DNA from: a virus
Length of the DNA: 43,168 bases
Direction: 5' to 3' (one strand)
IMG/VR virus record: IMGVR_UViG_3300025146_000006
The position numbers were made by a program, and so were the translations under genes. The number at the start of each line of letters is the position of its first letter. Positions within the stretch are counted from its first letter, which is position 1. Shown here piece by piece: positions 1 through 43,168 of the stretch. A model generated the notes under the pieces. It saw only the letters and a program-made list of their open reading frames with translations, ran no database searches and was not told the origin of the DNA.

Positions 1-99
1 AGGATGCCCAAGCCCACGACCGTGAAGCTCAGCGGCAGGGCGTCGCCCTCCACCTTAGGGGAGGTGGGGCGATGAACGCTCCCGGTCTGACCTGGAAGC
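1..99. repeat. Terminal overlap, copy 1 (identical to 43070..43168), marking circular closure of the contig
   Basis: Bases 1-99 (aggatgcccaagcccacgacc...cctggaagc) recur exactly at 43070-43168. ORFs and an RBS run cleanly across the junction. Confidence 0.95.
4..75 (+). CDS. Tiny 23-codon ORF (MPKPTTVKLSGRASPSTLGEVGR), speculative
   Basis: The ATG at 4 is preceded, across the circular junction (43061-43066), by AAGGAG. Its stop TGA 73-75 overlaps the ATG at 72 (ATGA). It is too short to judge coding potential. Confidence 0.25.
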   Translation: MPKPTTVKLSGRASPSTLGEVGR

Positions 100-176
100 C
101 CTGGATCTGCCCGCGCTGTCGGTATCAGAACGACGGGCGCGGCTGGCGCTGCTGGTTCTGCCGAGCCCATCGGTGA
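72..176 (+). CDS. 34-aa zinc-ribbon protein (RanBP2/NZF-like W-x-C-x2-C...C-x2-C)
   Basis: The translation is MNAPGLTWKPWICPRCRYQNDGRGWRCWFCRAHR. A GGGGAGGTGGGG RBS lies just upstream. The stop TGA 174-176 overlaps GTG 173 of the helicase gene (GTGA coupling). Confidence 0.6.
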   Translation: MNAPGLTWKPWICPRCRYQNDGRGWRCWFCRAHR

Positions 177-1477
177 CGCCCACCGACCCCGTGCTCACAC
201 CCCTCGGCGACAGTCTGTGGGTCGTCTGGCCGGAGCGCGGGACCCTCGAGTTCGCCCGCGTCGCCGAGCACAGCGACAGCCTCTCGGCCGAGGTCACCGT
301 GGTCAGCGTGGCGGCCGGCGAGCTGTCGTGGTCGCGGCTGAACCTCGCCAGCGCGCAGAGCCGGGCGGGGCTGGCGCGGCTGCTCGAGGAGCGGGACCCG
401 GGGCAGGACTGGCGGGCGATGCTCGACCGCTCGTGTCGGCTGGTCGCCAGGCACCTCAGGGCGGGGGAGCCGGCCGTGGCGCTCGTGCCCGCCCCGCCGC
501 CGGCCGCCCACTGGCTCGTCGAGGGCCTGGTCCCGGCCGGGCAACTCTCCGTCGTGTTCGGCGACGGGGGCGTGGGCAAGAGCTACCTCGCGCTCGCGCT
601 GGCCCTGGCCGGGCTGCTGGCGCGCCCCCTCAGCGCGCGCTGGCGGGTGGCCCCGCTTCGCCGCGTCCTCTACCTCGACTGGGAGAGCGGGCGCGACGAG
701 CAACAGGCGCGGCTCTGGCGGTTGACCCGGGGCCTCGGCTCGACGCCCGTGGACGGCGCGCTGCTCCACCGGACGATGCGGCGGCCCCTGCTCGACGATC
801 TGCCGGCGCTCCGCGCCGAGGTCGCGCGCGAGCACGTGGACCTCGTGATCGCGGACAGCCTGGCCCCCGCGTGCGGCCCCGAGCCCGAGACGGCGTCGGC
901 CGTCGTGCCCGCCCTCCTGGGTCTCCGGAGCCTCGCCGTGACCGTGCTCATCCTCGCGCACGTCAGCAAGCAGACCGCCGACGTCCGCGCCCCAGGCCGC
1001 CCCTTCGGGAGCGTGTTCGTCCAGAACCTGGCTCGGAGCACGATCGAGGCCCGGCGGAGCGAGGCCACGGGCGAGGGCGAGCCCGGGTACACGCTCACGC
1101 TCTACCACCGCAAGGCCAACGAGGGGGAGATGCTCAGGCCGTCGGCGCTCGACTTCCGCTGGACCGATCCAGGCACCCTGACGGTCCGGGCCGGGCAGGC
1201 GGAGATGGGCTGGGCGAGCCTGCCGCAACAGGTGCTCGATGCGCTTCGGACCCCGAAGACCGCCCGTCAACTGGCCGAAGAACTGGAGGTCACGCCCGCG
1301 TCTGCCAAGAAGACGCTGCAGCGCCTCGAAAAGCGGGACAACGTGATCCGGCTTTCCGGGACAGACGGCGGACGAGGCAACGAACAGCTGTGGGCGCGCA
1401 CAGATAGAAAGCGGGACATGGACGGTGCCCAACCGGGACACACCAGGGAGCCTGGCGAAGATGATCCACCGTTCTAG
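173..1477 (+). CDS. RepA/AAA_25-type RecA-fold replicative helicase or initiator with a C-terminal winged-helix domain
   Basis: 434 aa. Walker A is VVFGDGGVGKSYLALALA and Walker B-like is DLVIADSLAP, followed by VLILAHVSKQ. The C-terminus (LPQQVLDALRTPKTARQLAEELEVTPASAKKTLQRLEKRDNVIRL) looks like a MarR-like wHTH. GC3 is high. Confidence 0.8.
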   Translation: MTPTDPVLTPLGDSLWVVWPERGTLEFARVAEHSDSLSAEVTVVSVAAGELSWSRLNLASAQSRAGLARLLEERDPGQDWRAMLDRSCRLVARHLRAGEPAVALVPAPPPAAHWLVEGLVPAGQLSVVFGDGGVGKSYLALALALAGLLARPLSARWRVAPLRRVLYLDWESGRDEQQARLWRLTRGLGSTPVDGALLHRTMRRPLLDDLPALRAEVAREHVDLVIADSLAPACGPEPETASAVVPALLGLRSLAVTVLILAHVSKQTADVRAPGRPFGSVFVQNLARSTIEARRSEATGEGEPGYTLTLYHRKANEGEMLRPSALDFRWTDPGTLTVRAGQAEMGWASLPQQVLDALRTPKTARQLAEELEVTPASAKKTLQRLEKRDNVIRLSGTDGGRGNEQLWARTDRKRDMDGAQPGHTREPGEDDPPF

Positions 1478-1531
1478 CCGTCCGTTCCAAACCGGGACAC
1501 CCTATAGAGAGAGAAATCTGTCCCGGTTTGG
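1334..1531. repeat. Cluster of six CGGGACA heptamers (five direct, one inverted), a putative origin or iteron region
   Basis: Direct copies of CGGGACA lie at 1334-1340, 1357-1363, 1412-1418, 1434-1440 and 1493-1499. An inverted copy (TGTCCCG) lies at 1519-1525. The coding copies sit in different codon phases, so the signal is at the DNA level rather than a peptide repeat. Confidence 0.55.
1487..1531 (+). terminator. Perfect 13-bp inverted repeat (CCAAACCGGGACA / TGTCCCGGTTTGG) with a 19-nt loop; either a terminator hairpin or a paired iteron
   Basis: Arm 1487-1499 is the exact reverse complement of arm 1519-1531. It starts 10 nt after the helicase stop. No U-tract follows (gttcccccc), so it is not a canonical intrinsic terminator. 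Confidence 0.35.
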
Positions 1532-1659
1532 TTCCCCCCAGACCCCCTTCCAACACCAGAACGCCAGGACATCGCCCCTCCGGGCGCTTCCTTCAGGCGC
1601 CCTTCGAGGCGAGATCAGACCGACCCCAGAGCCACCCCGCAGGGAAAGAGAGAGACCCG

Positions 1660-2073
1660 ATGATCGACAGCCTCCAGCCCCTGTGGTCCACCCCGGTCGT
1701 CCTGCGCCTGCTCGGCATCTCGGCGCGCTGGCTCCGCATCCTGGGCACGCGCGCCGGTGTCCCCACACGCTACGCGCGCGTCAGCTCGCACCCGCGCAAG
1801 GTCAGGCTGTGGACCAGCGATGAGATCCGGCGCGTGCAGGCCGTGCGCTACGGCGTCGATGTCAAGACGTTTATGTCTGGCATCTCATACCGGCATTCCC
1901 AAGTGGGAATAGCGCCTTTGGAGGCCGCGACCGGGGTTACACTGCCTCCCGGCGATGCCCAGCCCGTTGACGAACGTGGCGGAATTCGACCGGCGTCTCG
2001 CCCAGCACGGGCTCGAGGCCGGAGCCCCGCTCGTCCCAGCGCTCGACGCCGAGGCGCTCCGCCAGCTCGCTGA
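1660..2073 (+). CDS. Excisionase/MerR-like HTH DNA-binding protein; the 3' end is uncertain
   Basis: The ATG at 1660 opens MIDSLQPLWSTPVVLRLLGISARWLRILGTRAGVPTRY...RLWTSDEIRRV, an HTH_17-like pattern. GC3 drops after about 1870, yet the frame stays open to 2073 and overlaps the next gene by 119 nt. Confidence 0.55.
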   Translation: MIDSLQPLWSTPVVLRLLGISARWLRILGTRAGVPTRYARVSSHPRKVRLWTSDEIRRVQAVRYGVDVKTFMSGISYRHSQVGIAPLEAATGVTLPPGDAQPVDERGGIRPASRPARARGRSPARPSARRRGAPPAR

Positions 2074-2356
2074 CGGCGACGGCGAGCGCGCTTGGTCGCG
2101 GCTGCGCGGCCCGCTCGTACAACAGCTGCTCCGCGTCGCCAACCTCCCGGATTCCCTCGCGAACGAGGTCCACTACGGTCTCAAGGCCAAGCACCAGGCG
2201 ATCGACGCGCTGTTGCGCCGCGCGCTGCCTGAGACCACGCGGCTCGAGGTCACCACCCCGCGCCTGAGTGATACAGAGCTGGTCGACACGCTCGCGGTGC
2301 TCGGGCTGGTCGTGCCGGCGGCGCTGCCGGCAGCTGAGGGGGAGGGCGAGGAGTGA
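1955..2356 (+). CDS. Hypothetical helical protein with an acidic C-terminus; a small-terminase role is possible by position only
   Basis: 133 aa with very high GC3 throughout. It lies upstream of the HNH and terminase genes. I recognised no motif. Confidence 0.6.
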   Translation: MPSPLTNVAEFDRRLAQHGLEAGAPLVPALDAEALRQLADGDGERAWSRLRGPLVQQLLRVANLPDSLANEVHYGLKAKHQAIDALLRRALPETTRLEVTTPRLSDTELVDTLAVLGLVVPAALPAAEGEGEE

Positions 2357-2376
2357 CGCGGTGCGCCCGAACGAGT

Positions 2377-2392
2377 CGTAATAGCTATTACG
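2377..2392. promoter_or_regulatory. Perfect 16-bp palindrome CGTAATAGCTATTACG, a candidate operator
   Basis: It sits in an AT-richer 120-bp intergenic island between 2356 and 2478, about 50 bp upstream of a promoter-like element. Confidence 0.35.
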
Positions 2393-2442
2393 AGAAGCTG
2401 TTTCGGATCATGGCGGATGCGTTGATGAATAGCGACCATCTG

Positions 2443-2471
2443 TTGACACGAGCGCCGATGCGTGTTATCAC
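2443..2471 (+). promoter_or_regulatory. Sigma70-like promoter candidate: TTGACA, 17-nt spacer, TATCAC, ending 6 nt before the HNH ATG (a leaderless arrangement)
   Basis: TTGACA lies at 2443-2448, the spacer at 2449-2465 and TATCAC at 2466-2471, with the ATG at 2478. The -10 element lacks the conserved final T, so the call is weak. Confidence 0.3.
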
Positions 2472-2477
2472 TCACGC

Positions 2478-2945
2478 ATGCGAATCACCATTCTCCCTCG
2501 ACCGCTCCAGGTCAGGATCAGGGCGCCGAGACTCTCCGGGTGCTGGCGCTGGGCAGGATCGGTTACACCGGCAGGCTACGCGCGATTCAATGGCCGCTAC
2601 GCGCATCGCGTCGCGTGGGTGCACGTCAACGGCCAGATCCCCGAGCGCATGGTGCTCCATCACGCCTGCGGCACTCGTGAGTGCGTGCGTCCCGATCACC
2701 TCCGGCTGGTCGAGCGCGGCCCCCACATCGCCGAACACGCCGCCAGCCGACCGCGTCTCAGCCCGGAGGAACGACGAGAGCGCACCAGGCAGTCGCAACG
2801 GGCGTGGCAGGCCCGCCAACGCCTGCGCGGCGGCTGTCGGCGCTGTGTGGCCCCGGCCCTGCCAGGACGAACCTTCTGCGCCCCCCACCTTGCCGCGGAG
2901 CGCGCAGCCAAACGCCTCCGCGCTGCCGCCTCCCGCCTGCCCTGA
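2478..2945 (+). CDS. HNH endonuclease (HNH_3 type), adjacent to the terminase
   Basis: 155 aa. The motif GCWRWAGSVTPAGYARFNGRYAHRVAWVHVNGQIPERMVLHHACGTRECVRPDHL is characteristic of phage HNH_3 proteins. Confidence 0.85.
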   Translation: MRITILPRPLQVRIRAPRLSGCWRWAGSVTPAGYARFNGRYAHRVAWVHVNGQIPERMVLHHACGTRECVRPDHLRLVERGPHIAEHAASRPRLSPEERRERTRQSQRAWQARQRLRGGCRRCVAPALPGRTFCAPHLAAERAAKRLRAAASRLP

Positions 2946-3009
2946 CCGCCTCGCCTCCGCCCTCGACGCCTGCCGGCTGCACGCGGGCGGCTGGCCCTGG
3001 CGCGCCGCG

Positions 3010-3288
3010 GTGCGCCTGGCCGGCCGAGCGGCCGACGTCGCGCCGACCTGCGGCCACGCGGGCCCGGCCTGCGTGCTCTGCGGGGCGTGCCGGGCGTGCC
3101 ACGCGCGCGCGGCCGCGGCGCCGAACGGGGGCCCCATGGGCCTGGGGCGGGTGCACCGGCCGGTCCTCTCCTCCGACACACCACGTCCAGGAATCGCCCC
3201 CCCGCCCGTGGTCGCCGTCCCCGAAATCCCCCCCCTGCGGGCCGTGGCGCCTCCGGGTGCCCCGATCGCCCCCGAGGTCAGGGCCTGA
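3010..3288 (+). CDS. Cys-rich and Pro-rich hypothetical protein; start uncertain (GTG 3010, or upstream TTG 2890)
   Basis: The frame has high GC3 from about 2941 to the stop at 3286-3288, which overlaps the terL ATG (ATGA). It contains TCGHAGPACVLCGACRACH. No canonical start with an RBS was found. Confidence 0.35.
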   Translation: MRLAGRAADVAPTCGHAGPACVLCGACRACHARAAAAPNGGPMGLGRVHRPVLSSDTPRPGIAPPPVVAVPEIPPLRAVAPPGAPIAPEVRA

Positions 3289-4130
3289 TGGCCCCCCCGG
3301 CGGCGCGCGTCGCGCCCAGAGCCTCTCAGGCGGCGCCCCGCCTCACCAAGACCGAGCGCGCGGCTCTGGCGCAGCGCCTCTGGGACGGGATCTGCGCCTC
3401 GCCCTACGTGTTCCTCGGGCTCGCGAAGACCCTGGACGAGCACGCGCCGGAGGGGGAGCCGGCGGTGCGGCCCTTTCCGCTCTGCGCGGTCTGCGCGCAG
3501 GACGAGGCGGCCAACGAGCGGATCGCCCTGCGGGGGGGGCTCTCGATCTGCGCGGCGCACGGGCGGCGGCACAAGCCGTACTTCCGGGTGCTCGGGGAGG
3601 CGTGGCGGCGGGCGCCGTGGGAGTCCGAGGGGATCGTCTTGCTCGAGAAGTCGCGGCAGATGATCTGCTCGTGGTTCTTCGTCGAGCTGCTCGGGTGGCA
3701 GGTGATGGTGCGGCCGGGGACGCGCAACGCCATCCAGAGCCTGAACTACGACAAGGCGTGCGAGCTGGTCGAGCGGTTCGCGCTGAGCTACCAGGCGCTG
3801 CCGGCCGAGGCGCAGCGGTACGGGCCGCTCTCGGACAGTCCCAAGGCCCGGGCGCGGGCGATTCGGGGGAAGGTGGAGTTCCCGGAGATCCACGCGGAGC
3901 TGGTGGCGCTGCCGAACGGGCCGAACCAGACGCGGATGTACACGTTCACCTCGCTGCTGATGGACGAGTGCCAGCATTGGGAGCCGGACGAGGACTTCGA
4001 GGACAGCTACGCGGCGGGGCTGGCGACGATCAAGGGGGACGTGAACCGGACGGGGCGGCTGGTGGCGCTGTCGACGGTGCACCACGCGGGGAGCTTCCAC
4101 CATCGGCTCTGCCGGGGGCTGGCGGCATGA
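3288..4130 (+). CDS. terL: Terminase large subunit, N-terminal ATPase half only
   Basis: 280 aa. Walker-A-like motif is GIVLLEKSRQMICSW, Walker B is TSLLMDECQHW and motif III is RLVALSTV. An N-terminal CxxC...CxxH insert (PLCAVCAQDE...SICAAHGRRH) is present. The ORF stops at 4128-4130 with no nuclease motifs. Confidence 0.8.
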   Translation: MAPPAARVAPRASQAAPRLTKTERAALAQRLWDGICASPYVFLGLAKTLDEHAPEGEPAVRPFPLCAVCAQDEAANERIALRGGLSICAAHGRRHKPYFRVLGEAWRRAPWESEGIVLLEKSRQMICSWFFVELLGWQVMVRPGTRNAIQSLNYDKACELVERFALSYQALPAEAQRYGPLSDSPKARARAIRGKVEFPEIHAELVALPNGPNQTRMYTFTSLLMDECQHWEPDEDFEDSYAAGLATIKGDVNRTGRLVALSTVHHAGSFHHRLCRGLAA

Positions 4131-4606
4131 CGGCGCGGGATCGGATCGACCTGGTCCTCGTCGCCGCGACGCTGGCGGCGCTCGCGCTCTGGGGGTCCGG
4201 GCTCTACGGCCAGTGGCGCGCCGGCCGGGACGTCGCCGGGGCGCAGGCCCTGGCCGACGCCTACGCCGTCCATCTCGACCACGGCCGGAGCCACGCCGTC
4301 GAGTGGGCGGTCTGCGGCGCGCGGGCGCAGGGCGCGCGGGAGGCGAAGGACGCCGAGGCCGAGCGGGGCGCCGTGCAGTGCTGGCAGGCGGCGCGCGGGC
4401 GGGCGATGGACGAGTGGCTCCCGCAGGTCTACGGGCGCCTGCGGGCCGACTTCGGCCGGGCGGTCGCGGAGTCCTGGAAGCTCGGGGCGGACCTGTCGGA
4501 CCTCGGGACCTCGGAGCGGCGCGAGCACCAGGCGCGCCTGCTGGCGCTCGATCGGCTGCTGGGGCCGATGCGGGACGGGACGCTGCGGCGGCGGGCCGCG
4601 CGGTGA
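4127..4606 (+). CDS. N-terminally membrane-anchored helical protein, unknown function
   Basis: 159 aa. The ATG at 4127 overlaps the terL-N stop (ATGA). The TM segment is IDLVLVAATLAALALWGSGLY and the remainder is charged and helical. Confidence 0.65.
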   Translation: MTARDRIDLVLVAATLAALALWGSGLYGQWRAGRDVAGAQALADAYAVHLDHGRSHAVEWAVCGARAQGAREAKDAEAERGAVQCWQAARGRAMDEWLPQVYGRLRADFGRAVAESWKLGADLSDLGTSERREHQARLLALDRLLGPMRDGTLRRRAAR

Positions 4607-4650
4607 TCACCACGGACCAGCCGGCCGGGCCGGCGAAGAAGGAGCGCGCG

Positions 4651-5397
4651 ATGAACGAGCGGAGACTCTGGCCGAGTGTCCTGGCGGTGGCCCTGATGGC
4701 GGCGGCGGCGCTCTGGGTCGCGTGGCCGGCCGAGGCGCAGTGGGCCGAGATCACGACCAACGCCGTGAAACCGGCCGACACCGCGAAAGCGATCACGATC
4801 GGCCCGTCGGCGACCTCGGGCGTGCAGGTGACGACGGCCGGCAAGCTGAACCAGCTGGTCGCCGACACGGACGGCTGGGCGTTCATCCCGGCCTATCAGG
4901 GCTGTATCGCGAACACGATCACCGTCTCCGGCGTGCAGGGCGCGAAGACCCTCGTCGCGTCCCGGCAGGGGCTGAACCAGTGGAGCCTGCACTGGTCCTC
5001 GGGGCCCTCGCTCGCGCCGTTCAAGATCGTCTGTTCGCTCAACTCGTGGCTGCAGCGGCTCGGGGTGCAGAAGGGCTACGCGCTCAAGACCGTCTCGATC
5101 GTGCACCAGTTCTCCGCGGCCCCCGGGTCCACCTTCACGGAATGGGGGCGCCTGGCCTCCTGCACCTACGCCAACAACACCGCCATCACGTGCGGGGAGA
5201 ACCTGGTGGCGTCGCCGACGATGCCGAGCGCGTCGGACCCGGAGCCCCAGGTGACGACCGCGACGCTGACGACCGCGGCCTACATCGCGTCGCAAGTCGA
5301 TCTGAACCTCGAGTTCGGCGTCGAGATCCCGCAGGGCGGCAACGGGATCTACAACCTCTACGGCGTCTTCGTCACCTTCAACCGGCTGGATCACTAG
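4651..5397 (+). CDS. Secreted protein with a Sec signal peptide, beta-rich, unknown function
   Basis: 248 aa with a GAAGGAG RBS. The N-terminus MNERRLWPSVLAVALMAAAALWVAWPAEA/QW has n-region, h-region and AxA-type features. The sequence is rich in Thr, Ser and Ala. Confidence 0.7.
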   Translation: MNERRLWPSVLAVALMAAAALWVAWPAEAQWAEITTNAVKPADTAKAITIGPSATSGVQVTTAGKLNQLVADTDGWAFIPAYQGCIANTITVSGVQGAKTLVASRQGLNQWSLHWSSGPSLAPFKIVCSLNSWLQRLGVQKGYALKTVSIVHQFSAAPGSTFTEWGRLASCTYANNTAITCGENLVASPTMPSASDPEPQVTTATLTTAAYIASQVDLNLEFGVEIPQGGNGIYNLYGVFVTFNRLDH

Positions 5398-5405
5398 GGC
5401 GACGC

Positions 5406-6575
5406 ATGACGCGGCCGATGCAGGCACTCGGCGGCCTCGCGCTCGCGGGGCTCGCCGTCTGCCTGCCGTGGCTGACCGCGTGGTCGGCCGCGCTCTGGCT
5501 CTCCTCGTCGCGGGCGATCCTCGAAACGCCGCTGACGGCGCTCGCGGTCGCCGCCTTCGTGCTCGTCGGGGCGGCCGTCGCGATCCACGAACCCTGGCTC
5601 GGCGCCTTCGTCGCCTACGCGGGGCTGTCGCTCTTCCGCATCGGCTGGCCGGGCATGGCCGAGGCCGTGCTCCCGATCGCGCTCGGCGCGGTGACGATCG
5701 TCGCGGTCGGCGCGCTGCCCGCCCGCGCGGCGTTCGCCGGGGCCGCCGGGGCCTGGACGCTCCGGTGGCGCGGGGCGGCGCTCGGGGCCGCGGTCACGCT
5801 GCCCGCCGGGACGCTCCGGTGGCGACGCTGGGCGCTCGCCGCCCTCGTGGCCGGCGGCGTGGCGCAAACGCTCTACGCGCTCGCGCAGCTGGCCGGCCTG
5901 GACCCGCTCTGGCTCGGCTGGCGCGTCTCCCGCCGGGCGCTGCTGCTCCAGGGCACCTTCGGCCAGCACGGGCTCTACGGCGCCTATCTGGCGCTCCTCG
6001 CCCCGCTGGCTCCACTCTGGCTCGTGCCGGTCTTCCTCGTCGGCCTGCTGCTCTCCTACTCGACGGTCGCCGTGGGCGCCGCCGCGGTCGGCCTCCTCCT
6101 GCGCTGGCGCACGCGCACCTGGGGCGCCTGGGCGCTCGCCCTCGTCACGCTCGCGCTCGTCTGGTGGGCGCGTGGGGGCGTGGCGGCCGAGGCGTGGACG
6201 AATCGCCTGGACATCGCGCGCCAGGGGCTCGCGGGCTGGCTCTGGGCCTCGCCGTGGCTCGGGCTCGGCCCTGCGGCGTGGGCCTCGGTCGCCGACCCGA
6301 TGCAACTCGTTCGCGTGGCGCCGCGCGGGGCGCGCGAGATCTTCGTCCAGGCCCACAACGAGTACGTGCAGGTCGCGTTCGAGTACGGGGTGGTGGGCGT
6401 CGGGCTGCTCGCCGGCTTCTGCTGGGCGCACCGCCGGGCCCTCCAGGGCCGCTTCGGCGGGGCGCTCGTGAGCCTCGCGCTCGTGTCGCTCGCGTGGTTC
6501 CCGTTCCGCGTGGCGACGGTCGCGTGGACGGCCGTGGTGATCGTCGGGCTGGCGCTCGCGGAGGAGGCGGCGTGA
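5406..6575 (+). CDS. Wzy_C / O-antigen-ligase-like polytopic membrane protein, paralog 1
   Basis: 389 aa and hydrophobic throughout. The loop motif WLGLGPAAW...FVQAHNEYVQVAFEYGVVG matches the G-x-G...H-N-x-Y...E-x-G pattern of the WaaL/Wzy/PglL family. Confidence 0.75.
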   Translation: MTRPMQALGGLALAGLAVCLPWLTAWSAALWLSSSRAILETPLTALAVAAFVLVGAAVAIHEPWLGAFVAYAGLSLFRIGWPGMAEAVLPIALGAVTIVAVGALPARAAFAGAAGAWTLRWRGAALGAAVTLPAGTLRWRRWALAALVAGGVAQTLYALAQLAGLDPLWLGWRVSRRALLLQGTFGQHGLYGAYLALLAPLAPLWLVPVFLVGLLLSYSTVAVGAAAVGLLLRWRTRTWGAWALALVTLALVWWARGGVAAEAWTNRLDIARQGLAGWLWASPWLGLGPAAWASVADPMQLVRVAPRGAREIFVQAHNEYVQVAFEYGVVGVGLLAGFCWAHRRALQGRFGGALVSLALVSLAWFPFRVATVAWTAVVIVGLALAEEAA

Positions 6576-7447
6576 AGGGCGTGCGCGTGATTTCGCTCCA
6601 CTACAGCGCCGACGCGGAAAAGGCGGCGCCGGAGTGGAAAGAGCGCGCGAAAGTCGGGTATCCGCCGACCAAGTGGGAGCGGGAGATGGAGCTGAACGCC
6701 CACGCCGGCGCCCTGACGGCCGTCTTCCGCCTCGCCTACCGCGCGGACACGCACCTGCGCGCGCTCGAGCCCGATCCGGCCCTGCCGATGCGCCACGGCT
6801 GGGACTTCGGCAAGGGCTTTCCGGCCTGCGTGTGGTTTCAGCGCACGCGCGACAACGGCCTGCGCGTCTTCGGCTCCCTGGTCGGCGAGGCGGTGCAGCT
6901 CCGGAGCTTCGTCGAGCGCACGCTCGGCTTCACGCTCGAGCGCTTCGGGGATCTCTGGCCGAACCGGCGCGACTACTGCGACCCGGCGGGCAACCAGGAC
7001 AAGGACGACGGCCTGAAGTCCGTCGAGGTGCTCCGGAGCTTCGGCTGGAGCCCGAAATGGGTCGGCGGGCTGGTGCAGCCGGGCCTCGAGGCGCTCGAGC
7101 GGCTCATGACCCTGACGCTGCCGAGCGGCGACCCGGCGTTCCTCGTCGACCCACGGTGGAACCGGGTGCTGATCGAGGCGCTCGAGGGCCGGTACTATCG
7201 CAAGGCGTCGGGCGAGATCGCGCGCGAGCACCCCTGGATCGACGCGATGGACGCGCTCCGCTACGGTGTGATGTGCACGAAGACGCCTGACCGCCCGCGC
7301 CAACGTCCGGGGCGCCCGTTTCCGGTCAACGAGGTCTCCGGCTACGGCCTGGCGACGCGCCCGGACACGGCGGGCCACGTCGCGGGCGGCCCAGGGGCGT
7401 GGGACGAGGCGATGCGGGGCGCGGGCTACCTGGTGAACGGGCGATGA
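6572..7447 (+). CDS. terL: Terminase large subunit, C-terminal half (ATPase lid plus RNaseH-fold nuclease)
   Basis: 291 aa. The GTG at 6572 overlaps the upstream stop (GTGA), and GGAGGAGG lies 5-10 nt upstream. Nuclease acidic motifs are GWDFGKGFPACVW, YCDPAGNQDKDDG and HPWIDAMDALRYG. Confidence 0.8.
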   Translation: MKGVRVISLHYSADAEKAAPEWKERAKVGYPPTKWEREMELNAHAGALTAVFRLAYRADTHLRALEPDPALPMRHGWDFGKGFPACVWFQRTRDNGLRVFGSLVGEAVQLRSFVERTLGFTLERFGDLWPNRRDYCDPAGNQDKDDGLKSVEVLRSFGWSPKWVGGLVQPGLEALERLMTLTLPSGDPAFLVDPRWNRVLIEALEGRYYRKASGEIAREHPWIDAMDALRYGVMCTKTPDRPRQRPGRPFPVNEVSGYGLATRPDTAGHVAGGPGAWDEAMRGAGYLVNGR

Positions 7448-8514
7448 GGGCGCTCGGGCTCGCGGTCGGCCTCCTCGCGGCGCTGCTGCCCTGGACGGCG
7501 GCGGTCCGAGTGGCGCCGGTCGCCACGCCGGGCGCCGCGATCCTCGAGACGCCCCTCTACGTCTTCGTGGCCGCGCTCCTGGCCCTCGGGGGCGCCGCCC
7601 TGACGCGCGGGGACCGCTGGCTCGGCCTCCTCGTGCTCTGGGGGGCGCTCGGGGCGGTCGCGGCGCGCGACTGGATCGCGCTGGCGACCGCGCTGTGGCT
7701 CGCGGGCGGGGCGGCCGTCCTGGTGGCGGCGCGGGGCGCGGTCGAGCGTGGCGCGGGGCCGATCCTGCGCGTCCTGCTCGTCGCCACGGCCGCCGGGGAG
7801 GCGCTCTATGCCCTCGGGCAGGCGTTCCGGTGGGATCCCCTCTGGTGGGGCTCGGAGGCGCCGCCCTACGTCGTCTGGCACGGCACGCTCGGCAATCCGA
7901 AGTACCTCGGGGCGTTCCTGGCCCTGCTGGCGCCCCTGGCCCCGCTGGCCGTCCTGCCGATCCTGCTCGTCGGCGTCGTCCTGAGCCGCTCCTGGCTCGC
8001 CGCGGCGGCCGTGATCGTCGGGCTGGCGCTCCGGCCGTCCGGATCGCGCCGGGCGCGGGCCGGCGCGCTCGCGCTCGGCGTCCTGGGGGCGCTCGGCGCC
8101 GTCTGGGCGCGCGGGTGGAGCCCGGACAGCGCGCTGAACCGGCTGGCGGTCTGGCGGCTCGCGTGGGACGACCTCTGGGCCGTCCCCGTGACGCTCCTGA
8201 CGGGCTACGGGCCCGGGGCCTGGCCCCAGGCGATCACGGCGCGCCAGATCGTCGCCGCAGGCCAGGGCTGGCCCCCGGAACTCTTTGCCGCCGCCCACAG
8301 CGACCTCGTGCGGCTCGGGTTCGAGGGCGGGGCGCTCGCGCTCGCGGTCCTCGGGCTCTGGATCCTCGCGCACCGAGCGGCCTGGTGGCGCTCGCCCTGG
8401 CGCGGGGCGGCCGCGGCCCTCGCCGTGCTGGTGGTGGGGCTGCACCCGATGCATCTGGCCTCGATCGCCGTGCCGGCCTGCGTGGTGCTCGGCGCGGCCA
8501 CGGCGCGCACCTGA
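7444..8514 (+). CDS. Wzy_C / O-antigen-ligase-like polytopic membrane protein, paralog 2
   Basis: 356 aa. The ATG at 7444 overlaps the terL-C stop (ATGA). It shares AILETPL, LYAL.Q...DPLW, LALLAPLAPL, G.GP.AW and AH...V..GFE.G with the 5406-6575 product. Confidence 0.75.
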   Translation: MRALGLAVGLLAALLPWTAAVRVAPVATPGAAILETPLYVFVAALLALGGAALTRGDRWLGLLVLWGALGAVAARDWIALATALWLAGGAAVLVAARGAVERGAGPILRVLLVATAAGEALYALGQAFRWDPLWWGSEAPPYVVWHGTLGNPKYLGAFLALLAPLAPLAVLPILLVGVVLSRSWLAAAAVIVGLALRPSGSRRARAGALALGVLGALGAVWARGWSPDSALNRLAVWRLAWDDLWAVPVTLLTGYGPGAWPQAITARQIVAAGQGWPPELFAAAHSDLVRLGFEGGALALAVLGLWILAHRAAWWRSPWRGAAAALAVLVVGLHPMHLASIAVPACVVLGAATART

Positions 8515-8536
8515 TGAGCACACGGAGGACACGACG

Positions 8537-8908
8537 ATGAGGCGATGGACGGCGATTCTGGGGCTCCTGGCGGCGGTGGCGGCGCCGGCCGTGGTCGTGG
8601 CGGAGGACGTGGTCCTCCCGGGCGGCGTGCTGATGCAGATCTTCTCCCCGTCGCTGACCCCGGCGGCGCATGCAGCGGGCGGCCCGCTGAACACCGAGAC
8701 CTCCTTCGAGGAGACCTACACCGTGAGCGGCCTGCTCCCGGGCGGGGCGGTCTTCGTCTCGCCGCCGTCCCAGACGGCCGCCTGCCCGATGAGCGGGGCG
8801 CGCGTGTCGGCGCTCAACACGCTGGCGCTGACCTACACGAAGCAGACGACGGCGGCGTGCACGCCCGCGAGCGGCACCTACCGCGTGACGAACATCCTGA
8901 AGCCATGA
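8537..8908 (+). CDS. Small secreted protein with a signal peptide
   Basis: 123 aa with a CGGAGGA RBS. The N-terminus is MRRWTAILGLLAAVAAPAVVVA/ED. The mature part is beta-rich and has three Cys. Confidence 0.65.
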   Translation: MRRWTAILGLLAAVAAPAVVVAEDVVLPGGVLMQIFSPSLTPAAHAAGGPLNTETSFEETYTVSGLLPGGAVFVSPPSQTAACPMSGARVSALNTLALTYTKQTTAACTPASGTYRVTNILKP

Positions 8909-9087
8909 CGCGCGGGCTCGATCTCCTGCTCGCGTTCCTGCTCGGCGCCGCCCTGGCTGGCGCGGGGGCGGTCTGGGCCGACGCCCCGCGCTGGGGGGCG
9001 CAGTCCGGGCTCGTGATGTGGACGCACGCGACGAGCGGACCCGTGGAGGCGAGTACGACGAACCCCGTGCCCGTCCAGGGCTACTGA
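8905..9087 (+). CDS. 60-aa secreted peptide precursor whose mature part resembles the N-terminus of the next protein
   Basis: MTRGLDLLLAFLLGAALAGAGAVWA/DAPRWGAQSGLVMWTHATSGPVEASTTNPVPVQGY. It has ATGA overlaps at both ends. Confidence 0.55.
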   Translation: MTRGLDLLLAFLLGAALAGAGAVWADAPRWGAQSGLVMWTHATSGPVEASTTNPVPVQGY

Positions 9088-10439
9088 TGCGCCGGCGTCT
9101 CGCGCTCCGCGGTCTCGCGGTCCTGCTGATCCTCGGTCTGGGGGGGCTCGCCACCGCCCGGGCCGACGCCCCGCGCTGGTCCGCCCTCTCGACGCTGCTC
9201 ATGTGGACCAAGGCGGATCCGACGGGGCCGACCGAGGTGACGGCGGCGGACCCGCTGCCGGTCACCATCAGCGGGGACGCGACCCTCGACACGCTGACGA
9301 TCGACGAGAAGATCCTCCTCCCCGCCGGCACGACGGCGGCGCCGAGTCTTCAGTGGCCCGCGACGGGGCTGACGCAGATCTCCACCGCCGTCCTCGGCCT
9401 GGTGAATGGTGAGGTCTCGCAGGAATTTCGTGTGTACGGCACGGCGACGGGAGGCGAGTATCTCGCGCTTCAGGGCGCCGCGGCCTCCCAGACGGTGCGG
9501 TCGTCGGTGGGCAATCTCAACCTCGGCTATGCGACGGCGACCCCTCTGGTCGTGTCGACGACGGGCACTATCTACGTCGGCGAGGTCGGCAACGACAACA
9601 CGAACGGCACGGGCAATCCCGACGGCCGACTGCAAATCATGGTCGACACGAACGCGGTCGTCAACCCATTCAACATTCAGAATTTCCGCTCCACGGCCGG
9701 GGCGGGCATCGGGATGTCGTTCGGGCTCGGCGCGACGGACGACCTCGTCTATCCCTACTACGTCCTCCGCCTCACCCACACGAACCAATGGACCTCGACG
9801 GCCAGCTCCCGCAAGGGCATCATGCAGATCGGGGTGCCCAACGGGGCCAACCCGGCGTATTACCTTGCGCTCGACAGCGAGCAGGCGATGGTCAACGCCA
9901 CCGCCGACCTCTGGCTCGATGCGCCGAAGGTCACGGCGGGCTCGGGAACGGGCGTCACGGTCAATGCCCCGGGCTCCGCCCGCTCCGTCGTCTACAAGGT
10001 CACCGTCCTCTCCACCAACTGCGTCGCCGCCGCGACGACGTGCGACCTCACCATCGCCACGCTCCCCGCCAAGGCGTTCCTCAAGGCCGTCATCGCGGAC
10101 CTGACGACGACCTACGCCTGCACCGCCGTCTGCACGACCGCGACGCTCTCGGGCACGCTCGGCACGAGCGCGGGCGGCACGCAACTGCTGGCCTCGATGG
10201 ACCTCGACGCCGCGGCCGCGCAGTTCGGCGACGCGGATGCGGAACTCGGGGCCACCATGAACGCGGCCGCCCGGAGCGCCAACGGCGCGCTGTTCAACGG
10301 CGTGCTGATGTCGTGGTCGGGCACGACGACGGTGACCTACCGGATCACGAGCGGCACCGGCAACCTCGGCGACGGCGCGGCGACGAATCTGAGTCAGGGC
10401 ACCATCGTCTTTTACTTGGTCACGGAGGTCTTCCCGTAG
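9087..10439 (+). CDS. Large secreted protein with a signal peptide; beta-rich and Thr/Ala/Gly-rich; possibly a fibre or adhesin
   Basis: 450 aa. The N-terminus is MRRRLALRGLAVLLILGLGGLATARA/DAPRWSALSTLLMWTKADPTGPTEVTAADPLPV. It lies immediately upstream of the portal gene. Confidence 0.7.
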   Translation: MRRRLALRGLAVLLILGLGGLATARADAPRWSALSTLLMWTKADPTGPTEVTAADPLPVTISGDATLDTLTIDEKILLPAGTTAAPSLQWPATGLTQISTAVLGLVNGEVSQEFRVYGTATGGEYLALQGAAASQTVRSSVGNLNLGYATATPLVVSTTGTIYVGEVGNDNTNGTGNPDGRLQIMVDTNAVVNPFNIQNFRSTAGAGIGMSFGLGATDDLVYPYYVLRLTHTNQWTSTASSRKGIMQIGVPNGANPAYYLALDSEQAMVNATADLWLDAPKVTAGSGTGVTVNAPGSARSVVYKVTVLSTNCVAAATTCDLTIATLPAKAFLKAVIADLTTTYACTAVCTTATLSGTLGTSAGGTQLLASMDLDAAAAQFGDADAELGATMNAAARSANGALFNGVLMSWSGTTTVTYRITSGTGNLGDGAATNLSQGTIVFYLVTEVFP

Positions 10440-12532
10440 TGGAGATCCGCCGCGCGAGCCCGATCCCGCTCGACAGCCCCAAGGCGTTTTACACGAACCA
10501 CGCCAGGGACGCCGAGACGGCCCGGCGCGCCGTGAAGCTCGCGCTGCCGATGCTGACGCACGTCCGCCGGAACCGCCAGACGATCGACAAGAAGGCCCTG
10601 CGCCGCTACAACCAGTGGGCGCTCGTCACGGACGACCGCTTCTACGTCGGGCGCGCGAACACCTACATCCCCGCCGTGCGCCGGGGCGTCGAGCGCCTCG
10701 TGAGCAGCACGATCCGCGAGACGTTCCCCTCGGACGAGTGGTGGGACCTGCAGGCGACCGCCCCGGAGTTCGAGAAGAACCTCGACGGCCAGCGGGCCCT
10801 CCTGCGCCAGCAGCTCCGCCAGATGGCCGTCAAGCGCCTGGCCCGGCCGACGTACCGGCAGGCCTTCATTTGCGGCCTCACCCCGGTGCGGGTCGGGTGG
10901 AAGACGGTCGAGCGCACGGAGAGCGCGATCGGCCCGGGTCCGGACGGGAAGGGCTTCGGCGTCACGCAGCGCCGCCGCGTGCTCTACAACGGTCCCGAGT
11001 TCGAGCCCGTGGACTTCTTCAGCTTCGGCGTCTACCCGATGACGGGGCTGCGCCTGGAGGACGCGCTGCTCGTGTACGAGGACGCCGTGGTGAGCCTCGA
11101 CGAGTTGCAGGCCGACCGTGACAACTACACGAACCTCGCGCGGGCGAAGTCCGCGGCGGGCAGCGGGACCAGCGGGAGCGAGGCCCTGCAGCAGCGCCAG
11201 CAGCGCCTCCGCCAGCTCGGGATCACCGAGGACGAGCTGACCGACGGCCAGTTCGCCTTCATCACGCACTGCTACCTGTCGGCCTTCGATCTCAAGGACC
11301 GCTTCCGCCTCGGGCCCGAACCCGTGATCCTGACGCTCGCGTGGGAGGAGGTGCCGATCCGCCTGCAGCGCAACGCCTACGGCCGGGCGCCCTATCTCGA
11401 GGTGCGCGACAGCGAGATGATCGGGGAGCACTGGCCGCACGCGCGCACGGAGGCGACCGATCGGCTGCAGATCCACCTGAACGACGTGTCGAATCAGGAC
11501 GCGGACGCCTCGAGCTTCGCCAACAACCCGATCGTGCTGGTGGACCCCAACGTCGTCGAGGACTACCAGGCGATCGCCATCTACCCGGGCGCCAAGGTGC
11601 CGGCGCCGAAAGACGCCGTGAGCTTCGACCGCCCGCCCGAGGCGGCGTACAGCCAGAAGGACAAGCTCGCCTTCCTGCACCAGCTCATCAACGAGAACCT
11701 GGGCTCGCCGACCGCCGCGAGCGGCAGCCCGGCCGCCTCCGCGCAGCCCCGCGGCGCCCGGACCTTCGGCGGGATGCAGATGCTCCAGATGCTCGCCGGC
11801 TCCGAAGCCAAGGAGTTCGTCGAGTTCCAGGAGGAGAACTTCTGGGAGCCGCTCCTGGGGTGGATGGCGAAGATGAACGCCCTGTTCCTCTCCGACGAGC
11901 AGACGCTCCGCATGGCGGGCAGCCGGGGCGCGGCCATCGTGGTGAACCGCGAGACCTTCGCGGGCGACTACGCCTACGAGTGGCTCGGCACCTCGACGAT
12001 GCAGAATCAGACCGTGCGCTCGGCGCAGATGCTGGTCTTCATGAACGTGCTGCGGGGGCTCCAGCTCCCGCCCGGGCAGTCGGTCAACGTCGCGTACATC
12101 CTCAAGACGTGGTGGCGCTCGCAGGGCCTGAAGGACGCCGACCGCGTGATCCTCGACGCGACGCCCGAGTCCGTGCCGGCCGACCTCGAGCAGCAGCTCG
12201 TGGCGATGGGGCGCGCGATTCAGGTCTCCCCGCAGGACAACGACGCCGAGCACATCGCGAGCCACGCCCGCGCCCGCGGCGCGCTGCCGCCCGACAGCCC
12301 CGAGCACCAGACGCTGCTCCAGCACGAGCAGGCGCACGCCACGCAGCTGCTCGTCAAGCAGCAGGCGGCGCTCCTCCAGCAGTCTGCGGCGATGCCCGGG
12401 GGCGGCACGAACGGGGGGCCCGCCCCGGCGGGGGCGAAGGCCGGCATGAAGCCGCGGATGGGTGCGGACTCCGGCATGGGACCGGCGCGCGCGATGCTGG
12501 CCGCCCCCGGGGGCGCGCCGGGAGGCCCCTGA
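10439..12532 (+). CDS. Portal protein (podovirus, T7 gp8-like head-tail connector)
   Basis: About 697 aa. The GTG at 10439 has GGAGG upstream. It contains YIPAVRRGVERLVSSTIRETFPSDEWWD. Size, position and a Gln/Ala/Gly-rich C-terminal tail fit a portal. Confidence 0.75.
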   Translation: MEIRRASPIPLDSPKAFYTNHARDAETARRAVKLALPMLTHVRRNRQTIDKKALRRYNQWALVTDDRFYVGRANTYIPAVRRGVERLVSSTIRETFPSDEWWDLQATAPEFEKNLDGQRALLRQQLRQMAVKRLARPTYRQAFICGLTPVRVGWKTVERTESAIGPGPDGKGFGVTQRRRVLYNGPEFEPVDFFSFGVYPMTGLRLEDALLVYEDAVVSLDELQADRDNYTNLARAKSAAGSGTSGSEALQQRQQRLRQLGITEDELTDGQFAFITHCYLSAFDLKDRFRLGPEPVILTLAWEEVPIRLQRNAYGRAPYLEVRDSEMIGEHWPHARTEATDRLQIHLNDVSNQDADASSFANNPIVLVDPNVVEDYQAIAIYPGAKVPAPKDAVSFDRPPEAAYSQKDKLAFLHQLINENLGSPTAASGSPAASAQPRGARTFGGMQMLQMLAGSEAKEFVEFQEENFWEPLLGWMAKMNALFLSDEQTLRMAGSRGAAIVVNRETFAGDYAYEWLGTSTMQNQTVRSAQMLVFMNVLRGLQLPPGQSVNVAYILKTWWRSQGLKDADRVILDATPESVPADLEQQLVAMGRAIQVSPQDNDAEHIASHARARGALPPDSPEHQTLLQHEQAHATQLLVKQQAALLQQSAAMPGGGTNGGPAPAGAKAGMKPRMGADSGMGPARAMLAAPGGAPGGP

Positions 12533-12798
12533 TGCCGCTGAAGAACGTCCGCTACCGCGTCACGACGACGGGCACGGGTCAGAAGGTTCGCCTCGCCGTC
12601 CGCGGCGGCAGCGCCGCGAAGAAGACAGGCACCGTCGTCGAGGCGAAGGGCCCGACGGGGACGGTCCACACGCCGGCCGAGTTCGCCGCCGACCGCGCGA
12701 AGAAGAAGCCGATGAAGGCGCCGGCGATGACCGCGAGGATGGCGCGGATGCAGCGCATCAAGGACTTCGAGGACGCGCATGGCGATGATGCCCTCTAG
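12532..12798 (+). CDS. Small basic protein with a C-terminal FEDAHGDDAL motif
   Basis: 88 aa. There is an ATGA overlap with the portal stop. It lies between the portal and the scaffold. Confidence 0.6.
   Translation: MPLKNVRYRVTTTGTGQKVRLAVRGGSAAKKTGTVVEAKGPTGTVHTPAEFAADRAKKKPMKAPAMTARMARMQRIKDFEDAHGDDAL
12766..12798 (+). repeat. Junction cassette copy A (TTCGAGGACGCGCATGGCGATGATGCCCTCTAG)
   Basis: 24 of 33 nt are identical to 13004-13036. It encodes the FED.HGD..L C-terminus and also carries GAGGA plus the ATG of the next gene in another frame. Confidence 0.7.
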
Positions 12799-13036
12799 CC
12801 CGAACACGAAGTCGAAGCCGATGATTTATCTGTCGTGGCCCAAGAAGGGTCTGAAGACGTCCGGCGATATGAAGGCGCTCAGGATCGGCAAGTCGTGCGT
12901 GATCCGGCTCAAGGGCACGGTGAAGGGGTTGTCCGAGAGAGAGGACGGGCGTTCGCTCGATATCGAGCCGAGCGAGATCAGCATCCGGAATCACGTCGAA
13001 GCGTTCGAGGACGAACATGGCGACACGACGCTCTAA
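12779..13036 (+). CDS. Small protein with a C-terminal FEDEHGDTTL motif, related at the C-terminus to the preceding gene
   Basis: 85 aa. GC is visibly lower than in its neighbours. Its start lies inside junction cassette A and its end inside cassette B. Confidence 0.55.
   Translation: MAMMPSSPNTKSKPMIYLSWPKKGLKTSGDMKALRIGKSCVIRLKGTVKGLSEREDGRSLDIEPSEISIRNHVEAFEDEHGDTTL
13004..13036 (+). repeat. Junction cassette copy B (TTCGAGGACGAACATGGCGACACGACGCTCTAA)
   Basis: See copy A. It has the same length and the same 20-nt out-of-frame overlap geometry with the downstream ATG at 13017. Confidence 0.7.
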
Positions 13037-13430
13037 GACGCGCCTCGACGTGCTCCGCGGGACGCCCCCGGGCGAGCTGACGGCGCTCGACCTGGACCTC
13101 GTGATCGCGGAGGCCGATCGGAAGATCGCGCTGATGCAGGCTCTGGCCGAGTCGGACGCCTGGCGCCTGCTCTGCCGCGTCCGCGAGCAGCGCAAGAAGA
13201 ATCTCGGCCGGCAGCTCGAGGGGCTCGTCAAGCGCCTCGCGCAGCCGCTCGAGGGCCAGCCCCCGGTGACGACCGACCAGCTGACCTACCTCCGGGGGCG
13301 TCAAGACGAGAATACCGAGCTGCTGAGCTTCCCGGCCCGAGCGCGTCTGCTCTGGCAGCAGGAGCGGGAGCAGCTGGACCAGTTTCGCCAGCAGCGGGCG
13401 TCATCGCTGCATGCGCCGCCGAGGCGTTAA
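13017..13430 (+). CDS. Coiled-coil hypothetical protein in the head-assembly region
   Basis: 137 aa, helical and charged (…EQRKKNLGRQLEGLVKRLAQ…). GC3 is high. Confidence 0.6.
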   Translation: MATRRSKTRLDVLRGTPPGELTALDLDLVIAEADRKIALMQALAESDAWRLLCRVREQRKKNLGRQLEGLVKRLAQPLEGQPPVTTDQLTYLRGRQDENTELLSFPARARLLWQQEREQLDQFRQQRASSLHAPPRR

Positions 13431-13447
13431 ACCGGGAGGACGTCGGC

Positions 13448-14356
13448 ATGGACAGGAACAGCGACTGGCACGAGGTGACCGACCGGGCGGCGTGGCTGCT
13501 CGCGCGAGGGCGTGGGCCCATCGCGGGCGGATCGGACGACGACCCGGCCGCGGGCACCGAGGGGACGGAGACCGCCGATGACCTGGCGGGCGCCGCCACC
13601 GACGGCGAGCCCGGTGACGAAGGCGCGGAGGGGGCGGAGGGGGCCGAGGGCGCGGCGCAGGGGGAGGAGACCGAGCCGGGGGCGGAAGGCGACGGACCCG
13701 ATGGGGAGCCAGCGGACGGGCTTGACAGCCGGCCGCGCTCGCGGGGCCAGCGGCGCTACCAGGCGCTGGCCAACGCCAACCGGGAGCTGCGGCAGACGAT
13801 CGAGGCGCTCGATCGCCGGCTGAAGGGGCTGGAGCCGAGGCCGGGGAGCGACGAGGCGCTGCCGGGCGAGTTCAAGGAGCTGGACCAGCATCTCGGGGGC
13901 TACGTCGGGCACCGGCTCGGCGGCGTCACGAAGCTGATCGAGGCCCAGAAGCAGCAGATCGCGGGGCTCCAGTCCTGGATCCAGTTCTTCGGCGACCAGG
14001 CCGACTTCTACTCGAACCACCCGGAGTACAGCCGCGGGGAGCCGCGGCGGCTGGTCGAGTCGATGGTCCGGCTGCTCGGCCAGAAGTACGGCCCCGAGGG
14101 GGCGCTCCGCGAGGACGCGCTCCAGTACCTCCGCGGCCACCCGAAGTACGCGAAGCACTTCGTCACTGAGGCCGAGGGAGCGGACCGGCTCGCCGGCCGT
14201 GTGGCGGACGCCCGACGGGGCGCCGGCAAGACAGGGGGACGGCCCGTCACCAAGGCGGGCGCTCGCGCGTCGGAGCCGCTGGACCTGGGGGCCATCAGCT
14301 CCCCGGCCGAGCGCGTGAAGGCGATCGAGCGCCAGTTCGGGGACGCGCCGTTCTGA
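13448..14356 (+). CDS. Putative scaffolding protein
   Basis: 302 aa. It has an acidic Gly/Glu/Asp-rich N-terminal region followed by a helical region. It lies directly upstream of the capsid gene, as in T7-like gene order. Confidence 0.55.
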   Translation: MDRNSDWHEVTDRAAWLLARGRGPIAGGSDDDPAAGTEGTETADDLAGAATDGEPGDEGAEGAEGAEGAAQGEETEPGAEGDGPDGEPADGLDSRPRSRGQRRYQALANANRELRQTIEALDRRLKGLEPRPGSDEALPGEFKELDQHLGGYVGHRLGGVTKLIEAQKQQIAGLQSWIQFFGDQADFYSNHPEYSRGEPRRLVESMVRLLGQKYGPEGALREDALQYLRGHPKYAKHFVTEAEGADRLAGRVADARRGAGKTGGRPVTKAGARASEPLDLGAISSPAERVKAIERQFGDAPF

Positions 14357-14370
14357 GACAGGAGACGACG

Positions 14371-15726
14371 ATGATGTGGCTCACGCGGATGATCGCGGCA
14401 GTCTGGTTCTGGGTCGGCGAGCGCCTGCCGCGCTCGCCGGCGACGCGGATTGGCGCCTTTGTGCTGCTCCCGATCGCGGGCGGCGCGGACACGACCTCGA
14501 CCACCCTCACCAACGACATGCTGTCGGCCTACATCGCGGACAAGACCCTGATGGTGGCCGAGAAGCAGGTCAAGATGGCGCAGCTCGGCGACCCCGCCCG
14601 GCTGCCGTCGAAAATGTCCACCACGTTCCAGTACACGACCTATGACCGGCTGGCACTCCCGCAGTCGACGTTGACCGAGGGCGTCACGCCGGCCTCGACG
14701 CAGATGTCGATCTCCACCGTCTCGGCGACCGTCGAGCAGTGGGGGCAGGTCGTCGTCATCACCGATGTCGCCAACCTCACGATCAAGCACAACGTCTTTC
14801 AGAAGGCCGTCGCGCTGCTGGCCCTGGCCGCGGCCGAGACGCGGGACCGCGAGGTGCAGGAAGTCCTCCTGGCCGGGACCAACGTGCAGTACGCCGGCAC
14901 CAGCAACACGACGCGGGGCAACCTCGCCGCGGGCGACGTGATCACCACGGGCACGATCCGCACCACGGTCGCCAACCTCCGGAACAACGGGGCGCGGCCG
15001 TACTCGGGCGATCTGCTCGTCGGCGTCCTCGACCCCTCGGTCGAGCAGGACCTGACCTCCGACGCGACCTTCGTCGCGGCGGCGCAGTACAGCAAACTCC
15101 AGCTCCTGATGAACGGGGAAATCGGCACCTGGATGGGCGTCCGATGGATCCGCTCCAACTTCCTCTACACCTTCACCGGCGCGGCGTCGGCCACGGCGGC
15201 GGACGTGGCGGCGGCCGGCTCGATCGTCGCCAACACGACCGTCTACACGGTCACGACGCGCGTGGACACCACCACCGGGTTCGAGAACGGGGGCACGCAG
15301 GAGGCGACGACGACGGTCGCCAACGACGGCAACGACACGCACGCGGTCCGGGTGACGATGCCCTCGACCACGGGCTACACCTACAACGTCTACGCCGGCA
15401 CGGTGTCGGGCACGCTCTACCAGGTGTCCACGGGCAACGCGGCCAGCGCGACCTACGACATCACCACGGTGCCGACCTCCGGCACGCAGCACCCCGCGAT
15501 CGCGGCGACGGGCGTCACCACGCACGTCGTCTGGGTCCTCGGGAAGGAAGCCTTCGCGGTCGTGACGCTCGACGGCATGTCGCTGCAGACCTACGCCGTG
15601 CGGGCCTCCGCGTCGGACTCGGACCCGCTGGCGCAGCGGCACAAGGCGGGCTGGAAGCTCATGTTCAAGAGCGTGATCTGCAACCAGAACTACCTGCGCC
15701 GCGTGGAGTGCACGAGCAACTATTAG
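14371..15726 (+). CDS. Major capsid protein (HK97 fold, N4 gp56-like) with an N-terminal hydrophobic extension and an internal insertion
   Basis: 451 aa with an AGGAG RBS. It contains ...MSTTFQYTTYDRLALPQSTLTEGVTPAS...EQWGQVVVITD..., then GTWMGVRWIRSN, and ends ...GWKLMFKSVICNQNY. Confidence 0.75.
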   Translation: MMWLTRMIAAVWFWVGERLPRSPATRIGAFVLLPIAGGADTTSTTLTNDMLSAYIADKTLMVAEKQVKMAQLGDPARLPSKMSTTFQYTTYDRLALPQSTLTEGVTPASTQMSISTVSATVEQWGQVVVITDVANLTIKHNVFQKAVALLALAAAETRDREVQEVLLAGTNVQYAGTSNTTRGNLAAGDVITTGTIRTTVANLRNNGARPYSGDLLVGVLDPSVEQDLTSDATFVAAAQYSKLQLLMNGEIGTWMGVRWIRSNFLYTFTGAASATAADVAAAGSIVANTTVYTVTTRVDTTTGFENGGTQEATTTVANDGNDTHAVRVTMPSTTGYTYNVYAGTVSGTLYQVSTGNAASATYDITTVPTSGTQHPAIAATGVTTHVVWVLGKEAFAVVTLDGMSLQTYAVRASASDSDPLAQRHKAGWKLMFKSVICNQNYLRRVECTSNY

Positions 15727-15750
15727 GCCGGCGCCTGAGAGGAGTCACGT

Positions 15751-16383
15751 ATGGCAGCCCCTGAGCGGGCTGCGGCCGGGACGGCGGGGGGCGCAAGCTC
15801 CCCGCCCCTCTGGCAGCAGCTGCACTACCCGGACGAGCGGACGTTTCAGGCGATCATGGACCAGCACATCGAGCTCGGCTTCGACGCCGCGAAGAACGAG
15901 CCGCGCGACTTCTACGCGCTGCCCCCGTGGGTGCGCCTGGGATGGCCCGCGGCCGAGGTCTACGACCGCGCCAAGGGCAACAAGGCCCTGGCGGTGATGC
16001 CGTGGGCGAAGGTGATCGCGCGCTACCCGCCGCGCGCCGGCGTGTCGGAGCGCGAGCAGGATCTGTGGCGGATCCTCAACTACTGGCCCAAGCAGTGGGG
16101 CGAGGACTTCGTCGAGGTCGTGATCCGGATGAAGGGCGGGGTCCACTTCGCCTCGGCCTATCCCATCGGCAAGGACGAGAAGGGCCGCGACATCATGCAC
16201 GCCGTCGAGCTCGACTTCTCGCCCGGCCGGCACCGGCTGCCGAAGTCCGTGGCGGCCGAGGTGCGGTACGCCGACCAGAAGGCGCACGAGGAGTACATCA
16301 ACCAGTTCATCCCGAAGGTCCACCAGGACAAGGTGACCGTGATCTCGGGCACGCAGTACCCCGGCATGGTGAGCGGCGCATGA
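15751..16383 (+). CDS. Hypothetical protein, possibly a head-associated component
   Basis: 210 aa with a GAGAGGAG RBS and non-repetitive composition. I recognised no motif. Confidence 0.6.
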   Translation: MAAPERAAAGTAGGASSPPLWQQLHYPDERTFQAIMDQHIELGFDAAKNEPRDFYALPPWVRLGWPAAEVYDRAKGNKALAVMPWAKVIARYPPRAGVSEREQDLWRILNYWPKQWGEDFVEVVIRMKGGVHFASAYPIGKDEKGRDIMHAVELDFSPGRHRLPKSVAAEVRYADQKAHEEYINQFIPKVHQDKVTVISGTQYPGMVSGA

Positions 16384-16829
16384 TCGGCGAAGCGCTCGTC
16401 CTGCTCGCGACGGTGGGGCTGGTCGTCGGCTTCCTCGTCTGGCGCCACCGCCAGCGCCCGCGCTACCTCGTGACGCTCCAGCGCGTGACGAACGCCACGC
16501 AGCAGCCGGAGACGGTCACCGTGCAGGCGAACCTCCCGGCGAGCGCCTCGGCCGCGGACATCTGGGAGGCGATCGAGGTGCAGATGGGCCTCCCGTGCCA
16601 GGCGCGCATGGTGTCGCTCAACGACGAGATCCTCGAGGAGGTCGCGCGCGCCTCGGAGGCGATCGCGGCGCGGCAGGCGCGCGTCCGGAGCGAGAAGGCG
16701 GACTTCCACGCCGACAAGAAGCGGCGCCGGATCGCCCGGCGGCTCGGGAAACCCGTGGAGCAGGTGACGGACGACGAGGTCCGCGAGGCGCTCGCGCGGG
16801 CGCAGAACGCCCAGGAGGCTCCGGGGTAG
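16380..16829 (+). CDS. N-terminally membrane-anchored protein with a charged helical C-terminus
   Basis: 149 aa. The TM segment is ALVLLATVGLVVGFLVW. There is an ATGA overlap. Confidence 0.55.
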   Translation: MIGEALVLLATVGLVVGFLVWRHRQRPRYLVTLQRVTNATQQPETVTVQANLPASASAADIWEAIEVQMGLPCQARMVSLNDEILEEVARASEAIAARQARVRSEKADFHADKKRRRIARRLGKPVEQVTDDEVREALARAQNAQEAPG

Positions 16830-17525
16830 ATGGCCACCGCGCAGTCGATCATCGACCAGGCCGCGGAGCTCGCCGGCAACACGTCGATCAGCGCGACGCA
16901 TCGCCTGGCCTGGCTCAACCGCTTCCTGGAGGCGGAGTACCGGCGCAAGTACCCGTGGCAGCGCCAGACGGCGACGATCGCCTTCGCCTCGGGCGGCGTG
17001 TCGAACACGGCCGACTGGCCGAGCACGTTCCTGGACACCTACCAGCACGAGGACGGCTCCTGCGGGCGCTACACGGACTCGGGCAGTTCCATCGTGACGC
17101 TCTTCGAGTGGACCTACCGCACCTACATCGCCAAGGCCGACCGCAACACGTCCACCGGCCCGCCGCAGCGGATCGTCGCGGACCCCGTGACGGGGACGTG
17201 GTACGTCTACCCCAAGACCGACCAGGCGTACACGGTGAGCGCGGACTACTACCAGCTCCCGGCGGCCGTGGCGGTCGGCGACACGCCGCTCTGGTCCTCG
17301 CACGCGCCGGACGAGATCCTCGTGCAGGCCGTCAAGGTGGCGCAGCTCTTCCACCAGGACGACACCCGCTACACGCGCGAGTACGCGATCCTCTATGGGG
17401 ACAACCGGCTCGAGCTGCCCGGTCTGCTCCCCACCTACCGCCGCCGCGTGTTCCTGGACGAAGGCGTGACGCACCCCTCGGCGCTCGACCCGCGGATCTA
17501 CCTCACGATGCCGGTCAACGACTGA
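16830..17525 (+). CDS. Putative head-tail adaptor / tail tubular protein A (T7 gp11-like)
   Basis: 231 aa. The N-terminus (SIIDQAAELAGN...RLAWLNRFLEAEYRR) follows the gp11-like pattern. It lies just before the nozzle-like gene. Confidence 0.5.
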   Translation: MATAQSIIDQAAELAGNTSISATHRLAWLNRFLEAEYRRKYPWQRQTATIAFASGGVSNTADWPSTFLDTYQHEDGSCGRYTDSGSSIVTLFEWTYRTYIAKADRNTSTGPPQRIVADPVTGTWYVYPKTDQAYTVSADYYQLPAAVAVGDTPLWSSHAPDEILVQAVKVAQLFHQDDTRYTREYAILYGDNRLELPGLLPTYRRRVFLDEGVTHPSALDPRIYLTMPVND

Positions 17526-17932
17526 TGGCCGACGAGATCCGCGTCCGCTGCCTCTGCTGCGGCACCCCGGTCGTGCTCCGCGACGCTGAGGGGCGCACGA
17601 TCGTGCTGGCCGAGTACGCCACGCTCGGTCTGCGCCTGAACACGCTCCAGCATCACGCCGTGCCCGCCTGCCGGCGCTGCGCGGCGGACGTGCGGCCGGA
17701 GCAGTGCGCGGCGCTCACGGAGCAGATCAAGGCGCTGGCGACCGCGGATGGGACGGCCGTGCAGTGGTCGCCCGAGGACTTCGCCCAGCTCGAGGTGATC
17801 GGGACGGCGGCTGAGTTCCGCGGGCTCGAGGACGGGGCCAGGCGCCCGGTCATCGTGCCCGAGCACGGGCCCCGCCGGCTCGCGGTCGTGCCGCGTGCCC
17901 ACGCGCTCGAGGCGCACCGCCGTGCCCCGTAA
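17525..17932 (+). CDS. Zinc-ribbon protein (CLCC...CRRC)
   Basis: 135 aa: MADEIRVRCLCCGTPVV...VPACRRCAAD. There is a 1-nt TGATG stop-start overlap with the upstream gene (stop TGA 17523-17525, ATG at 17525). Confidence 0.55.
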   Translation: MADEIRVRCLCCGTPVVLRDAEGRTIVLAEYATLGLRLNTLQHHAVPACRRCAADVRPEQCAALTEQIKALATADGTAVQWSPEDFAQLEVIGTAAEFRGLEDGARRPVIVPEHGPRRLAVVPRAHALEAHRRAP

Positions 17933-19499
17933 CGAGTCCGTCGTCCTCACCGAGCGCCTGGCCGGCGTCGACCTCTTCACCGAGGCGACGCAGATCGCGG
18001 ACAACCGCTTCCGCAAGCTTCGCAACTACTACCCGCCGCGGGGCAGTCTCCGCATCCTCGGCAAGCGGCTCGGCTCGTCGACGTACAACACGAGCGCGGT
18101 CAGTGGCGTCAACCGCTTCGACAACGGCATCCGCGCCTGGACGGCGGCGACGCGCAAGCTCATCGTCGCCGGCAACCGGGCGACGGCCGATCGCCTCTAC
18201 GTCGGCGACGACGGCGCGGGTACGCTCGCCGAGATCACGGGGCCGACGGCCCTGCCGACGAGCGTCAACTGGTACTTCCGGAACTGGCCGCTCCTCGGCA
18301 CGGTGTACGCCGCCTCCGGCGACGGCTCCGTGGCGATCCAGATCAGCAGCGACTTCGCCACGCGGACGGACATGTCCGTGAGCGCCGGGGCGACCGACGC
18401 GCAGTACGGGAAGTTCCTCGAAATCTTCCGCCAGCGCCTCGTCACGGCGCGCACGGCGACGAACCCACAGCACATCTACTACTTCGACGCGGGCTCGGAC
18501 AGCGTCATCGGCGCCACGCAGTTCTGGCGCGCGGATCAGCCGGTGACGGCGCTCGGCAAGGCGACCTTCGGCACGCAGGCGAACGCGCTCCGCGAGATGC
18601 TCGTCGTCGGCACCGAGACGCAGCTCTACTACGTGGCCGGGGACGTGGACGCCACGCTCGAGCAGGTCTCGGGCTCCATCGGGTGCGTGTCGCCGAAGAC
18701 GCTGGTCAACACCCCGCTCGGGCTCCTGTTCCTCGGCGCCGACCGGATGGTGTACCTGATCCGCTCGGTGGGGCCGCCGGAGAAGGTGGGCCTGCGGATC
18801 TACCCGGACCTCCTGAAGATCCCCTCGGCGCAGCTGGTCGACGCCTGCGCGGTCTACCACAACGGCTTCTACAAGCTCGCCTTCGCCACGACGGGCGGCT
18901 CGACGAACACGCTCCAATACTGGGGCGACCTCCTGCCGGTGCTCGCGGGCGAGGACACGATCGACTGGTACGGCCCGCACGACGGCCTGGCGATTCTGGC
19001 CTTCGTGCTGCTGGACGGCCCGGCGGACGGCCTGCTGCTCTACGGCTGCCAGGACGGCGCGGGCACCGTCTGGAAGCTCGACCAGGCGTCGCTCTACCAG
19101 GACGGCGCCGAGACGGTGGTCGGCGAGATCCACACCAAGGAATTCGCGGAAGTCACCGAGGACGCGCCGGAGAACAAGCTCCGGCAGAAAATCTGGAACG
19201 GGTTCGCCTTCGGCTACCTGAAGGAGGCGACCGGCTCCGTCGGCGTCTCGGCCGTGGTCGACGCCGGGGCCTCGACGGTCTCGGACACGCTCTCGTGGTC
19301 GGTCTCGGGCGCGCTCTGGAATTCCGCGATCTGGAATACCGACCTCTGGGGCGGCTCCTCCTTCACGGAGGACGTGCTGAACTGGACGAGCCGCATCGTG
19401 GGGCGCACGGTGCAGCTGCAATTGACGCACAACGTCGCGGCGGACTGGAAGCTTCGGGACTTCACCCGCAAGGTGCGCGTCATCCCGAGGATGCCGTGA
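17895..19499 (+). CDS. Putative tail tubular protein B / nozzle; the start is either GTG 17895 or GTG 17922
   Basis: About 525-534 aa, beta-rich, with repeated hydrophobic/Gly strands. It lies after the adaptor, as in T7 gene order. I read no diagnostic motif. Confidence 0.5.
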   Translation: MPTRSRRTAVPRNESVVLTERLAGVDLFTEATQIADNRFRKLRNYYPPRGSLRILGKRLGSSTYNTSAVSGVNRFDNGIRAWTAATRKLIVAGNRATADRLYVGDDGAGTLAEITGPTALPTSVNWYFRNWPLLGTVYAASGDGSVAIQISSDFATRTDMSVSAGATDAQYGKFLEIFRQRLVTARTATNPQHIYYFDAGSDSVIGATQFWRADQPVTALGKATFGTQANALREMLVVGTETQLYYVAGDVDATLEQVSGSIGCVSPKTLVNTPLGLLFLGADRMVYLIRSVGPPEKVGLRIYPDLLKIPSAQLVDACAVYHNGFYKLAFATTGGSTNTLQYWGDLLPVLAGEDTIDWYGPHDGLAILAFVLLDGPADGLLLYGCQDGAGTVWKLDQASLYQDGAETVVGEIHTKEFAEVTEDAPENKLRQKIWNGFAFGYLKEATGSVGVSAVVDAGASTVSDTLSWSVSGALWNSAIWNTDLWGGSSFTEDVLNWTSRIVGRTVQLQLTHNVAADWKLRDFTRKVRVIPRMP

Positions 19500-19504
19500 G
19501 GGGT

Positions 19505-19939
19505 CTAGTCGCCGAACCCGAGTCGCACGCGGGTCCCCGCCCAGCACGTCGCGATCTGCTCGCGCGGCATGAGGCAGGCGGCCAGAACGTCGAACTCCGC
19601 GCGCTTCCCGGCGCGGGCCAACTCGACGAGTTCGGCGGTGGCGTTGTCGGGGACGACGACGTCGGGAGCCGGCCAGAAGGGCAGAAGATTCGTCATCGCC
19701 GCCGTGTCCAGAAAGAGGTTGTAGAGGGCGTTGAGTTGCCGCTGCTGTTGGAGCGCATCACGGAGCGCCTCACGCCTCCGGCGGTCGGCCTCGTCGAGGT
19801 CGTTCTGCCGCGGGCGCATGAACTCCATTCCGCACATGTCACAGCGCGCGAGCCCACCGACCAGACGCGGCAAGAAAGCGCGGACAGCGTGCTCACACGG
19901 GCAGGGTGCGGGGCCGCGAAGGATTCGATCGTCCGGCAT
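19505..19939 (-). CDS. Hypothetical Cys/His-containing protein, the only convincing minus-strand gene
   Basis: 144 aa: MPDDRILRGPAPCPCEHAV...ARCDMCGMEF...LPFWPAPDVVVPDNATAELVELARAG. Composition is protein-like, whereas every plus-frame translation of this stretch is Arg/Gly/Pro-rich junk. Confidence 0.65.
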   Translation of the reverse strand: MPDDRILRGPAPCPCEHAVRAFLPRLVGGLARCDMCGMEFMRPRQNDLDEADRRRREALRDALQQQRQLNALYNLFLDTAAMTNLLPFWPAPDVVVPDNATAELVELARAGKRAEFDVLAACLMPREQIATCWAGTRVRLGFGD

Positions 19940-19956
19940 CGCAGGAGCACTCTAGC

Positions 19957-20226
19957 ATGAACGCCGACCTCGCCGCGCTCGCCTGCCGGATCGATCTGCA
20001 CGAGGGCACGCTCCTCTACTGCGACGCCGAGCGGCAAGCGCGCATCGTCGCGCTCGTCCAGATCGTGACCGTCGCGGGCGAGCTGGAGACGCAGACCGCG
20101 CTGAAGACCCACGGCGAGATCGGGATGCTCGTGCAGTCGCTCGCGGCGTTCTTCGTGCATAACCCCGGGCTCCTCGAGGCCGTGACCGGCATGGTCACGA
20201 TGATGCGCCAGCGGGGCGGCGGCTAG
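19957..20226 (+). CDS. Hypothetical 89-aa protein, divergent from the minus-strand gene
   Basis: AGGAG lies 9 nt upstream of the ATG at 19957. The translation opens MNADLAALACRIDLHEGTLLYCDAERQARIVALVQIV... Confidence 0.55.
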   Translation: MNADLAALACRIDLHEGTLLYCDAERQARIVALVQIVTVAGELETQTALKTHGEIGMLVQSLAAFFVHNPGLLEAVTGMVTMMRQRGGG

Positions 20227-20228
20227 CG

Positions 20229-21458
20229 ATGGCCCTCATCACGCGCCCCTACACGTACACCGCCGGCACGGTGATCGATCCCGCGCAGGTGACATCGAAC
20301 GAAACGACCCTCTACAACGACTACAACGGGAACATCGACGCCGACAACATCTCGAGCCTCGCCGAGAACGTCATCGTCTTCGCCGCCTCCGGCCACGCCC
20401 ACTCGGGCGGCGCGGGCGGGGCGCCGATCCAGCTCGTCCAGGGCACGAACATCGCCTCGGCGTCGAGCCTGACGATCCCGACCGACGGCAACGTCTTTCT
20501 CATCACGGGCTCGACGGGCGTGACGGCGCTCTCGACGCGCAACAGCGGCGTCACCGTGTTCCTCCGTTTCCAGGCGGGTCTCACGCTGACGCACAACGGG
20601 ACGAGCCTGATCCTGCAGGACGCGCGGAACCTCGTCGTGCAGGCCAACGACGTGATCGCCTTCTACTCGCTCGGCTCCGGCAACTGGCTGCAGATCACGC
20701 GGAAACCCTGGCGCACCGACCGGCGCATCGCGGGGCTCACGCTCTCGAACAACGGCACCGACCCGACGAACGACATCGACATCGCCGCGGGCTGGACCCG
20801 GAGCGGCGACGACCTGGACGACCTGGTGCTCGCCGCGGCGCTCACCAAGCAGCTCGACGCCGCGTGGGCCGTGGGCACTGGCGCGGGGGGCCTGGACACG
20901 GGCGCGATCGCGAACGACACCTACCACGTCTGGCTCATCAAGCGCATCGACACGGGTGTGGTGGACGCGCTCTTCTCGCTCTCGGCCTCGTCCCCGACGA
21001 TGCCGACCAACTACACCGAGAAGCGGCTGATCGGCTCGATCATCCGCTCGGGCGGGGCGATCGTGCTCTTCACGCAGACCGGCGATCGGTTCGTGCGGAG
21101 CGTGCCGTCCCAGGACGGCGCGCAGACCAATCCGGGCACGGCGGCGACGACGGTCACGCTCGCCGTCCCGACGGGCCGCGTCCTCGGCGCGATCATCACG
21201 TTCGCGGTCGATAACAGCACCACCGCCACGTTCTTCGCCCTGGCCACGGCCCTCACGCAGGCGGATACGGTGCCGTCGGCGACGGCCTTCGATCTCCTGA
21301 GCGAGAGCGCGAACAATCAGCCGAGTGCCGTCAAGACCGTCGAGACCAACACCTCGGCGCAGATCCGCACGCGGCAGAGCGCCAGCGGCGCGGCGGACGT
21401 CCAGTACGTCATCACCCACGGCTGGATCGACCGCCGCGGCCAGGACGACGCGGCATGA
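20229..21458 (+). CDS. Tail fibre / receptor-binding protein
   Basis: 409 aa. The N-terminus (YTYTAGTVIDPAQVTSNETTLYNDYNGNIDADNI) is the common fibre N-terminal pattern. The remainder is Thr/Ser/Gly/Ala-rich and beta-rich. Confidence 0.7.
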   Translation: MALITRPYTYTAGTVIDPAQVTSNETTLYNDYNGNIDADNISSLAENVIVFAASGHAHSGGAGGAPIQLVQGTNIASASSLTIPTDGNVFLITGSTGVTALSTRNSGVTVFLRFQAGLTLTHNGTSLILQDARNLVVQANDVIAFYSLGSGNWLQITRKPWRTDRRIAGLTLSNNGTDPTNDIDIAAGWTRSGDDLDDLVLAAALTKQLDAAWAVGTGAGGLDTGAIANDTYHVWLIKRIDTGVVDALFSLSASSPTMPTNYTEKRLIGSIIRSGGAIVLFTQTGDRFVRSVPSQDGAQTNPGTAATTVTLAVPTGRVLGAIITFAVDNSTTATFFALATALTQADTVPSATAFDLLSESANNQPSAVKTVETNTSAQIRTRQSASGAADVQYVITHGWIDRRGQDDAA

Positions 21459-21931
21459 CGGCGACCCAGACGGCCGCGCCGCCGACGGCCCCGCCCGTCC
21501 GGATCGCGCTGGCGGACCTCGGGCATCTGGGCGCCGTGGTGGACCTCTACGCCGCCTTCGTGCGCGGCACGGGCCGGGAGATGCCGGACGCCGAACGCCG
21601 CGGCTTCGGGGACTGGGCGCTCGGGGCGCTCCGGCACCCGGACCAGCGCGTCTGGGTCGCGCTCGTCGGGCGGCATCCGCGCGGCTTCCGGGCCGCCGCC
21701 TACGTCGAGATTCCGTTCGGTCCCTACCCGCGGGCCGTGCACGGGGTCTGCCTCTACGTGGACCCGGCGCTCCGCGGTCAGGGCGTGGCCCGGCGCCTGG
21801 ACGCCGCGATGGCCGCGTGGGCCGAGGAGCGCGGCGTGCCGATGACGGGCCAGTGCGAAGCGCCGGGCGTGGCCTTCTGGGAACATCTCGGCTGGCGGAT
21901 GGTCGGCCACCTGATGGCCAAGGAGTCCTGA
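21455..21931 (+). CDS. GNAT-family N-acetyltransferase
   Basis: 158 aa. Motif A is CLYVDPALRGQGVARRLDAAMAAWAEERG. There is an ATGA overlap with the fibre gene stop. Confidence 0.75.
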   Translation: MTATQTAAPPTAPPVRIALADLGHLGAVVDLYAAFVRGTGREMPDAERRGFGDWALGALRHPDQRVWVALVGRHPRGFRAAAYVEIPFGPYPRAVHGVCLYVDPALRGQGVARRLDAAMAAWAEERGVPMTGQCEAPGVAFWEHLGWRMVGHLMAKES

Positions 21932-21932
21932 C

Positions 21933-22859
21933 ATGGCGGTGATCGGCGGGCTGGCGGCGGCAGCGCTCGCGGGCGGGGCGGCGGCCTACGGGACCCGGGA
22001 GCGCGCCGGGGCCCGGTTCAAGCAGGACCCCTACTCGATCGAGGCCCTGAAGAACCTCTCGGCCACGCGCTCGCGCCTGCAGGACCTCGGGCTCGGGCGC
22101 AACAAGGACATCCAGGCGCTCCTCGACGAGCTGCTCGCGCGCCCCGATCGGGGCTACGCGGCCGACTACGGTAAGAAGTTCTCCCCGTTCATCGGCCAGG
22201 CCCTCGACATCGCGCGGAGCCCCGAGGACGACGAGCTGACCCGCTACATGGAGCAGCAGTACATGCGCGGGGTCGGCGACGAGTTGTCTAAGGTGGGTCT
22301 CGTCGGCCAGGGCCGCGGCGCGGACCTCACGAACGAGGCGCTGCTCCGTTTCCGGATGGGCGCCCGGGCGACCGCCGACCAGCGGCGCGCCTCGGCGCTC
22401 GGCGAGGCGCGGAGCCTCTCGGACCTGCTGCGCGAGGTGGACCTCGGGGGCCGGGAGCGGACGCTCGGCGGCATCGAGGACATCACGCGCTTCCAGCGGG
22501 AGAACATCGGCTCGACGATCGGCATCGACGAGCAGCTCCTCCGGAACCCGCTGACGCAGGCGGCCTACCAGGACTGGCGCGACCGCCGGACGGCGCCGAC
22601 GGCCGCCGAGGCCGGGGTCAACTCGGGGATCAGCGCGTTCGGGGCGACCTATGGGGCGATGAGCGGCATGGGTGGCGGCGGGCAGGGCGCGGGGTCGCCC
22701 TACGGCACCTCGCCCTACGGGCAGCCCTCCCCGACGATGCAGCCCGGCACCTCCGCGGGCGGCTACGGCGTCGGCTCCTCCGGGAGCATCTACAGCACGC
22801 CCTATCGCCAGCCCCGCCAGACCGGCATGACGCAGTGGGGGACGCCGATCTATGGCTGA
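21933..22859 (+). CDS. Putative internal virion protein with a Gly/Ser/Pro/Tyr-rich C-terminus
   Basis: 308 aa. It has an N-terminal hydrophobic segment and a C-terminal low-complexity tract (GMGGGGQGAGSPYGTSPYGQPSP). The call rests on position. Confidence 0.5.
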   Translation: MAVIGGLAAAALAGGAAAYGTRERAGARFKQDPYSIEALKNLSATRSRLQDLGLGRNKDIQALLDELLARPDRGYAADYGKKFSPFIGQALDIARSPEDDELTRYMEQQYMRGVGDELSKVGLVGQGRGADLTNEALLRFRMGARATADQRRASALGEARSLSDLLREVDLGGRERTLGGIEDITRFQRENIGSTIGIDEQLLRNPLTQAAYQDWRDRRTAPTAAEAGVNSGISAFGATYGAMSGMGGGGQGAGSPYGTSPYGQPSPTMQPGTSAGGYGVGSSGSIYSTPYRQPRQTGMTQWGTPIYG

Positions 22860-24294
22860 CCCCTGGAACCCGACCGGCGAATCGTTCCTCCGCGCCGGCG
22901 ACGTCGTTCTGCGCGGCCGCTCGCTGAATCAGCAGTTCGAGCGCGCGCTGGCGCAGGAGCGGATCCAGCGTGAGCAGCAGGACCTCCTGCGGCGCCGGCT
23001 CGAGAGCGAGGAGGCGGCCCGCTTCATCACGCCCGAGCAGCTCCCGCCGGAGTACCGGACGCCGGGCATGGGGCGGATCCCGACGGCGACGTTCCCGCTC
23101 TGGAGCGAGAGCATCAAGACGGGGCGGGAGCGGGAGCGCGCGGGCGCCGCGGCCACCGAGATCGAGCGCTTCGGCACGACGCGCCGCGCAGTCCCGTTCG
23201 GCGACGTCGAGGGCGGCGCGTTCACGGGCCAGCCGACGCCGGGCGTGACGTCGATCGAGGAGTCGACGGACCCGCGCCTCCAGTTCCTCGCGCGGATGGT
23301 CCGGACGGGCACGGTGAAGCCTGAGGCGGCGATCGGGGACCTCATGAAGCCGGAAGAGGCGATGGCGCTCCCCGCCGGCTCGAAACTCGTCGGCAAGCGG
23401 ACGGGCCGGGAGCTGGCCTCGGGCGGGCCGAAGCTCAAGGTCGAGCTGCGCCCCGGCAAGGGCGACACCTTCGCGGTCATCACGGACGATGCCGGCAACA
23501 TCCTCGGCGAGCCGAAACCGCTCGGAATCGGCGCGACGGAGAGCAAGTCGGCCCTCACGCGCGAGGACATCGCCGGGGCCCTGGCCGAAGCCGGTTGGAC
23601 GCCCACCATGCCGGGGTACCGGAAGGCGTACCTGGACGTGGCCCGGCAGGTGAGCGTGCCGGGCGTGGGCGCCTTCGGGGCCGGCGCCTTTGTGGTCCCC
23701 GCGCCGAAGGCCGGGGCGCCGTCGGCGCCGAGGGCCGGCGGGCCGGGCGCGCCGAAGCCGCGCATCGAAGCGCCGCTCTCGCCGGAGGAGGCTGGGGCGC
23801 TCGGCGTGCCGTTCGGGACGCCGCGCAGCGCGGTGAAGGGCACGACGCCCCTGACCGCGGCGCAACGCACGAAGATGGACGCGCAGGCCGGCGTGCTCGG
23901 GATCATCGACACGATGGAGCGCGACCTCAAGGGCGTCTGGGCGCCGTCGGGCCCGCTCGAGCGCTTCAAGGCGATCCCCTCGCAGCTCTGGAAGATCTAC
24001 GGGCAAGCGGACCCACAACTCACGGCGCTCCACAGCCGCTTGGAGGGCACGCTGGCGCTGATCGTCCGGGCGCTCGGTGAAGTCGGCACGCTGAATGAGG
24101 GCGACATTAAGCGCGCCCGGGCGCTGCAGCCGACGTTCGCGCCGATCCCGGACACCGCGGAGGTCATCGTCGAGAAGATCCAGGGCCTGCGCGACCTCGT
24201 GCGTGAGGTTGCCTCGCGGACGGGGACGCGCCCGGAGGCGATGAAGGGCGGCGGGAAACCCTCCGGCGGCTGGACGATCGAGGTCACGAAGTAG
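22852..24294 (+). CDS. Putative internal virion protein
   Basis: 480 aa of mixed helical and Pro/Ala/Gly linker regions. It lies between the fibre and the lysis module. Confidence 0.5.
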   Translation: MADPWNPTGESFLRAGDVVLRGRSLNQQFERALAQERIQREQQDLLRRRLESEEAARFITPEQLPPEYRTPGMGRIPTATFPLWSESIKTGRERERAGAAATEIERFGTTRRAVPFGDVEGGAFTGQPTPGVTSIEESTDPRLQFLARMVRTGTVKPEAAIGDLMKPEEAMALPAGSKLVGKRTGRELASGGPKLKVELRPGKGDTFAVITDDAGNILGEPKPLGIGATESKSALTREDIAGALAEAGWTPTMPGYRKAYLDVARQVSVPGVGAFGAGAFVVPAPKAGAPSAPRAGGPGAPKPRIEAPLSPEEAGALGVPFGTPRSAVKGTTPLTAAQRTKMDAQAGVLGIIDTMERDLKGVWAPSGPLERFKAIPSQLWKIYGQADPQLTALHSRLEGTLALIVRALGEVGTLNEGDIKRARALQPTFAPIPDTAEVIVEKIQGLRDLVREVASRTGTRPEAMKGGGKPSGGWTIEVTK

Positions 24295-26088
24295 ATGCCC
24301 ACCTACCGCGTCACCGGCCCCGACGGCAAGGTGTACCGCGTCACGCCGCCCGCTGGCACGAATCCGACGCCGGACGAGGTGCTGGCGCGCGTGCGTTCAG
24401 AAGTTGAACGTGGAACACCCGCGGCGGCGCCGAGCGGCCCGGAGGACACGCCGTCCTTCCTGCGCCGCCTGGGCCAGGGCTACGAGACCGGCGCGCAGTG
24501 GCTCACCAGGCAGCTCGCGAAGGGGATCGAGACCGCCGCGGACACCGGGCTCTCGCCCGTGAGCCTCGGGCCGTTCAGCGAGACGGTCGCCGAGACCGTC
24601 ATCCCGCAGACGCCGCTCCAGGCCGGGATCATGGCCGGCACGGCGGCCGGCGGACCCCTCGTGAGCGGCGCCGCCAAGGTCGGCGTCCCGCTGGCCGGCA
24701 CGGTCTCGCCCTGGCTCGCGCGCATCCTCGGCGGCACCGCGGGCGGCGCGGCCGGCGGGGCCGTCGGCGAGGAGGGCGCGCTCACGGGCGCAGCGCTGGG
24801 GGCGGGGACGTCGGCGCTCGGCGAAGCTGGCGGGGCCGGGGCCAACAAGCTCCTGCGCTCCCTGCCCGGCATGAAGCGCGCGATCAACCTCCGGGACGTG
24901 CGGTCGGTCGGGGAGACGGTCGGGGAGATCGCGCCGCCGCTCCGGGGGGCGACGACGGTTGGGGGCGTGCGCGAGATGGCAGCGGGGGGCGGACTCGCGA
25001 ACCTCGGGCAGATGAAGGAATCGGCCGTCCGCCAGATTGAGCGCGTGATCGGACCGACAGCGCGCTTCGAGATGCTGTCGCTCGGCGGCTCAGCGATGAC
25101 ACTCCGCGAGGCGAACGACCGCCTGAGCGAGATCGGGGCTCGAGCGTTCAGCAGGAACCCGCTCGACCGCACCTTCCAGGGCATCGACCAGCGCCAACTC
25201 TACGGCGAAGTGGCGCGCGACATTCGCCGCGGGATCGCCCGGGCCGAGCGCGGCATGGCGGAAGGAATCGAAGCGACGGCCGCCGGCATGACGGAGCGCG
25301 CCGGCCGTCGGGCGCTGCCTCCCGGCGGCGGTCAGAGCGTCGCGGGCCCCGCGCGTCGCTTCGAGGCTGGCACGCTGCCGGAGGTTGGCGCCGTGATCCC
25401 GCGCGTGCCCGCCGTGCGGGAGACACCGCGAGAGGCCGTGGAGGCGACCCTCGAGGCAGCGGCCTCGCCCGCGCGCCAGCTCACGGCGCCCGCCGCGACC
25501 GCGCCGGCTCGCCCGCCGCTCGTGTTCGAGACGGCCGCCACCACAGCCCGCGAGATTCCGGGACCCCGACCGGGGGCTCGATTCGTCGGCCGCGGCGAAA
25601 CGCCAGCGGCGCGCGCGGCGGGTCCGGCGCGGCCCTCGCTGGCGCTCGCGCTCTGGGACCAGGCGCAGCAGACCTACGCGCGCGGCACGGCGCTCTCGCG
25701 TCTCCTCGGGCGCCCAGGCCTCATCGACGACAACGGGATGCTCCGCATGGAGGTGCTCCAGCGCGCCGTGAAGGACCCGAGGACGATGGCGTGGCTCCGG
25801 AACAAACTCGGGCCGGGGAATTTCGAGAAGCTCGCGCAGACCGTCACGCGCGGCGGCGGCGTCGGGGCCGTGGACAAGCCCGCCTGGGGGCGCGGCTCGA
25901 TGCTCGACGCTGCCCGGATGCTGTCGGAGATGAAAGGCGGCACGGGCGCGGTCCTCGGCGCGCTGCCCAAGACGCTCCTGCCGAACGTCGGCGCCCGGTA
26001 TGCGGGCACGCCGCCCTTCACGCGCCCGCGGTCGCTCCAGACCCTCCTCGACCTCGCGCTCGAGCGCGGCGCGCTGGCGGACCGCTGA
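24295..26088 (+). CDS. Putative internal virion / ejection protein
   Basis: 597 aa. The N-terminus (MPTYRVTGPDGKVYRVTPPAGTNPTPDEV) is a pattern I associate with podovirus internal proteins. A Gly/Ala-rich hydrophobic stretch follows. Confidence 0.5.
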   Translation: MPTYRVTGPDGKVYRVTPPAGTNPTPDEVLARVRSEVERGTPAAAPSGPEDTPSFLRRLGQGYETGAQWLTRQLAKGIETAADTGLSPVSLGPFSETVAETVIPQTPLQAGIMAGTAAGGPLVSGAAKVGVPLAGTVSPWLARILGGTAGGAAGGAVGEEGALTGAALGAGTSALGEAGGAGANKLLRSLPGMKRAINLRDVRSVGETVGEIAPPLRGATTVGGVREMAAGGGLANLGQMKESAVRQIERVIGPTARFEMLSLGGSAMTLREANDRLSEIGARAFSRNPLDRTFQGIDQRQLYGEVARDIRRGIARAERGMAEGIEATAAGMTERAGRRALPPGGGQSVAGPARRFEAGTLPEVGAVIPRVPAVRETPREAVEATLEAAASPARQLTAPAATAPARPPLVFETAATTAREIPGPRPGARFVGRGETPAARAAGPARPSLALALWDQAQQTYARGTALSRLLGRPGLIDDNGMLRMEVLQRAVKDPRTMAWLRNKLGPGNFEKLAQTVTRGGGVGAVDKPAWGRGSMLDAARMLSEMKGGTGAVLGALPKTLLPNVGARYAGTPPFTRPRSLQTLLDLALERGALADR

Positions 26089-26411
26089 TGGCCCGCACGC
26101 TCACGCGCCTGCACGACCTGGTGATCGCGAGCGGCGAGACCGCGAGCGCCGCGATCGACGTCCCCGACGGCGCGCACTCGCTCATGCTCTTCGGCCCCGC
26201 GGCGCTGACCGGGACGGTGACGGTCCAGGTCCAGCGCCCGAGCGAGGACGCCTACTGCGCGCTCCAGTCCGGAGGCTCGGACGTGACGCAGACGGCCGCC
26301 AGCAAGGCGACGAGCCTCTATCCGATCAACTTCAAGCGACTCCGCCTCGTGTCCGGGTCGGCCGAAGCCGCCGCCCGGACCTTCGAGGTGTGGGCCCGTT
26401 ACCCGGCCTGA
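26088..26411 (+). CDS. Small beta-rich hypothetical protein
   Basis: 107 aa with a 1-nt TGATG stop-start overlap (upstream stop TGA 26086-26088, ATG at 26088) and high GC3. Confidence 0.55.
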   Translation: MARTLTRLHDLVIASGETASAAIDVPDGAHSLMLFGPAALTGTVTVQVQRPSEDAYCALQSGGSDVTQTAASKATSLYPINFKRLRLVSGSAEAAARTFEVWARYPA

Positions 26412-26423
26412 GGGAGGCATGAC

Positions 26424-26756
26424 ATGGTGAAGCGGCGATGGCTGCACGAGCCGGCACTCGGGCGCGCGAGCCTGGCCGAATGGGGGCCGCTCGGCGCCGG
26501 GGACACGGGCGAGGTCTGCCTCACGACGGCCGGGCGCGCCGTGGCGCAGGCGTGGGGCACCTGGGCCGGGGCGCGGCTGCTGCTCCTCGGCGCCAACGTG
26601 AACGACCTGGCGCAGGCCGTGCCCGTGGCGACGCTCGCCCCGGGGACGCTCCACCGGCTGGCCGACGTGCCGGCCTACTGCTGGCCCGTCGTCAAGGACG
26701 GGGGCGCCGACACGCAGCTCACCGTCCGCGTGCTGTTCCGGGAGGCTCAGCCATGA
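26424..26756 (+). CDS. Small hypothetical protein
   Basis: 110 aa with an AGGGAGG RBS. Confidence 0.55.
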   Translation: MVKRRWLHEPALGRASLAEWGPLGAGDTGEVCLTTAGRAVAQAWGTWAGARLLLLGANVNDLAQAVPVATLAPGTLHRLADVPAYCWPVVKDGGADTQLTVRVLFREAQP

Positions 26757-27208
26757 AGCAGGAACGCCGCGCGGCGCTGCACCAGATCATCGAGGGCCTG
26801 GGCGGTCTCATCGAGTTGCGGGACATCTACGACGAGGCGATCGCGCTGGAGGCGGAGATCCGGAGCTTGACCGGCACCCGGGACGCGCTGCACGCCGCGG
26901 CCGAGCAGGCGCGGACGCAGGCGGCGGCCGAGCGGGCGCGGGCGGAGCTGTCGCGGCGGGAGGCTGACGGCGTGGTGGCCGAGAACCAGCGGCGGATGCG
27001 GGAGTCGGCCGAGGAGTTCGCCGCGCAGGAGGACCAGCAGGACGCGGCGCGCGCGCAGCACGCAGCACGCGAGACGGCCGGGCACGCCGAGACGGTGCGG
27101 CGACGGGTCCAGGAGCTGGCCACCCTCGACGCCGAGATCGCCGAGAAGACGGCGCTCCGGGACGCCGTGGCGGCGGACCTGGCCGCCACGCGCGCGCGGC
27201 TCGGCTGA
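26753..27208 (+). CDS. Coiled-coil protein
   Basis: 151 aa, rich in Ala, Glu and Arg with heptad-like repeats. There is an ATGA overlap. Confidence 0.55.
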   Translation: MKQERRAALHQIIEGLGGLIELRDIYDEAIALEAEIRSLTGTRDALHAAAEQARTQAAAERARAELSRREADGVVAENQRRMRESAEEFAAQEDQQDAARAQHAARETAGHAETVRRRVQELATLDAEIAEKTALRDAVAADLAATRARLG

Positions 27209-27241
27209 TGCCCCGCCTCCGGGCGGCGGTGGAGGCGTAGC

Positions 27242-27664
27242 GTGGCCCTGACACTCGCGGCCCTCAAGACCGAGCTGACGACCGACCCCAACGCCTACGG
27301 CTACGCGCCGCACGTCGCCAGCGGCAGCACCGGGGCGCTCGCGGCCCTGCTCAATGAGCCGCGCGCGACGATCAGCGTTCCGCGCGGGCTCGTCGGCACC
27401 TGGGAGATCATCGCCGCAACCGATGCCGCCGAGTACAACGGATTGTCTGCCACCGCGAAAGACATCTACAAAACGCTCGTCTCGGCGGGAACCGTCGACG
27501 TGGCCGACGCGCAGATCCAGGCGATCCTCAAGGCCCTCTTCCCGAACCCGTCCACGACGCGCACCAATCTGATCGCGCGCCTGACGCGCATCGGCTCCCG
27601 TGCCGAGCAGTTGTTCGGTGTGGGCGTCAGTCACTCCGACTGCGCGCAGGCGCTGGTGAGCTAA
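27242..27664 (+). CDS. Hypothetical fibre-module protein
   Basis: 140 aa. The GTG start has GGAGG upstream. The translation opens MALTLAALKTELTTDPNAYGYAPHVASGSTGALAALLNEP... Confidence 0.55.
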   Translation: MALTLAALKTELTTDPNAYGYAPHVASGSTGALAALLNEPRATISVPRGLVGTWEIIAATDAAEYNGLSATAKDIYKTLVSAGTVDVADAQIQAILKALFPNPSTTRTNLIARLTRIGSRAEQLFGVGVSHSDCAQALVS

Positions 27665-27667
27665 GCC

Positions 27668-28243
27668 ATGGCGAACAAGATCCTCCTCGACGAACAAAAT
27701 GGTACGCCGAAACAGATCTGTTTCCGCGACGTGACGGACTTCGGCCCCGCAGCCGCCAACGATCTGCGCGTCGGGACGCCAACACTCGTCCAGCTCGACA
27801 TGACCAGCGTGGCGGATGCCGCCTATCGTCAGTCCACGAAGGTGGATCTCGGCGCCGTCCGTGCCCCAGCCTATGCCGTGCGCGCCGCGCTGGAGTTTGC
27901 GGCCGGGGTCGTGGCGGGCGAGATCATGGACTTCTGGTGGGCGCCGTCCGGGTCCGCGACGGCGGGGACGGCGAACGCGGGCGGGGTGAGCGGCGCGGAC
28001 GGCGCCTACACCGGCTACTCGTCCAACGCCGCGGCGTCCGTGCGTCAGCTGGAGCACATCGGTGTCGGCGTGGTGACCGCGCAGGCGACGACCACGGTCC
28101 AGATCATCGAGGTGATCGGGCGCCTCTACCCGAGTGAGCGGTACGGCTCGCTGGTCGTGCTGAACGACAGCGGCGCGGCGATGCACTCGGACGCGGCGGA
28201 GATCCACGTCGTGCTCGACCCGATCTTTGAAGAGGTTCAGTAG
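27668..28243 (+). CDS. Beta-rich hypothetical protein
   Basis: 191 aa with non-repetitive composition. Confidence 0.55.
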   Translation: MANKILLDEQNGTPKQICFRDVTDFGPAAANDLRVGTPTLVQLDMTSVADAAYRQSTKVDLGAVRAPAYAVRAALEFAAGVVAGEIMDFWWAPSGSATAGTANAGGVSGADGAYTGYSSNAAASVRQLEHIGVGVVTAQATTTVQIIEVIGRLYPSERYGSLVVLNDSGAAMHSDAAEIHVVLDPIFEEVQ

Positions 28244-29073
28244 TGCGGCGCAGCGGACTCACCTGGGACGGCGACCCCCGCGTCAAGCCGCCGTTCGGGG
28301 CGGCGGAGATTAGAGAGGGGCATCCGCTGACCGAGGGGCTCATCGGGCTGTGGCTCTTCGACGAATCGGCGGGGCCGGTCTATGATGCCGTGCGGCGTCG
28401 TCGCGAGACTGTCATTAGCACGAGCGGATGGGTCATCAACGCGAACGGATTTGCCCTGACGGCGCGGACCGTGGGTGACGGCATCCAGTTGCCGGCGTCA
28501 TTCGAGGATCTGACCGCCAATTGGACGGTGCTGGCGCGCATCCGGCGCAATACCATACCTGGTGGGACTGCGGCGATCCCGATTTACTCGCGCTGGACGA
28601 ATACCACCACGCAACGACAATTCTACTTCTACTTCCGCCCGTCCGACGTTGCATCGCCTAACCAGTTGCAATTCGACATCCCGTGGATCGCCGCGATTCT
28701 AACGAGCAACACGGCGATCGCCGACACCACGACGGTTCATGCGGTCGGCGCCAGCCGGGCCGGCAATACGTGGACGGCGTGGCTCGACGGGCGATCGGAT
28801 GGCAGCGCCACAAACGCGACGGCCCAAGAATCGGCGCAGACCACGAGCCCGTGGTGGGGCTATGGCACGTTCGACAACACTTCGATGGCCGGAGACTTCA
28901 CGCAGACATTTGTGTGGCGTGTGGCGCAGCCCGCCAGTCATATGCTCTGGCTCCACACCGAGCCCTACGCCGTGCTCCGGCCCCGCGTCCCGCGGCGGTA
29001 CTTCGTGCCGGCGGGGGTGGGTCTCTCCATCCCCATCGTGTACCAACGACGACGACAGATGCAGATGGCCTAG
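28243..29073 (+). CDS. LamG / concanavalin-A-like lectin-fold protein
   Basis: 276 aa. GLIGLWLFDESAGPVYDAV...NGFALTA...GIQLP fits the Laminin_G_3 pattern. GC is visibly lower than in the flanking genes. Confidence 0.55.
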   Translation: MRRSGLTWDGDPRVKPPFGAAEIREGHPLTEGLIGLWLFDESAGPVYDAVRRRRETVISTSGWVINANGFALTARTVGDGIQLPASFEDLTANWTVLARIRRNTIPGGTAAIPIYSRWTNTTTQRQFYFYFRPSDVASPNQLQFDIPWIAAILTSNTAIADTTTVHAVGASRAGNTWTAWLDGRSDGSATNATAQESAQTTSPWWGYGTFDNTSMAGDFTQTFVWRVAQPASHMLWLHTEPYAVLRPRVPRRYFVPAGVGLSIPIVYQRRRQMQMA

Positions 29074-29922
29074 ATGGACGGCTGGCTCAAACAATCGACC
29101 GCAGTGACCCTCAAGATCGGCCCGTTTGTCGACTCGACGGATGGGAACACCGCCGAGACCGCGCTGACTATCGCGCAGGCCGACGTGCGTCTGTCCAAGA
29201 ACGGCGGCAACATCGCGCAGAAGACCGAGGCCACGTCCTGCACACACGACGAGCTGGGCATGTACGACTGCCCCGTCGATGCGACGGACACCGGCACGCT
29301 CGGGCGGCTTGATCTCGTGGTGGCCGAAACCGGCGCGCTCGTCGTCCGGCACACGTACATGGTGGTGCCGGCCAACGTGTGGGACTCGCTCTTCGGCGCG
29401 GATGCCTTGCAGGTGGACGTGGCGCAGTGGCTCGGAACAGCGGTGGCAACGCCCACCACGGTGGGCGTGCCCGAAGTGGACGTGACGCATGTCGCTGGGA
29501 GCGCCACTACGGCGACGCTGGACACGATCAAGACCGACACGGCGGCGATCCTCGTGGACACGGGGACGACGCTGGACGGGCGGATTCCTGCGGCCTTGGT
29601 CGGCGGACGAATGGACGCGGACATCGGCGCCAAGACGGGCAACGTCGCGCTGAGCACGCAGGAGAAGGCCGACGTGAACGCGGAGGTGGTCGACGCGCTC
29701 GCGACCGACACGTATGCCGAACCAGGGCAGGCGGCGCCCGCCGCGACCGCGTCACTCGCGGCAAAGATCGGCTACGTCTTCAAGGCATGGCGGAATCGCG
29801 TGACGCAGACGGCCACGCAGTATTCGCTCTATGGCGACGACGCCGCGACAGTGCATCAGAAGGCGACCGTGAGCGACGATGCCACCACGTTCGATAAGGG
29901 CGAAGTCGGCACGGGGCCGTGA
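29074..29922 (+). CDS. Fibre-like protein
   Basis: 282 aa: MDGWLKQSTAVTLKIGPFVDSTDGNTAETALTIAQADVRLSKNGG..., rich in Thr, Ala, Asp and Val. Confidence 0.5.
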   Translation: MDGWLKQSTAVTLKIGPFVDSTDGNTAETALTIAQADVRLSKNGGNIAQKTEATSCTHDELGMYDCPVDATDTGTLGRLDLVVAETGALVVRHTYMVVPANVWDSLFGADALQVDVAQWLGTAVATPTTVGVPEVDVTHVAGSATTATLDTIKTDTAAILVDTGTTLDGRIPAALVGGRMDADIGAKTGNVALSTQEKADVNAEVVDALATDTYAEPGQAAPAATASLAAKIGYVFKAWRNRVTQTATQYSLYGDDAATVHQKATVSDDATTFDKGEVGTGP

Positions 29923-29938
29923 TGAACGCGCCATTGCT

Positions 29939-30151
29939 ATGAATCTCGACACGAGAGAGAAGCGCGCCTCGGGCGTTCACGTCGGCCTGGCGTGGCGCGG
30001 CCTGCTCCCGCTGCCCGATGGCACGCTCGACCAGGCGGATCGGCAGCAGACGGCGGCGTTCTATGCCGGGATCGCGGCGGCGGCGGTCACCGCGATTACC
30101 GGCCGCCTCACGCGCCCCGCCTCCCTGACCGTCACCACGGCGGTGACGTAG
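29939..30151 (+). CDS. Small hypothetical protein
   Basis: 70 aa. The internal ATG at 29939 is in the frame of ORF 29879-30151. Confidence 0.4.
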   Translation: MNLDTREKRASGVHVGLAWRGLLPLPDGTLDQADRQQTAAFYAGIAAAAVTAITGRLTRPASLTVTTAVT

Positions 30152-30243
30152 TGGACCCCTACCTCGGGCTCGGGCTCATCGGGCTCATCCTCGTCACGTA
30201 CTACCTCTGGCGGACCAAGCCCCCCGGAGACTGGCTCGAATGA
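30151..30243 (+). CDS. 30-aa single-TM peptide, a candidate holin or antiholin
   Basis: VDPYLGLGLIGLILVTYYLWRTKPPGDWLE. The GTG overlaps the upstream TAG. Confidence 0.4.
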   Translation: MDPYLGLGLIGLILVTYYLWRTKPPGDWLE

Positions 30244-30491
30244 GCGAACAGGACCTCGGCGAGCTGCGGGCGGAGCTGCGGGCCCTCCTGCGGATGGTGG
30301 AGCAGCACCACGAGGACGAGATCCGCTGGCGACAGGACTTGACCGCGAAGCTGAAGGACTACTCCGGCCGGGTGCGCGTCCTGGAGCGCTGGCGCGACGC
30401 GATGGTGGGCGGCGCGGTCGTGCTCGGGGTCGTCTGGGGCGCGATCAAGGCGGGCGCGGGCCTCCTCGCCGCCTTCGTGACCGGCCGATGA
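30240..30491 (+). CDS. C-terminally TM-anchored coiled-coil protein in the lysis cassette
   Basis: 83 aa. The C-terminal segment is GGAVVLGVVWGAIKAGAGLLAAFV. There is an ATGA overlap. Confidence 0.5.
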   Translation: MSEQDLGELRAELRALLRMVEQHHEDEIRWRQDLTAKLKDYSGRVRVLERWRDAMVGGAVVLGVVWGAIKAGAGLLAAFVTGR

Positions 30492-30688
30492 CGCTCTGGG
30501 TCTTCGTGCTGATCCTCCACCTGACCAGCTTCGGCGGGAAGGTGACGACGACGGTGGAGGCGCAGACCTACGAGGGGTGCACGCGGCTCCGCAACCTCGT
30601 GATCGACAAGCTCGGCGGTGACGTGGCGAACATCAACGGCTCGATCTCCGCCTGCACGGCCGTGGTGCCGCCGAAGAGTGCGCCGTGA
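30488..30688 (+). CDS. Small protein with an N-terminal TM or signal segment
   Basis: 66 aa: MTLWVFVLILHLTSFGG... Confidence 0.5.
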   Translation: MTLWVFVLILHLTSFGGKVTTTVEAQTYEGCTRLRNLVIDKLGGDVANINGSISACTAVVPPKSAP

Positions 30689-31155
30689 AGCTCCTCGCCC
30701 GCCTGCCGCTCGATCGGGAAGCCGAGGGAGAGTTCCAGGTCCTCGCCGACACCGGCGTGCTGCTCGGCCCCGTCCGCTGTCGCGGGGAGGCCGACAACGC
30801 TGGCGCGCTCACGCACGGCAACGTCCAGGAGGACCCGACCAAGAGCCACGGTGACCACCCCTACGGCGTCTACCGCTGCAGGACGCTCGTGCGCGACCCG
30901 CACCCGGCGCGCTCCTACGGGCCCTTCTTTCTGTCGCTGGCGCCTGTCGGCGGCGAGGCGCTGGTGGCGTGGCAGAACGGGCGCCGGGGGCTGGGCATCC
31001 ACGGAGGGGACCTCGGCGCGGGGTCGACGCTCCGGGCGACCTATGGCTGTCTACGCCTGGACAACGAGACGATGGAGACGCTCGCTCGGCTCGTGGCGCC
31101 ACGCCTCGATGCGGGCGAGGATCTCGTCTACGAGTGCCGCCCCTGGACCCCGTGA
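30685..31155 (+). CDS. YkuD / L,D-transpeptidase-fold (Tlde1/DUF2778-like) peptidoglycan enzyme, the putative endolysin
   Basis: 156 aa. GLGIHGGDLGAGSTLRATYGCLRLDN matches the H-x(n)-S/T-x-G-C-[IL]-R catalytic signature. It is flanked by small TM and lipobox proteins. Confidence 0.65.
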   Translation: MKLLARLPLDREAEGEFQVLADTGVLLGPVRCRGEADNAGALTHGNVQEDPTKSHGDHPYGVYRCRTLVRDPHPARSYGPFFLSLAPVGGEALVAWQNGRRGLGIHGGDLGAGSTLRATYGCLRLDNETMETLARLVAPRLDAGEDLVYECRPWTP

Positions 31156-31170
31156 ACTGGAGGGCATGAC

Positions 31171-31383
31171 ATGGACCCGACCGGCCGCGTCGACAAGCTG
31201 AATCAGGCCGTGCGCGGCGTCGTCACGCTCGCGCTCACGGGCGGGTTCCTCTACGGCTTCTGGGCCGAGCTGATCGGCGCCGAGGCGTACATCGGCATCT
31301 TCGGCGGGATCATCGGGTTCTGGTTCGCCAACTTCCGATCGGCGCAGCGCGCGACGGATACGACGAACGGAGGGAGGACGTGA
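31171..31383 (+). CDS. Two-TM holin-like protein
   Basis: 70 aa. The hydrophobic segments are VVTLALTGGFLYGFW and IGIFGGIIGFWFANF. Confidence 0.55.
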   Translation: MDPTGRVDKLNQAVRGVVTLALTGGFLYGFWAELIGAEAYIGIFGGIIGFWFANFRSAQRATDTTNGGRT

Positions 31384-31634
31384 TGGGCGTCACGACAGGA
31401 CTCGTTCTGCTCTCCGCCCTCGCGCTGACGGCCTGTACCTCGGCCCTGGCCGGCATGACGCCGGAGCAGCTCGCGGCGCTCGCCAAGCAGAAGGACGCGA
31501 GTGTGACGTGCTTCTCGGGCGTGTACGCCGGCGCCAAGGTGAACATGCTGTTCCTGAACGCCGACAAGGGCGTGCCGGCCGGCGTGCAGATCGACGACGG
31601 CTGCAAGGCGAGCTTCGACACCAAGCCGAAGTAA
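31380..31634 (+). CDS. Lipoprotein, a candidate o-spanin
   Basis: 84 aa with the lipobox LALTAC. It is the last gene of the late block. Confidence 0.55.
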   Translation: MMGVTTGLVLLSALALTACTSALAGMTPEQLAALAKQKDASVTCFSGVYAGAKVNMLFLNADKGVPAGVQIDDGCKASFDTKPK

Positions 31635-31794
31635 CGTCCCGCCTCGTGCCAGCCTGACCCGTCGTGCCACCTCGCCGCCAAGACTTGTCAGTGGTCGGAG
31701 ACTGTGCAGCGCGGAAGTGGGCGAGAATGCTCATGCGCGAATGTTACAAGAGGCTGTCCGGTAAGCTTGGCACCCTCTTGCAGGGAATGAGGGC

Positions 31795-31983
31795 ATGACG
31801 TACAGACCGGCCGCCTCCTGGCCCACGCGCGAGGACATCGACCGCATCCGCGCCGACTACGAGACCTACTGCGCGGCGCCGGACTACACGGGCGCCGTCC
31901 AGCTCGCGGGTCAGCTCGAGACCGTGCTGCGGCGCGTCGAGTGGCTGGAAATGCTGCTGCTGAGAAAAGGAGTGACCTCATGA
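31795..31983 (+). CDS. Small hypothetical early protein
   Basis: 62 aa. It is the first ORF after the 160-bp intergenic region. Confidence 0.5.
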   Translation: MTYRPAASWPTREDIDRIRADYETYCAAPDYTGAVQLAGQLETVLRRVEWLEMLLLRKGVTS

Positions 31984-32333
31984 CCACCCGCTGCGCCCTC
32001 ATCCTGGCCCTCGCCACCCTCACCGGCTGCGCGGCGCTGACCGATGGGGTCGACTACCGCGTCGAGCAGCGGCACGGGGTGATGATCTACATCGCCCGCT
32101 CCGAGGCGGTCGCCGCGAACCTCTGCGCCCAGCGCGGGGCCTCGGCGCCGCTCCTGACGGCGCAGGCGATGCAGCAAGGGCGGCTCTACGCGCCGACGTC
32201 CTGCGCGAGCCTGCCGTCGGCCCGGACGCCCTGGGTCGTGGTGGAAGAGCGCGACACGATCGCGCTGGCGCACGAGCTGGGTCACGCGCTGAGGGGCGAG
32301 CGCCACTACGGCGACGGCGGGCCGGATCGGTGA
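31980..32333 (+). CDS. Lipoprotein with an HExxH zinc-metallopeptidase motif
   Basis: 117 aa. The lipobox is ATLTGC and the motif is IALAHELGHAL near the C-terminus. There is an ATGA overlap. Confidence 0.55.
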   Translation: MTTRCALILALATLTGCAALTDGVDYRVEQRHGVMIYIARSEAVAANLCAQRGASAPLLTAQAMQQGRLYAPTSCASLPSARTPWVVVEERDTIALAHELGHALRGERHYGDGGPDR

Positions 32334-32539
32334 TCCGCCCCCGCCTCGCCGTCCAGCTCGACGACGACGTGCCGTGCGCCGAGTGCGCGCTCGGCGACGA
32401 GCACCAGCACCGCGCCCGTCGCCGCGCTCGCCAGCGCCGTCTCCGGTTCCCGCTCGGTCGCGCGACCCTCTGCGCGCACTGCGGGGCGCGGCTGCGGTCG
32501 TCGCTCGTCATCCGGCATCGCCGGGGATGCACGATCTGA
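32330..32539 (+). CDS. Zinc-ribbon, Arg-rich small protein
   Basis: 69 aa with CAEC...CAHC. There is a GTGA overlap. Confidence 0.45.
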   Translation: MIRPRLAVQLDDDVPCAECALGDEHQHRARRRARQRRLRFPLGRATLCAHCGARLRSSLVIRHRRGCTI

Positions 32540-32649
32540 TGACGACCTGCGAGACCGTGCCGCTCCTGACCTTCTGGCTCGGCGTCGAGGTGGGCGCCGT
32601 GGTGGCGCTGCTCGGCGTGCTCGCGCTCCGCGTGCTGGGGAGGGGCTGA
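32539..32649 (+). CDS. 36-aa single-TM peptide
   Basis: MTTCETVPLLTFWLGVEVGAVVALLGVLALRVLGRG. The stop-start overlap at each end is a single shared A (TGATG: 32537-32541 and 32647-32651). An alternative ATG lies at 32527. Confidence 0.4.
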   Translation: MTTCETVPLLTFWLGVEVGAVVALLGVLALRVLGRG

Positions 32650-32732
32650 TGCGCTGGCTCCTGCTCTGGCCTCTCCTGGCCGTACTGACCGCGTGGGTTT
32701 TCGGCCGCGTGGTGAAGGAGATGGACCGATGA
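32649..32732 (+). CDS. 27-aa single-TM peptide
   Basis: MRWLLLWPLLAVLTAWVFGRVVKEMDR. The overlap at its start is a single shared A (TGATG at 32647-32651), and its stop overlaps the next ATG by 4 nt (ATGA). Confidence 0.35.
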   Translation: MRWLLLWPLLAVLTAWVFGRVVKEMDR

Positions 32733-32932
32733 GCATCGATCGCGCTCTCCGGGAAGCGGTCGAGCACTTCCCGAATTGCCGTATCGCCAACTGCTCGTGC
32801 GACAGCAAGGCCGGCAAATGGCAGAAGGGCTGCTGCTGCTTTTGTCACTTCGCCGCGATGGACGCGCTGCGCGGCAAGGACAAGTGGTCGCTCGTAGACT
32901 TCGATCGGCAAGCCAAGAAAGGGCTGGCATGA
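32729..32932 (+). CDS. Cys-rich small protein
   Basis: 67 aa: ...FPNCRIANCSCDSKAGKWQKGCCCFCHF... Confidence 0.5.
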   Translation: MSIDRALREAVEHFPNCRIANCSCDSKAGKWQKGCCCFCHFAAMDALRGKDKWSLVDFDRQAKKGLA

Positions 32933-33075
32933 CCTCGCCGCAATTCCGCGGCGGGCGGAACGCGGCGCGGGACCCTCAGTCACCCCGCGTCGCGCTCCGG
33001 GACTCCCTGCTGGCCGCGCTTCTGGCCCTGGCGTGCGTGGGGGCGTATGGCGCGCTGGCCCTGGTGGCGGAATGA
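32929..33075 (+). CDS. 48-aa C-terminally TM-anchored peptide
   Basis: ...LLAALLALACVGAYGALALVAE. Confidence 0.4.
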   Translation: MTSPQFRGGRNAARDPQSPRVALRDSLLAALLALACVGAYGALALVAE

Positions 33076-33254
33076 ACGCGGAGAGACGACAGGGATTTAA
33101 AAGCGATGTCGGGGCTCTCGTGCATGCGCTTGATCAGATCGAGTACGCATCAAGCGGCGGGCACTTTACGCAACGCACAGAGGACGTGCTGATGGTGATT
33201 CGAATACTTCTGCGACGAGTCATGCTGATAGAGCGGCGGCGATCGGCGCGATGA
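33072..33254 (+). CDS. Small hypothetical protein with lower GC
   Basis: 60 aa with ATGA overlaps at both ends. Confidence 0.45.
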   Translation: MNAERRQGFKSDVGALVHALDQIEYASSGGHFTQRTEDVLMVIRILLRRVMLIERRRSAR

Positions 33255-33448
33255 CCGCCTGCCGCTCCCAGGCCGCGCCGCCCCTGCCCCGCGAGATCCG
33301 CGAGTCCCTGTTCGTCACGGTCCGCCCGGACGGGAGCGCGCTCGTGCTCCTGGGAGAGCAGACCGTCACCTGCCCGGACTGCCGGCGCGCCGCGGCCATG
33401 GTGATCGTGCGCGGGACGCGGTATCGCTGCGTGGACTGCGACGGATGA
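33251..33448 (+). CDS. Zinc-ribbon small protein
   Basis: 65 aa with CPDC...CVDC. Confidence 0.5.
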   Translation: MTACRSQAAPPLPREIRESLFVTVRPDGSALVLLGEQTVTCPDCRRAAAMVIVRGTRYRCVDCDG

Positions 33449-33494
33449 CGTGCGCTGCACGTCCTACTGCTTCGAGATGTGCGACGGACGCTGC

Positions 33495-34088
33495 ATGAGC
33501 GCGAAACGGTATCGGACCATCGTGGCGGACCCGCCGTGGCCGTATGACGCGACGGACGGCGGGACGTTGCGCGCGAGCGCGACGCACCGGCCAAACAGTT
33601 TTCGGAGCCCCTTTAATGGGGTAGGGATCGCTGGGCGCTATCAGCCGATGTCCATCGCGGACCTCTGCTCTCTGGCCATCGCGGACTTGTCGGAGCCGCA
33701 TGCCCACCTCTACCTGTGGGCGACCAACGCCTTCATGTACGAGGCCCACGATGTCGCGCGGGCATGGGGATTCACGCCAAAGACGATCTGCACATGGGGC
33801 AAGATCACACCAGCTGGCCGACCGTCGATGAAAACCGGATACTGGTTCCGTGGCGCGACTGAGCATTGGCTGTTCTGCGTGCGCGGGTCACTTCGTCTCA
33901 CGACGATGGCACCGCAGCCGACGCTGTGGCTGTGGCCGCGGACGCCGCATTCCGTGAAGCCCGACGCGTTCTACGACCTCGTGGAGCGTGTCTCTCCGGC
34001 CCCGCGACTCGAGCTTTTCGCCCGCTCCCAGCGGCTCGGCTGGGACACCTGGGGCGACGAGGCGCTGAACCATGTGACGCTCCCATGA
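33495..34088 (+). CDS. MT-A70 family N6-adenine DNA methyltransferase (orphan)
   Basis: About 197 aa. It contains RTIVADPPWPY, LYLWATN and ...WGKITPAGRP.... An alternative GTG start lies at 33450. Confidence 0.8.
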   Translation: MSAKRYRTIVADPPWPYDATDGGTLRASATHRPNSFRSPFNGVGIAGRYQPMSIADLCSLAIADLSEPHAHLYLWATNAFMYEAHDVARAWGFTPKTICTWGKITPAGRPSMKTGYWFRGATEHWLFCVRGSLRLTTMAPQPTLWLWPRTPHSVKPDAFYDLVERVSPAPRLELFARSQRLGWDTWGDEALNHVTLP

Positions 34089-34255
34089 CCGACGTGACGA
34101 TCCGCGTCGTGGAGGCGACGCTCGCGGAGCAGGAGCTGCTCGACGTGATCGGCGAGTTGCGGCGCGGCCGATACACGCAGGCGTGGCATGAGGAGTTTGC
34201 GGAGAGGCTGGAGATCGTGCTGAAGCGCGTGCGGGCGATCGGAGGCGCGGAATGA
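34085..34255 (+). CDS. Small hypothetical protein
   Basis: 56 aa with ATGA overlaps. Confidence 0.45.
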   Translation: MTDVTIRVVEATLAEQELLDVIGELRRGRYTQAWHEEFAERLEIVLKRVRAIGGAE

Positions 34256-34521
34256 GCAAGCAGCGTGTGCTGAACCTGTTCCACGCGGAAGTCGCCAGCC
34301 CCGACTGTCGAGTATTCCCGGATCGCGTCGTGCTGACTCTGCGCGGCAACCCGAAAGAGGACACCTGCACACAGATCGTCCATCTCCACATTCGTTGGGA
34401 GTCGCTCCCGTGGGTGATGCGGAAGCTCTGGGTCGCCTGGTGGCGTCACCGGACCGAGGTGGTGAGACGGCTCGACTGGATCGAGAGTGAACTCAAGGGG
34501 AGTGGAGTCCAGCGGCCATGA
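34252..34521 (+). CDS. Small hypothetical protein
   Basis: 89 aa, Trp-rich toward the C-terminus. Confidence 0.5.
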   Translation: MSKQRVLNLFHAEVASPDCRVFPDRVVLTLRGNPKEDTCTQIVHLHIRWESLPWVMRKLWVAWWRHRTEVVRRLDWIESELKGSGVQRP

Positions 34522-34733
34522 ACCTCCGCGAGCAGCTCGAGGCTCGTTTGGCCCAGGTCCACGACCCGCCCGTCCTCGCGCTGGCCTACCTGCGCCTGGC
34601 GCGCTCGTGGATCTGCGTGCAGTGCGAGGCGATCTTCACCGACGACTACCGGACCTGCCCGGCCTGCACGAGCGCGCAGACCATGCCGCTCGCGCGCTGG
34701 CTGGGGACGGTCGAGACGAAAGGAGTGGCGTGA
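34518..34733 (+). CDS. Zinc-ribbon small protein
   Basis: 71 aa with CVQC...CPAC. Confidence 0.5.
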   Translation: MNLREQLEARLAQVHDPPVLALAYLRLARSWICVQCEAIFTDDYRTCPACTSAQTMPLARWLGTVETKGVA

Positions 34734-35668
34734 TGATCGACACCCCCGGCATCTATCAGATCAGTGCGGCTGACTATCATGCTGACCCCGCGCCAACCCC
34801 GTCCCTCTCGTCGTCGATCGCGCGCGACCTCCTGAGCTACTCGGCGCAGCATGCCTGGTGGGCGCATCCGCGGCTCAACCCCGCCTACGAGCACGAGGAC
34901 AGCGAGCGCTTCGATCTGGGCCGCGCCGCGCACGCCTATCTTCTGGAGGGCGAGTCCGGCTTCGCGATCATCGAGGCCGCGGATTGGAGAACCAAGGCGG
35001 CCAAGGAAGCACGCGATGCCGCGCGCGCCGCAGGCAAGATTCCGCTCCTCGCCGATCGCTGGGGCGACGTCCAGGGGATGGCCCTCGCGGCGCAGCGCCA
35101 GCTCGACGCGCACGACGACACGCCGCGCCCACTGGCCGGGGGGAAGCCGGAGCAGACGCTCATCTGGCAGGAGGACGGCCTCTGGTGCCGGGCGCGGCTC
35201 GACTGGCTGCACGATGGCCTGCGCGTGATCGACGACTACAAGACCACCGAGGCGAGCGCGAATCCGGACGTCTTCGCGCGGACGCTCTTCACGATGGGCT
35301 ACGACGTCCAGTGCGCGTTCTACCTGCGCGGGCTGCGGGCGCTGCGGGGCATCGCCAACCTCACGTTCCGTTTCATCGTCCAGGAGAGCTTCGCGCCCTA
35401 CGCGCTCTCGGTCATCGGGCTCTGTCCCGAGGCGCAGGAGATCGGCCAGCGCAAGGTCGAGTACGCGCTCCGGCTCTGGCGCGACTGCGTCGCGCGCAAC
35501 GTGTGGCCGGGCTATCCGACGGCGACATGCTACGCGGACGTGCCGCCGTGGGAAGCGGCGCGCTGGCTCGAGCGCGAGATGCGGGAGACCTATCAGCCGC
35601 CGCCAGGGGCGTCCGCCATCGACGACGGTAGCCCGCTCGCTGATCAACTGTTCGGGAAGGAGCGATAG
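34733..35668 (+). CDS. PD-(D/E)XK exonuclease (RecE / exodeoxyribonuclease VIII-like)
   Basis: 311 aa. It contains ISAADYHADPAPTPSLSSS, VIDDYKTT and FIVQES. Confidence 0.7.
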   Translation: MIDTPGIYQISAADYHADPAPTPSLSSSIARDLLSYSAQHAWWAHPRLNPAYEHEDSERFDLGRAAHAYLLEGESGFAIIEAADWRTKAAKEARDAARAAGKIPLLADRWGDVQGMALAAQRQLDAHDDTPRPLAGGKPEQTLIWQEDGLWCRARLDWLHDGLRVIDDYKTTEASANPDVFARTLFTMGYDVQCAFYLRGLRALRGIANLTFRFIVQESFAPYALSVIGLCPEAQEIGQRKVEYALRLWRDCVARNVWPGYPTATCYADVPPWEAARWLEREMRETYQPPPGASAIDDGSPLADQLFGKER

Positions 35669-36979
35669 ATGAAGATCCTGAAACTCACCGCGGAGAACGT
35701 GAAGAAGCTGCGCGCCGTGGAGATCACGCCGACCGGCGAACTCGTTGAAATCACGGGGCGCAACGGCGCGGGAAAGTCTTCCGTCCTGGATGCGATCTGG
35801 TGGGCACTCGCCGGCACGAAGCATATCCAGGCCGTGCCGATCCGGAAGGGCGCCACGAAGGCCAGAATCCGGCTCGACCTGGGCGAGCTGATCGTGGAAC
35901 GGCGCTTCACGCCGGCGGGCTCGACGCTGACGGTCGAGAAGGCGGACGGCGCGCGCTACACGTCGCCCCAGGGGATCCTCGATGCGTTGCTGGGCGCCCT
36001 GACGTTCGACCCGTTGGCCTTCGTCAGCCAGGAGCCGCGCGAGCAATTCGAGACGCTCCGCCGGCTGGTGACGCTTGAGGTCGATGTCGACCAGCTCGAC
36101 GCGCTCAACCGCGGGGACTTCGATCGGCGGGCGGACCTCAACCGTGAGATCAAGACGCTGCGCGCCCAGGCCGACGGGATCGTGGTCCCGCCCGGCGTGC
36201 CGCAGGAGCCGATCGACACCGCGGCGCTCATGGACCGGATCGCCGACGCGGCGAAGGTGAACGCCGACATCGAGACGCGGCGCGGTCGGCGCGAGCAGGC
36301 GGACCAGGAGCGGCACGATCTGGGACGCCGTGCTGCGGCCCATCGCGCCCGGGCCGTCAGCCTGCGTGCGGAGGCCGACGCCGTCGACGCCCAGGCGGCG
36401 GACCTGGAGCGGCTGGCCGCAGACCTCACACGGAAGCTCGCCACCGCCGAGCCCCTGCCCGCGCCCGTCGACGTCGACGGCATCCGCGCCGAGCTGACCA
36501 TCGCCCAGGCGACGAATCGTCACGTCGAGGCGCGGACCCGACGCGAGCAGCTCCTTGCCGACGTCGCCCGCCGCGCGACCCAGGCCGGGGAGCTGACGGA
36601 GACGATGGCCGCCCGAAGCCGGGCGAAGGCGGACGCGATCACGACGGCCGCCATGCCGGTCCCCGGGCTCGGGTTCGGCGAGGGCAGCGTCACCTTCGAC
36701 GGCGTGCCCTTCGACCAGGCCGAAACCTCCGCGCAGATCCGCGTGGGCGTCGCGATCGCGATGGCGGCCAACCCGAAGCTCCGCGTGATCCGGATCAAGG
36801 AGGGCTCCTTCCTCGATCCGGACAATCTCGCCCTGATCGCGGAGATGGCGCGCGCGCACGACTATCAGGTGTGGCTGGAGCGCGTCGACACCTCCGGCAA
36901 GGTGGGCGTCGTCATCGACGACGGCCAGGTCGTCGCGGTCAACGGCGAGCCCGTCGCGACCGACGGAGGCGACGCATGA
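35669..36979 (+). CDS. SMC/SbcC/Rad50-like AAA ATPase with a central coiled coil
   Basis: 436 aa. The N-terminal Walker A is ITGRNGAGKSSVLDAI. A long Ala/Arg/Glu-rich coiled coil follows. The C-terminal Walker B-like motif is LRVIRIKEGSFLDPDN. Confidence 0.7.
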   Translation: MKILKLTAENVKKLRAVEITPTGELVEITGRNGAGKSSVLDAIWWALAGTKHIQAVPIRKGATKARIRLDLGELIVERRFTPAGSTLTVEKADGARYTSPQGILDALLGALTFDPLAFVSQEPREQFETLRRLVTLEVDVDQLDALNRGDFDRRADLNREIKTLRAQADGIVVPPGVPQEPIDTAALMDRIADAAKVNADIETRRGRREQADQERHDLGRRAAAHRARAVSLRAEADAVDAQAADLERLAADLTRKLATAEPLPAPVDVDGIRAELTIAQATNRHVEARTRREQLLADVARRATQAGELTETMAARSRAKADAITTAAMPVPGLGFGEGSVTFDGVPFDQAETSAQIRVGVAIAMAANPKLRVIRIKEGSFLDPDNLALIAEMARAHDYQVWLERVDTSGKVGVVIDDGQVVAVNGEPVATDGGDA

Positions 36980-37956
36980 GCCACACCTTCCGCCCGGCTG
37001 TCCGCCAGAACACTCCGCTGATCATCGGGCTCGCCGGTCCGACAAAATCCGGGAAAACCATGAGCGCCCACCGGCTCGCGCTCGGCCTCGCCCAGGGCGG
37101 CACGGTCGCCATGATCAACGCCGAGGGGCCGCGCGGCCATCAGTACGCCGATACATTCACGTACGTGGCCTGTGACTTAGCGGCCCCGTTTCGCCCCGCT
37201 GCCTACACCGAGGCGCTGGAAGAGGCCGCGAAGATCAGGCCGGCGACCCTGATCATCGATAGCGCCTCGCACATGCACGATGGTCCGGGCGGGATCCTCG
37301 AGTGGCATGACGAGATCGCGCGTCGAATGGCGAAGGGGGACGAGGCTCGGCTGGAGAAGATGAACGCCCCAGCCTGGGTCGAGCCGAAGGCGGCGGAGAA
37401 CCATTTCGTGTACCAGATGCTCTCGATGCAGTGTCCGGTCATCCTCTGCTTCCGCGCGAAAGAAAAGATCAAGATCACGCCCGCGGGCAAATGGATCGAT
37501 CTCGGCTGGCAGCCCATCGCGGGCGAGCGCGTCGCGTTCGAGACGCTGTTCACGCTGATGTTGCCGCCGCACTCGAAAGGCACGCCGGATCTCTCGATCT
37601 CGGACATGCGCGAGCCGTTCGACGCGATGGTCCCCCAGGACCGGCCGATCGACGAGGACCTGGGCCGACAGCTGGCGGCGTGGGCGGCCGGCCAGGCGAC
37701 GCCCACGACGACACCGGCCGCCGGGGCACCGCCCGATCGCCGCGGCGCGGCCCTGGCGATGATCCGCGCCACGCTGGCCGGGCTGGACCCAGACGGTCGC
37801 CGGGCCGTCGCGGAGAAGCTCCTCGGCGTCACCAGCTCGGAGGCGATGGCCAAGCTCCCCGTCGAGACCCTCGAGGGCGCGCTCATCGCGGTCTCGGTGG
37901 GCGGCATCACCAAGCTGGAGGCCGAAGCCATCCGCTGGAAGGAATCGCAGGCGTGA
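36976..37956 (+). CDS. AAA_24 / Sak4-like RecA-fold ATPase
   Basis: 326 aa. Walker A is LIIGLAGPTKSGKTMSA and Walker B is ATLIIDSASHM. Confidence 0.65.
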   Translation: MSHTFRPAVRQNTPLIIGLAGPTKSGKTMSAHRLALGLAQGGTVAMINAEGPRGHQYADTFTYVACDLAAPFRPAAYTEALEEAAKIRPATLIIDSASHMHDGPGGILEWHDEIARRMAKGDEARLEKMNAPAWVEPKAAENHFVYQMLSMQCPVILCFRAKEKIKITPAGKWIDLGWQPIAGERVAFETLFTLMLPPHSKGTPDLSISDMREPFDAMVPQDRPIDEDLGRQLAAWAAGQATPTTTPAAGAPPDRRGAALAMIRATLAGLDPDGRRAVAEKLLGVTSSEAMAKLPVETLEGALIAVSVGGITKLEAEAIRWKESQA

Positions 37957-38115
37957 GGTGCCCCCTCGCCCCCTGCCGGACCGCGTGGCCGACCGTCCCG
38001 GCGCTCGCCATGCACCTGGCCCACAGCCACGCCCTCGCCTACGGCGTGGCCCTCCAGCGCGCGCGGGAAGCCGCCGGAGTGTCCCACCAGCCGCGACCAC
38101 CGAAGGAGGCCGCCG

Positions 38116-38286
38116 ATGGCCCAGGAGCCCGCCCACACGCCGGTCCAGACCATCCTGGTCCTGATCGCCCAGCCCTGGAATCGGTATCTCGTGCGCCCGT
38201 TCCACGTCCGGGCCGATCGGCTCGCCGACCTGGCGGTGATCGTGGCGGCGCTCCGGCAGCGGATCGCGGCGCACGAGCTGAACTGA
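38116..38286 (+). CDS. Small hypothetical protein (56 aa), absent from the supplied ORF track
   Basis: GAAGGAGG lies 6-8 nt upstream of the ATG at 38116. GC3 is very high. The translation opens MAQEPAHTPVQTILVLIAQPWNRYLVRPFHV... Confidence 0.5.
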   Translation: MAQEPAHTPVQTILVLIAQPWNRYLVRPFHVRADRLADLAVIVAALRQRIAAHELN

Positions 38287-38315
38287 CCGAAGCCGCGCAG
38301 GCGAAGGAGACGACC

Positions 38316-38615
38316 ATGGCAAAGACACGCGCGACCGCCAAGTGCAAGACGTGCGGTCAACCGAAGAAAGGGCACCCGCGATCGGGCTGCACCGCGCACC
38401 CGACGCCAGCCATGCCACCTGAAAAGCGCCCGCGAGCCCGGAAGGCGGTGAAGCGCGCGAAGGCCCAGAAGAAAGAGGTAGCCCGACTGCGCATCCCCGA
38501 TGCGGAGAAGGAACGGTTGTACGCCGCCGCCGAGCGCGAGCGGCTGGACTTCTCGTCGTGGGCGCGCCGGGTCCTGCTCCGGGAGGCCGATACCGTACTC
38601 GGGAACACCACATGA
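38316..38615 (+). CDS. Ribbon-helix-helix (CopG/Arc-like) DNA-binding protein with an N-terminal Cys/His knuckle
   Basis: 99 aa with a GAAGGAG RBS. The RHH region is [31 protein letters not shown]. The N-terminus is [17 protein letters not shown]. Confidence 0.65.
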
Positions 38616-38659
38616 GCAGCACTGATCTCCGCCCGTCTCCTACCCGTAGTAGTTTACTG

Positions 38660-38689
38660 TTGACGACACACTCGCGGCGGGGGTATAAC
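38660..38689 (+). promoter_or_regulatory. Sigma70-like promoter candidate: TTGACG, 18-nt spacer, TATAAC, ending 9 nt before ATG 38699
   Basis: It lies in a low-GC stretch at the edge of the R-M island. The -10 element lacks the final T, and its layout resembles the element before the HNH gene. Confidence 0.3.
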
Positions 38690-38698
38690 CGCCGCCAG

Positions 38699-39499
38699 AT
38701 GCCGCCTAGCGCCGCGCCGGAGACGCGATCTCGACGGCGGAAGCGCAAGTCGCCGGATGGCGTCGTGACGAGTGACCTGCTCTGCTCCGCCCACACGGGC
38801 ATCAATGAGGAGTTGTTTCCGAGAATCCTGTCGCTCCACGTGCCGTGCGGGTCCGTGATCGCCGACGTGACGTACAGCCTCGGCGTGTTCTGGAAGAAGG
38901 TTTCGGCGTCCTGCTACCGCGTCGTGGCGTCCGACATGAAGCCCATCCATGCGGCACGCCCGCTACAGGCCGACTGCCGCGCGCTGCCCTACCGCGATGC
39001 GGTGCTGGACTGTCTGGTTCTAGACCCCCCGTACATGGAGGGGCTGTTCCGCCGAACCACGAGCCATCTGGCCGGAAATGGGACCTACGCCGCTTTCCGG
39101 TCGGCGTACTCGAATGGTCAGCAGACCCATGCCGGCCCGAAGTATCACGATGCCGTACTGGACCTGTACTTCCGGGCCGGGCGCGAGGCGGCCCGTGTGC
39201 TACGCCCCCACGGTGTCTTAATCGTGAAGTGCCAGGACGAGGTAAGCGCCAACACGCAGCGCCTCACGCACGTCGAGATCATTAACGAGTTCAAGGGCAT
39301 GGGGTTCTTTGCCAAGGATCTGTTCGTGCTCGTCCGCCCCAACCGTCCCGCCGTCAGTCGCCTGCTACGGCAGGTGCACGCGCGAAAAAACCACTCCTAC
39401 TTCCTCGTTTTCGTGAAGACTAACGGCACGAATCCACGCGGGAAGGGACTTCAGAATGGGAGTGCTCGAAGACTGGCAGGTGACGCGTGCCGAACTTAA
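38699..39499 (+). CDS. DPPY-motif DNA methyltransferase (N6-adenine or N4-cytosine), the R-M partner
   Basis: About 266 aa. It contains [13 protein letters not shown] (motif I-like), VASDMKP and [11 protein letters not shown] (motif IV). An alternative ATG at 38612 overlaps the RHH stop, but codons 38612-38698 have poor GC3. Confidence 0.7.
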
Positions 39500-40049
39500 T
39501 GAGGTTCTGGCGACGCGCCCTAGTGCGCGTGGATATTTGTTTGGCTTCGTCGCGGAGTACAAGCTGACGAAGATGTTCTTCACCGACCCGCGCATCCAGT
39601 CGCTTCGGCGATATGACGATCATGACCGCACCCGGCCCGGCGACTTCGGATTCATCTACCGGGGGATGCCGGTGAACCTGTCCGTGAAATCGCTGCAAAC
39701 GGCCAAGGTTAAGCTGGTCGCGGACGTCTACCAAGGCTCCTGCCAATGCGACGCGAGCGATCGCAGGAAAGTCACGCTCCCGGATGGCACGGAACTGGTG
39801 ACGACGAATCTCGTCGTCGGTGGCTTCGATCTCCTCGCCGTCAACATCTTCTATTTCGGCGACACGTGGCGGTTCGCCTTCGCCAAGAACGTCGACCTAC
39901 CACGAAGCAGGGGGCGCAAGTACACAGACGACCAGCGGAAGTACCTGCTGGCGACGGGCATCCCGCTCACATGGCCGCTTCAAGCGCCATTCCGCGACGA
40001 GCCATTCTCACTGCTAGACGAGATAGTGGCGCAGCGGGTCGGGACCTAG
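39456..40049 (+). CDS. Putative type II restriction endonuclease (PD-(D/E)XK-like)
   Basis: 197 aa. It overlaps the methylase 3' end by 44 nt and shares the lower-GC island. The candidate core is FVAEYKL...[20 protein letters not shown]. The fold is not proven. Confidence 0.45.
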
Positions 40050-40054
40050 GTCTT

Positions 40055-40225
40055 GTGGGCAACCCGTCCCCCTGGTGCGCCTTGTGCGGCGAGCTGGTCA
40101 CGGAGCCGGTTGTCGTTGCCGGGGCGGTCGCCTACCACGAGTTCTGCTGGTGGCGACGGGCCAGGATCGTGGGAGTGACCGATGAACCCGCGGGACGACT
40201 TTTGAGGCAGCCCGCCGATTTTTGA
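40055..40225 (+). CDS. Small Cys/His protein
   Basis: 56 aa from GTG 40055: ...WCALCGELV...YHEFCWW... Confidence 0.35.
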   Translation: MGNPSPWCALCGELVTEPVVVAGAVAYHEFCWWRRARIVGVTDEPAGRLLRQPADF

Positions 40226-40248
40226 GGCAGGACGGGTTTCTGAGGCAA
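40200..40248 (+). repeat. Three direct T-tract + TGAGGCA(G/A) repeats, candidate operators or iterons
   Basis: TTTTGAGGCAG lies at 40200-40210, TTTTTGAGGCAG at 40219-40230 and TTTCTGAGGCAA at 40237-40248. The core-to-core spacing is 20 and 18 bp. Confidence 0.6.
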
Positions 40249-40265
40249 AGCCCCCGACGCCCACC

Positions 40266-40274
40266 GGGGGGGGG
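40266..40274. repeat. G9 homopolymer tract
   Basis: ccaccGGGGGGGGGcacg, which lies between the repeats and the next gene start. Confidence 0.9.
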
Positions 40275-40308
40275 CACGCGCTCGAAGCCCGCCCGGAAGG
40301 CACCCGCC

Positions 40309-40437
40309 GTGCCGCGTGATCTCCCGACGAACGGCGCCCGGCAGACGGCGCTCGTCCTCCTGGGCCAACTCGAGCAGCTCCAGGCGAAGCTCGCGGAGAA
40401 GATCCGACACGTCAAAGACCTGGCCGAGGTGCTGTAG
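40309..40437 (+). CDS. Small helical protein; the start is uncertain (GTG 40309 or TTG 40222)
   Basis: The C-terminal part (TALVLLGQLEQLQAKLAEKIRHVKDLAEVL) looks coding. The upstream part of the ORF is Arg/Pro/Gly-rich. Confidence 0.4.
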   Translation: MPRDLPTNGARQTALVLLGQLEQLQAKLAEKIRHVKDLAEVL

Positions 40438-40456
40438 TGACCCGCCCCTGTCTGCG

Positions 40457-40570
40457 GTGTCACGAGCCGCTCGTCCCGGATCTCTCCTCTGCCAGCAGTG
40501 TGGCAAGCGCCGTGAGTCCGTCGGGCATCCGCTGTGCGAGGCGTGCCGGCTGGCACGGAGGACGTCATGA
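40457..40570 (+). CDS. Zinc-ribbon micro-protein (CQQC...CEAC); it may be the 3' part of a frameshifted gene starting at 40437
   Basis: ...LLCQQCGKRRESVGHPLCEACRLARRTS. The stop overlaps the ATG at 40567 (ATGA). GC3 favours this frame only after about 40490. Confidence 0.4.
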   Translation: MSRAARPGSLLCQQCGKRRESVGHPLCEACRLARRTS

Positions 40571-40830
40571 CCGACGACACGCAGGCGACACACCCGGTCC
40601 AGACACGACAGCCCGTCTACCGCGGGGCGCGGGTCAGCACGAAGGTCTCGCTGCTCGCCTACGAGGTCTACGTGGCCTTGTACGGCCCGCAGGAGGCGCT
40701 CGTCACCGGGGACTGCCGCGGCGGGTTCGGTGCCGGTGAGTTGATCGCGCTCCTGTACGCCCGAACATTCCCGAGAGAGGAGTGGCATCGGCGCTTCCGG
40801 GAGGCGTGCGATGGGATGAAGTGCCTATGA
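40567..40830 (+). CDS. Small hypothetical protein
   Basis: 87 aa: MTDDTQATHPVQTRQPVYRGARVSTKVSLLAYEVYVALYGPQEAL... Confidence 0.55.
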   Translation: MTDDTQATHPVQTRQPVYRGARVSTKVSLLAYEVYVALYGPQEALVTGDCRGGFGAGELIALLYARTFPREEWHRRFREACDGMKCL

Positions 40831-41153
40831 CTGACGACACGCCGATGAACCCGACCCCCGAGGAGCGGGCGCGTGTGGAGGCGCGGCACGGTGTCGAGGC
40901 GCGGCACGGTGTCGAGGCGCTGGCGCGGGAGATTCACGATCATCTCGCGTTGCCACACCTGCTCTGTCGAGAGTGTGCCGAGGCGTTAGCTCGCCACGCC
41001 CTCGCGTTCGCCCGCGCGCGGGTGCCAAGCGAGGACGAGCTTATGCGTGTATTGTTGAGCACTTACCAGGTTGCCCCGACAAAGATCGTGCGTGCGAACG
41101 CTCGCTCTATCCGCGCCGAGATGCTCGCCCGGCTGGGCGGGGAGGAGGGGTGA
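40827..41153 (+). CDS. Small hypothetical protein containing an 18-bp tandem repeat
   Basis: 108 aa with a VEARHG-VEARHG-VEA repeat and CREC. Confidence 0.55.
   Translation: MTDDTPMNPTPEERARVEARHGVEARHGVEALAREIHDHLALPHLLCRECAEALARHALAFARARVPSEDELMRVLLSTYQVAPTKIVRANARSIRAEMLARLGGEEG
40875..40920 (+). repeat. 18-bp tandem repeat, about 2.5 copies (GTSGAGGCGCGGCACGGT)
   Basis: Copies lie at 40875-40892 and 40893-40910, with a partial copy at 40911-40920. The repeat is in frame. Confidence 0.85.
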
Positions 41154-41407
41154 TGAGCGACCCGCTGGCGGAGATGATTCAGGCGCGCCTCGGCGCTGAG
41201 TGGCGTTGTGCGCCCGCCCTCGCCGCCGCCGTGCGCGCCTACTGGCGGGAGCGCCGGCCGACGCGGGAGGAGGTCATGGCGCGGATGCCGGTTGCGGCGT
41301 GCTGCCGCAGCAAAGACGGCTTCAATGAACACGACTGCTACGCCCCCAAAGCCGCCGCAGCGATCTGCGCCCTCTTCGACCGCGTGTGGGGGGAAGCGCG
41401 TGGCTGA
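41153..41407 (+). CDS. Small hypothetical protein
   Basis: 84 aa with a 1-nt TGATG stop-start overlap (upstream stop TGA 41151-41153, ATG at 41153). Confidence 0.5.
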   Translation: MSDPLAEMIQARLGAEWRCAPALAAAVRAYWRERRPTREEVMARMPVAACCRSKDGFNEHDCYAPKAAAAICALFDRVWGEARG

Positions 41408-41425
41408 GCGCACGAGGAGGACGCG

Positions 41426-41569
41426 ATGATCCCCGAGTGCTCCAAATGCAGCCGAGCCGCCGCGTGCTGGGACTGCGGCGCCTGTGCCTTCCACTGTCGG
41501 TGCGACGACGAGCCGGACGACGACCCCGGCGACGACGAGGAGGAGGAACTCGATGACGAACAAGATTGA
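41426..41569 (+). CDS. 47-aa Cys-rich protein with a poly-acidic tail, absent from the supplied ORF track
   Basis: It has a GAGGAGG RBS. The translation is MIPECSKCSRAAACWDCGACAFHCRCDDEPDDDPGDDEEEELDDEQD. Confidence 0.5.
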   Translation: MIPECSKCSRAAACWDCGACAFHCRCDDEPDDDPGDDEEEELDDEQD

Positions 41570-41583
41570 GAGGAGGGGGCGCG

Positions 41584-41814
41584 ATGGGTCCTGAGGTTTC
41601 TGGGGCCCAAGATTTCATCTGGCCGGCCGTCTCGGCCGGGGATGACTGCGGCGAGTTCTCCCCGCGCGACCTCCCGCCGATGCAGCCGATCGAGCTGCGC
41701 GCGGAACCGGCCGCGGAGTTCTTCGAGTGGCTCAAGGATCGGATTGCCATCTGCGGGCACGGGCAGGTCTCTGTCACCTGCGGGCCGTGCATGGCGCCGT
41801 GGCTGCAACGATGA
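41584..41814 (+). CDS. Small hypothetical protein
   Basis: 76 aa with a GAGAGGAGGGGG RBS. It contains C-terminal CGH...CGPC. Confidence 0.5.
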   Translation: MGPEVSGAQDFIWPAVSAGDDCGEFSPRDLPPMQPIELRAEPAAEFFEWLKDRIAICGHGQVSVTCGPCMAPWLQR

Positions 41815-42254
41815 AGGTCTACGTCGCCACGAGCTGGAAGAACGCGCACCAACCCGACGTCGTGGCCTTCCTCCGCGGCGCCGGCCACGAGGTCTACGAT
41901 TTCCGCCATCCCGAAACGGGCAACGACGGCTTCCACTGGACGGCCATCGACGGAGGCTGGCGCGAGTGGGATGCCCATCGCTACCTCGCGGCCCTGCGGC
42001 ATCCCGTGGCCGAGCGCGGGTTCGCGCTCGACATGAACGCATTGCGCTGGTGCGACGCCTGCGTGCTCGTCTTGCCGTGCGGCCGAAGCGCCCATCTCGA
42101 AGCGGGATGGGCGGCAGGCGCCGGCAAGGTCCTCGTCATCTACATCCCCGACTACGACACGCCCGAGCTGATGTACGGCATGGCGGGCGCGATCGTGACC
42201 ACGCTGGCCGATATCGAGATCGCGCTCTTCGGCGCGGAGCAGGCCCGGCGATGA
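41811..42254 (+). CDS. Nucleoside 2-deoxyribosyltransferase-fold protein
   Basis: 147 aa. It opens MKVYVATSWKN and contains LPCGRSAHLEAGWAAGAGKVLVIY, which fits the family pattern. Confidence 0.55.
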   Translation: MKVYVATSWKNAHQPDVVAFLRGAGHEVYDFRHPETGNDGFHWTAIDGGWREWDAHRYLAALRHPVAERGFALDMNALRWCDACVLVLPCGRSAHLEAGWAAGAGKVLVIYIPDYDTPELMYGMAGAIVTTLADIEIALFGAEQARR

Positions 42255-42712
42255 ATGTCATCCGGTTCTGGGTGAGCGGTGTGCCGAAGGCCCTTTCCGT
42301 CGGCAGCTCGTTCCGTTTCAAGAAGAACGGCGTCGATACCCACATCCAGGGCCGGCGGAACACGGACTGGGCCGTCCTCATCGGCCACATCGGCCGCGAG
42401 CACGCACCGGAGCGGCCGTCCGAGGTCGGCGTCGCGCTCACGCTGCGCTTCTTCGTGCCGCGGCCGACAACGGCGGGCCGCAAGGTCACGCTGCCGCTCA
42501 AGCGCCCGGACATCGACAACCTCTTCCACAAGCTCATGGACCAGTGGAACGGCGTCTTTTGGCGGGACGACAGCCAGGTCGTCGACCTGGTCGTGCGCAA
42601 GCGCTTCGCGCGCGACGGGCGGACGGGCGTCGAGGTCCTGATCGAGCCGGTGTTCGAGGATCTCGAGCCCGTGCAGACCGAGCTCGCAAGTCACGTCGCG
42701 GAAGGGAGGTGA
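42251..42712 (+). CDS. rusA: RusA-family Holliday junction resolvase
   Basis: 153 aa with LKRPDIDNLFHKLMDQWNGVFWRDDSQVVDL. Confidence 0.8.
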   Translation: MNVIRFWVSGVPKALSVGSSFRFKKNGVDTHIQGRRNTDWAVLIGHIGREHAPERPSEVGVALTLRFFVPRPTTAGRKVTLPLKRPDIDNLFHKLMDQWNGVFWRDDSQVVDLVVRKRFARDGRTGVEVLIEPVFEDLEPVQTELASHVAEGR

Positions 42713-42718
42713 AGACCC

Positions 42719-43009
42719 ATGAAGATCGGTGACCACGTCCTCTACGTGGACGCGCTCAGCCGGCCGCGGCACGCGCTGGTGACGGCGGTGTGGAACCAGC
42801 CAGGCTACACGCCGACGACGCCGGAGCCGGGGCTCAACCTCGTGCTCGTCTCGCACGACGAGGCGAAGGACGACCCCTACGGCCGGCAGATCGAGCGCGA
42901 GACCTCGGTCGTACACGTCTCGAATCAGCCGGCGCCCGGCGCCTACTGGTGCCGCGAGCACGAGTACGACGCGGACCGGGACGTCACGCTCCGGATCGCG
43001 AACCCGTAA
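42719..43009 (+). CDS. Small hypothetical protein
   Basis: 96 aa with a GGGAGG RBS. It is the last ORF before the circular junction. Confidence 0.55.
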   Translation: MKIGDHVLYVDALSRPRHALVTAVWNQPGYTPTTPEPGLNLVLVSHDEAKDDPYGRQIERETSVVHVSNQPAPGAYWCREHEYDADRDVTLRIANP

Positions 43010-43069
43010 CCCCTGACCCGTCGCGCGGAACCGATGAGGGACCGACAGCGCGGCGGCACGAAGGAGCCG

Positions 43070-43168
43070 AGGATGCCCAAGCCCACGACCGTGAAGCTCA
43101 GCGGCAGGGCGTCGCCCTCCACCTTAGGGGAGGTGGGGCGATGAACGCTCCCGGTCTGACCTGGAAGC
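43070..43168. repeat. Terminal overlap, copy 2 (identical to 1..99)
   Basis: Exact 99-nt match to the window start. This length is typical of an assembler k-mer overlap. Confidence 0.95.

Follow-up and report, generated by a model that had tools for sequence, protein, structure and literature searches.

We report here that the large terminase (TerL) of an uncultured phage is encoded by two separate genes, one for the ATPase core (terL-N) and one for the lid and nuclease (terL-C), placing the two TerL activities on separate polypeptides. The genome (IMG/VR record IMGVR_UViG_3300025146_000006, hereafter the window, meaning the whole 43,168-nucleotide stretch analysed) is a ~43-kb, high-GC, podovirus-like phage genome in which the two ORFs lie 2441 nt apart; every close relative likewise has the halves as two distinct ORFs. 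Judging from the homologues recovered, the split is a family trait, common in metagenomes and not peculiar to this genome. TerL is the textbook single-chain packaging motor, and to our knowledge every TerL solved or characterised so far is one polypeptide. We found no published account of the two-gene arrangement. We consider it probable that terL was split in a shared ancestor, that the junction has since served as a landing site for other genes, and that the two chains rebuild the protomer; binding of the chains is inferred, with neither an experiment nor a model of the complex behind it.

Genome setting

The window genome contains a complete structural gene set (Table 1). The split TerL is its sole terminase and lies in the packaging module adjoining the portal gene, whose product is 53-56% identical to the portals of three relatives (L001, L009 and L014). 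The original prediction of two terL ORFs, with no second intact terL visible, was borne out: both ORFs are present on the + strand at the positions given, no other terL was detected in the window, and GC3 values of 0.9-1.0 track the exact frames of terL-N, genes B, C and D, and terL-C, supporting both halves. A free-standing HNH_3 endonuclease gene is found ~340 nt upstream of the ATPase half, i.e. outside the split. It is missing in L033-L036 (83%-identical relatives), where window 2345-2942 is represented by only ~117 nt; by this comparison, the gene is a lineage-specific insertion.

Table 1 Position of the features described in this study
Feature	Position (nt)	Strand	Basis
HNH_3 endonuclease gene, free-standing	2478..2945	+	Pfam HNH_3 1.3e-14; PHROG HNH/endonuclease families down to 1e-22
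terL-N, large-terminase ATPase core	3288..4130	+	GC3 frame, homologues, profile, AF2/Foldseek
terL-N zinc-ribbon-like insert CxxC...CxxH	~3483-3572	+	
terL-N deviant Walker A K121-S-R	3648-3656	+	
terL-N Walker B D226-E227	3963-3968	+	
terL-N motif III S262	4071-4073	+	
Left junction repeat GGCGGCATGA (terL-N stop over start of gene B)	4121..4130	+	direct reading
Gene B, 159 aa, one N-terminal hydrophobic helix	4127..4606	+	GC3 frame; translation
Gene C, secreted-looking protein; start GTG 4603 (over gene B stop) or ATG 4651	4603..5397	+	GC3 frame
Gene D, polytopic membrane protein, weakly Wzy_C (O-antigen ligase/polymerase)-like	5406..6575	+	paralogy, homologues
Shine-Dalgarno-like GGAGGAGG, 4 nt before GTG start of terL-C	6560..6567	+	direct reading
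Right junction repeat GGCGGCGTGA (gene D stop over terL-C start)	6566..6575	+	direct reading
terL-C, last core beta-strand, lid and RNase H-like nuclease	6572..7447	+	PHROG, homologues, AF2/Foldseek
terL-C nuclease D78	6803-6805	+	
terL-C nuclease D137	6980-6982	+	
terL-C nuclease D224	7241-7243	+	
Gene F, second Wzy-like polytopic membrane protein	7444..8514	+	paralogy with gene D; relatives
Portal protein, end of packaging module	10439..12532	+	Pfam SU10_portal 7e-7; PHROG portal 3e-13
Major head protein	14371-15726		

Identification of the two halves

The product of terL-N is a T4 gp17-like terminase ATPase core (ASCE); its packaging activity is inferred. The terL-N profile matches the T4/RB49 gp17 ATPase (2e-7), and Foldseek analysis of the AF2 model of the chain alone (pLDDT 87.9, pTM 0.86) returned the T4 gp17 ATPase as best match (1.9e-8), followed by the P74-26, T7, HK97, Sf6 and D6E terminases. 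The Walker A, Walker B and motif III residues listed in Table 1 are invariant across 21 homologues. The chain ends after the short helix behind motif III, and all standalone homologues (20/20) end at the same place. No nuclease part was identified in terL-N, profile and model matching terminase ATPase domains only, in agreement with the initial description of this ORF as ATPase alone.

The second half, in which RNase H nuclease motifs had been predicted, carries a terminase nuclease of the RNase H-like, acidic-triad type, whose cleavage activity is likewise inferred. It matches phrog_2, terminase large subunit (4.3e-7), and its AF2 model (pLDDT 85.6) matched the D6E TerL (7.6e-10), the P22 nuclease domain (6e-8), HK97 and the RB49 nuclease. 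D78 and D137 do not vary among 37 sequences, nor does D224 within the close clade. Of the 48 homologues found, ~29 are standalone, and these begin where terL-C does. Its N-terminal segment (MKGVRVISLHYSADAEK...) is equivalent to the last core beta-strand of the ATPase domain; two lid-like helices and then the nuclease come next, and profile positions 15-102 align to residues 186-273 of D6E TerL. The first 10 residues are strongly conserved (HYsADP), and in the stand-alone model they show no secondary structure and reduced confidence. This combination is consistent with docking onto terL-N, for which there are no binding data.

The break lies inside the ATPase domain

The split had been placed near the ATPase-lid/nuclease boundary. 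Profile and structure mapping moves it: the break follows the helix after motif III and precedes the last core beta-strand and the lid, and on the crystal structures of T4 gp17 and P74-26 TerL it falls within the ATPase domain. In the solved T4 gp17 and P74-26 structures, this strand and the lid belong to the ATPase fold. Contiguous relatives (P0021, P0046, P0033, P0039, P0028, P0035 and P0030) read unbroken from ...STPNGKFNIFYDLWSQDNGF into TKSRIHYSDHPDRD... at this point, without extra residues.

The position of the break bears on whether the two chains form a stable protomer at all. terL-N alone might translocate DNA, as does the nuclease-less gp16 of phi29, with terL-C a separate nuclease acting only at packaging initiation and termination. 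phi29 gp16 resembles terL-N in being a packaging ATPase that has no nuclease domain, but phi29 lacks any terminase nuclease, whereas the window phage has one that carries part of the ATPase domain. The terL-N model folds confidently by itself, the halves lie anywhere from 0 to 3.2 kb apart with unrelated genes in between, and in the window they are not directly translationally coupled, all of which would suit such a division of labour. However, terL-C retains the highly conserved last core strand and lid of the ATPase domain, which a free nuclease would have no cause to keep, and the sheet of terL-N is incomplete without that strand. We therefore judge two independently acting chains to be unlikely and prefer the rebuilt protomer.

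The split is shared by many relatives

All relatives are metagenomic and come without virion or infection data. A search for contiguous and split forms of terL, proposed with the original prediction, recovered both. In ~85-89 of the best 150 cluster representatives (clustered at 50% identity), the chain ends no more than a few residues from one profile position (~88 at the exact point), and another 55-58 run on as TerLs of ~540 aa. The identical break point is kept in dozens of diverged lineages. A rough NJ tree did not cleanly separate split from contiguous forms, so that one ancient fission event has not been demonstrated.

With no isolate and no functional data at hand, the halves could in principle be pseudogene remnants of a decaying prophage or products of a chimeric assembly, and P0001, from a close relative, is a frameshifted ORF call. 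A misjoin at 4130 or 6572, which would have refuted the split, is not supported: four independent metagenome assemblies (~83% DNA identity) remain collinear with window 3338-7370, a span that includes both junctions. The catalytic residues are intact, dN/dS is 0.19 for terL-N and 0.20 for terL-C, GC3 in frame exceeds 0.9, the structural gene set is complete and the same break recurs in the diverged representatives counted above. A broken gene is already disfavoured by these data and is scarcely credible. They support instead a stable two-piece TerL whose halves are, by their substitution rates, under equal purifying selection (dN/dS ~0.2).

Junctions and inserted genes

In the window, terL-N and gene B overlap by ATGA (4127-4130), and gene D and terL-C by GTGA (6572-6575). 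An RTGA stop/start overlap closes the ATPase half in every relative examined. In two relatives, L004 and L018, the halves themselves overlap by 4 nt with no intervening sequence; GAGGTGGCGGCGTGA of L004 is the same sequence as the right repeat of the window and there forms the direct overlap of ATPase half and nuclease half. Junction anatomy and variable inserts were observed in these two and in L001, L009, L012, L014 and L017. Depending on lineage, the junction holds nothing, a small ORF, an HNH homing-endonuclease gene, a GroES-like cassette or three envelope-type genes, the distance between halves ranging from 0 to 3.2 kb and being filled with unrelated genes. Every insert retains RTGA overlaps at both ends.

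In the window, three coding genes (2.44 kb) occupy the junction. Gene B has no match in Pfam, PHROGs or NCBIfam and shows 75% amino acid identity to its L034 counterpart (dN/dS 0.49); dN/dS for gene C is 0.33. Homologues of gene C follow the nuclease half in L012 (40% identity) and L009 (32%) and precede it in L014 (33%); those of gene D lie downstream of the nuclease half in L009 and L012. Gene D is a paralogue of gene F (38% identity over 248 aa, E = 2e-13), which occupies the usual place of its gene family in relatives, after the nuclease half. The description of gene D as Wzy_C-like rests on its homologues, which score below threshold (a match graded weak in L033-L035; 4.2e-7 for a distant homologue in L004, with 30.3 bits against a cutoff of 31.7), but the gene D product has no Pfam match at E <= 1 and so does not meet the PF04932 gathering score. 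Since relatives carry none, one or several genes at the junction, with the simplest ones overlapping directly, the three-gene block is, on this comparison, a secondary insertion into an already split terL. Thus the 2.4-kb distance noted originally is real, but the spacing is secondary, homologues of two of the three genes lying downstream of the nuclease half in relatives.

For the ribosome binding site attributed to the nuclease half, direct reading gave the Shine-Dalgarno-like GGAGGAGG. Chaining of the three genes by 4-nt overlaps holds at both outer junctions, and between genes B and C (GTGA) only if gene C starts at GTG 4603, the start used in relatives. It fails as a claim for every junction because genes C and D are separated by an 8-nt gap. 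As three genes and this uncoupled junction separate the halves, stoichiometric co-translation is not guaranteed in the window.

No evidence for splicing or recoding

Interrupted terL genes are usually explained by introns, split inteins or short inserts, and one full-length TerL might still be made here via RNA splicing, protein trans-splicing, ribosomal frameshifting or bypassing. In favour of this, L001 has an HNH endonuclease gene at the split (phrog_3377, 2.7e-39); the window, L004, L018, L009 and L012 have no homing endonuclease gene there. Rfam searches for group I/II introns at the gathering threshold gave 0 matches in the window and seven loci, and in E-value mode nucleotides 3900-6800 gave chance matches to eukaryotic RNAs only. 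An intron-interrupted terL is ruled out by this null result together with the 4-nt overlap in L004 and L018. Inteins, too, are excluded because the halves overlap by ATGA/GTGA in the simplest relatives. No Pfam Hint domain was matched on terL-N or terL-C, and the halves abut without extra residues. Because contiguous relatives cross the break without additional residues, there is no room for split intein halves, which require ~90 + 35 aa (PMC2677866). Recoding by frameshift or bypass, of the type suggested by the 10-nt inserts in phiHau3 terL (PMC10732093), finds no support: the halves are 2441 nt apart, a bypass of 2.4 kb with three selected genes is not possible, and reading of the L004 overlap revealed no slippery heptamer. 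A full-length product, already disfavoured, is thus very improbable. With the shared break and the similar dN/dS of both halves, these results uphold the original view that neither an intron, an intein nor a recent disruption is involved.

Comparison with known systems

The window halves share the folds, and by inference the two activities, of T4 gp17-type TerLs (also P74-26, D6E, P22, HK97 and Sf6). The ATPase is of the ASCE type, with a variant Walker A, the DE pair of Walker B and motif III; the nuclease is RNase H-like with an acidic triad; and the portal gene is adjacent. The difference is that the window chain is cut after the motif III helix, with lid and nuclease on a second protein.

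Several phage enzymes are split at endonuclease insertion sites, namely Aeh1 NrdA (mobE), T4 topoisomerase gp39/gp60 (mobA) and the phage 25/44RR DNA polymerase 43A/43B (Edgell et al. 2010, PMC2988022). As with the split TerL, the cut falls within a conserved domain of an essential enzyme and two chains are translated separately, although reassembly of TerL is inferred. In one relative, L001, a free-standing HNH endonuclease gene occupies the cut, and L009 and L012 resemble the 44RR-type variants with only a short spacer. In contrast to these cases, which involve one or two phages, the split TerL concerns a different enzyme, has a basal state without insert, holds three non-nuclease genes in the window and is spread over a very large, diverse clade. 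No terminase example of such fission was found in the literature.

Self-splicing group I introns with homing endonuclease genes interrupt terL in Lelliottia phage phD2B and K1E (PMC4246154) and in Vibrio phage ICP1 (PMC10448857). These genes, like the window terL, were annotated as two ORFs with other coding sequence between them, but their transcripts are spliced to give one protein, whereas the split TerL has no detectable intron and its ORFs overlap directly in some relatives. A 'fractured' gp17-like terminase in metagenomic phage DNA is also encoded in two pieces; a free-standing endonuclease is bordered on each side by a split-intein half (Dassa et al. 2009, PMC2677866). There, the N- and C-intein halves ligate the protein; the split TerL has no such residues.

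Proposed origin and assembly

We propose that terL was already split in an ancestor common to many uncultured phages. The basal state would be two ORFs one frame apart and overlapping by ATGA/GTGA, which a single-base indel could produce; the overlap would provide termination-reinitiation coupling, aiding co-production of both chains. The junction may later have turned into a permissive landing site for varied genes. The N-terminal strand of terL-C is predicted to dock into the open beta-sheet of terL-N by strand complementation, restoring a normal TerL protomer as a heterodimer, five of which would form the DNA-cutting and DNA-pumping motor at the portal; none of these steps has been shown. 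Two-chain assembly of the motor is inferred because hundreds of uncultured relatives have this cut without intron or intein. Reassembly into an active enzyme is an inference drawn only from the conservation of both halves.

It is also conceivable, though we give it little weight, that the split is a functional design in which core and lid-plus-nuclease are exchangeable subunits, the nuclease-lid chain joining the ATPase ring only at initiation and at headful/cos cutting, and the junction is a protected expression slot for accessory genes. If true, this would be a physical switch holding the nuclease off during translocation.

Conclusions

How ATP hydrolysis is transferred from the Rossmann core via the lid to the nuclease/DNA-gripping domain, and how the TerL nuclease is silenced during translocation, are both debated. 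In this large natural family, core and lid-plus-nuclease are on different chains, which offers a two-component system for research on the packaging motor; its chains could be mutated and labelled one at a time, titrated and mixed. As for annotation, 'terminase' ORFs of half length at this break are real genes and not frameshift errors, and TerL-based phage detection and phylogeny that expect one protein of ~500 aa will mis-handle the split-TerL clade. In evolutionary terms, a fission point in an essential late gene may have become a recurrent insertion site, open to accessory genes as well as homing endonucleases.

Gene layout of the terminase region

At a G+C content of about 70%, the window gives raw ORF lists crowded with spurious frames, and gene calls were therefore resolved with a third-position GC plot. 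From 3.3 to 12.5 kb, GC3 was 0.9-1.0 in one plus-strand frame at a time, and the high-GC3 frame changed exactly at the gene boundaries, from the ATPase half of the large terminase (A, terL-N) to the portal gene. The nuclease half (E, terL-C) is a separate ORF, with three genes (B, C and D) between the two halves. The original prediction of a TerL carried by two ORFs was confirmed by these coordinates and GC3 frames, and by the profiles and folds of both products. It had also described a continuous chain of 4-nt overlaps, which was found at A/B (ATGA) and D/E (GTGA), exists at B/C only if C starts at GTG 4603, the start seen in relatives, and is broken at C/D by an 8-nt gap. The B-C-D insert is flanked by GGCGGCATGA and GGCGGCGTGA, and the right-hand copy is nearly identical to the direct A/E overlap in the metagenomic relative L004, GAGGTGGCGGCGTGA.

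Features of the terminase region in the window and in relative loci
Sequence	Feature	Coordinates	Strand	Remark
Window	Helicase-like gene	173-1477		434 aa only
Window	HNH_3 endonuclease gene	2478-2945		free-standing, just upstream of A
Window	A, ATPase half	3288-4130	+	GC3 frame
Window	Zinc-ribbon-like insert in A	~3483-3572		residues 66-95
Window	Left flank of insert, GGCGGCATGA	4121-4130		
Window	A/B overlap	4127-4130		ATGA
Window	B, inserted gene	4127-4606	+	GC3 frame
Window	C, inserted gene	4603/4651-5397	+	GC3 frame
Window	D, inserted gene	5406-6575	+	GC3 frame
Window	GGAGGAGG, ahead of E start	6560-6567		
Window	Right flank of insert, GGCGGCGTGA	6566-6575		
Window	D/E overlap	6572-6575		GTGA
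Window	E, nuclease half	6572-7447	+	GC3 frame
Window	F, paralogue of D	7444-8514	+	GC3 frame
Window	G	8537-8908	+	GC3 frame
Window	H	8905-9087	+	GC3 frame; 60 aa
Window	I	9087-10439	+	GC3 frame; 450 aa
Window	Portal gene	10439-12532	+	GC3 frame
L001	Prok-JAB gene	5413-5820		directly upstream of ATPase half
L004	Prok-JAB gene	869-1276		directly upstream of ATPase half
L012	Prok-JAB gene	6468-6914		directly upstream of ATPase half
L009	Prok-JAB gene	6271-6678		51-aa ORF between it and ATPase half
L017	GroES-like co-chaperonin gene	4116-4400		between terminase halves; Pfam Cpn10; phrog_3188, 1.3e-14
L012	~65-aa small ORF	7807-8004		at terL split junction
L014	~65-aa small ORF	3232-3432		at terL split junction
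L001	~65-aa small ORF	5210-5416		elsewhere
L030	Region with nuclease-half insertion	4399-7293		insertion ~330 aa, between profile positions 103 and 103
L033	DnaB-type helicase gene	5605-8205		866 aa
L034	DnaB-type helicase gene	2134-4734		866 aa

Identity of the two halves

Searched alone, A gave no match in Pfam, PHROGs, NCBIfam or PDB sequences, and was recognisable only through a family profile and its predicted fold. The profile of A with 20 homologues matched the T4/RB49 gp17 ATPase domain (2e-7). In Foldseek the AlphaFold model of A (pLDDT 87.9) was closest to the T4 gp17 ATPase (1.9e-8), with the P74-26, T7, HK97, Sf6 and D6E terminases next. The sole match of E alone was to phrog_2, 'terminase large subunit' (PHROGs, 4.3e-7, profile positions 439-607 of 807), and as a single sequence it found chance matches only in PDB. 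Its model (pLDDT 85.6) matched D6E TerL (7.6e-10), the P22 nuclease domain (6e-8, TM 0.72 on the target), HK97 TerL and the RB49 nuclease. A joined A+E query recovered ATPase-half relatives only, among the matches listed. Residues invariant in the A homologues (K121-S-R, D226-E227 and S262) and conserved in those of E (D78, D137 and D224) fit the predicted assignments as ATPase and nuclease, respectively. The K-S-R motif is a deviant Walker A, its lysine placed first as in lambda gpA. An intact second terL, which would have contradicted this reading, is not present in the window: the two family HMMs match only A and E, and the remaining large ORFs are head, replication or unknown proteins.

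A also contains a zinc-ribbon-like CxxC...CxxH(xxxH) insert (FPLCAVCA...SICAAHGRRH) between the N-terminal helices and the nucleotide-binding core, modelled as a small beta-hairpin. Within the close clade C66, C69, H91 and H95 hardly vary; the insert is missing from distant split relatives and from contiguous relatives, in which TerL is a single ORF. Its function is unknown, possibly DNA binding.

Position of the cut

Seven contiguous relatives (439-506 aa, some with Pfam terminase domains in a precomputed table) align continuously through the break position. At this point the contiguous protein P0021 reads VLASTPNGKFNIFYDLWSQDNGF followed directly by TKSRIHYSDHPDRDATW, and the window has VALSTVHHAGSFHHRLCRGLAA and a stop codon, with E beginning MKGVRVISLHYSADAEKAAPEW. 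The contiguous-relative profile aligned to the T4 gp17 structure as far as TTPNGLNHFYDIWTAAVEGK, and to the crystallised P74-26 ATPase-domain construct through STPKGLNWFYEFF, HPDFESFHAASWDVWPERREWY and EFRQEYGAEF. These alignments place the break within the ATPase domain as structurally defined, and not, as had been proposed, at the lid/nuclease boundary. The short helix following motif III lies ahead of the cut, and both the last core beta-strand and the lid subdomain lie beyond it; the corresponding gp17 position would be at about residue 305. E thus has some 60 residues of ATPase-domain origin at its N-terminus. Profile positions 15-102 of E align to D6E TerL residues 186-273. In the stand-alone model the first 10 residues of E have no secondary structure and lower confidence, as would be expected if the sheet of a partner is needed.

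The split in relatives

As a query, E retrieved about 29 standalone proteins (270-310 aa) that share a start point, and A retrieved 20 (196-336 aa) that all share an end point. An exhaustive profile search gave 3115 matches; of the 150 top-ranking representatives of clusters at 50% identity, 85-89 terminate no more than a few residues from the profile end (median length 234 aa) and 55-58 run on as TerLs of about 540 aa. Both contiguous and split terL therefore occur among the relatives, with a common break point, and the arrangement, real as it is in the window, is widely distributed rather than an isolated case. In a neighbour-joining tree of 144 ATPase cores, 34 split/contiguous changes were counted against 44 for shuffled labels, a signal too weak to decide between one and many fissions.

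The content of the junction varies. L004 and L018, the latter from a distant clade, have nothing between the halves except a GTGA/ATGA overlap; L009 and L012 have one ORF of 57 and 65 aa, respectively; L001 has a 147-aa HNH endonuclease (phrog_3377, 2.7e-39); L017 has a GroES-like gene plus three ORFs in 1.9 kb; and L014 has six ORFs, one of them homologous to C, in 3.2 kb. In the junctions read (window, L001, L004, L009, L012, L015 and L018), the ATPase half ends in a stop that overlaps the start of the following gene, and the nuclease half (M-K-G-v-d-V...) begins with a start that overlaps the stop before it; L015, with a 47-nt overlap between the called ORFs, is alone in departing from this ATGA or GTGA (RTGA) pattern. 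On these comparisons the split is a family trait and the 2.44-kb insert of the window is secondary, so that of the predicted arrangement the three intervening genes stand and the spacing loses its importance. In L009 and L012 the homologues of C and D follow the nuclease half, a usual position that F, the paralogue of D, occupies in the window; the B-C-D block therefore resembles a cassette from the variable terminase-portal region, inferred to have been copied or moved into the junction.

The ~65-aa small ORFs of L012, L014 and L001 are alike by eye (RFEYE.DG....V.....D.GET...), which suggests a small mobile ORF family. Some split relatives have a large in-frame insertion inside the nuclease half, as in L030; another such protein, P0044, has a Pfam Hint_2 domain. 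The insertions of L030 and P0044 are probably inteins inside an already split terL.

Exclusion of alternative explanations

Four assemblies made independently from separate samples, one of them a groundwater metagenome, speak against an assembly artefact or a decaying gene: they share the A-B-C-D-E order and align to window positions 3338-7370 in a single collinear stretch that spans both junctions (about 83-84% DNA identity). Between the window and one of them, dN/dS was 0.19 for A, 0.20 for E, 0.49 for B, 0.33 for C and 0.42 for D, values indicating purifying selection on all five genes and the same rate for A and E.

Interrupted terL genes have been explained by group I introns (PMC4246154, PMC10448857), a split intein (PMC2677866) and proposed bypassing (PMC10732093). 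No Rfam match was found at gathering thresholds in the window or seven relatives, a permissive Rfam scan of 3900-6800 gave chance matches only, and L004 and L018 lack any intervening sequence; an intron was rejected. Known split inteins require about 90 + 35 residues (PMC2677866), and A and E abut without spare residues relative to contiguous relatives. Frameshifting or bypassing is impossible across 2.4 kb of selected genes, and no slippery heptamer is visible in the L004 overlap. With the shared break point and dN/dS near 0.2, these results bear out the earlier view that the split is not an intron, an intein or a recent disruption. Integration of the three genes as a satellite or island in terL (compare PMC10111431) was rejected because the insert has no integrase-like gene in Pfam, PHROGs or NCBIfam searches.

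Neighbouring genes

Relatives 83% identical to the window lack the HNH_3 gene and have about 117 nt in place of about 600 nt; the gene seems to be a recent insertion of the homing-endonuclease type adjoining terL. D and F, which flank E, are paralogous polytopic membrane proteins (38% identity). Relatives carry one copy of this gene type between terminase and portal, with weak Wzy_C similarity; the description of D as a Wzy_C-like membrane protein is sound for the membrane part and weak for Wzy_C. It is unusual, and unexplained, for a packaging module to conserve a membrane glycan-polymerase/ligase-like gene. The signal-like N-terminal region of I recurs in H (56% identity over 34 aa), which appears to be a partial tandem duplicate of I. 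In four relatives the ATPase half is closely preceded by a Prok-JAB (JAB/MPN metalloprotease-like) gene, of which no counterpart was seen in the same place in the window; a recognisable small terminase was found in none of these four loci. The DnaB-type helicases of L033 and L034 carry an intein and a LAGLIDADG endonuclease domain.

Proposed mechanism and significance

A and E are two separately initiated ORFs, both conserved and selected, and A lacks the last strand and lid of its domain, which E carries. The two chains would form one protomer by beta-strand complementation, and five such protomers would make up the motor. The RTGA overlaps would give termination-reinitiation coupling, aiding co-production. 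Because the halves are one frame apart, the fission could stem from a single-base indel. That the ATPase core instead works alone, recruiting the nuclease-lid chain only for cutting, seems to us improbable; it is not excluded, and would be the more interesting possibility.

The two-piece TerL is supported, with corrections to the cut position, the role of the insert, the distribution and the Wzy_C assignment; it is a gp17-type TerL in every tested respect except for the single polypeptide. No relative was found in a scan of GTDB species genomes, so the host remains unknown, and no close relative exists among 50,697 GenBank phage records, where the L017 ATPase half matched only contiguous T4-like gp17 genes (about 30% identity). 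The clade is known only from metagenomes. The arrangement has its closest precedents in phage enzymes that are divided at a homing-endonuclease site and whose two chains assemble, namely Aeh1 NrdA, T4 topoisomerase and the phage 25/44RR DNA polymerase (PMC2988022). The original prediction knew of no such arrangement as a described norm for tailed phages, and no intron- and intein-less two-gene TerL was found in the full-text literature, with most subscription journals outside its scope, so that the absence is not proof. For the process behind it, the fission of a gene at a permissive site, there are precedents. For specialists in packaging motors the surprise is that the ASCE core is separable from the lid in a large natural clade, and the split TerL offers a direct experimental handle on the motor.

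What the first reader, a model, noticed from the sequence alone, without database searches (positions are those of the whole stretch)
4127..10439. Envelope-directed cassette between terminase and portal: two paralogous Wzy_C/O-antigen-ligase-like proteins plus five exported proteins
The region between TerL-N and the portal normally holds no genes. Here, apart from the terL nuclease half (6572-7447) embedded within it, the span holds seven:
- A TM-anchored protein (4127-4606).
- A signal-peptide protein (4651-5397).
- Wzy_C-like protein 1 (5406-6575).
- Wzy_C-like protein 2 (7444-8514).
- Three further signal-peptide proteins (8537-8908, 8905-9087, 9087-10439).

The two polytopic proteins share AILETPL, LYAL.Q..DPLW, LALLAPLAPL, G.GP.AW and AH(N/S)..V..(F)E.G. 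The last of these resembles the WaaL/Wzy/PglL family signature.

Classical serotype-converting phages such as D3 and epsilon15 carry a single Wzy-type polymerase as a moron. Here there are two paralogs, each next to exported Thr/Ser/Ala-rich proteins. They are embedded in the late packaging operon and translationally coupled to it.

I see three possible readings, all inference:
- A late-expressed surface-glycan remodelling or superinfection-exclusion module.
- PglL/PilO-like O-oligosaccharyltransferases that glycosylate the co-encoded exported proteins.
- Exported, possibly glycosylated, virion fibres.

Any of these would be an undescribed arrangement.
Basis: partly seen in the sequence, partly recalled or inferred. 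Interest (0 to 1): 0.85.

Follow-up and report, generated by a model that had tools for sequence, protein, structure and literature searches.

The report
Phage WaaL-like enzymes with secreted partners
An uncultivated groundwater phage carries, wedged into its DNA-packaging genes, two membrane enzymes of the O-antigen-ligase type plus five secreted proteins; the enzyme-plus-secreted-partner pair recurs in many uncultivated phages but in no deposited phage genome, and may be a phage-run system for attaching sugars to its own exported proteins.

Summary
All seven genes are real: GC3 is 0.92-0.97, dN/dS is 0.29-0.47 for the three that diverge from a relative, and public contigs carry identical calls.

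**The two polytopic proteins**
- They are paralogs (38% identity, E 2e-13).
- Neither matches Pfam Wzy_C itself. A 74% ortholog does (5.5e-7), as do 50 of 77 family representatives.
- A confident model (pLDDT 90.9) has one significant PDB match, WaaL O-antigen ligase.

- The split terminase is clade-wide: 61 of 81 related loci have a nuclease-only ORF. The gap before the portal often holds cargo there.
- The cassette's core recurs. Across about 40 metagenomic phage loci, a WaaL-like gene is almost always preceded by a signal-peptide protein gene, usually after the capsid gene. Enzyme clades track partner families.
- The 450-aa protein belongs to a separate, mobile family of exported fibre-like proteins.
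- No GenBank phage has either the enzyme or that domain.

**Reading**
My best guess (about 0.4, inferred) is phage-encoded periplasmic O-oligosaccharyltransferases that glycosylate the co-encoded exported proteins. The main rival is remodelling of host LPS or EPS.

The parts
2478..2945 (+). HNH_3 homing-type endonuclease just upstream of the terminase genes. It is context, not part of the cassette.
   Evidence: Pfam HNH_3, E 1.3e-14. Public gene callers instead called an overlapping 311-aa ORF at 2353-3288.
3288..4130 (+). TerL ATPase half, a separate polypeptide of 280 aa.
   Evidence: No direct Pfam or PHROG hit. The iterated profile aligns its residues 95-276 to residues ~45-210 of fused ~510-aa TerLs, E 1e-50 to 1e-55. 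Its stop overlaps the next start (ATGA).
4127..4606 (+). g159: protein with an N-terminal TM anchor and an Arg-rich helical domain. Function unknown.
   Evidence: One TM segment at residues 9-27; GC3 0.97. dN/dS 0.47 against L001. Homologs occur only in its own lineage. No Pfam, PHROG or PADLOC hit.
4651..5397 (+). g248: Sec-type signal-peptide protein (cleavage AEA|QW), 4 Cys, 18% Ser+Thr. It lies immediately upstream of WaaL-like enzyme 1 and is its candidate partner or acceptor.
   Evidence: One search gives the signal peptide and composition. dN/dS is 0.29. Its position matches the rule that a signal-peptide protein precedes the enzyme, seen in about 30 of 34 other loci.
5406..6575 (+). 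WaaL-like / Wzy_C-superfamily enzyme 1: 389 aa, 12 predicted TM helices, with a periplasmic TM9-TM10 loop carrying R267 and H317.
   Evidence: The AF2 model has pLDDT 90.9. Its only significant Foldseek match is 7TPG_B WaaL, E 2.9e-4, probability 1.0. The ortholog P0002 hits Wzy_C at 5.5e-7. dN/dS is 0.43.
6572..7447 (+). TerL nuclease half, a separate polypeptide of 291 aa.
   Evidence: phrog_2, E 4.3e-7. 32% identity to residues 275-455 of the fused TerL of MW202477, E 8e-22. Its profile aligns to residues ~241-500 of fused TerLs.
7444..8514 (+). WaaL-like / Wzy_C-superfamily enzyme 2: 356 aa, a paralog of enzyme 1 that lacks its 103-138 insertion.
   Evidence: 38% identity over 248 aa, E 2e-13. 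It shares the AH(N/S)xxVxxxFExG motif and the invariant Arg/His. It falls in the same broad enzyme clade as the other g123-partnered enzymes, though not as their immediate sister.
8537..8908 (+). g123: signal-peptide protein with 2 conserved Cys. It is the partner of enzyme 2 that is conserved across phages.
   Evidence: Homologs lie directly upstream of the Wzy-like gene in L011, L012, L013 and L140, spanning GC 0.43-0.71.
8905..9087 (+). g60: signal peptide plus a 35-aa mature peptide that duplicates the N-terminal motif of g450 (DAPRW..L.MWT).
   Evidence: 56% identity over 34 aa, E 4e-10. Start overlaps the g123 stop (ATGA).
9087..10439 (+). g450: exported, Thr/Ala/Gly-rich, fibre-like protein with a widely shared C-terminal domain of about 175 aa.
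   Evidence: 99 relatives were found, matching mostly about 35-45% (range 20-62%) of its length. In all 11 relatives inspected this is the C-terminal domain. Identity is mostly 45-90%. 87 of 94 have signal-peptide-like N-termini. Relatives sit in unrelated podoviruses that lack any Wzy-like gene.
10439..12532 (+). Portal protein; the downstream boundary of the cassette.
   Evidence: phrog_1216, E 3.2e-13; Pfam SU10_portal, E 7.1e-7.

Best explanation
**Shown.** The window is a roughly 43-kb, 72% GC, podovirus-like phage from groundwater metagenomes. Its large terminase is made as two polypeptides. Two sub-modules of envelope-directed genes are inserted around the nuclease half:
- g159, g248 and WaaL-like enzyme 1;
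- WaaL-like enzyme 2, g123, g60 and g450.

The two enzymes have the 12-TM WaaL/Wzy_C fold. The family-invariant Arg and His lie in the loop between TM9 and TM10, which I infer to be periplasmic.

**Inferred mechanism.**
- Late in infection the genes are co-translated with the packaging genes.
- The Sec machinery exports the signal-peptide proteins.
- Each enzyme takes a host undecaprenyl-pyrophosphate-linked glycan at the outer face of the inner membrane and transfers it en bloc onto its co-encoded exported partner.
- This is an O-oligosaccharyltransferase and acceptor pair, analogous to TfpO/TfpM with their pilins.
- Enzyme 1 would serve g248. Enzyme 2 would serve g123 and probably the g60/g450 N-terminal tag.

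**More speculative.** The glycosylated secreted proteins, the accompanying drain on lipid-linked O-units, or both, would remodel or mask the surface of the infected cell and its debris. That would give exclusion and protect progeny.
For: **Fold and family**
- 50 of 77 relatives and the 74% ortholog hit Pfam Wzy_C.
- R267, G286, G288, H317 and G328 are invariant.
- The model has pLDDT 90.9 and WaaL 7TPG is its only significant PDB match.
- Model helices plus the positive-inside rule place R267-H317 in the TM9-TM10 outer loop, as in WaaL. This is inference.

**Coupling to exported proteins**
- In about 30 of 34 complete cases the gene directly upstream of a family member encodes a signal-peptide protein. 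These partners fall into at least 15 unrelated sequence families.
- Enzyme clades are congruent with partner families.
- The g123-enzyme pair is retained from GC 0.43 to 0.72.
- Genes overlap by 1-4 nt.
- No promoter-like site, and only one likely-chance terminator-like site (3655, inside the TerL-N gene), lies on the + strand in the scanned 1400-16500; none lies within 4127-10439.

**Similarity to known O-OTases**
- The only curated NCBI family hit by more than one member is the O-OTase TfpM: 4 of 77, best 3.1e-6.
- All known O-OTases carry Wzy_C with an essential His. TfpO and TfpM acceptor genes lie immediately upstream of the enzyme gene (PMC9829042).

**Other**
- The partners have Cys pairs and are 13-26% Ser+Thr, consistent with a periplasmic fate.
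- The genes are under purifying selection.
Against: - No glycosylation was observed and no sequon was identified.
- The window's own proteins fail Pfam and NCBIfam thresholds.
- The enzymes are 340-400 aa. That is shorter than TfpM (420-440 aa) and, from my own knowledge, than TfpO and PglL.
- The partners are not pilins. Only three g123 relatives end in Ser or Thr, and the window's g123 ends in Pro.
- The one solved structural match is a lipid A-core ligase, not an OTase.
- TM-score is only 0.43.
- Adjacency and co-diversification fit equally well with the secreted protein being an accessory subunit or specificity factor.
- g450-type proteins occur widely without any such enzyme, so g450 need not be a substrate.
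- The host, and therefore the donor glycan, is unknown.
Confidence: 0.4

Rival explanations
1. Surface-glycan remodelling of the classical kind. The enzymes act as WaaL-type ligases or Wzy-type polymerases on host lipid A-core, O-antigen or EPS intermediates. This changes or strips the phage receptor, giving superinfection exclusion or protecting progeny from debris. The secreted neighbours would be accessory factors, for example inhibitors of the host enzyme or specificity or chain-length factors, rather than acceptors.
For: - WaaL is the only significant structural match.
- Phage-borne Wzy polymerases with a small inhibitor peptide are established in P. aeruginosa D3-type phages (PMC4815439, listed).
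- The enzymes are WaaL-sized.
- Two paralogs could act on two glycans.
Against: - No integrase or other lysogeny gene was found among the ORFs scanned, which included all those over 250 aa.
- The genes sit in late structural or packaging operons in about 40 loci, not in lysogeny-expressed moron positions.
- tblastn finds no similarity to any of 50,697 deposited phages, known seroconverters included.
- This reading does not explain why a 150-200 aa signal-peptide protein nearly always precedes the enzyme and co-diversifies with it.
Confidence: 0.25
2. An egress or lysis-associated envelope cassette. The TM-anchored g159, the exported proteins and the Und-PP-glycan-consuming enzymes together weaken or reorganise the envelope for release. 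Possible routes are depleting lipid carrier or disrupting outer layers, with the fibre-like or beta-helix exported proteins acting as depolymerases from within.
For: - No endolysin, holin or spanin was recognisable among the window ORFs scanned with Pfam or PHROGs; short ORFs were not all scanned.
- In T7-like phages of the same samples, the same gap before the portal holds a lipobox coiled-coil protein and small TM/Pro-rich proteins next to the Wzy-like or g450-like gene.
- Some g450 relatives carry NosD beta-helix domains or weak XepA (PBSX lysis-cassette) matches.
- g159 has the architecture of an i-spanin.
Against: - No homology to any lysis protein. The Rz-like PHROG hit in g450 is E 0.021.
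- g60 has no lipobox Cys.
- There is no precedent for WaaL-fold enzymes in lysis.
- In most other phages the module sits between the capsid and adaptor genes, without spanin-like neighbours.
Confidence: 0.1
3. Exported virion fibres. g248 and g450, possibly glycosylated, are virion components that join particles only after lysis mixes the periplasm and cytoplasm.
For: - g450 relatives show tail-fibre-like sequence patterns; this is my reading of the sequences, not a tested match.
- The fibre-like signal-peptide neighbour in L122 matches a tail-spike PHROG over one short motif, E 2.9e-4.
- The g450 C-terminal domain is shared at 69-90% identity between unrelated phages of the same habitat, as receptor-binding domains often are.
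- The genes lie inside structural operons.
Against: - Tailed-phage assembly is cytoplasmic, and I know of no precedent for Sec-exported virion proteins.
- In g450 the conserved end is C-terminal and the variable end N-terminal, the reverse of typical fibres.
- The window has other tail or receptor-binding candidates: 17895-19499, 22852-26088 and the Laminin_G_3 protein at 28243-29073.
Confidence: 0.05

Closest known systems
WaaL O-antigen ligase (Cupriavidus metallidurans, PDB 7TPG)
   Same: - It is the only significant structural match: Foldseek E 2.9e-4, probability 1.0.
- Both are polytopic, about 12 TM, and similar in size (403 vs 356-389 aa).
- Both have a Wzy_C region with conserved Arg and His in the outer loop before the last TM bundle.
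   Different: - 16% identity and TM-score 0.43.
- No sequence-level PDB hit, even with a 77-sequence profile.
- The phage genes are not in an LPS-core locus. They are phage-encoded and paired with signal-peptide protein genes.
- The acceptor is unknown.
Pilin-specific O-oligosaccharyltransferases TfpO (PilO) and TfpM with their cognate pilins
   Same: - Both are Wzy_C enzymes with an essential conserved His.
- The acceptor gene lies immediately upstream of the enzyme gene (PMC9829042). This mirrors the rule that a signal-peptide protein precedes the enzyme.
- TfpM is the only NCBIfam family hit by several phage-family members.
- Three g123 relatives end in Thr or Ser.
   Different: - Only 4 of 77 members hit TfpM, and the window proteins do not.
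- The phage enzymes are 340-400 aa versus 420-440 aa.
- The partners have Sec signal peptides, not prepilin leaders, and belong to many unrelated families.
- There is no general C-terminal Ser/Thr.
- The context is viral and late-operon.
Seroconverting phage O-antigen polymerases (P. aeruginosa D3 Wzy-beta with the Iap inhibitor; Salmonella epsilon15)
   Same: Both are phage-encoded enzymes of the Wzy/WaaL superfamily that act on Und-PP-linked glycans at the periplasmic face. Both are accompanied by a small envelope-directed protein.
   Different: - No detectable sequence similarity to any deposited phage.
- Two paralogs here rather than one.
- The partners are 120-450 aa secreted proteins, not a ~30-aa membrane peptide.
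- The genes sit in packaging or structural operons of a phage with no integrase found.
General O-OTase PglL (Neisseria, Burkholderia, Acinetobacter)
   Same: It is a Wzy_C enzyme that transfers lipid-linked glycans to Ser/Thr in Ala/Ser/Pro-rich regions of many periplasmic proteins. This would fit internal sites in the Ser/Thr/Ala-rich partners.
   Different: From my own knowledge, PglL is much larger and is not paired with a dedicated acceptor gene. No profile hit to PglL-type models was obtained.

Membership tests
Wzy_C / O-antigen ligase superfamily (Pfam PF04932) | Match to the PF04932 profile | tested here: inconclusive
   The window proteins give no hit even at E<=10. The 74% ortholog P0002 hits at 5.5e-7. 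50 of 77 family representatives hit at E<=0.01, best 2.4e-13. The precomputed hit for the identical protein P0001 is flagged 'weak'.
Wzy_C / O-antigen ligase superfamily (Pfam PF04932) | Conserved His (and Arg) in the periplasmic loop, within an HNxxLxxxxExG-type motif | tested here: met
   H317, R267, G286, G288 and G328 are invariant in 77 sequences. The motif reads AHNEYVQVAFEYG in enzyme 1 and AHSDLVRLGFEGG in enzyme 2, and is found in 109 of 151 retrieved relatives.
Wzy_C / O-antigen ligase superfamily (Pfam PF04932) | Polytopic 10-14 TM fold similar to solved WaaL | tested here: met
   The AF2 model has pLDDT 90.9 and pTM 0.88, with about 12 TM helices. 7TPG_B is the only hit with E<=0.001, at TM-score 0.43. 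The next hit is FtsW at E 0.4.
Wzy_C / O-antigen ligase superfamily (Pfam PF04932) | Transfer of an Und-PP-linked glycan to an acceptor | not testable with these tools
   This needs biochemistry or glycoengineered expression.
Pilin-type O-oligosaccharyltransferases (TfpO/TfpM) | Match to a curated TfpM/TfpO model | tested here: inconclusive
   NF058641 TfpM is hit by 4 of 77 relatives, best 3.1e-6. Enzyme 1 itself has no hit; the per-member results for the other 76, including enzyme 2, are not listed.
Pilin-type O-oligosaccharyltransferases (TfpO/TfpM) | Cognate acceptor gene immediately upstream of the enzyme gene | tested here: met
   This is met as an architecture only. A signal-peptide protein gene lies directly upstream in about 30 of 34 complete loci, and g248 precedes enzyme 1. 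That these proteins are acceptors is not shown.
Pilin-type O-oligosaccharyltransferases (TfpO/TfpM) | Acceptor is a type IV pilin-like protein glycosylated at a C-terminal Ser/Thr | tested here: not met
   The partners have Sec-type signal peptides, not prepilin leaders. C-terminal residues vary (H, P, Y, N, Q and others). Only L011 and L013 (Thr) and L012 (Ser) fit.
Seroconverting phage Wzy (D3 / epsilon15 type) | Sequence relationship to known phage polymerases | tested here: not met
   tblastn of enzyme 2 and of the L011 enzyme against 50,697 GenBank phage records gave no match at E<=1e-3. BFVD fold search gave none at E<=0.001.
Seroconverting phage Wzy (D3 / epsilon15 type) | Carried by a temperate phage and expressed as a lysogenic-conversion moron | tested here: inconclusive
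   No integrase or repressor was found among the ORFs scanned, which included all those over 250 aa. The genes overlap the late packaging genes. Expression timing was not measured.
Large terminase (TerL), as context | ATPase and nuclease domains in one polypeptide | tested here: not met
   The domains are encoded 2.4 kb apart, at 3288-4130 and 6572-7447. Together they cover residues ~45-500 of fused homologs. 61 of 81 related loci also have a nuclease-only ORF.

The most novel reading that the evidence does not exclude
Hundreds of lineages of uncultivated tailed phages encode their own periplasmic protein-glycosylation system. It would consist of a minimal WaaL-fold O-oligosaccharyltransferase dedicated to a co-evolving, phage-encoded secreted acceptor, expressed from the structural operon. 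If so, it would, to my knowledge, be the first viral en bloc (lipid-linked donor) protein glycosylation system in bacteria. The glycoproteins might mask receptors, or even join virions after lysis.
Probability: 0.3. Interest if true: 0.85.

Novelty: new variant of a known kind. Interest (0 to 1): 0.7.

Why it matters
- **A new way for phages to use host glycan precursors.** If the enzymes glycosylate phage-encoded exported proteins, phages would be hijacking host lipid-linked glycans for their own secreted proteome. That differs from both cytoplasmic virion glycosylation and classical O-antigen seroconversion.
- **Possible biotechnology use.** It would supply a large natural library of very small (340-400 aa) O-OTase and acceptor pairs, of possible use for bioconjugate vaccine engineering.
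- **A neglected class of late phage genes.** Whatever the mechanism, Sec-exported proteins sit inside the structural operons of many uncultivated podoviruses.
- **A question for packaging-motor assembly.** A large phage clade makes the packaging ATPase and nuclease as separate proteins. The two genes can be kilobases apart, or on opposite strands.

Tried and rejected
**Searches that found nothing**
- Direct Pfam, PHROG, NCBIfam and PADLOC scans of the seven cassette proteins gave nothing significant.
- PDB sequence searches found nothing useful. The 4- and 77-sequence enzyme profiles gave no hit, and single-sequence g450 and g248 gave nothing better than E 0.29.
- The first AF2 run, on a 3-sequence alignment, was unusable at pLDDT 41.
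- The genome-contig scan returned only two distant loci, one of them an ordinary cellular polysaccharide locus. It gave no host clue.
- PHROG and Pfam scans of ten partner proteins from other loci gave nothing useful apart from a short tail-spike motif.
- Literature searches found no description of the module or of a split TerL.

**Ideas rejected**
- An intron or intein interrupting terL. Rfam found no intron. The halves are separate ORFs with their own starts. In relatives they lie in either order, or on opposite strands.
- Spurious high-GC ORFs. GC3 is 0.92-0.97 and dN/dS is below 0.5.
- g60 as an o-spanin. It has no Cys or lipobox.
- C-terminal Ser/Thr as a general acceptor site.
- g450 as an obligate partner of the enzymes.

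Full report
**1. What the window is**

The window is 72% GC with all genes on the + strand.
- Structural genes are podovirus-like:
  - a portal matching PHROG 1216 at 3e-13 and Pfam SU10_portal at 7e-7;
  - a major capsid protein matching phrog_1357 at 5e-40;
  - an SU10-type adaptor at 1e-11.
- The same sequence occurs on dozens of groundwater-metagenome contigs of 42-44 kb, so it is essentially a complete phage genome.
- No tRNA and no Rfam element were found. No integrase or recognisable lysis gene was found among the ORFs scanned, which included all those over 250 aa.

**2. Check of the observation**

- GC3 is 0.92-0.97.
- Junctions overlap by 4 nt or 1 nt at 4127, 6572, 7444, 8905, 9087 and 10439. 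GGAG-type ribosome-binding sites precede the two genes that do not overlap a neighbour's stop.
- Independent gene calls on public contigs are identical.
- Against a strain that is 60-94% identical across 3338-7337, dN/dS is 0.47 for g159, 0.29 for g248 and 0.43 for enzyme 1. The two terminase halves give 0.17-0.18. These are functional genes under relaxed but purifying selection.
- The two polytopic proteins are paralogs: 38% identity over 248 aa, E 2e-13.
- g60 and g450 share a 34-residue motif at the start of the mature chain, E 4e-10.
- Signal peptides with AxA-type sites are evident in g248, g123, g60 and g450, and g159 has one N-terminal TM segment. This is heuristic, as SignalP was unavailable.

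**3. Are the polytopic proteins Wzy_C / O-antigen-ligase-like?**

Directly, no. Neither window protein hits PF04932 even at E<=10. At family level, yes.
- The 74% ortholog P0002 hits Wzy_C at 5.5e-7.
- An exhaustive profile search found 916 representative clusters at E<=1e-3 and 102 at E<=1e-30. Most of the 150 listed are 330-400 aa.
- 50 of 77 aligned representatives hit Wzy_C, best 2.4e-13.
- R267, G286, G288, H317 and G328 are invariant across the 77.
- With that alignment AlphaFold gave a confident model, pLDDT 90.9 and pTM 0.88.
- The model's only significant PDB match is the WaaL O-antigen ligase 7TPG: E 2.9e-4, probability 1.0, TM-score 0.43. The next hit is FtsW at E 0.4.
- Reading the model's helices with the positive-inside rule gives 12 TM helices with both termini inside. 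R267-H317 falls in the outer loop between TM9 and TM10, as in WaaL. This step is inference.
- Among curated NCBI families, the only one hit by more than one member is the O-oligosaccharyltransferase TfpM: 4 of 77, best 3.1e-6.

**4.

Iterated searches show that 3288-4130 aligns to residues ~45-210 of fused ~510-aa TerLs, and 6572-7447 aligns to residues ~241-500. The two ORFs together make one TerL.

This split is a clade trait.
- 61 of 81 IMG/VR loci with a related nuclease domain have a nuclease-only ORF of about 270-325 aa.
- The ATPase half is found in several positions:
  - adjacent in 7 loci;
  - upstream but separated in 14;
  - downstream in 4;
  - on the opposite strand 5-8 kb away in 7.
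- A more distant deposited relative, MW202477, has a normal fused 494-aa TerL followed directly by the portal gene.
- In the split clade, the gap between the nuclease half and the portal has a median of 426 bp and reaches 7.1 kb.

So 'a region that normally holds no genes' is not accurate here. None of these 80 loci carries a Wzy-like gene, however, so this particular cargo is unusual within the clade.

**5. The cassette's core is a recurrent phage module**

Family members were recovered on 16 IMG/VR contigs and 53 metagenome contigs, spanning GC 0.34-0.75. Terminase, portal or capsid genes lie nearby in about 20 of them.
- In two syntenic low-GC phages (L011, L013) the order is: TerL nuclease half, portal, scaffold, capsid, two small genes, a g123-like signal-peptide protein, the WaaL-like enzyme, another signal-peptide protein, then further structural genes.
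- In about 30 of 34 loci with a complete upstream neighbour, that neighbour is a signal-peptide protein. It is usually 150-200 aa and most have 1-6 Cys. These partners fall into at least 15 mutually unrecognisable sequence families.
- A neighbour-joining tree of the enzymes groups them by the family of the adjacent secreted protein. Enzyme and partner therefore co-diversify.
- In the window, g248 precedes enzyme 1, the canonical order. g123 follows enzyme 2. Elsewhere g123's homologs precede enzymes of the same broad clade as enzyme 2.
- A T7-like phage from the same sample (L121) carries an enzyme 46% identical to enzyme 1, with signal-peptide neighbours, just upstream of its portal gene.
- No deposited phage genome (50,697 records) and no BFVD structure matches the enzymes.

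**6. g450 is a separate module**

- It has 99 relatives matching mostly about 35-45% (range 20-62%) of its length. In all 11 inspected this is the C-terminal ~175-aa domain. Identity is mostly 45-90%.
- 87 of 94 full-length relatives have signal-peptide-like N-termini.
- N-terminal parts vary. They include NosD-type beta-helix, a weak XepA match and what I read as tail-fibre-like sequence patterns.
- Relatives sit in T7-like, P22-like, SU10-like and temperate phages that lack any Wzy-like gene. In the T7-like phages the position is again between terminase and portal.
- Identity of 69-90% between unrelated phages from the same aquifer indicates horizontal exchange of a host-specific domain.
- No deposited phage has this domain.

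**7. Mosaicism**

A sister strain (L001) is 100% identical to the window from about position 7340 rightwards. To the left it is 60-94% identical. The g159, g248 and enzyme-1 unit therefore travels with the left arm. The unit of enzyme 2, g123, g60 and g450 travels with the structural arm.

**8. Mechanism**

*Shown:*
- WaaL-fold enzymes with the conserved Arg and His;
- partner proteins with Sec-type signal peptides, so probably exported;
- tight genetic coupling between enzyme and partner;
- co-diversification of the two;
- location in late operons;
- purifying selection.

*Inferred, confidence about 0.4:* the enzymes are O-oligosaccharyltransferases. They would transfer host Und-PP-linked glycans onto the co-encoded secreted proteins. 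This parallels TfpO and TfpM, whose acceptor genes lie immediately upstream and whose Wzy_C His is essential (PMC9829042).

*Caveats:*
- no sequon has been identified;
- the partners are not pilins;
- the enzymes are smaller than known O-OTases;
- the only solved homolog is a lipid A-core ligase;
- the partner could be a subunit rather than a substrate.

*Rivals:*
- classical LPS or EPS remodelling (0.25);
- an egress or lysis-related envelope cassette (0.1);
- post-lysis virion fibres (0.05).

**9. Verdict**

This is one unusually elaborate, duplicated instance of a widespread but undescribed phage module, placed in a cargo hotspot created by a clade-wide split terminase.
- I rate the novelty as a new variant of a known kind.
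- I score the interest at 0.7.

Noticed in passing
window 3288-4130 and 6572-7447; loci L030-L109: The large terminase is split into separate ATPase and nuclease polypeptides across a large clade of uncultivated phages: 61 of 81 related IMG/VR loci. The two genes may be adjacent, kilobases apart, in reversed order, or on opposite strands. I found no description of this in the literature searches.
   Followed up: partly
window 2478-2945 (+): An HNH_3 endonuclease gene (E 1.3e-14) lies just upstream of the terminase ATPase half. Public gene callers instead called an overlapping 311-aa ORF (2353-3288) in another frame, which is probably wrong.
   Followed up: partly
window ~7340 (end of the TerL nuclease gene), compared with L001: There is a sharp recombination boundary. 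The sister strain is 100% identical from about 7340 to at least 16578, but only 60-94% identical from 3338 to 7337. Cassette genes diverge more than the terminase halves.
   Followed up: yes
mature N-termini of signal-peptide proteins next to Wzy-like genes (window g248, g60, g450; L011-L027, L122, L154): A Trp lies within the first ~6 residues after the predicted cleavage site in 6 of 15 partner families, against about 9% expected (P ~1e-3). Cleavage sites were hand-picked and the test is post hoc. Other families have their own conserved mature N-terminus (GNKNDLAY, YxSxGxDP). This may be a recognition tag.
   Followed up: partly
window 5712-5819 (enzyme 1 residues ~103-138): Enzyme 1 and its ortholog carry an Arg-rich insertion of about 35 residues. 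It is modelled as beta-hairpins in the predicted cytoplasmic loop after TM4. It is absent from enzyme 2 and from the other ten aligned relatives.
   Followed up: no
L115-L117 and L121-L122 (T7-like phages from the same groundwater samples): Upstream of the portal gene (in L115-L117, where the terminase is on the contig, demonstrably in the terminase-portal gap; L122 has neither gene), these phages hold a lipobox or signal-peptide coiled-coil protein of about 96-100 aa. They also hold a small TM + poly-Pro + Arg-rich protein of about 78-85 aa, next to the g450-like or Wzy-like gene. These may be spanin-like lysis genes.
   Followed up: no
window 21455-21931 (+): An acetyltransferase-like protein (phrog_1249, E 3.7e-8) is encoded among the tail genes. 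It could be another glycan-modifying function.
   Followed up: no
window 28243-29073 (+): A protein with a concanavalin-A-like lectin/glucanase domain (Laminin_G_3, E 2.3e-4, below the Pfam cutoff) lies at the end of the tail region. It is a candidate receptor-binding protein distinct from g450.
   Followed up: no
window 33450-34088 and 38558-39499; L007 928-1662: There are several DNA methyltransferases: MT-A70 at E 8.6e-26, phrog_24333 at E 1.4e-66, and N6_N4_Mtase in the public annotation.
   Followed up: no
L002-L004 3522-6122 versus window 173-1477: The sister lineage encodes an 866-aa DnaB helicase carrying an intein with a LAGLIDADG endonuclease, plus a ParB-like protein. The window has a 434-aa AAA_25 protein upstream of the terminase region instead, which shows left-arm mosaicism.
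   Followed up: no
window n-regions of g248, g123 and g450 (MNERRLW, MRRWTA, MRRRLAL): Three of the signal peptides contain twin arginines. In a 72% GC genome this may only reflect Arg replacing Lys, but Tat rather than Sec export cannot be excluded.
   Followed up: no
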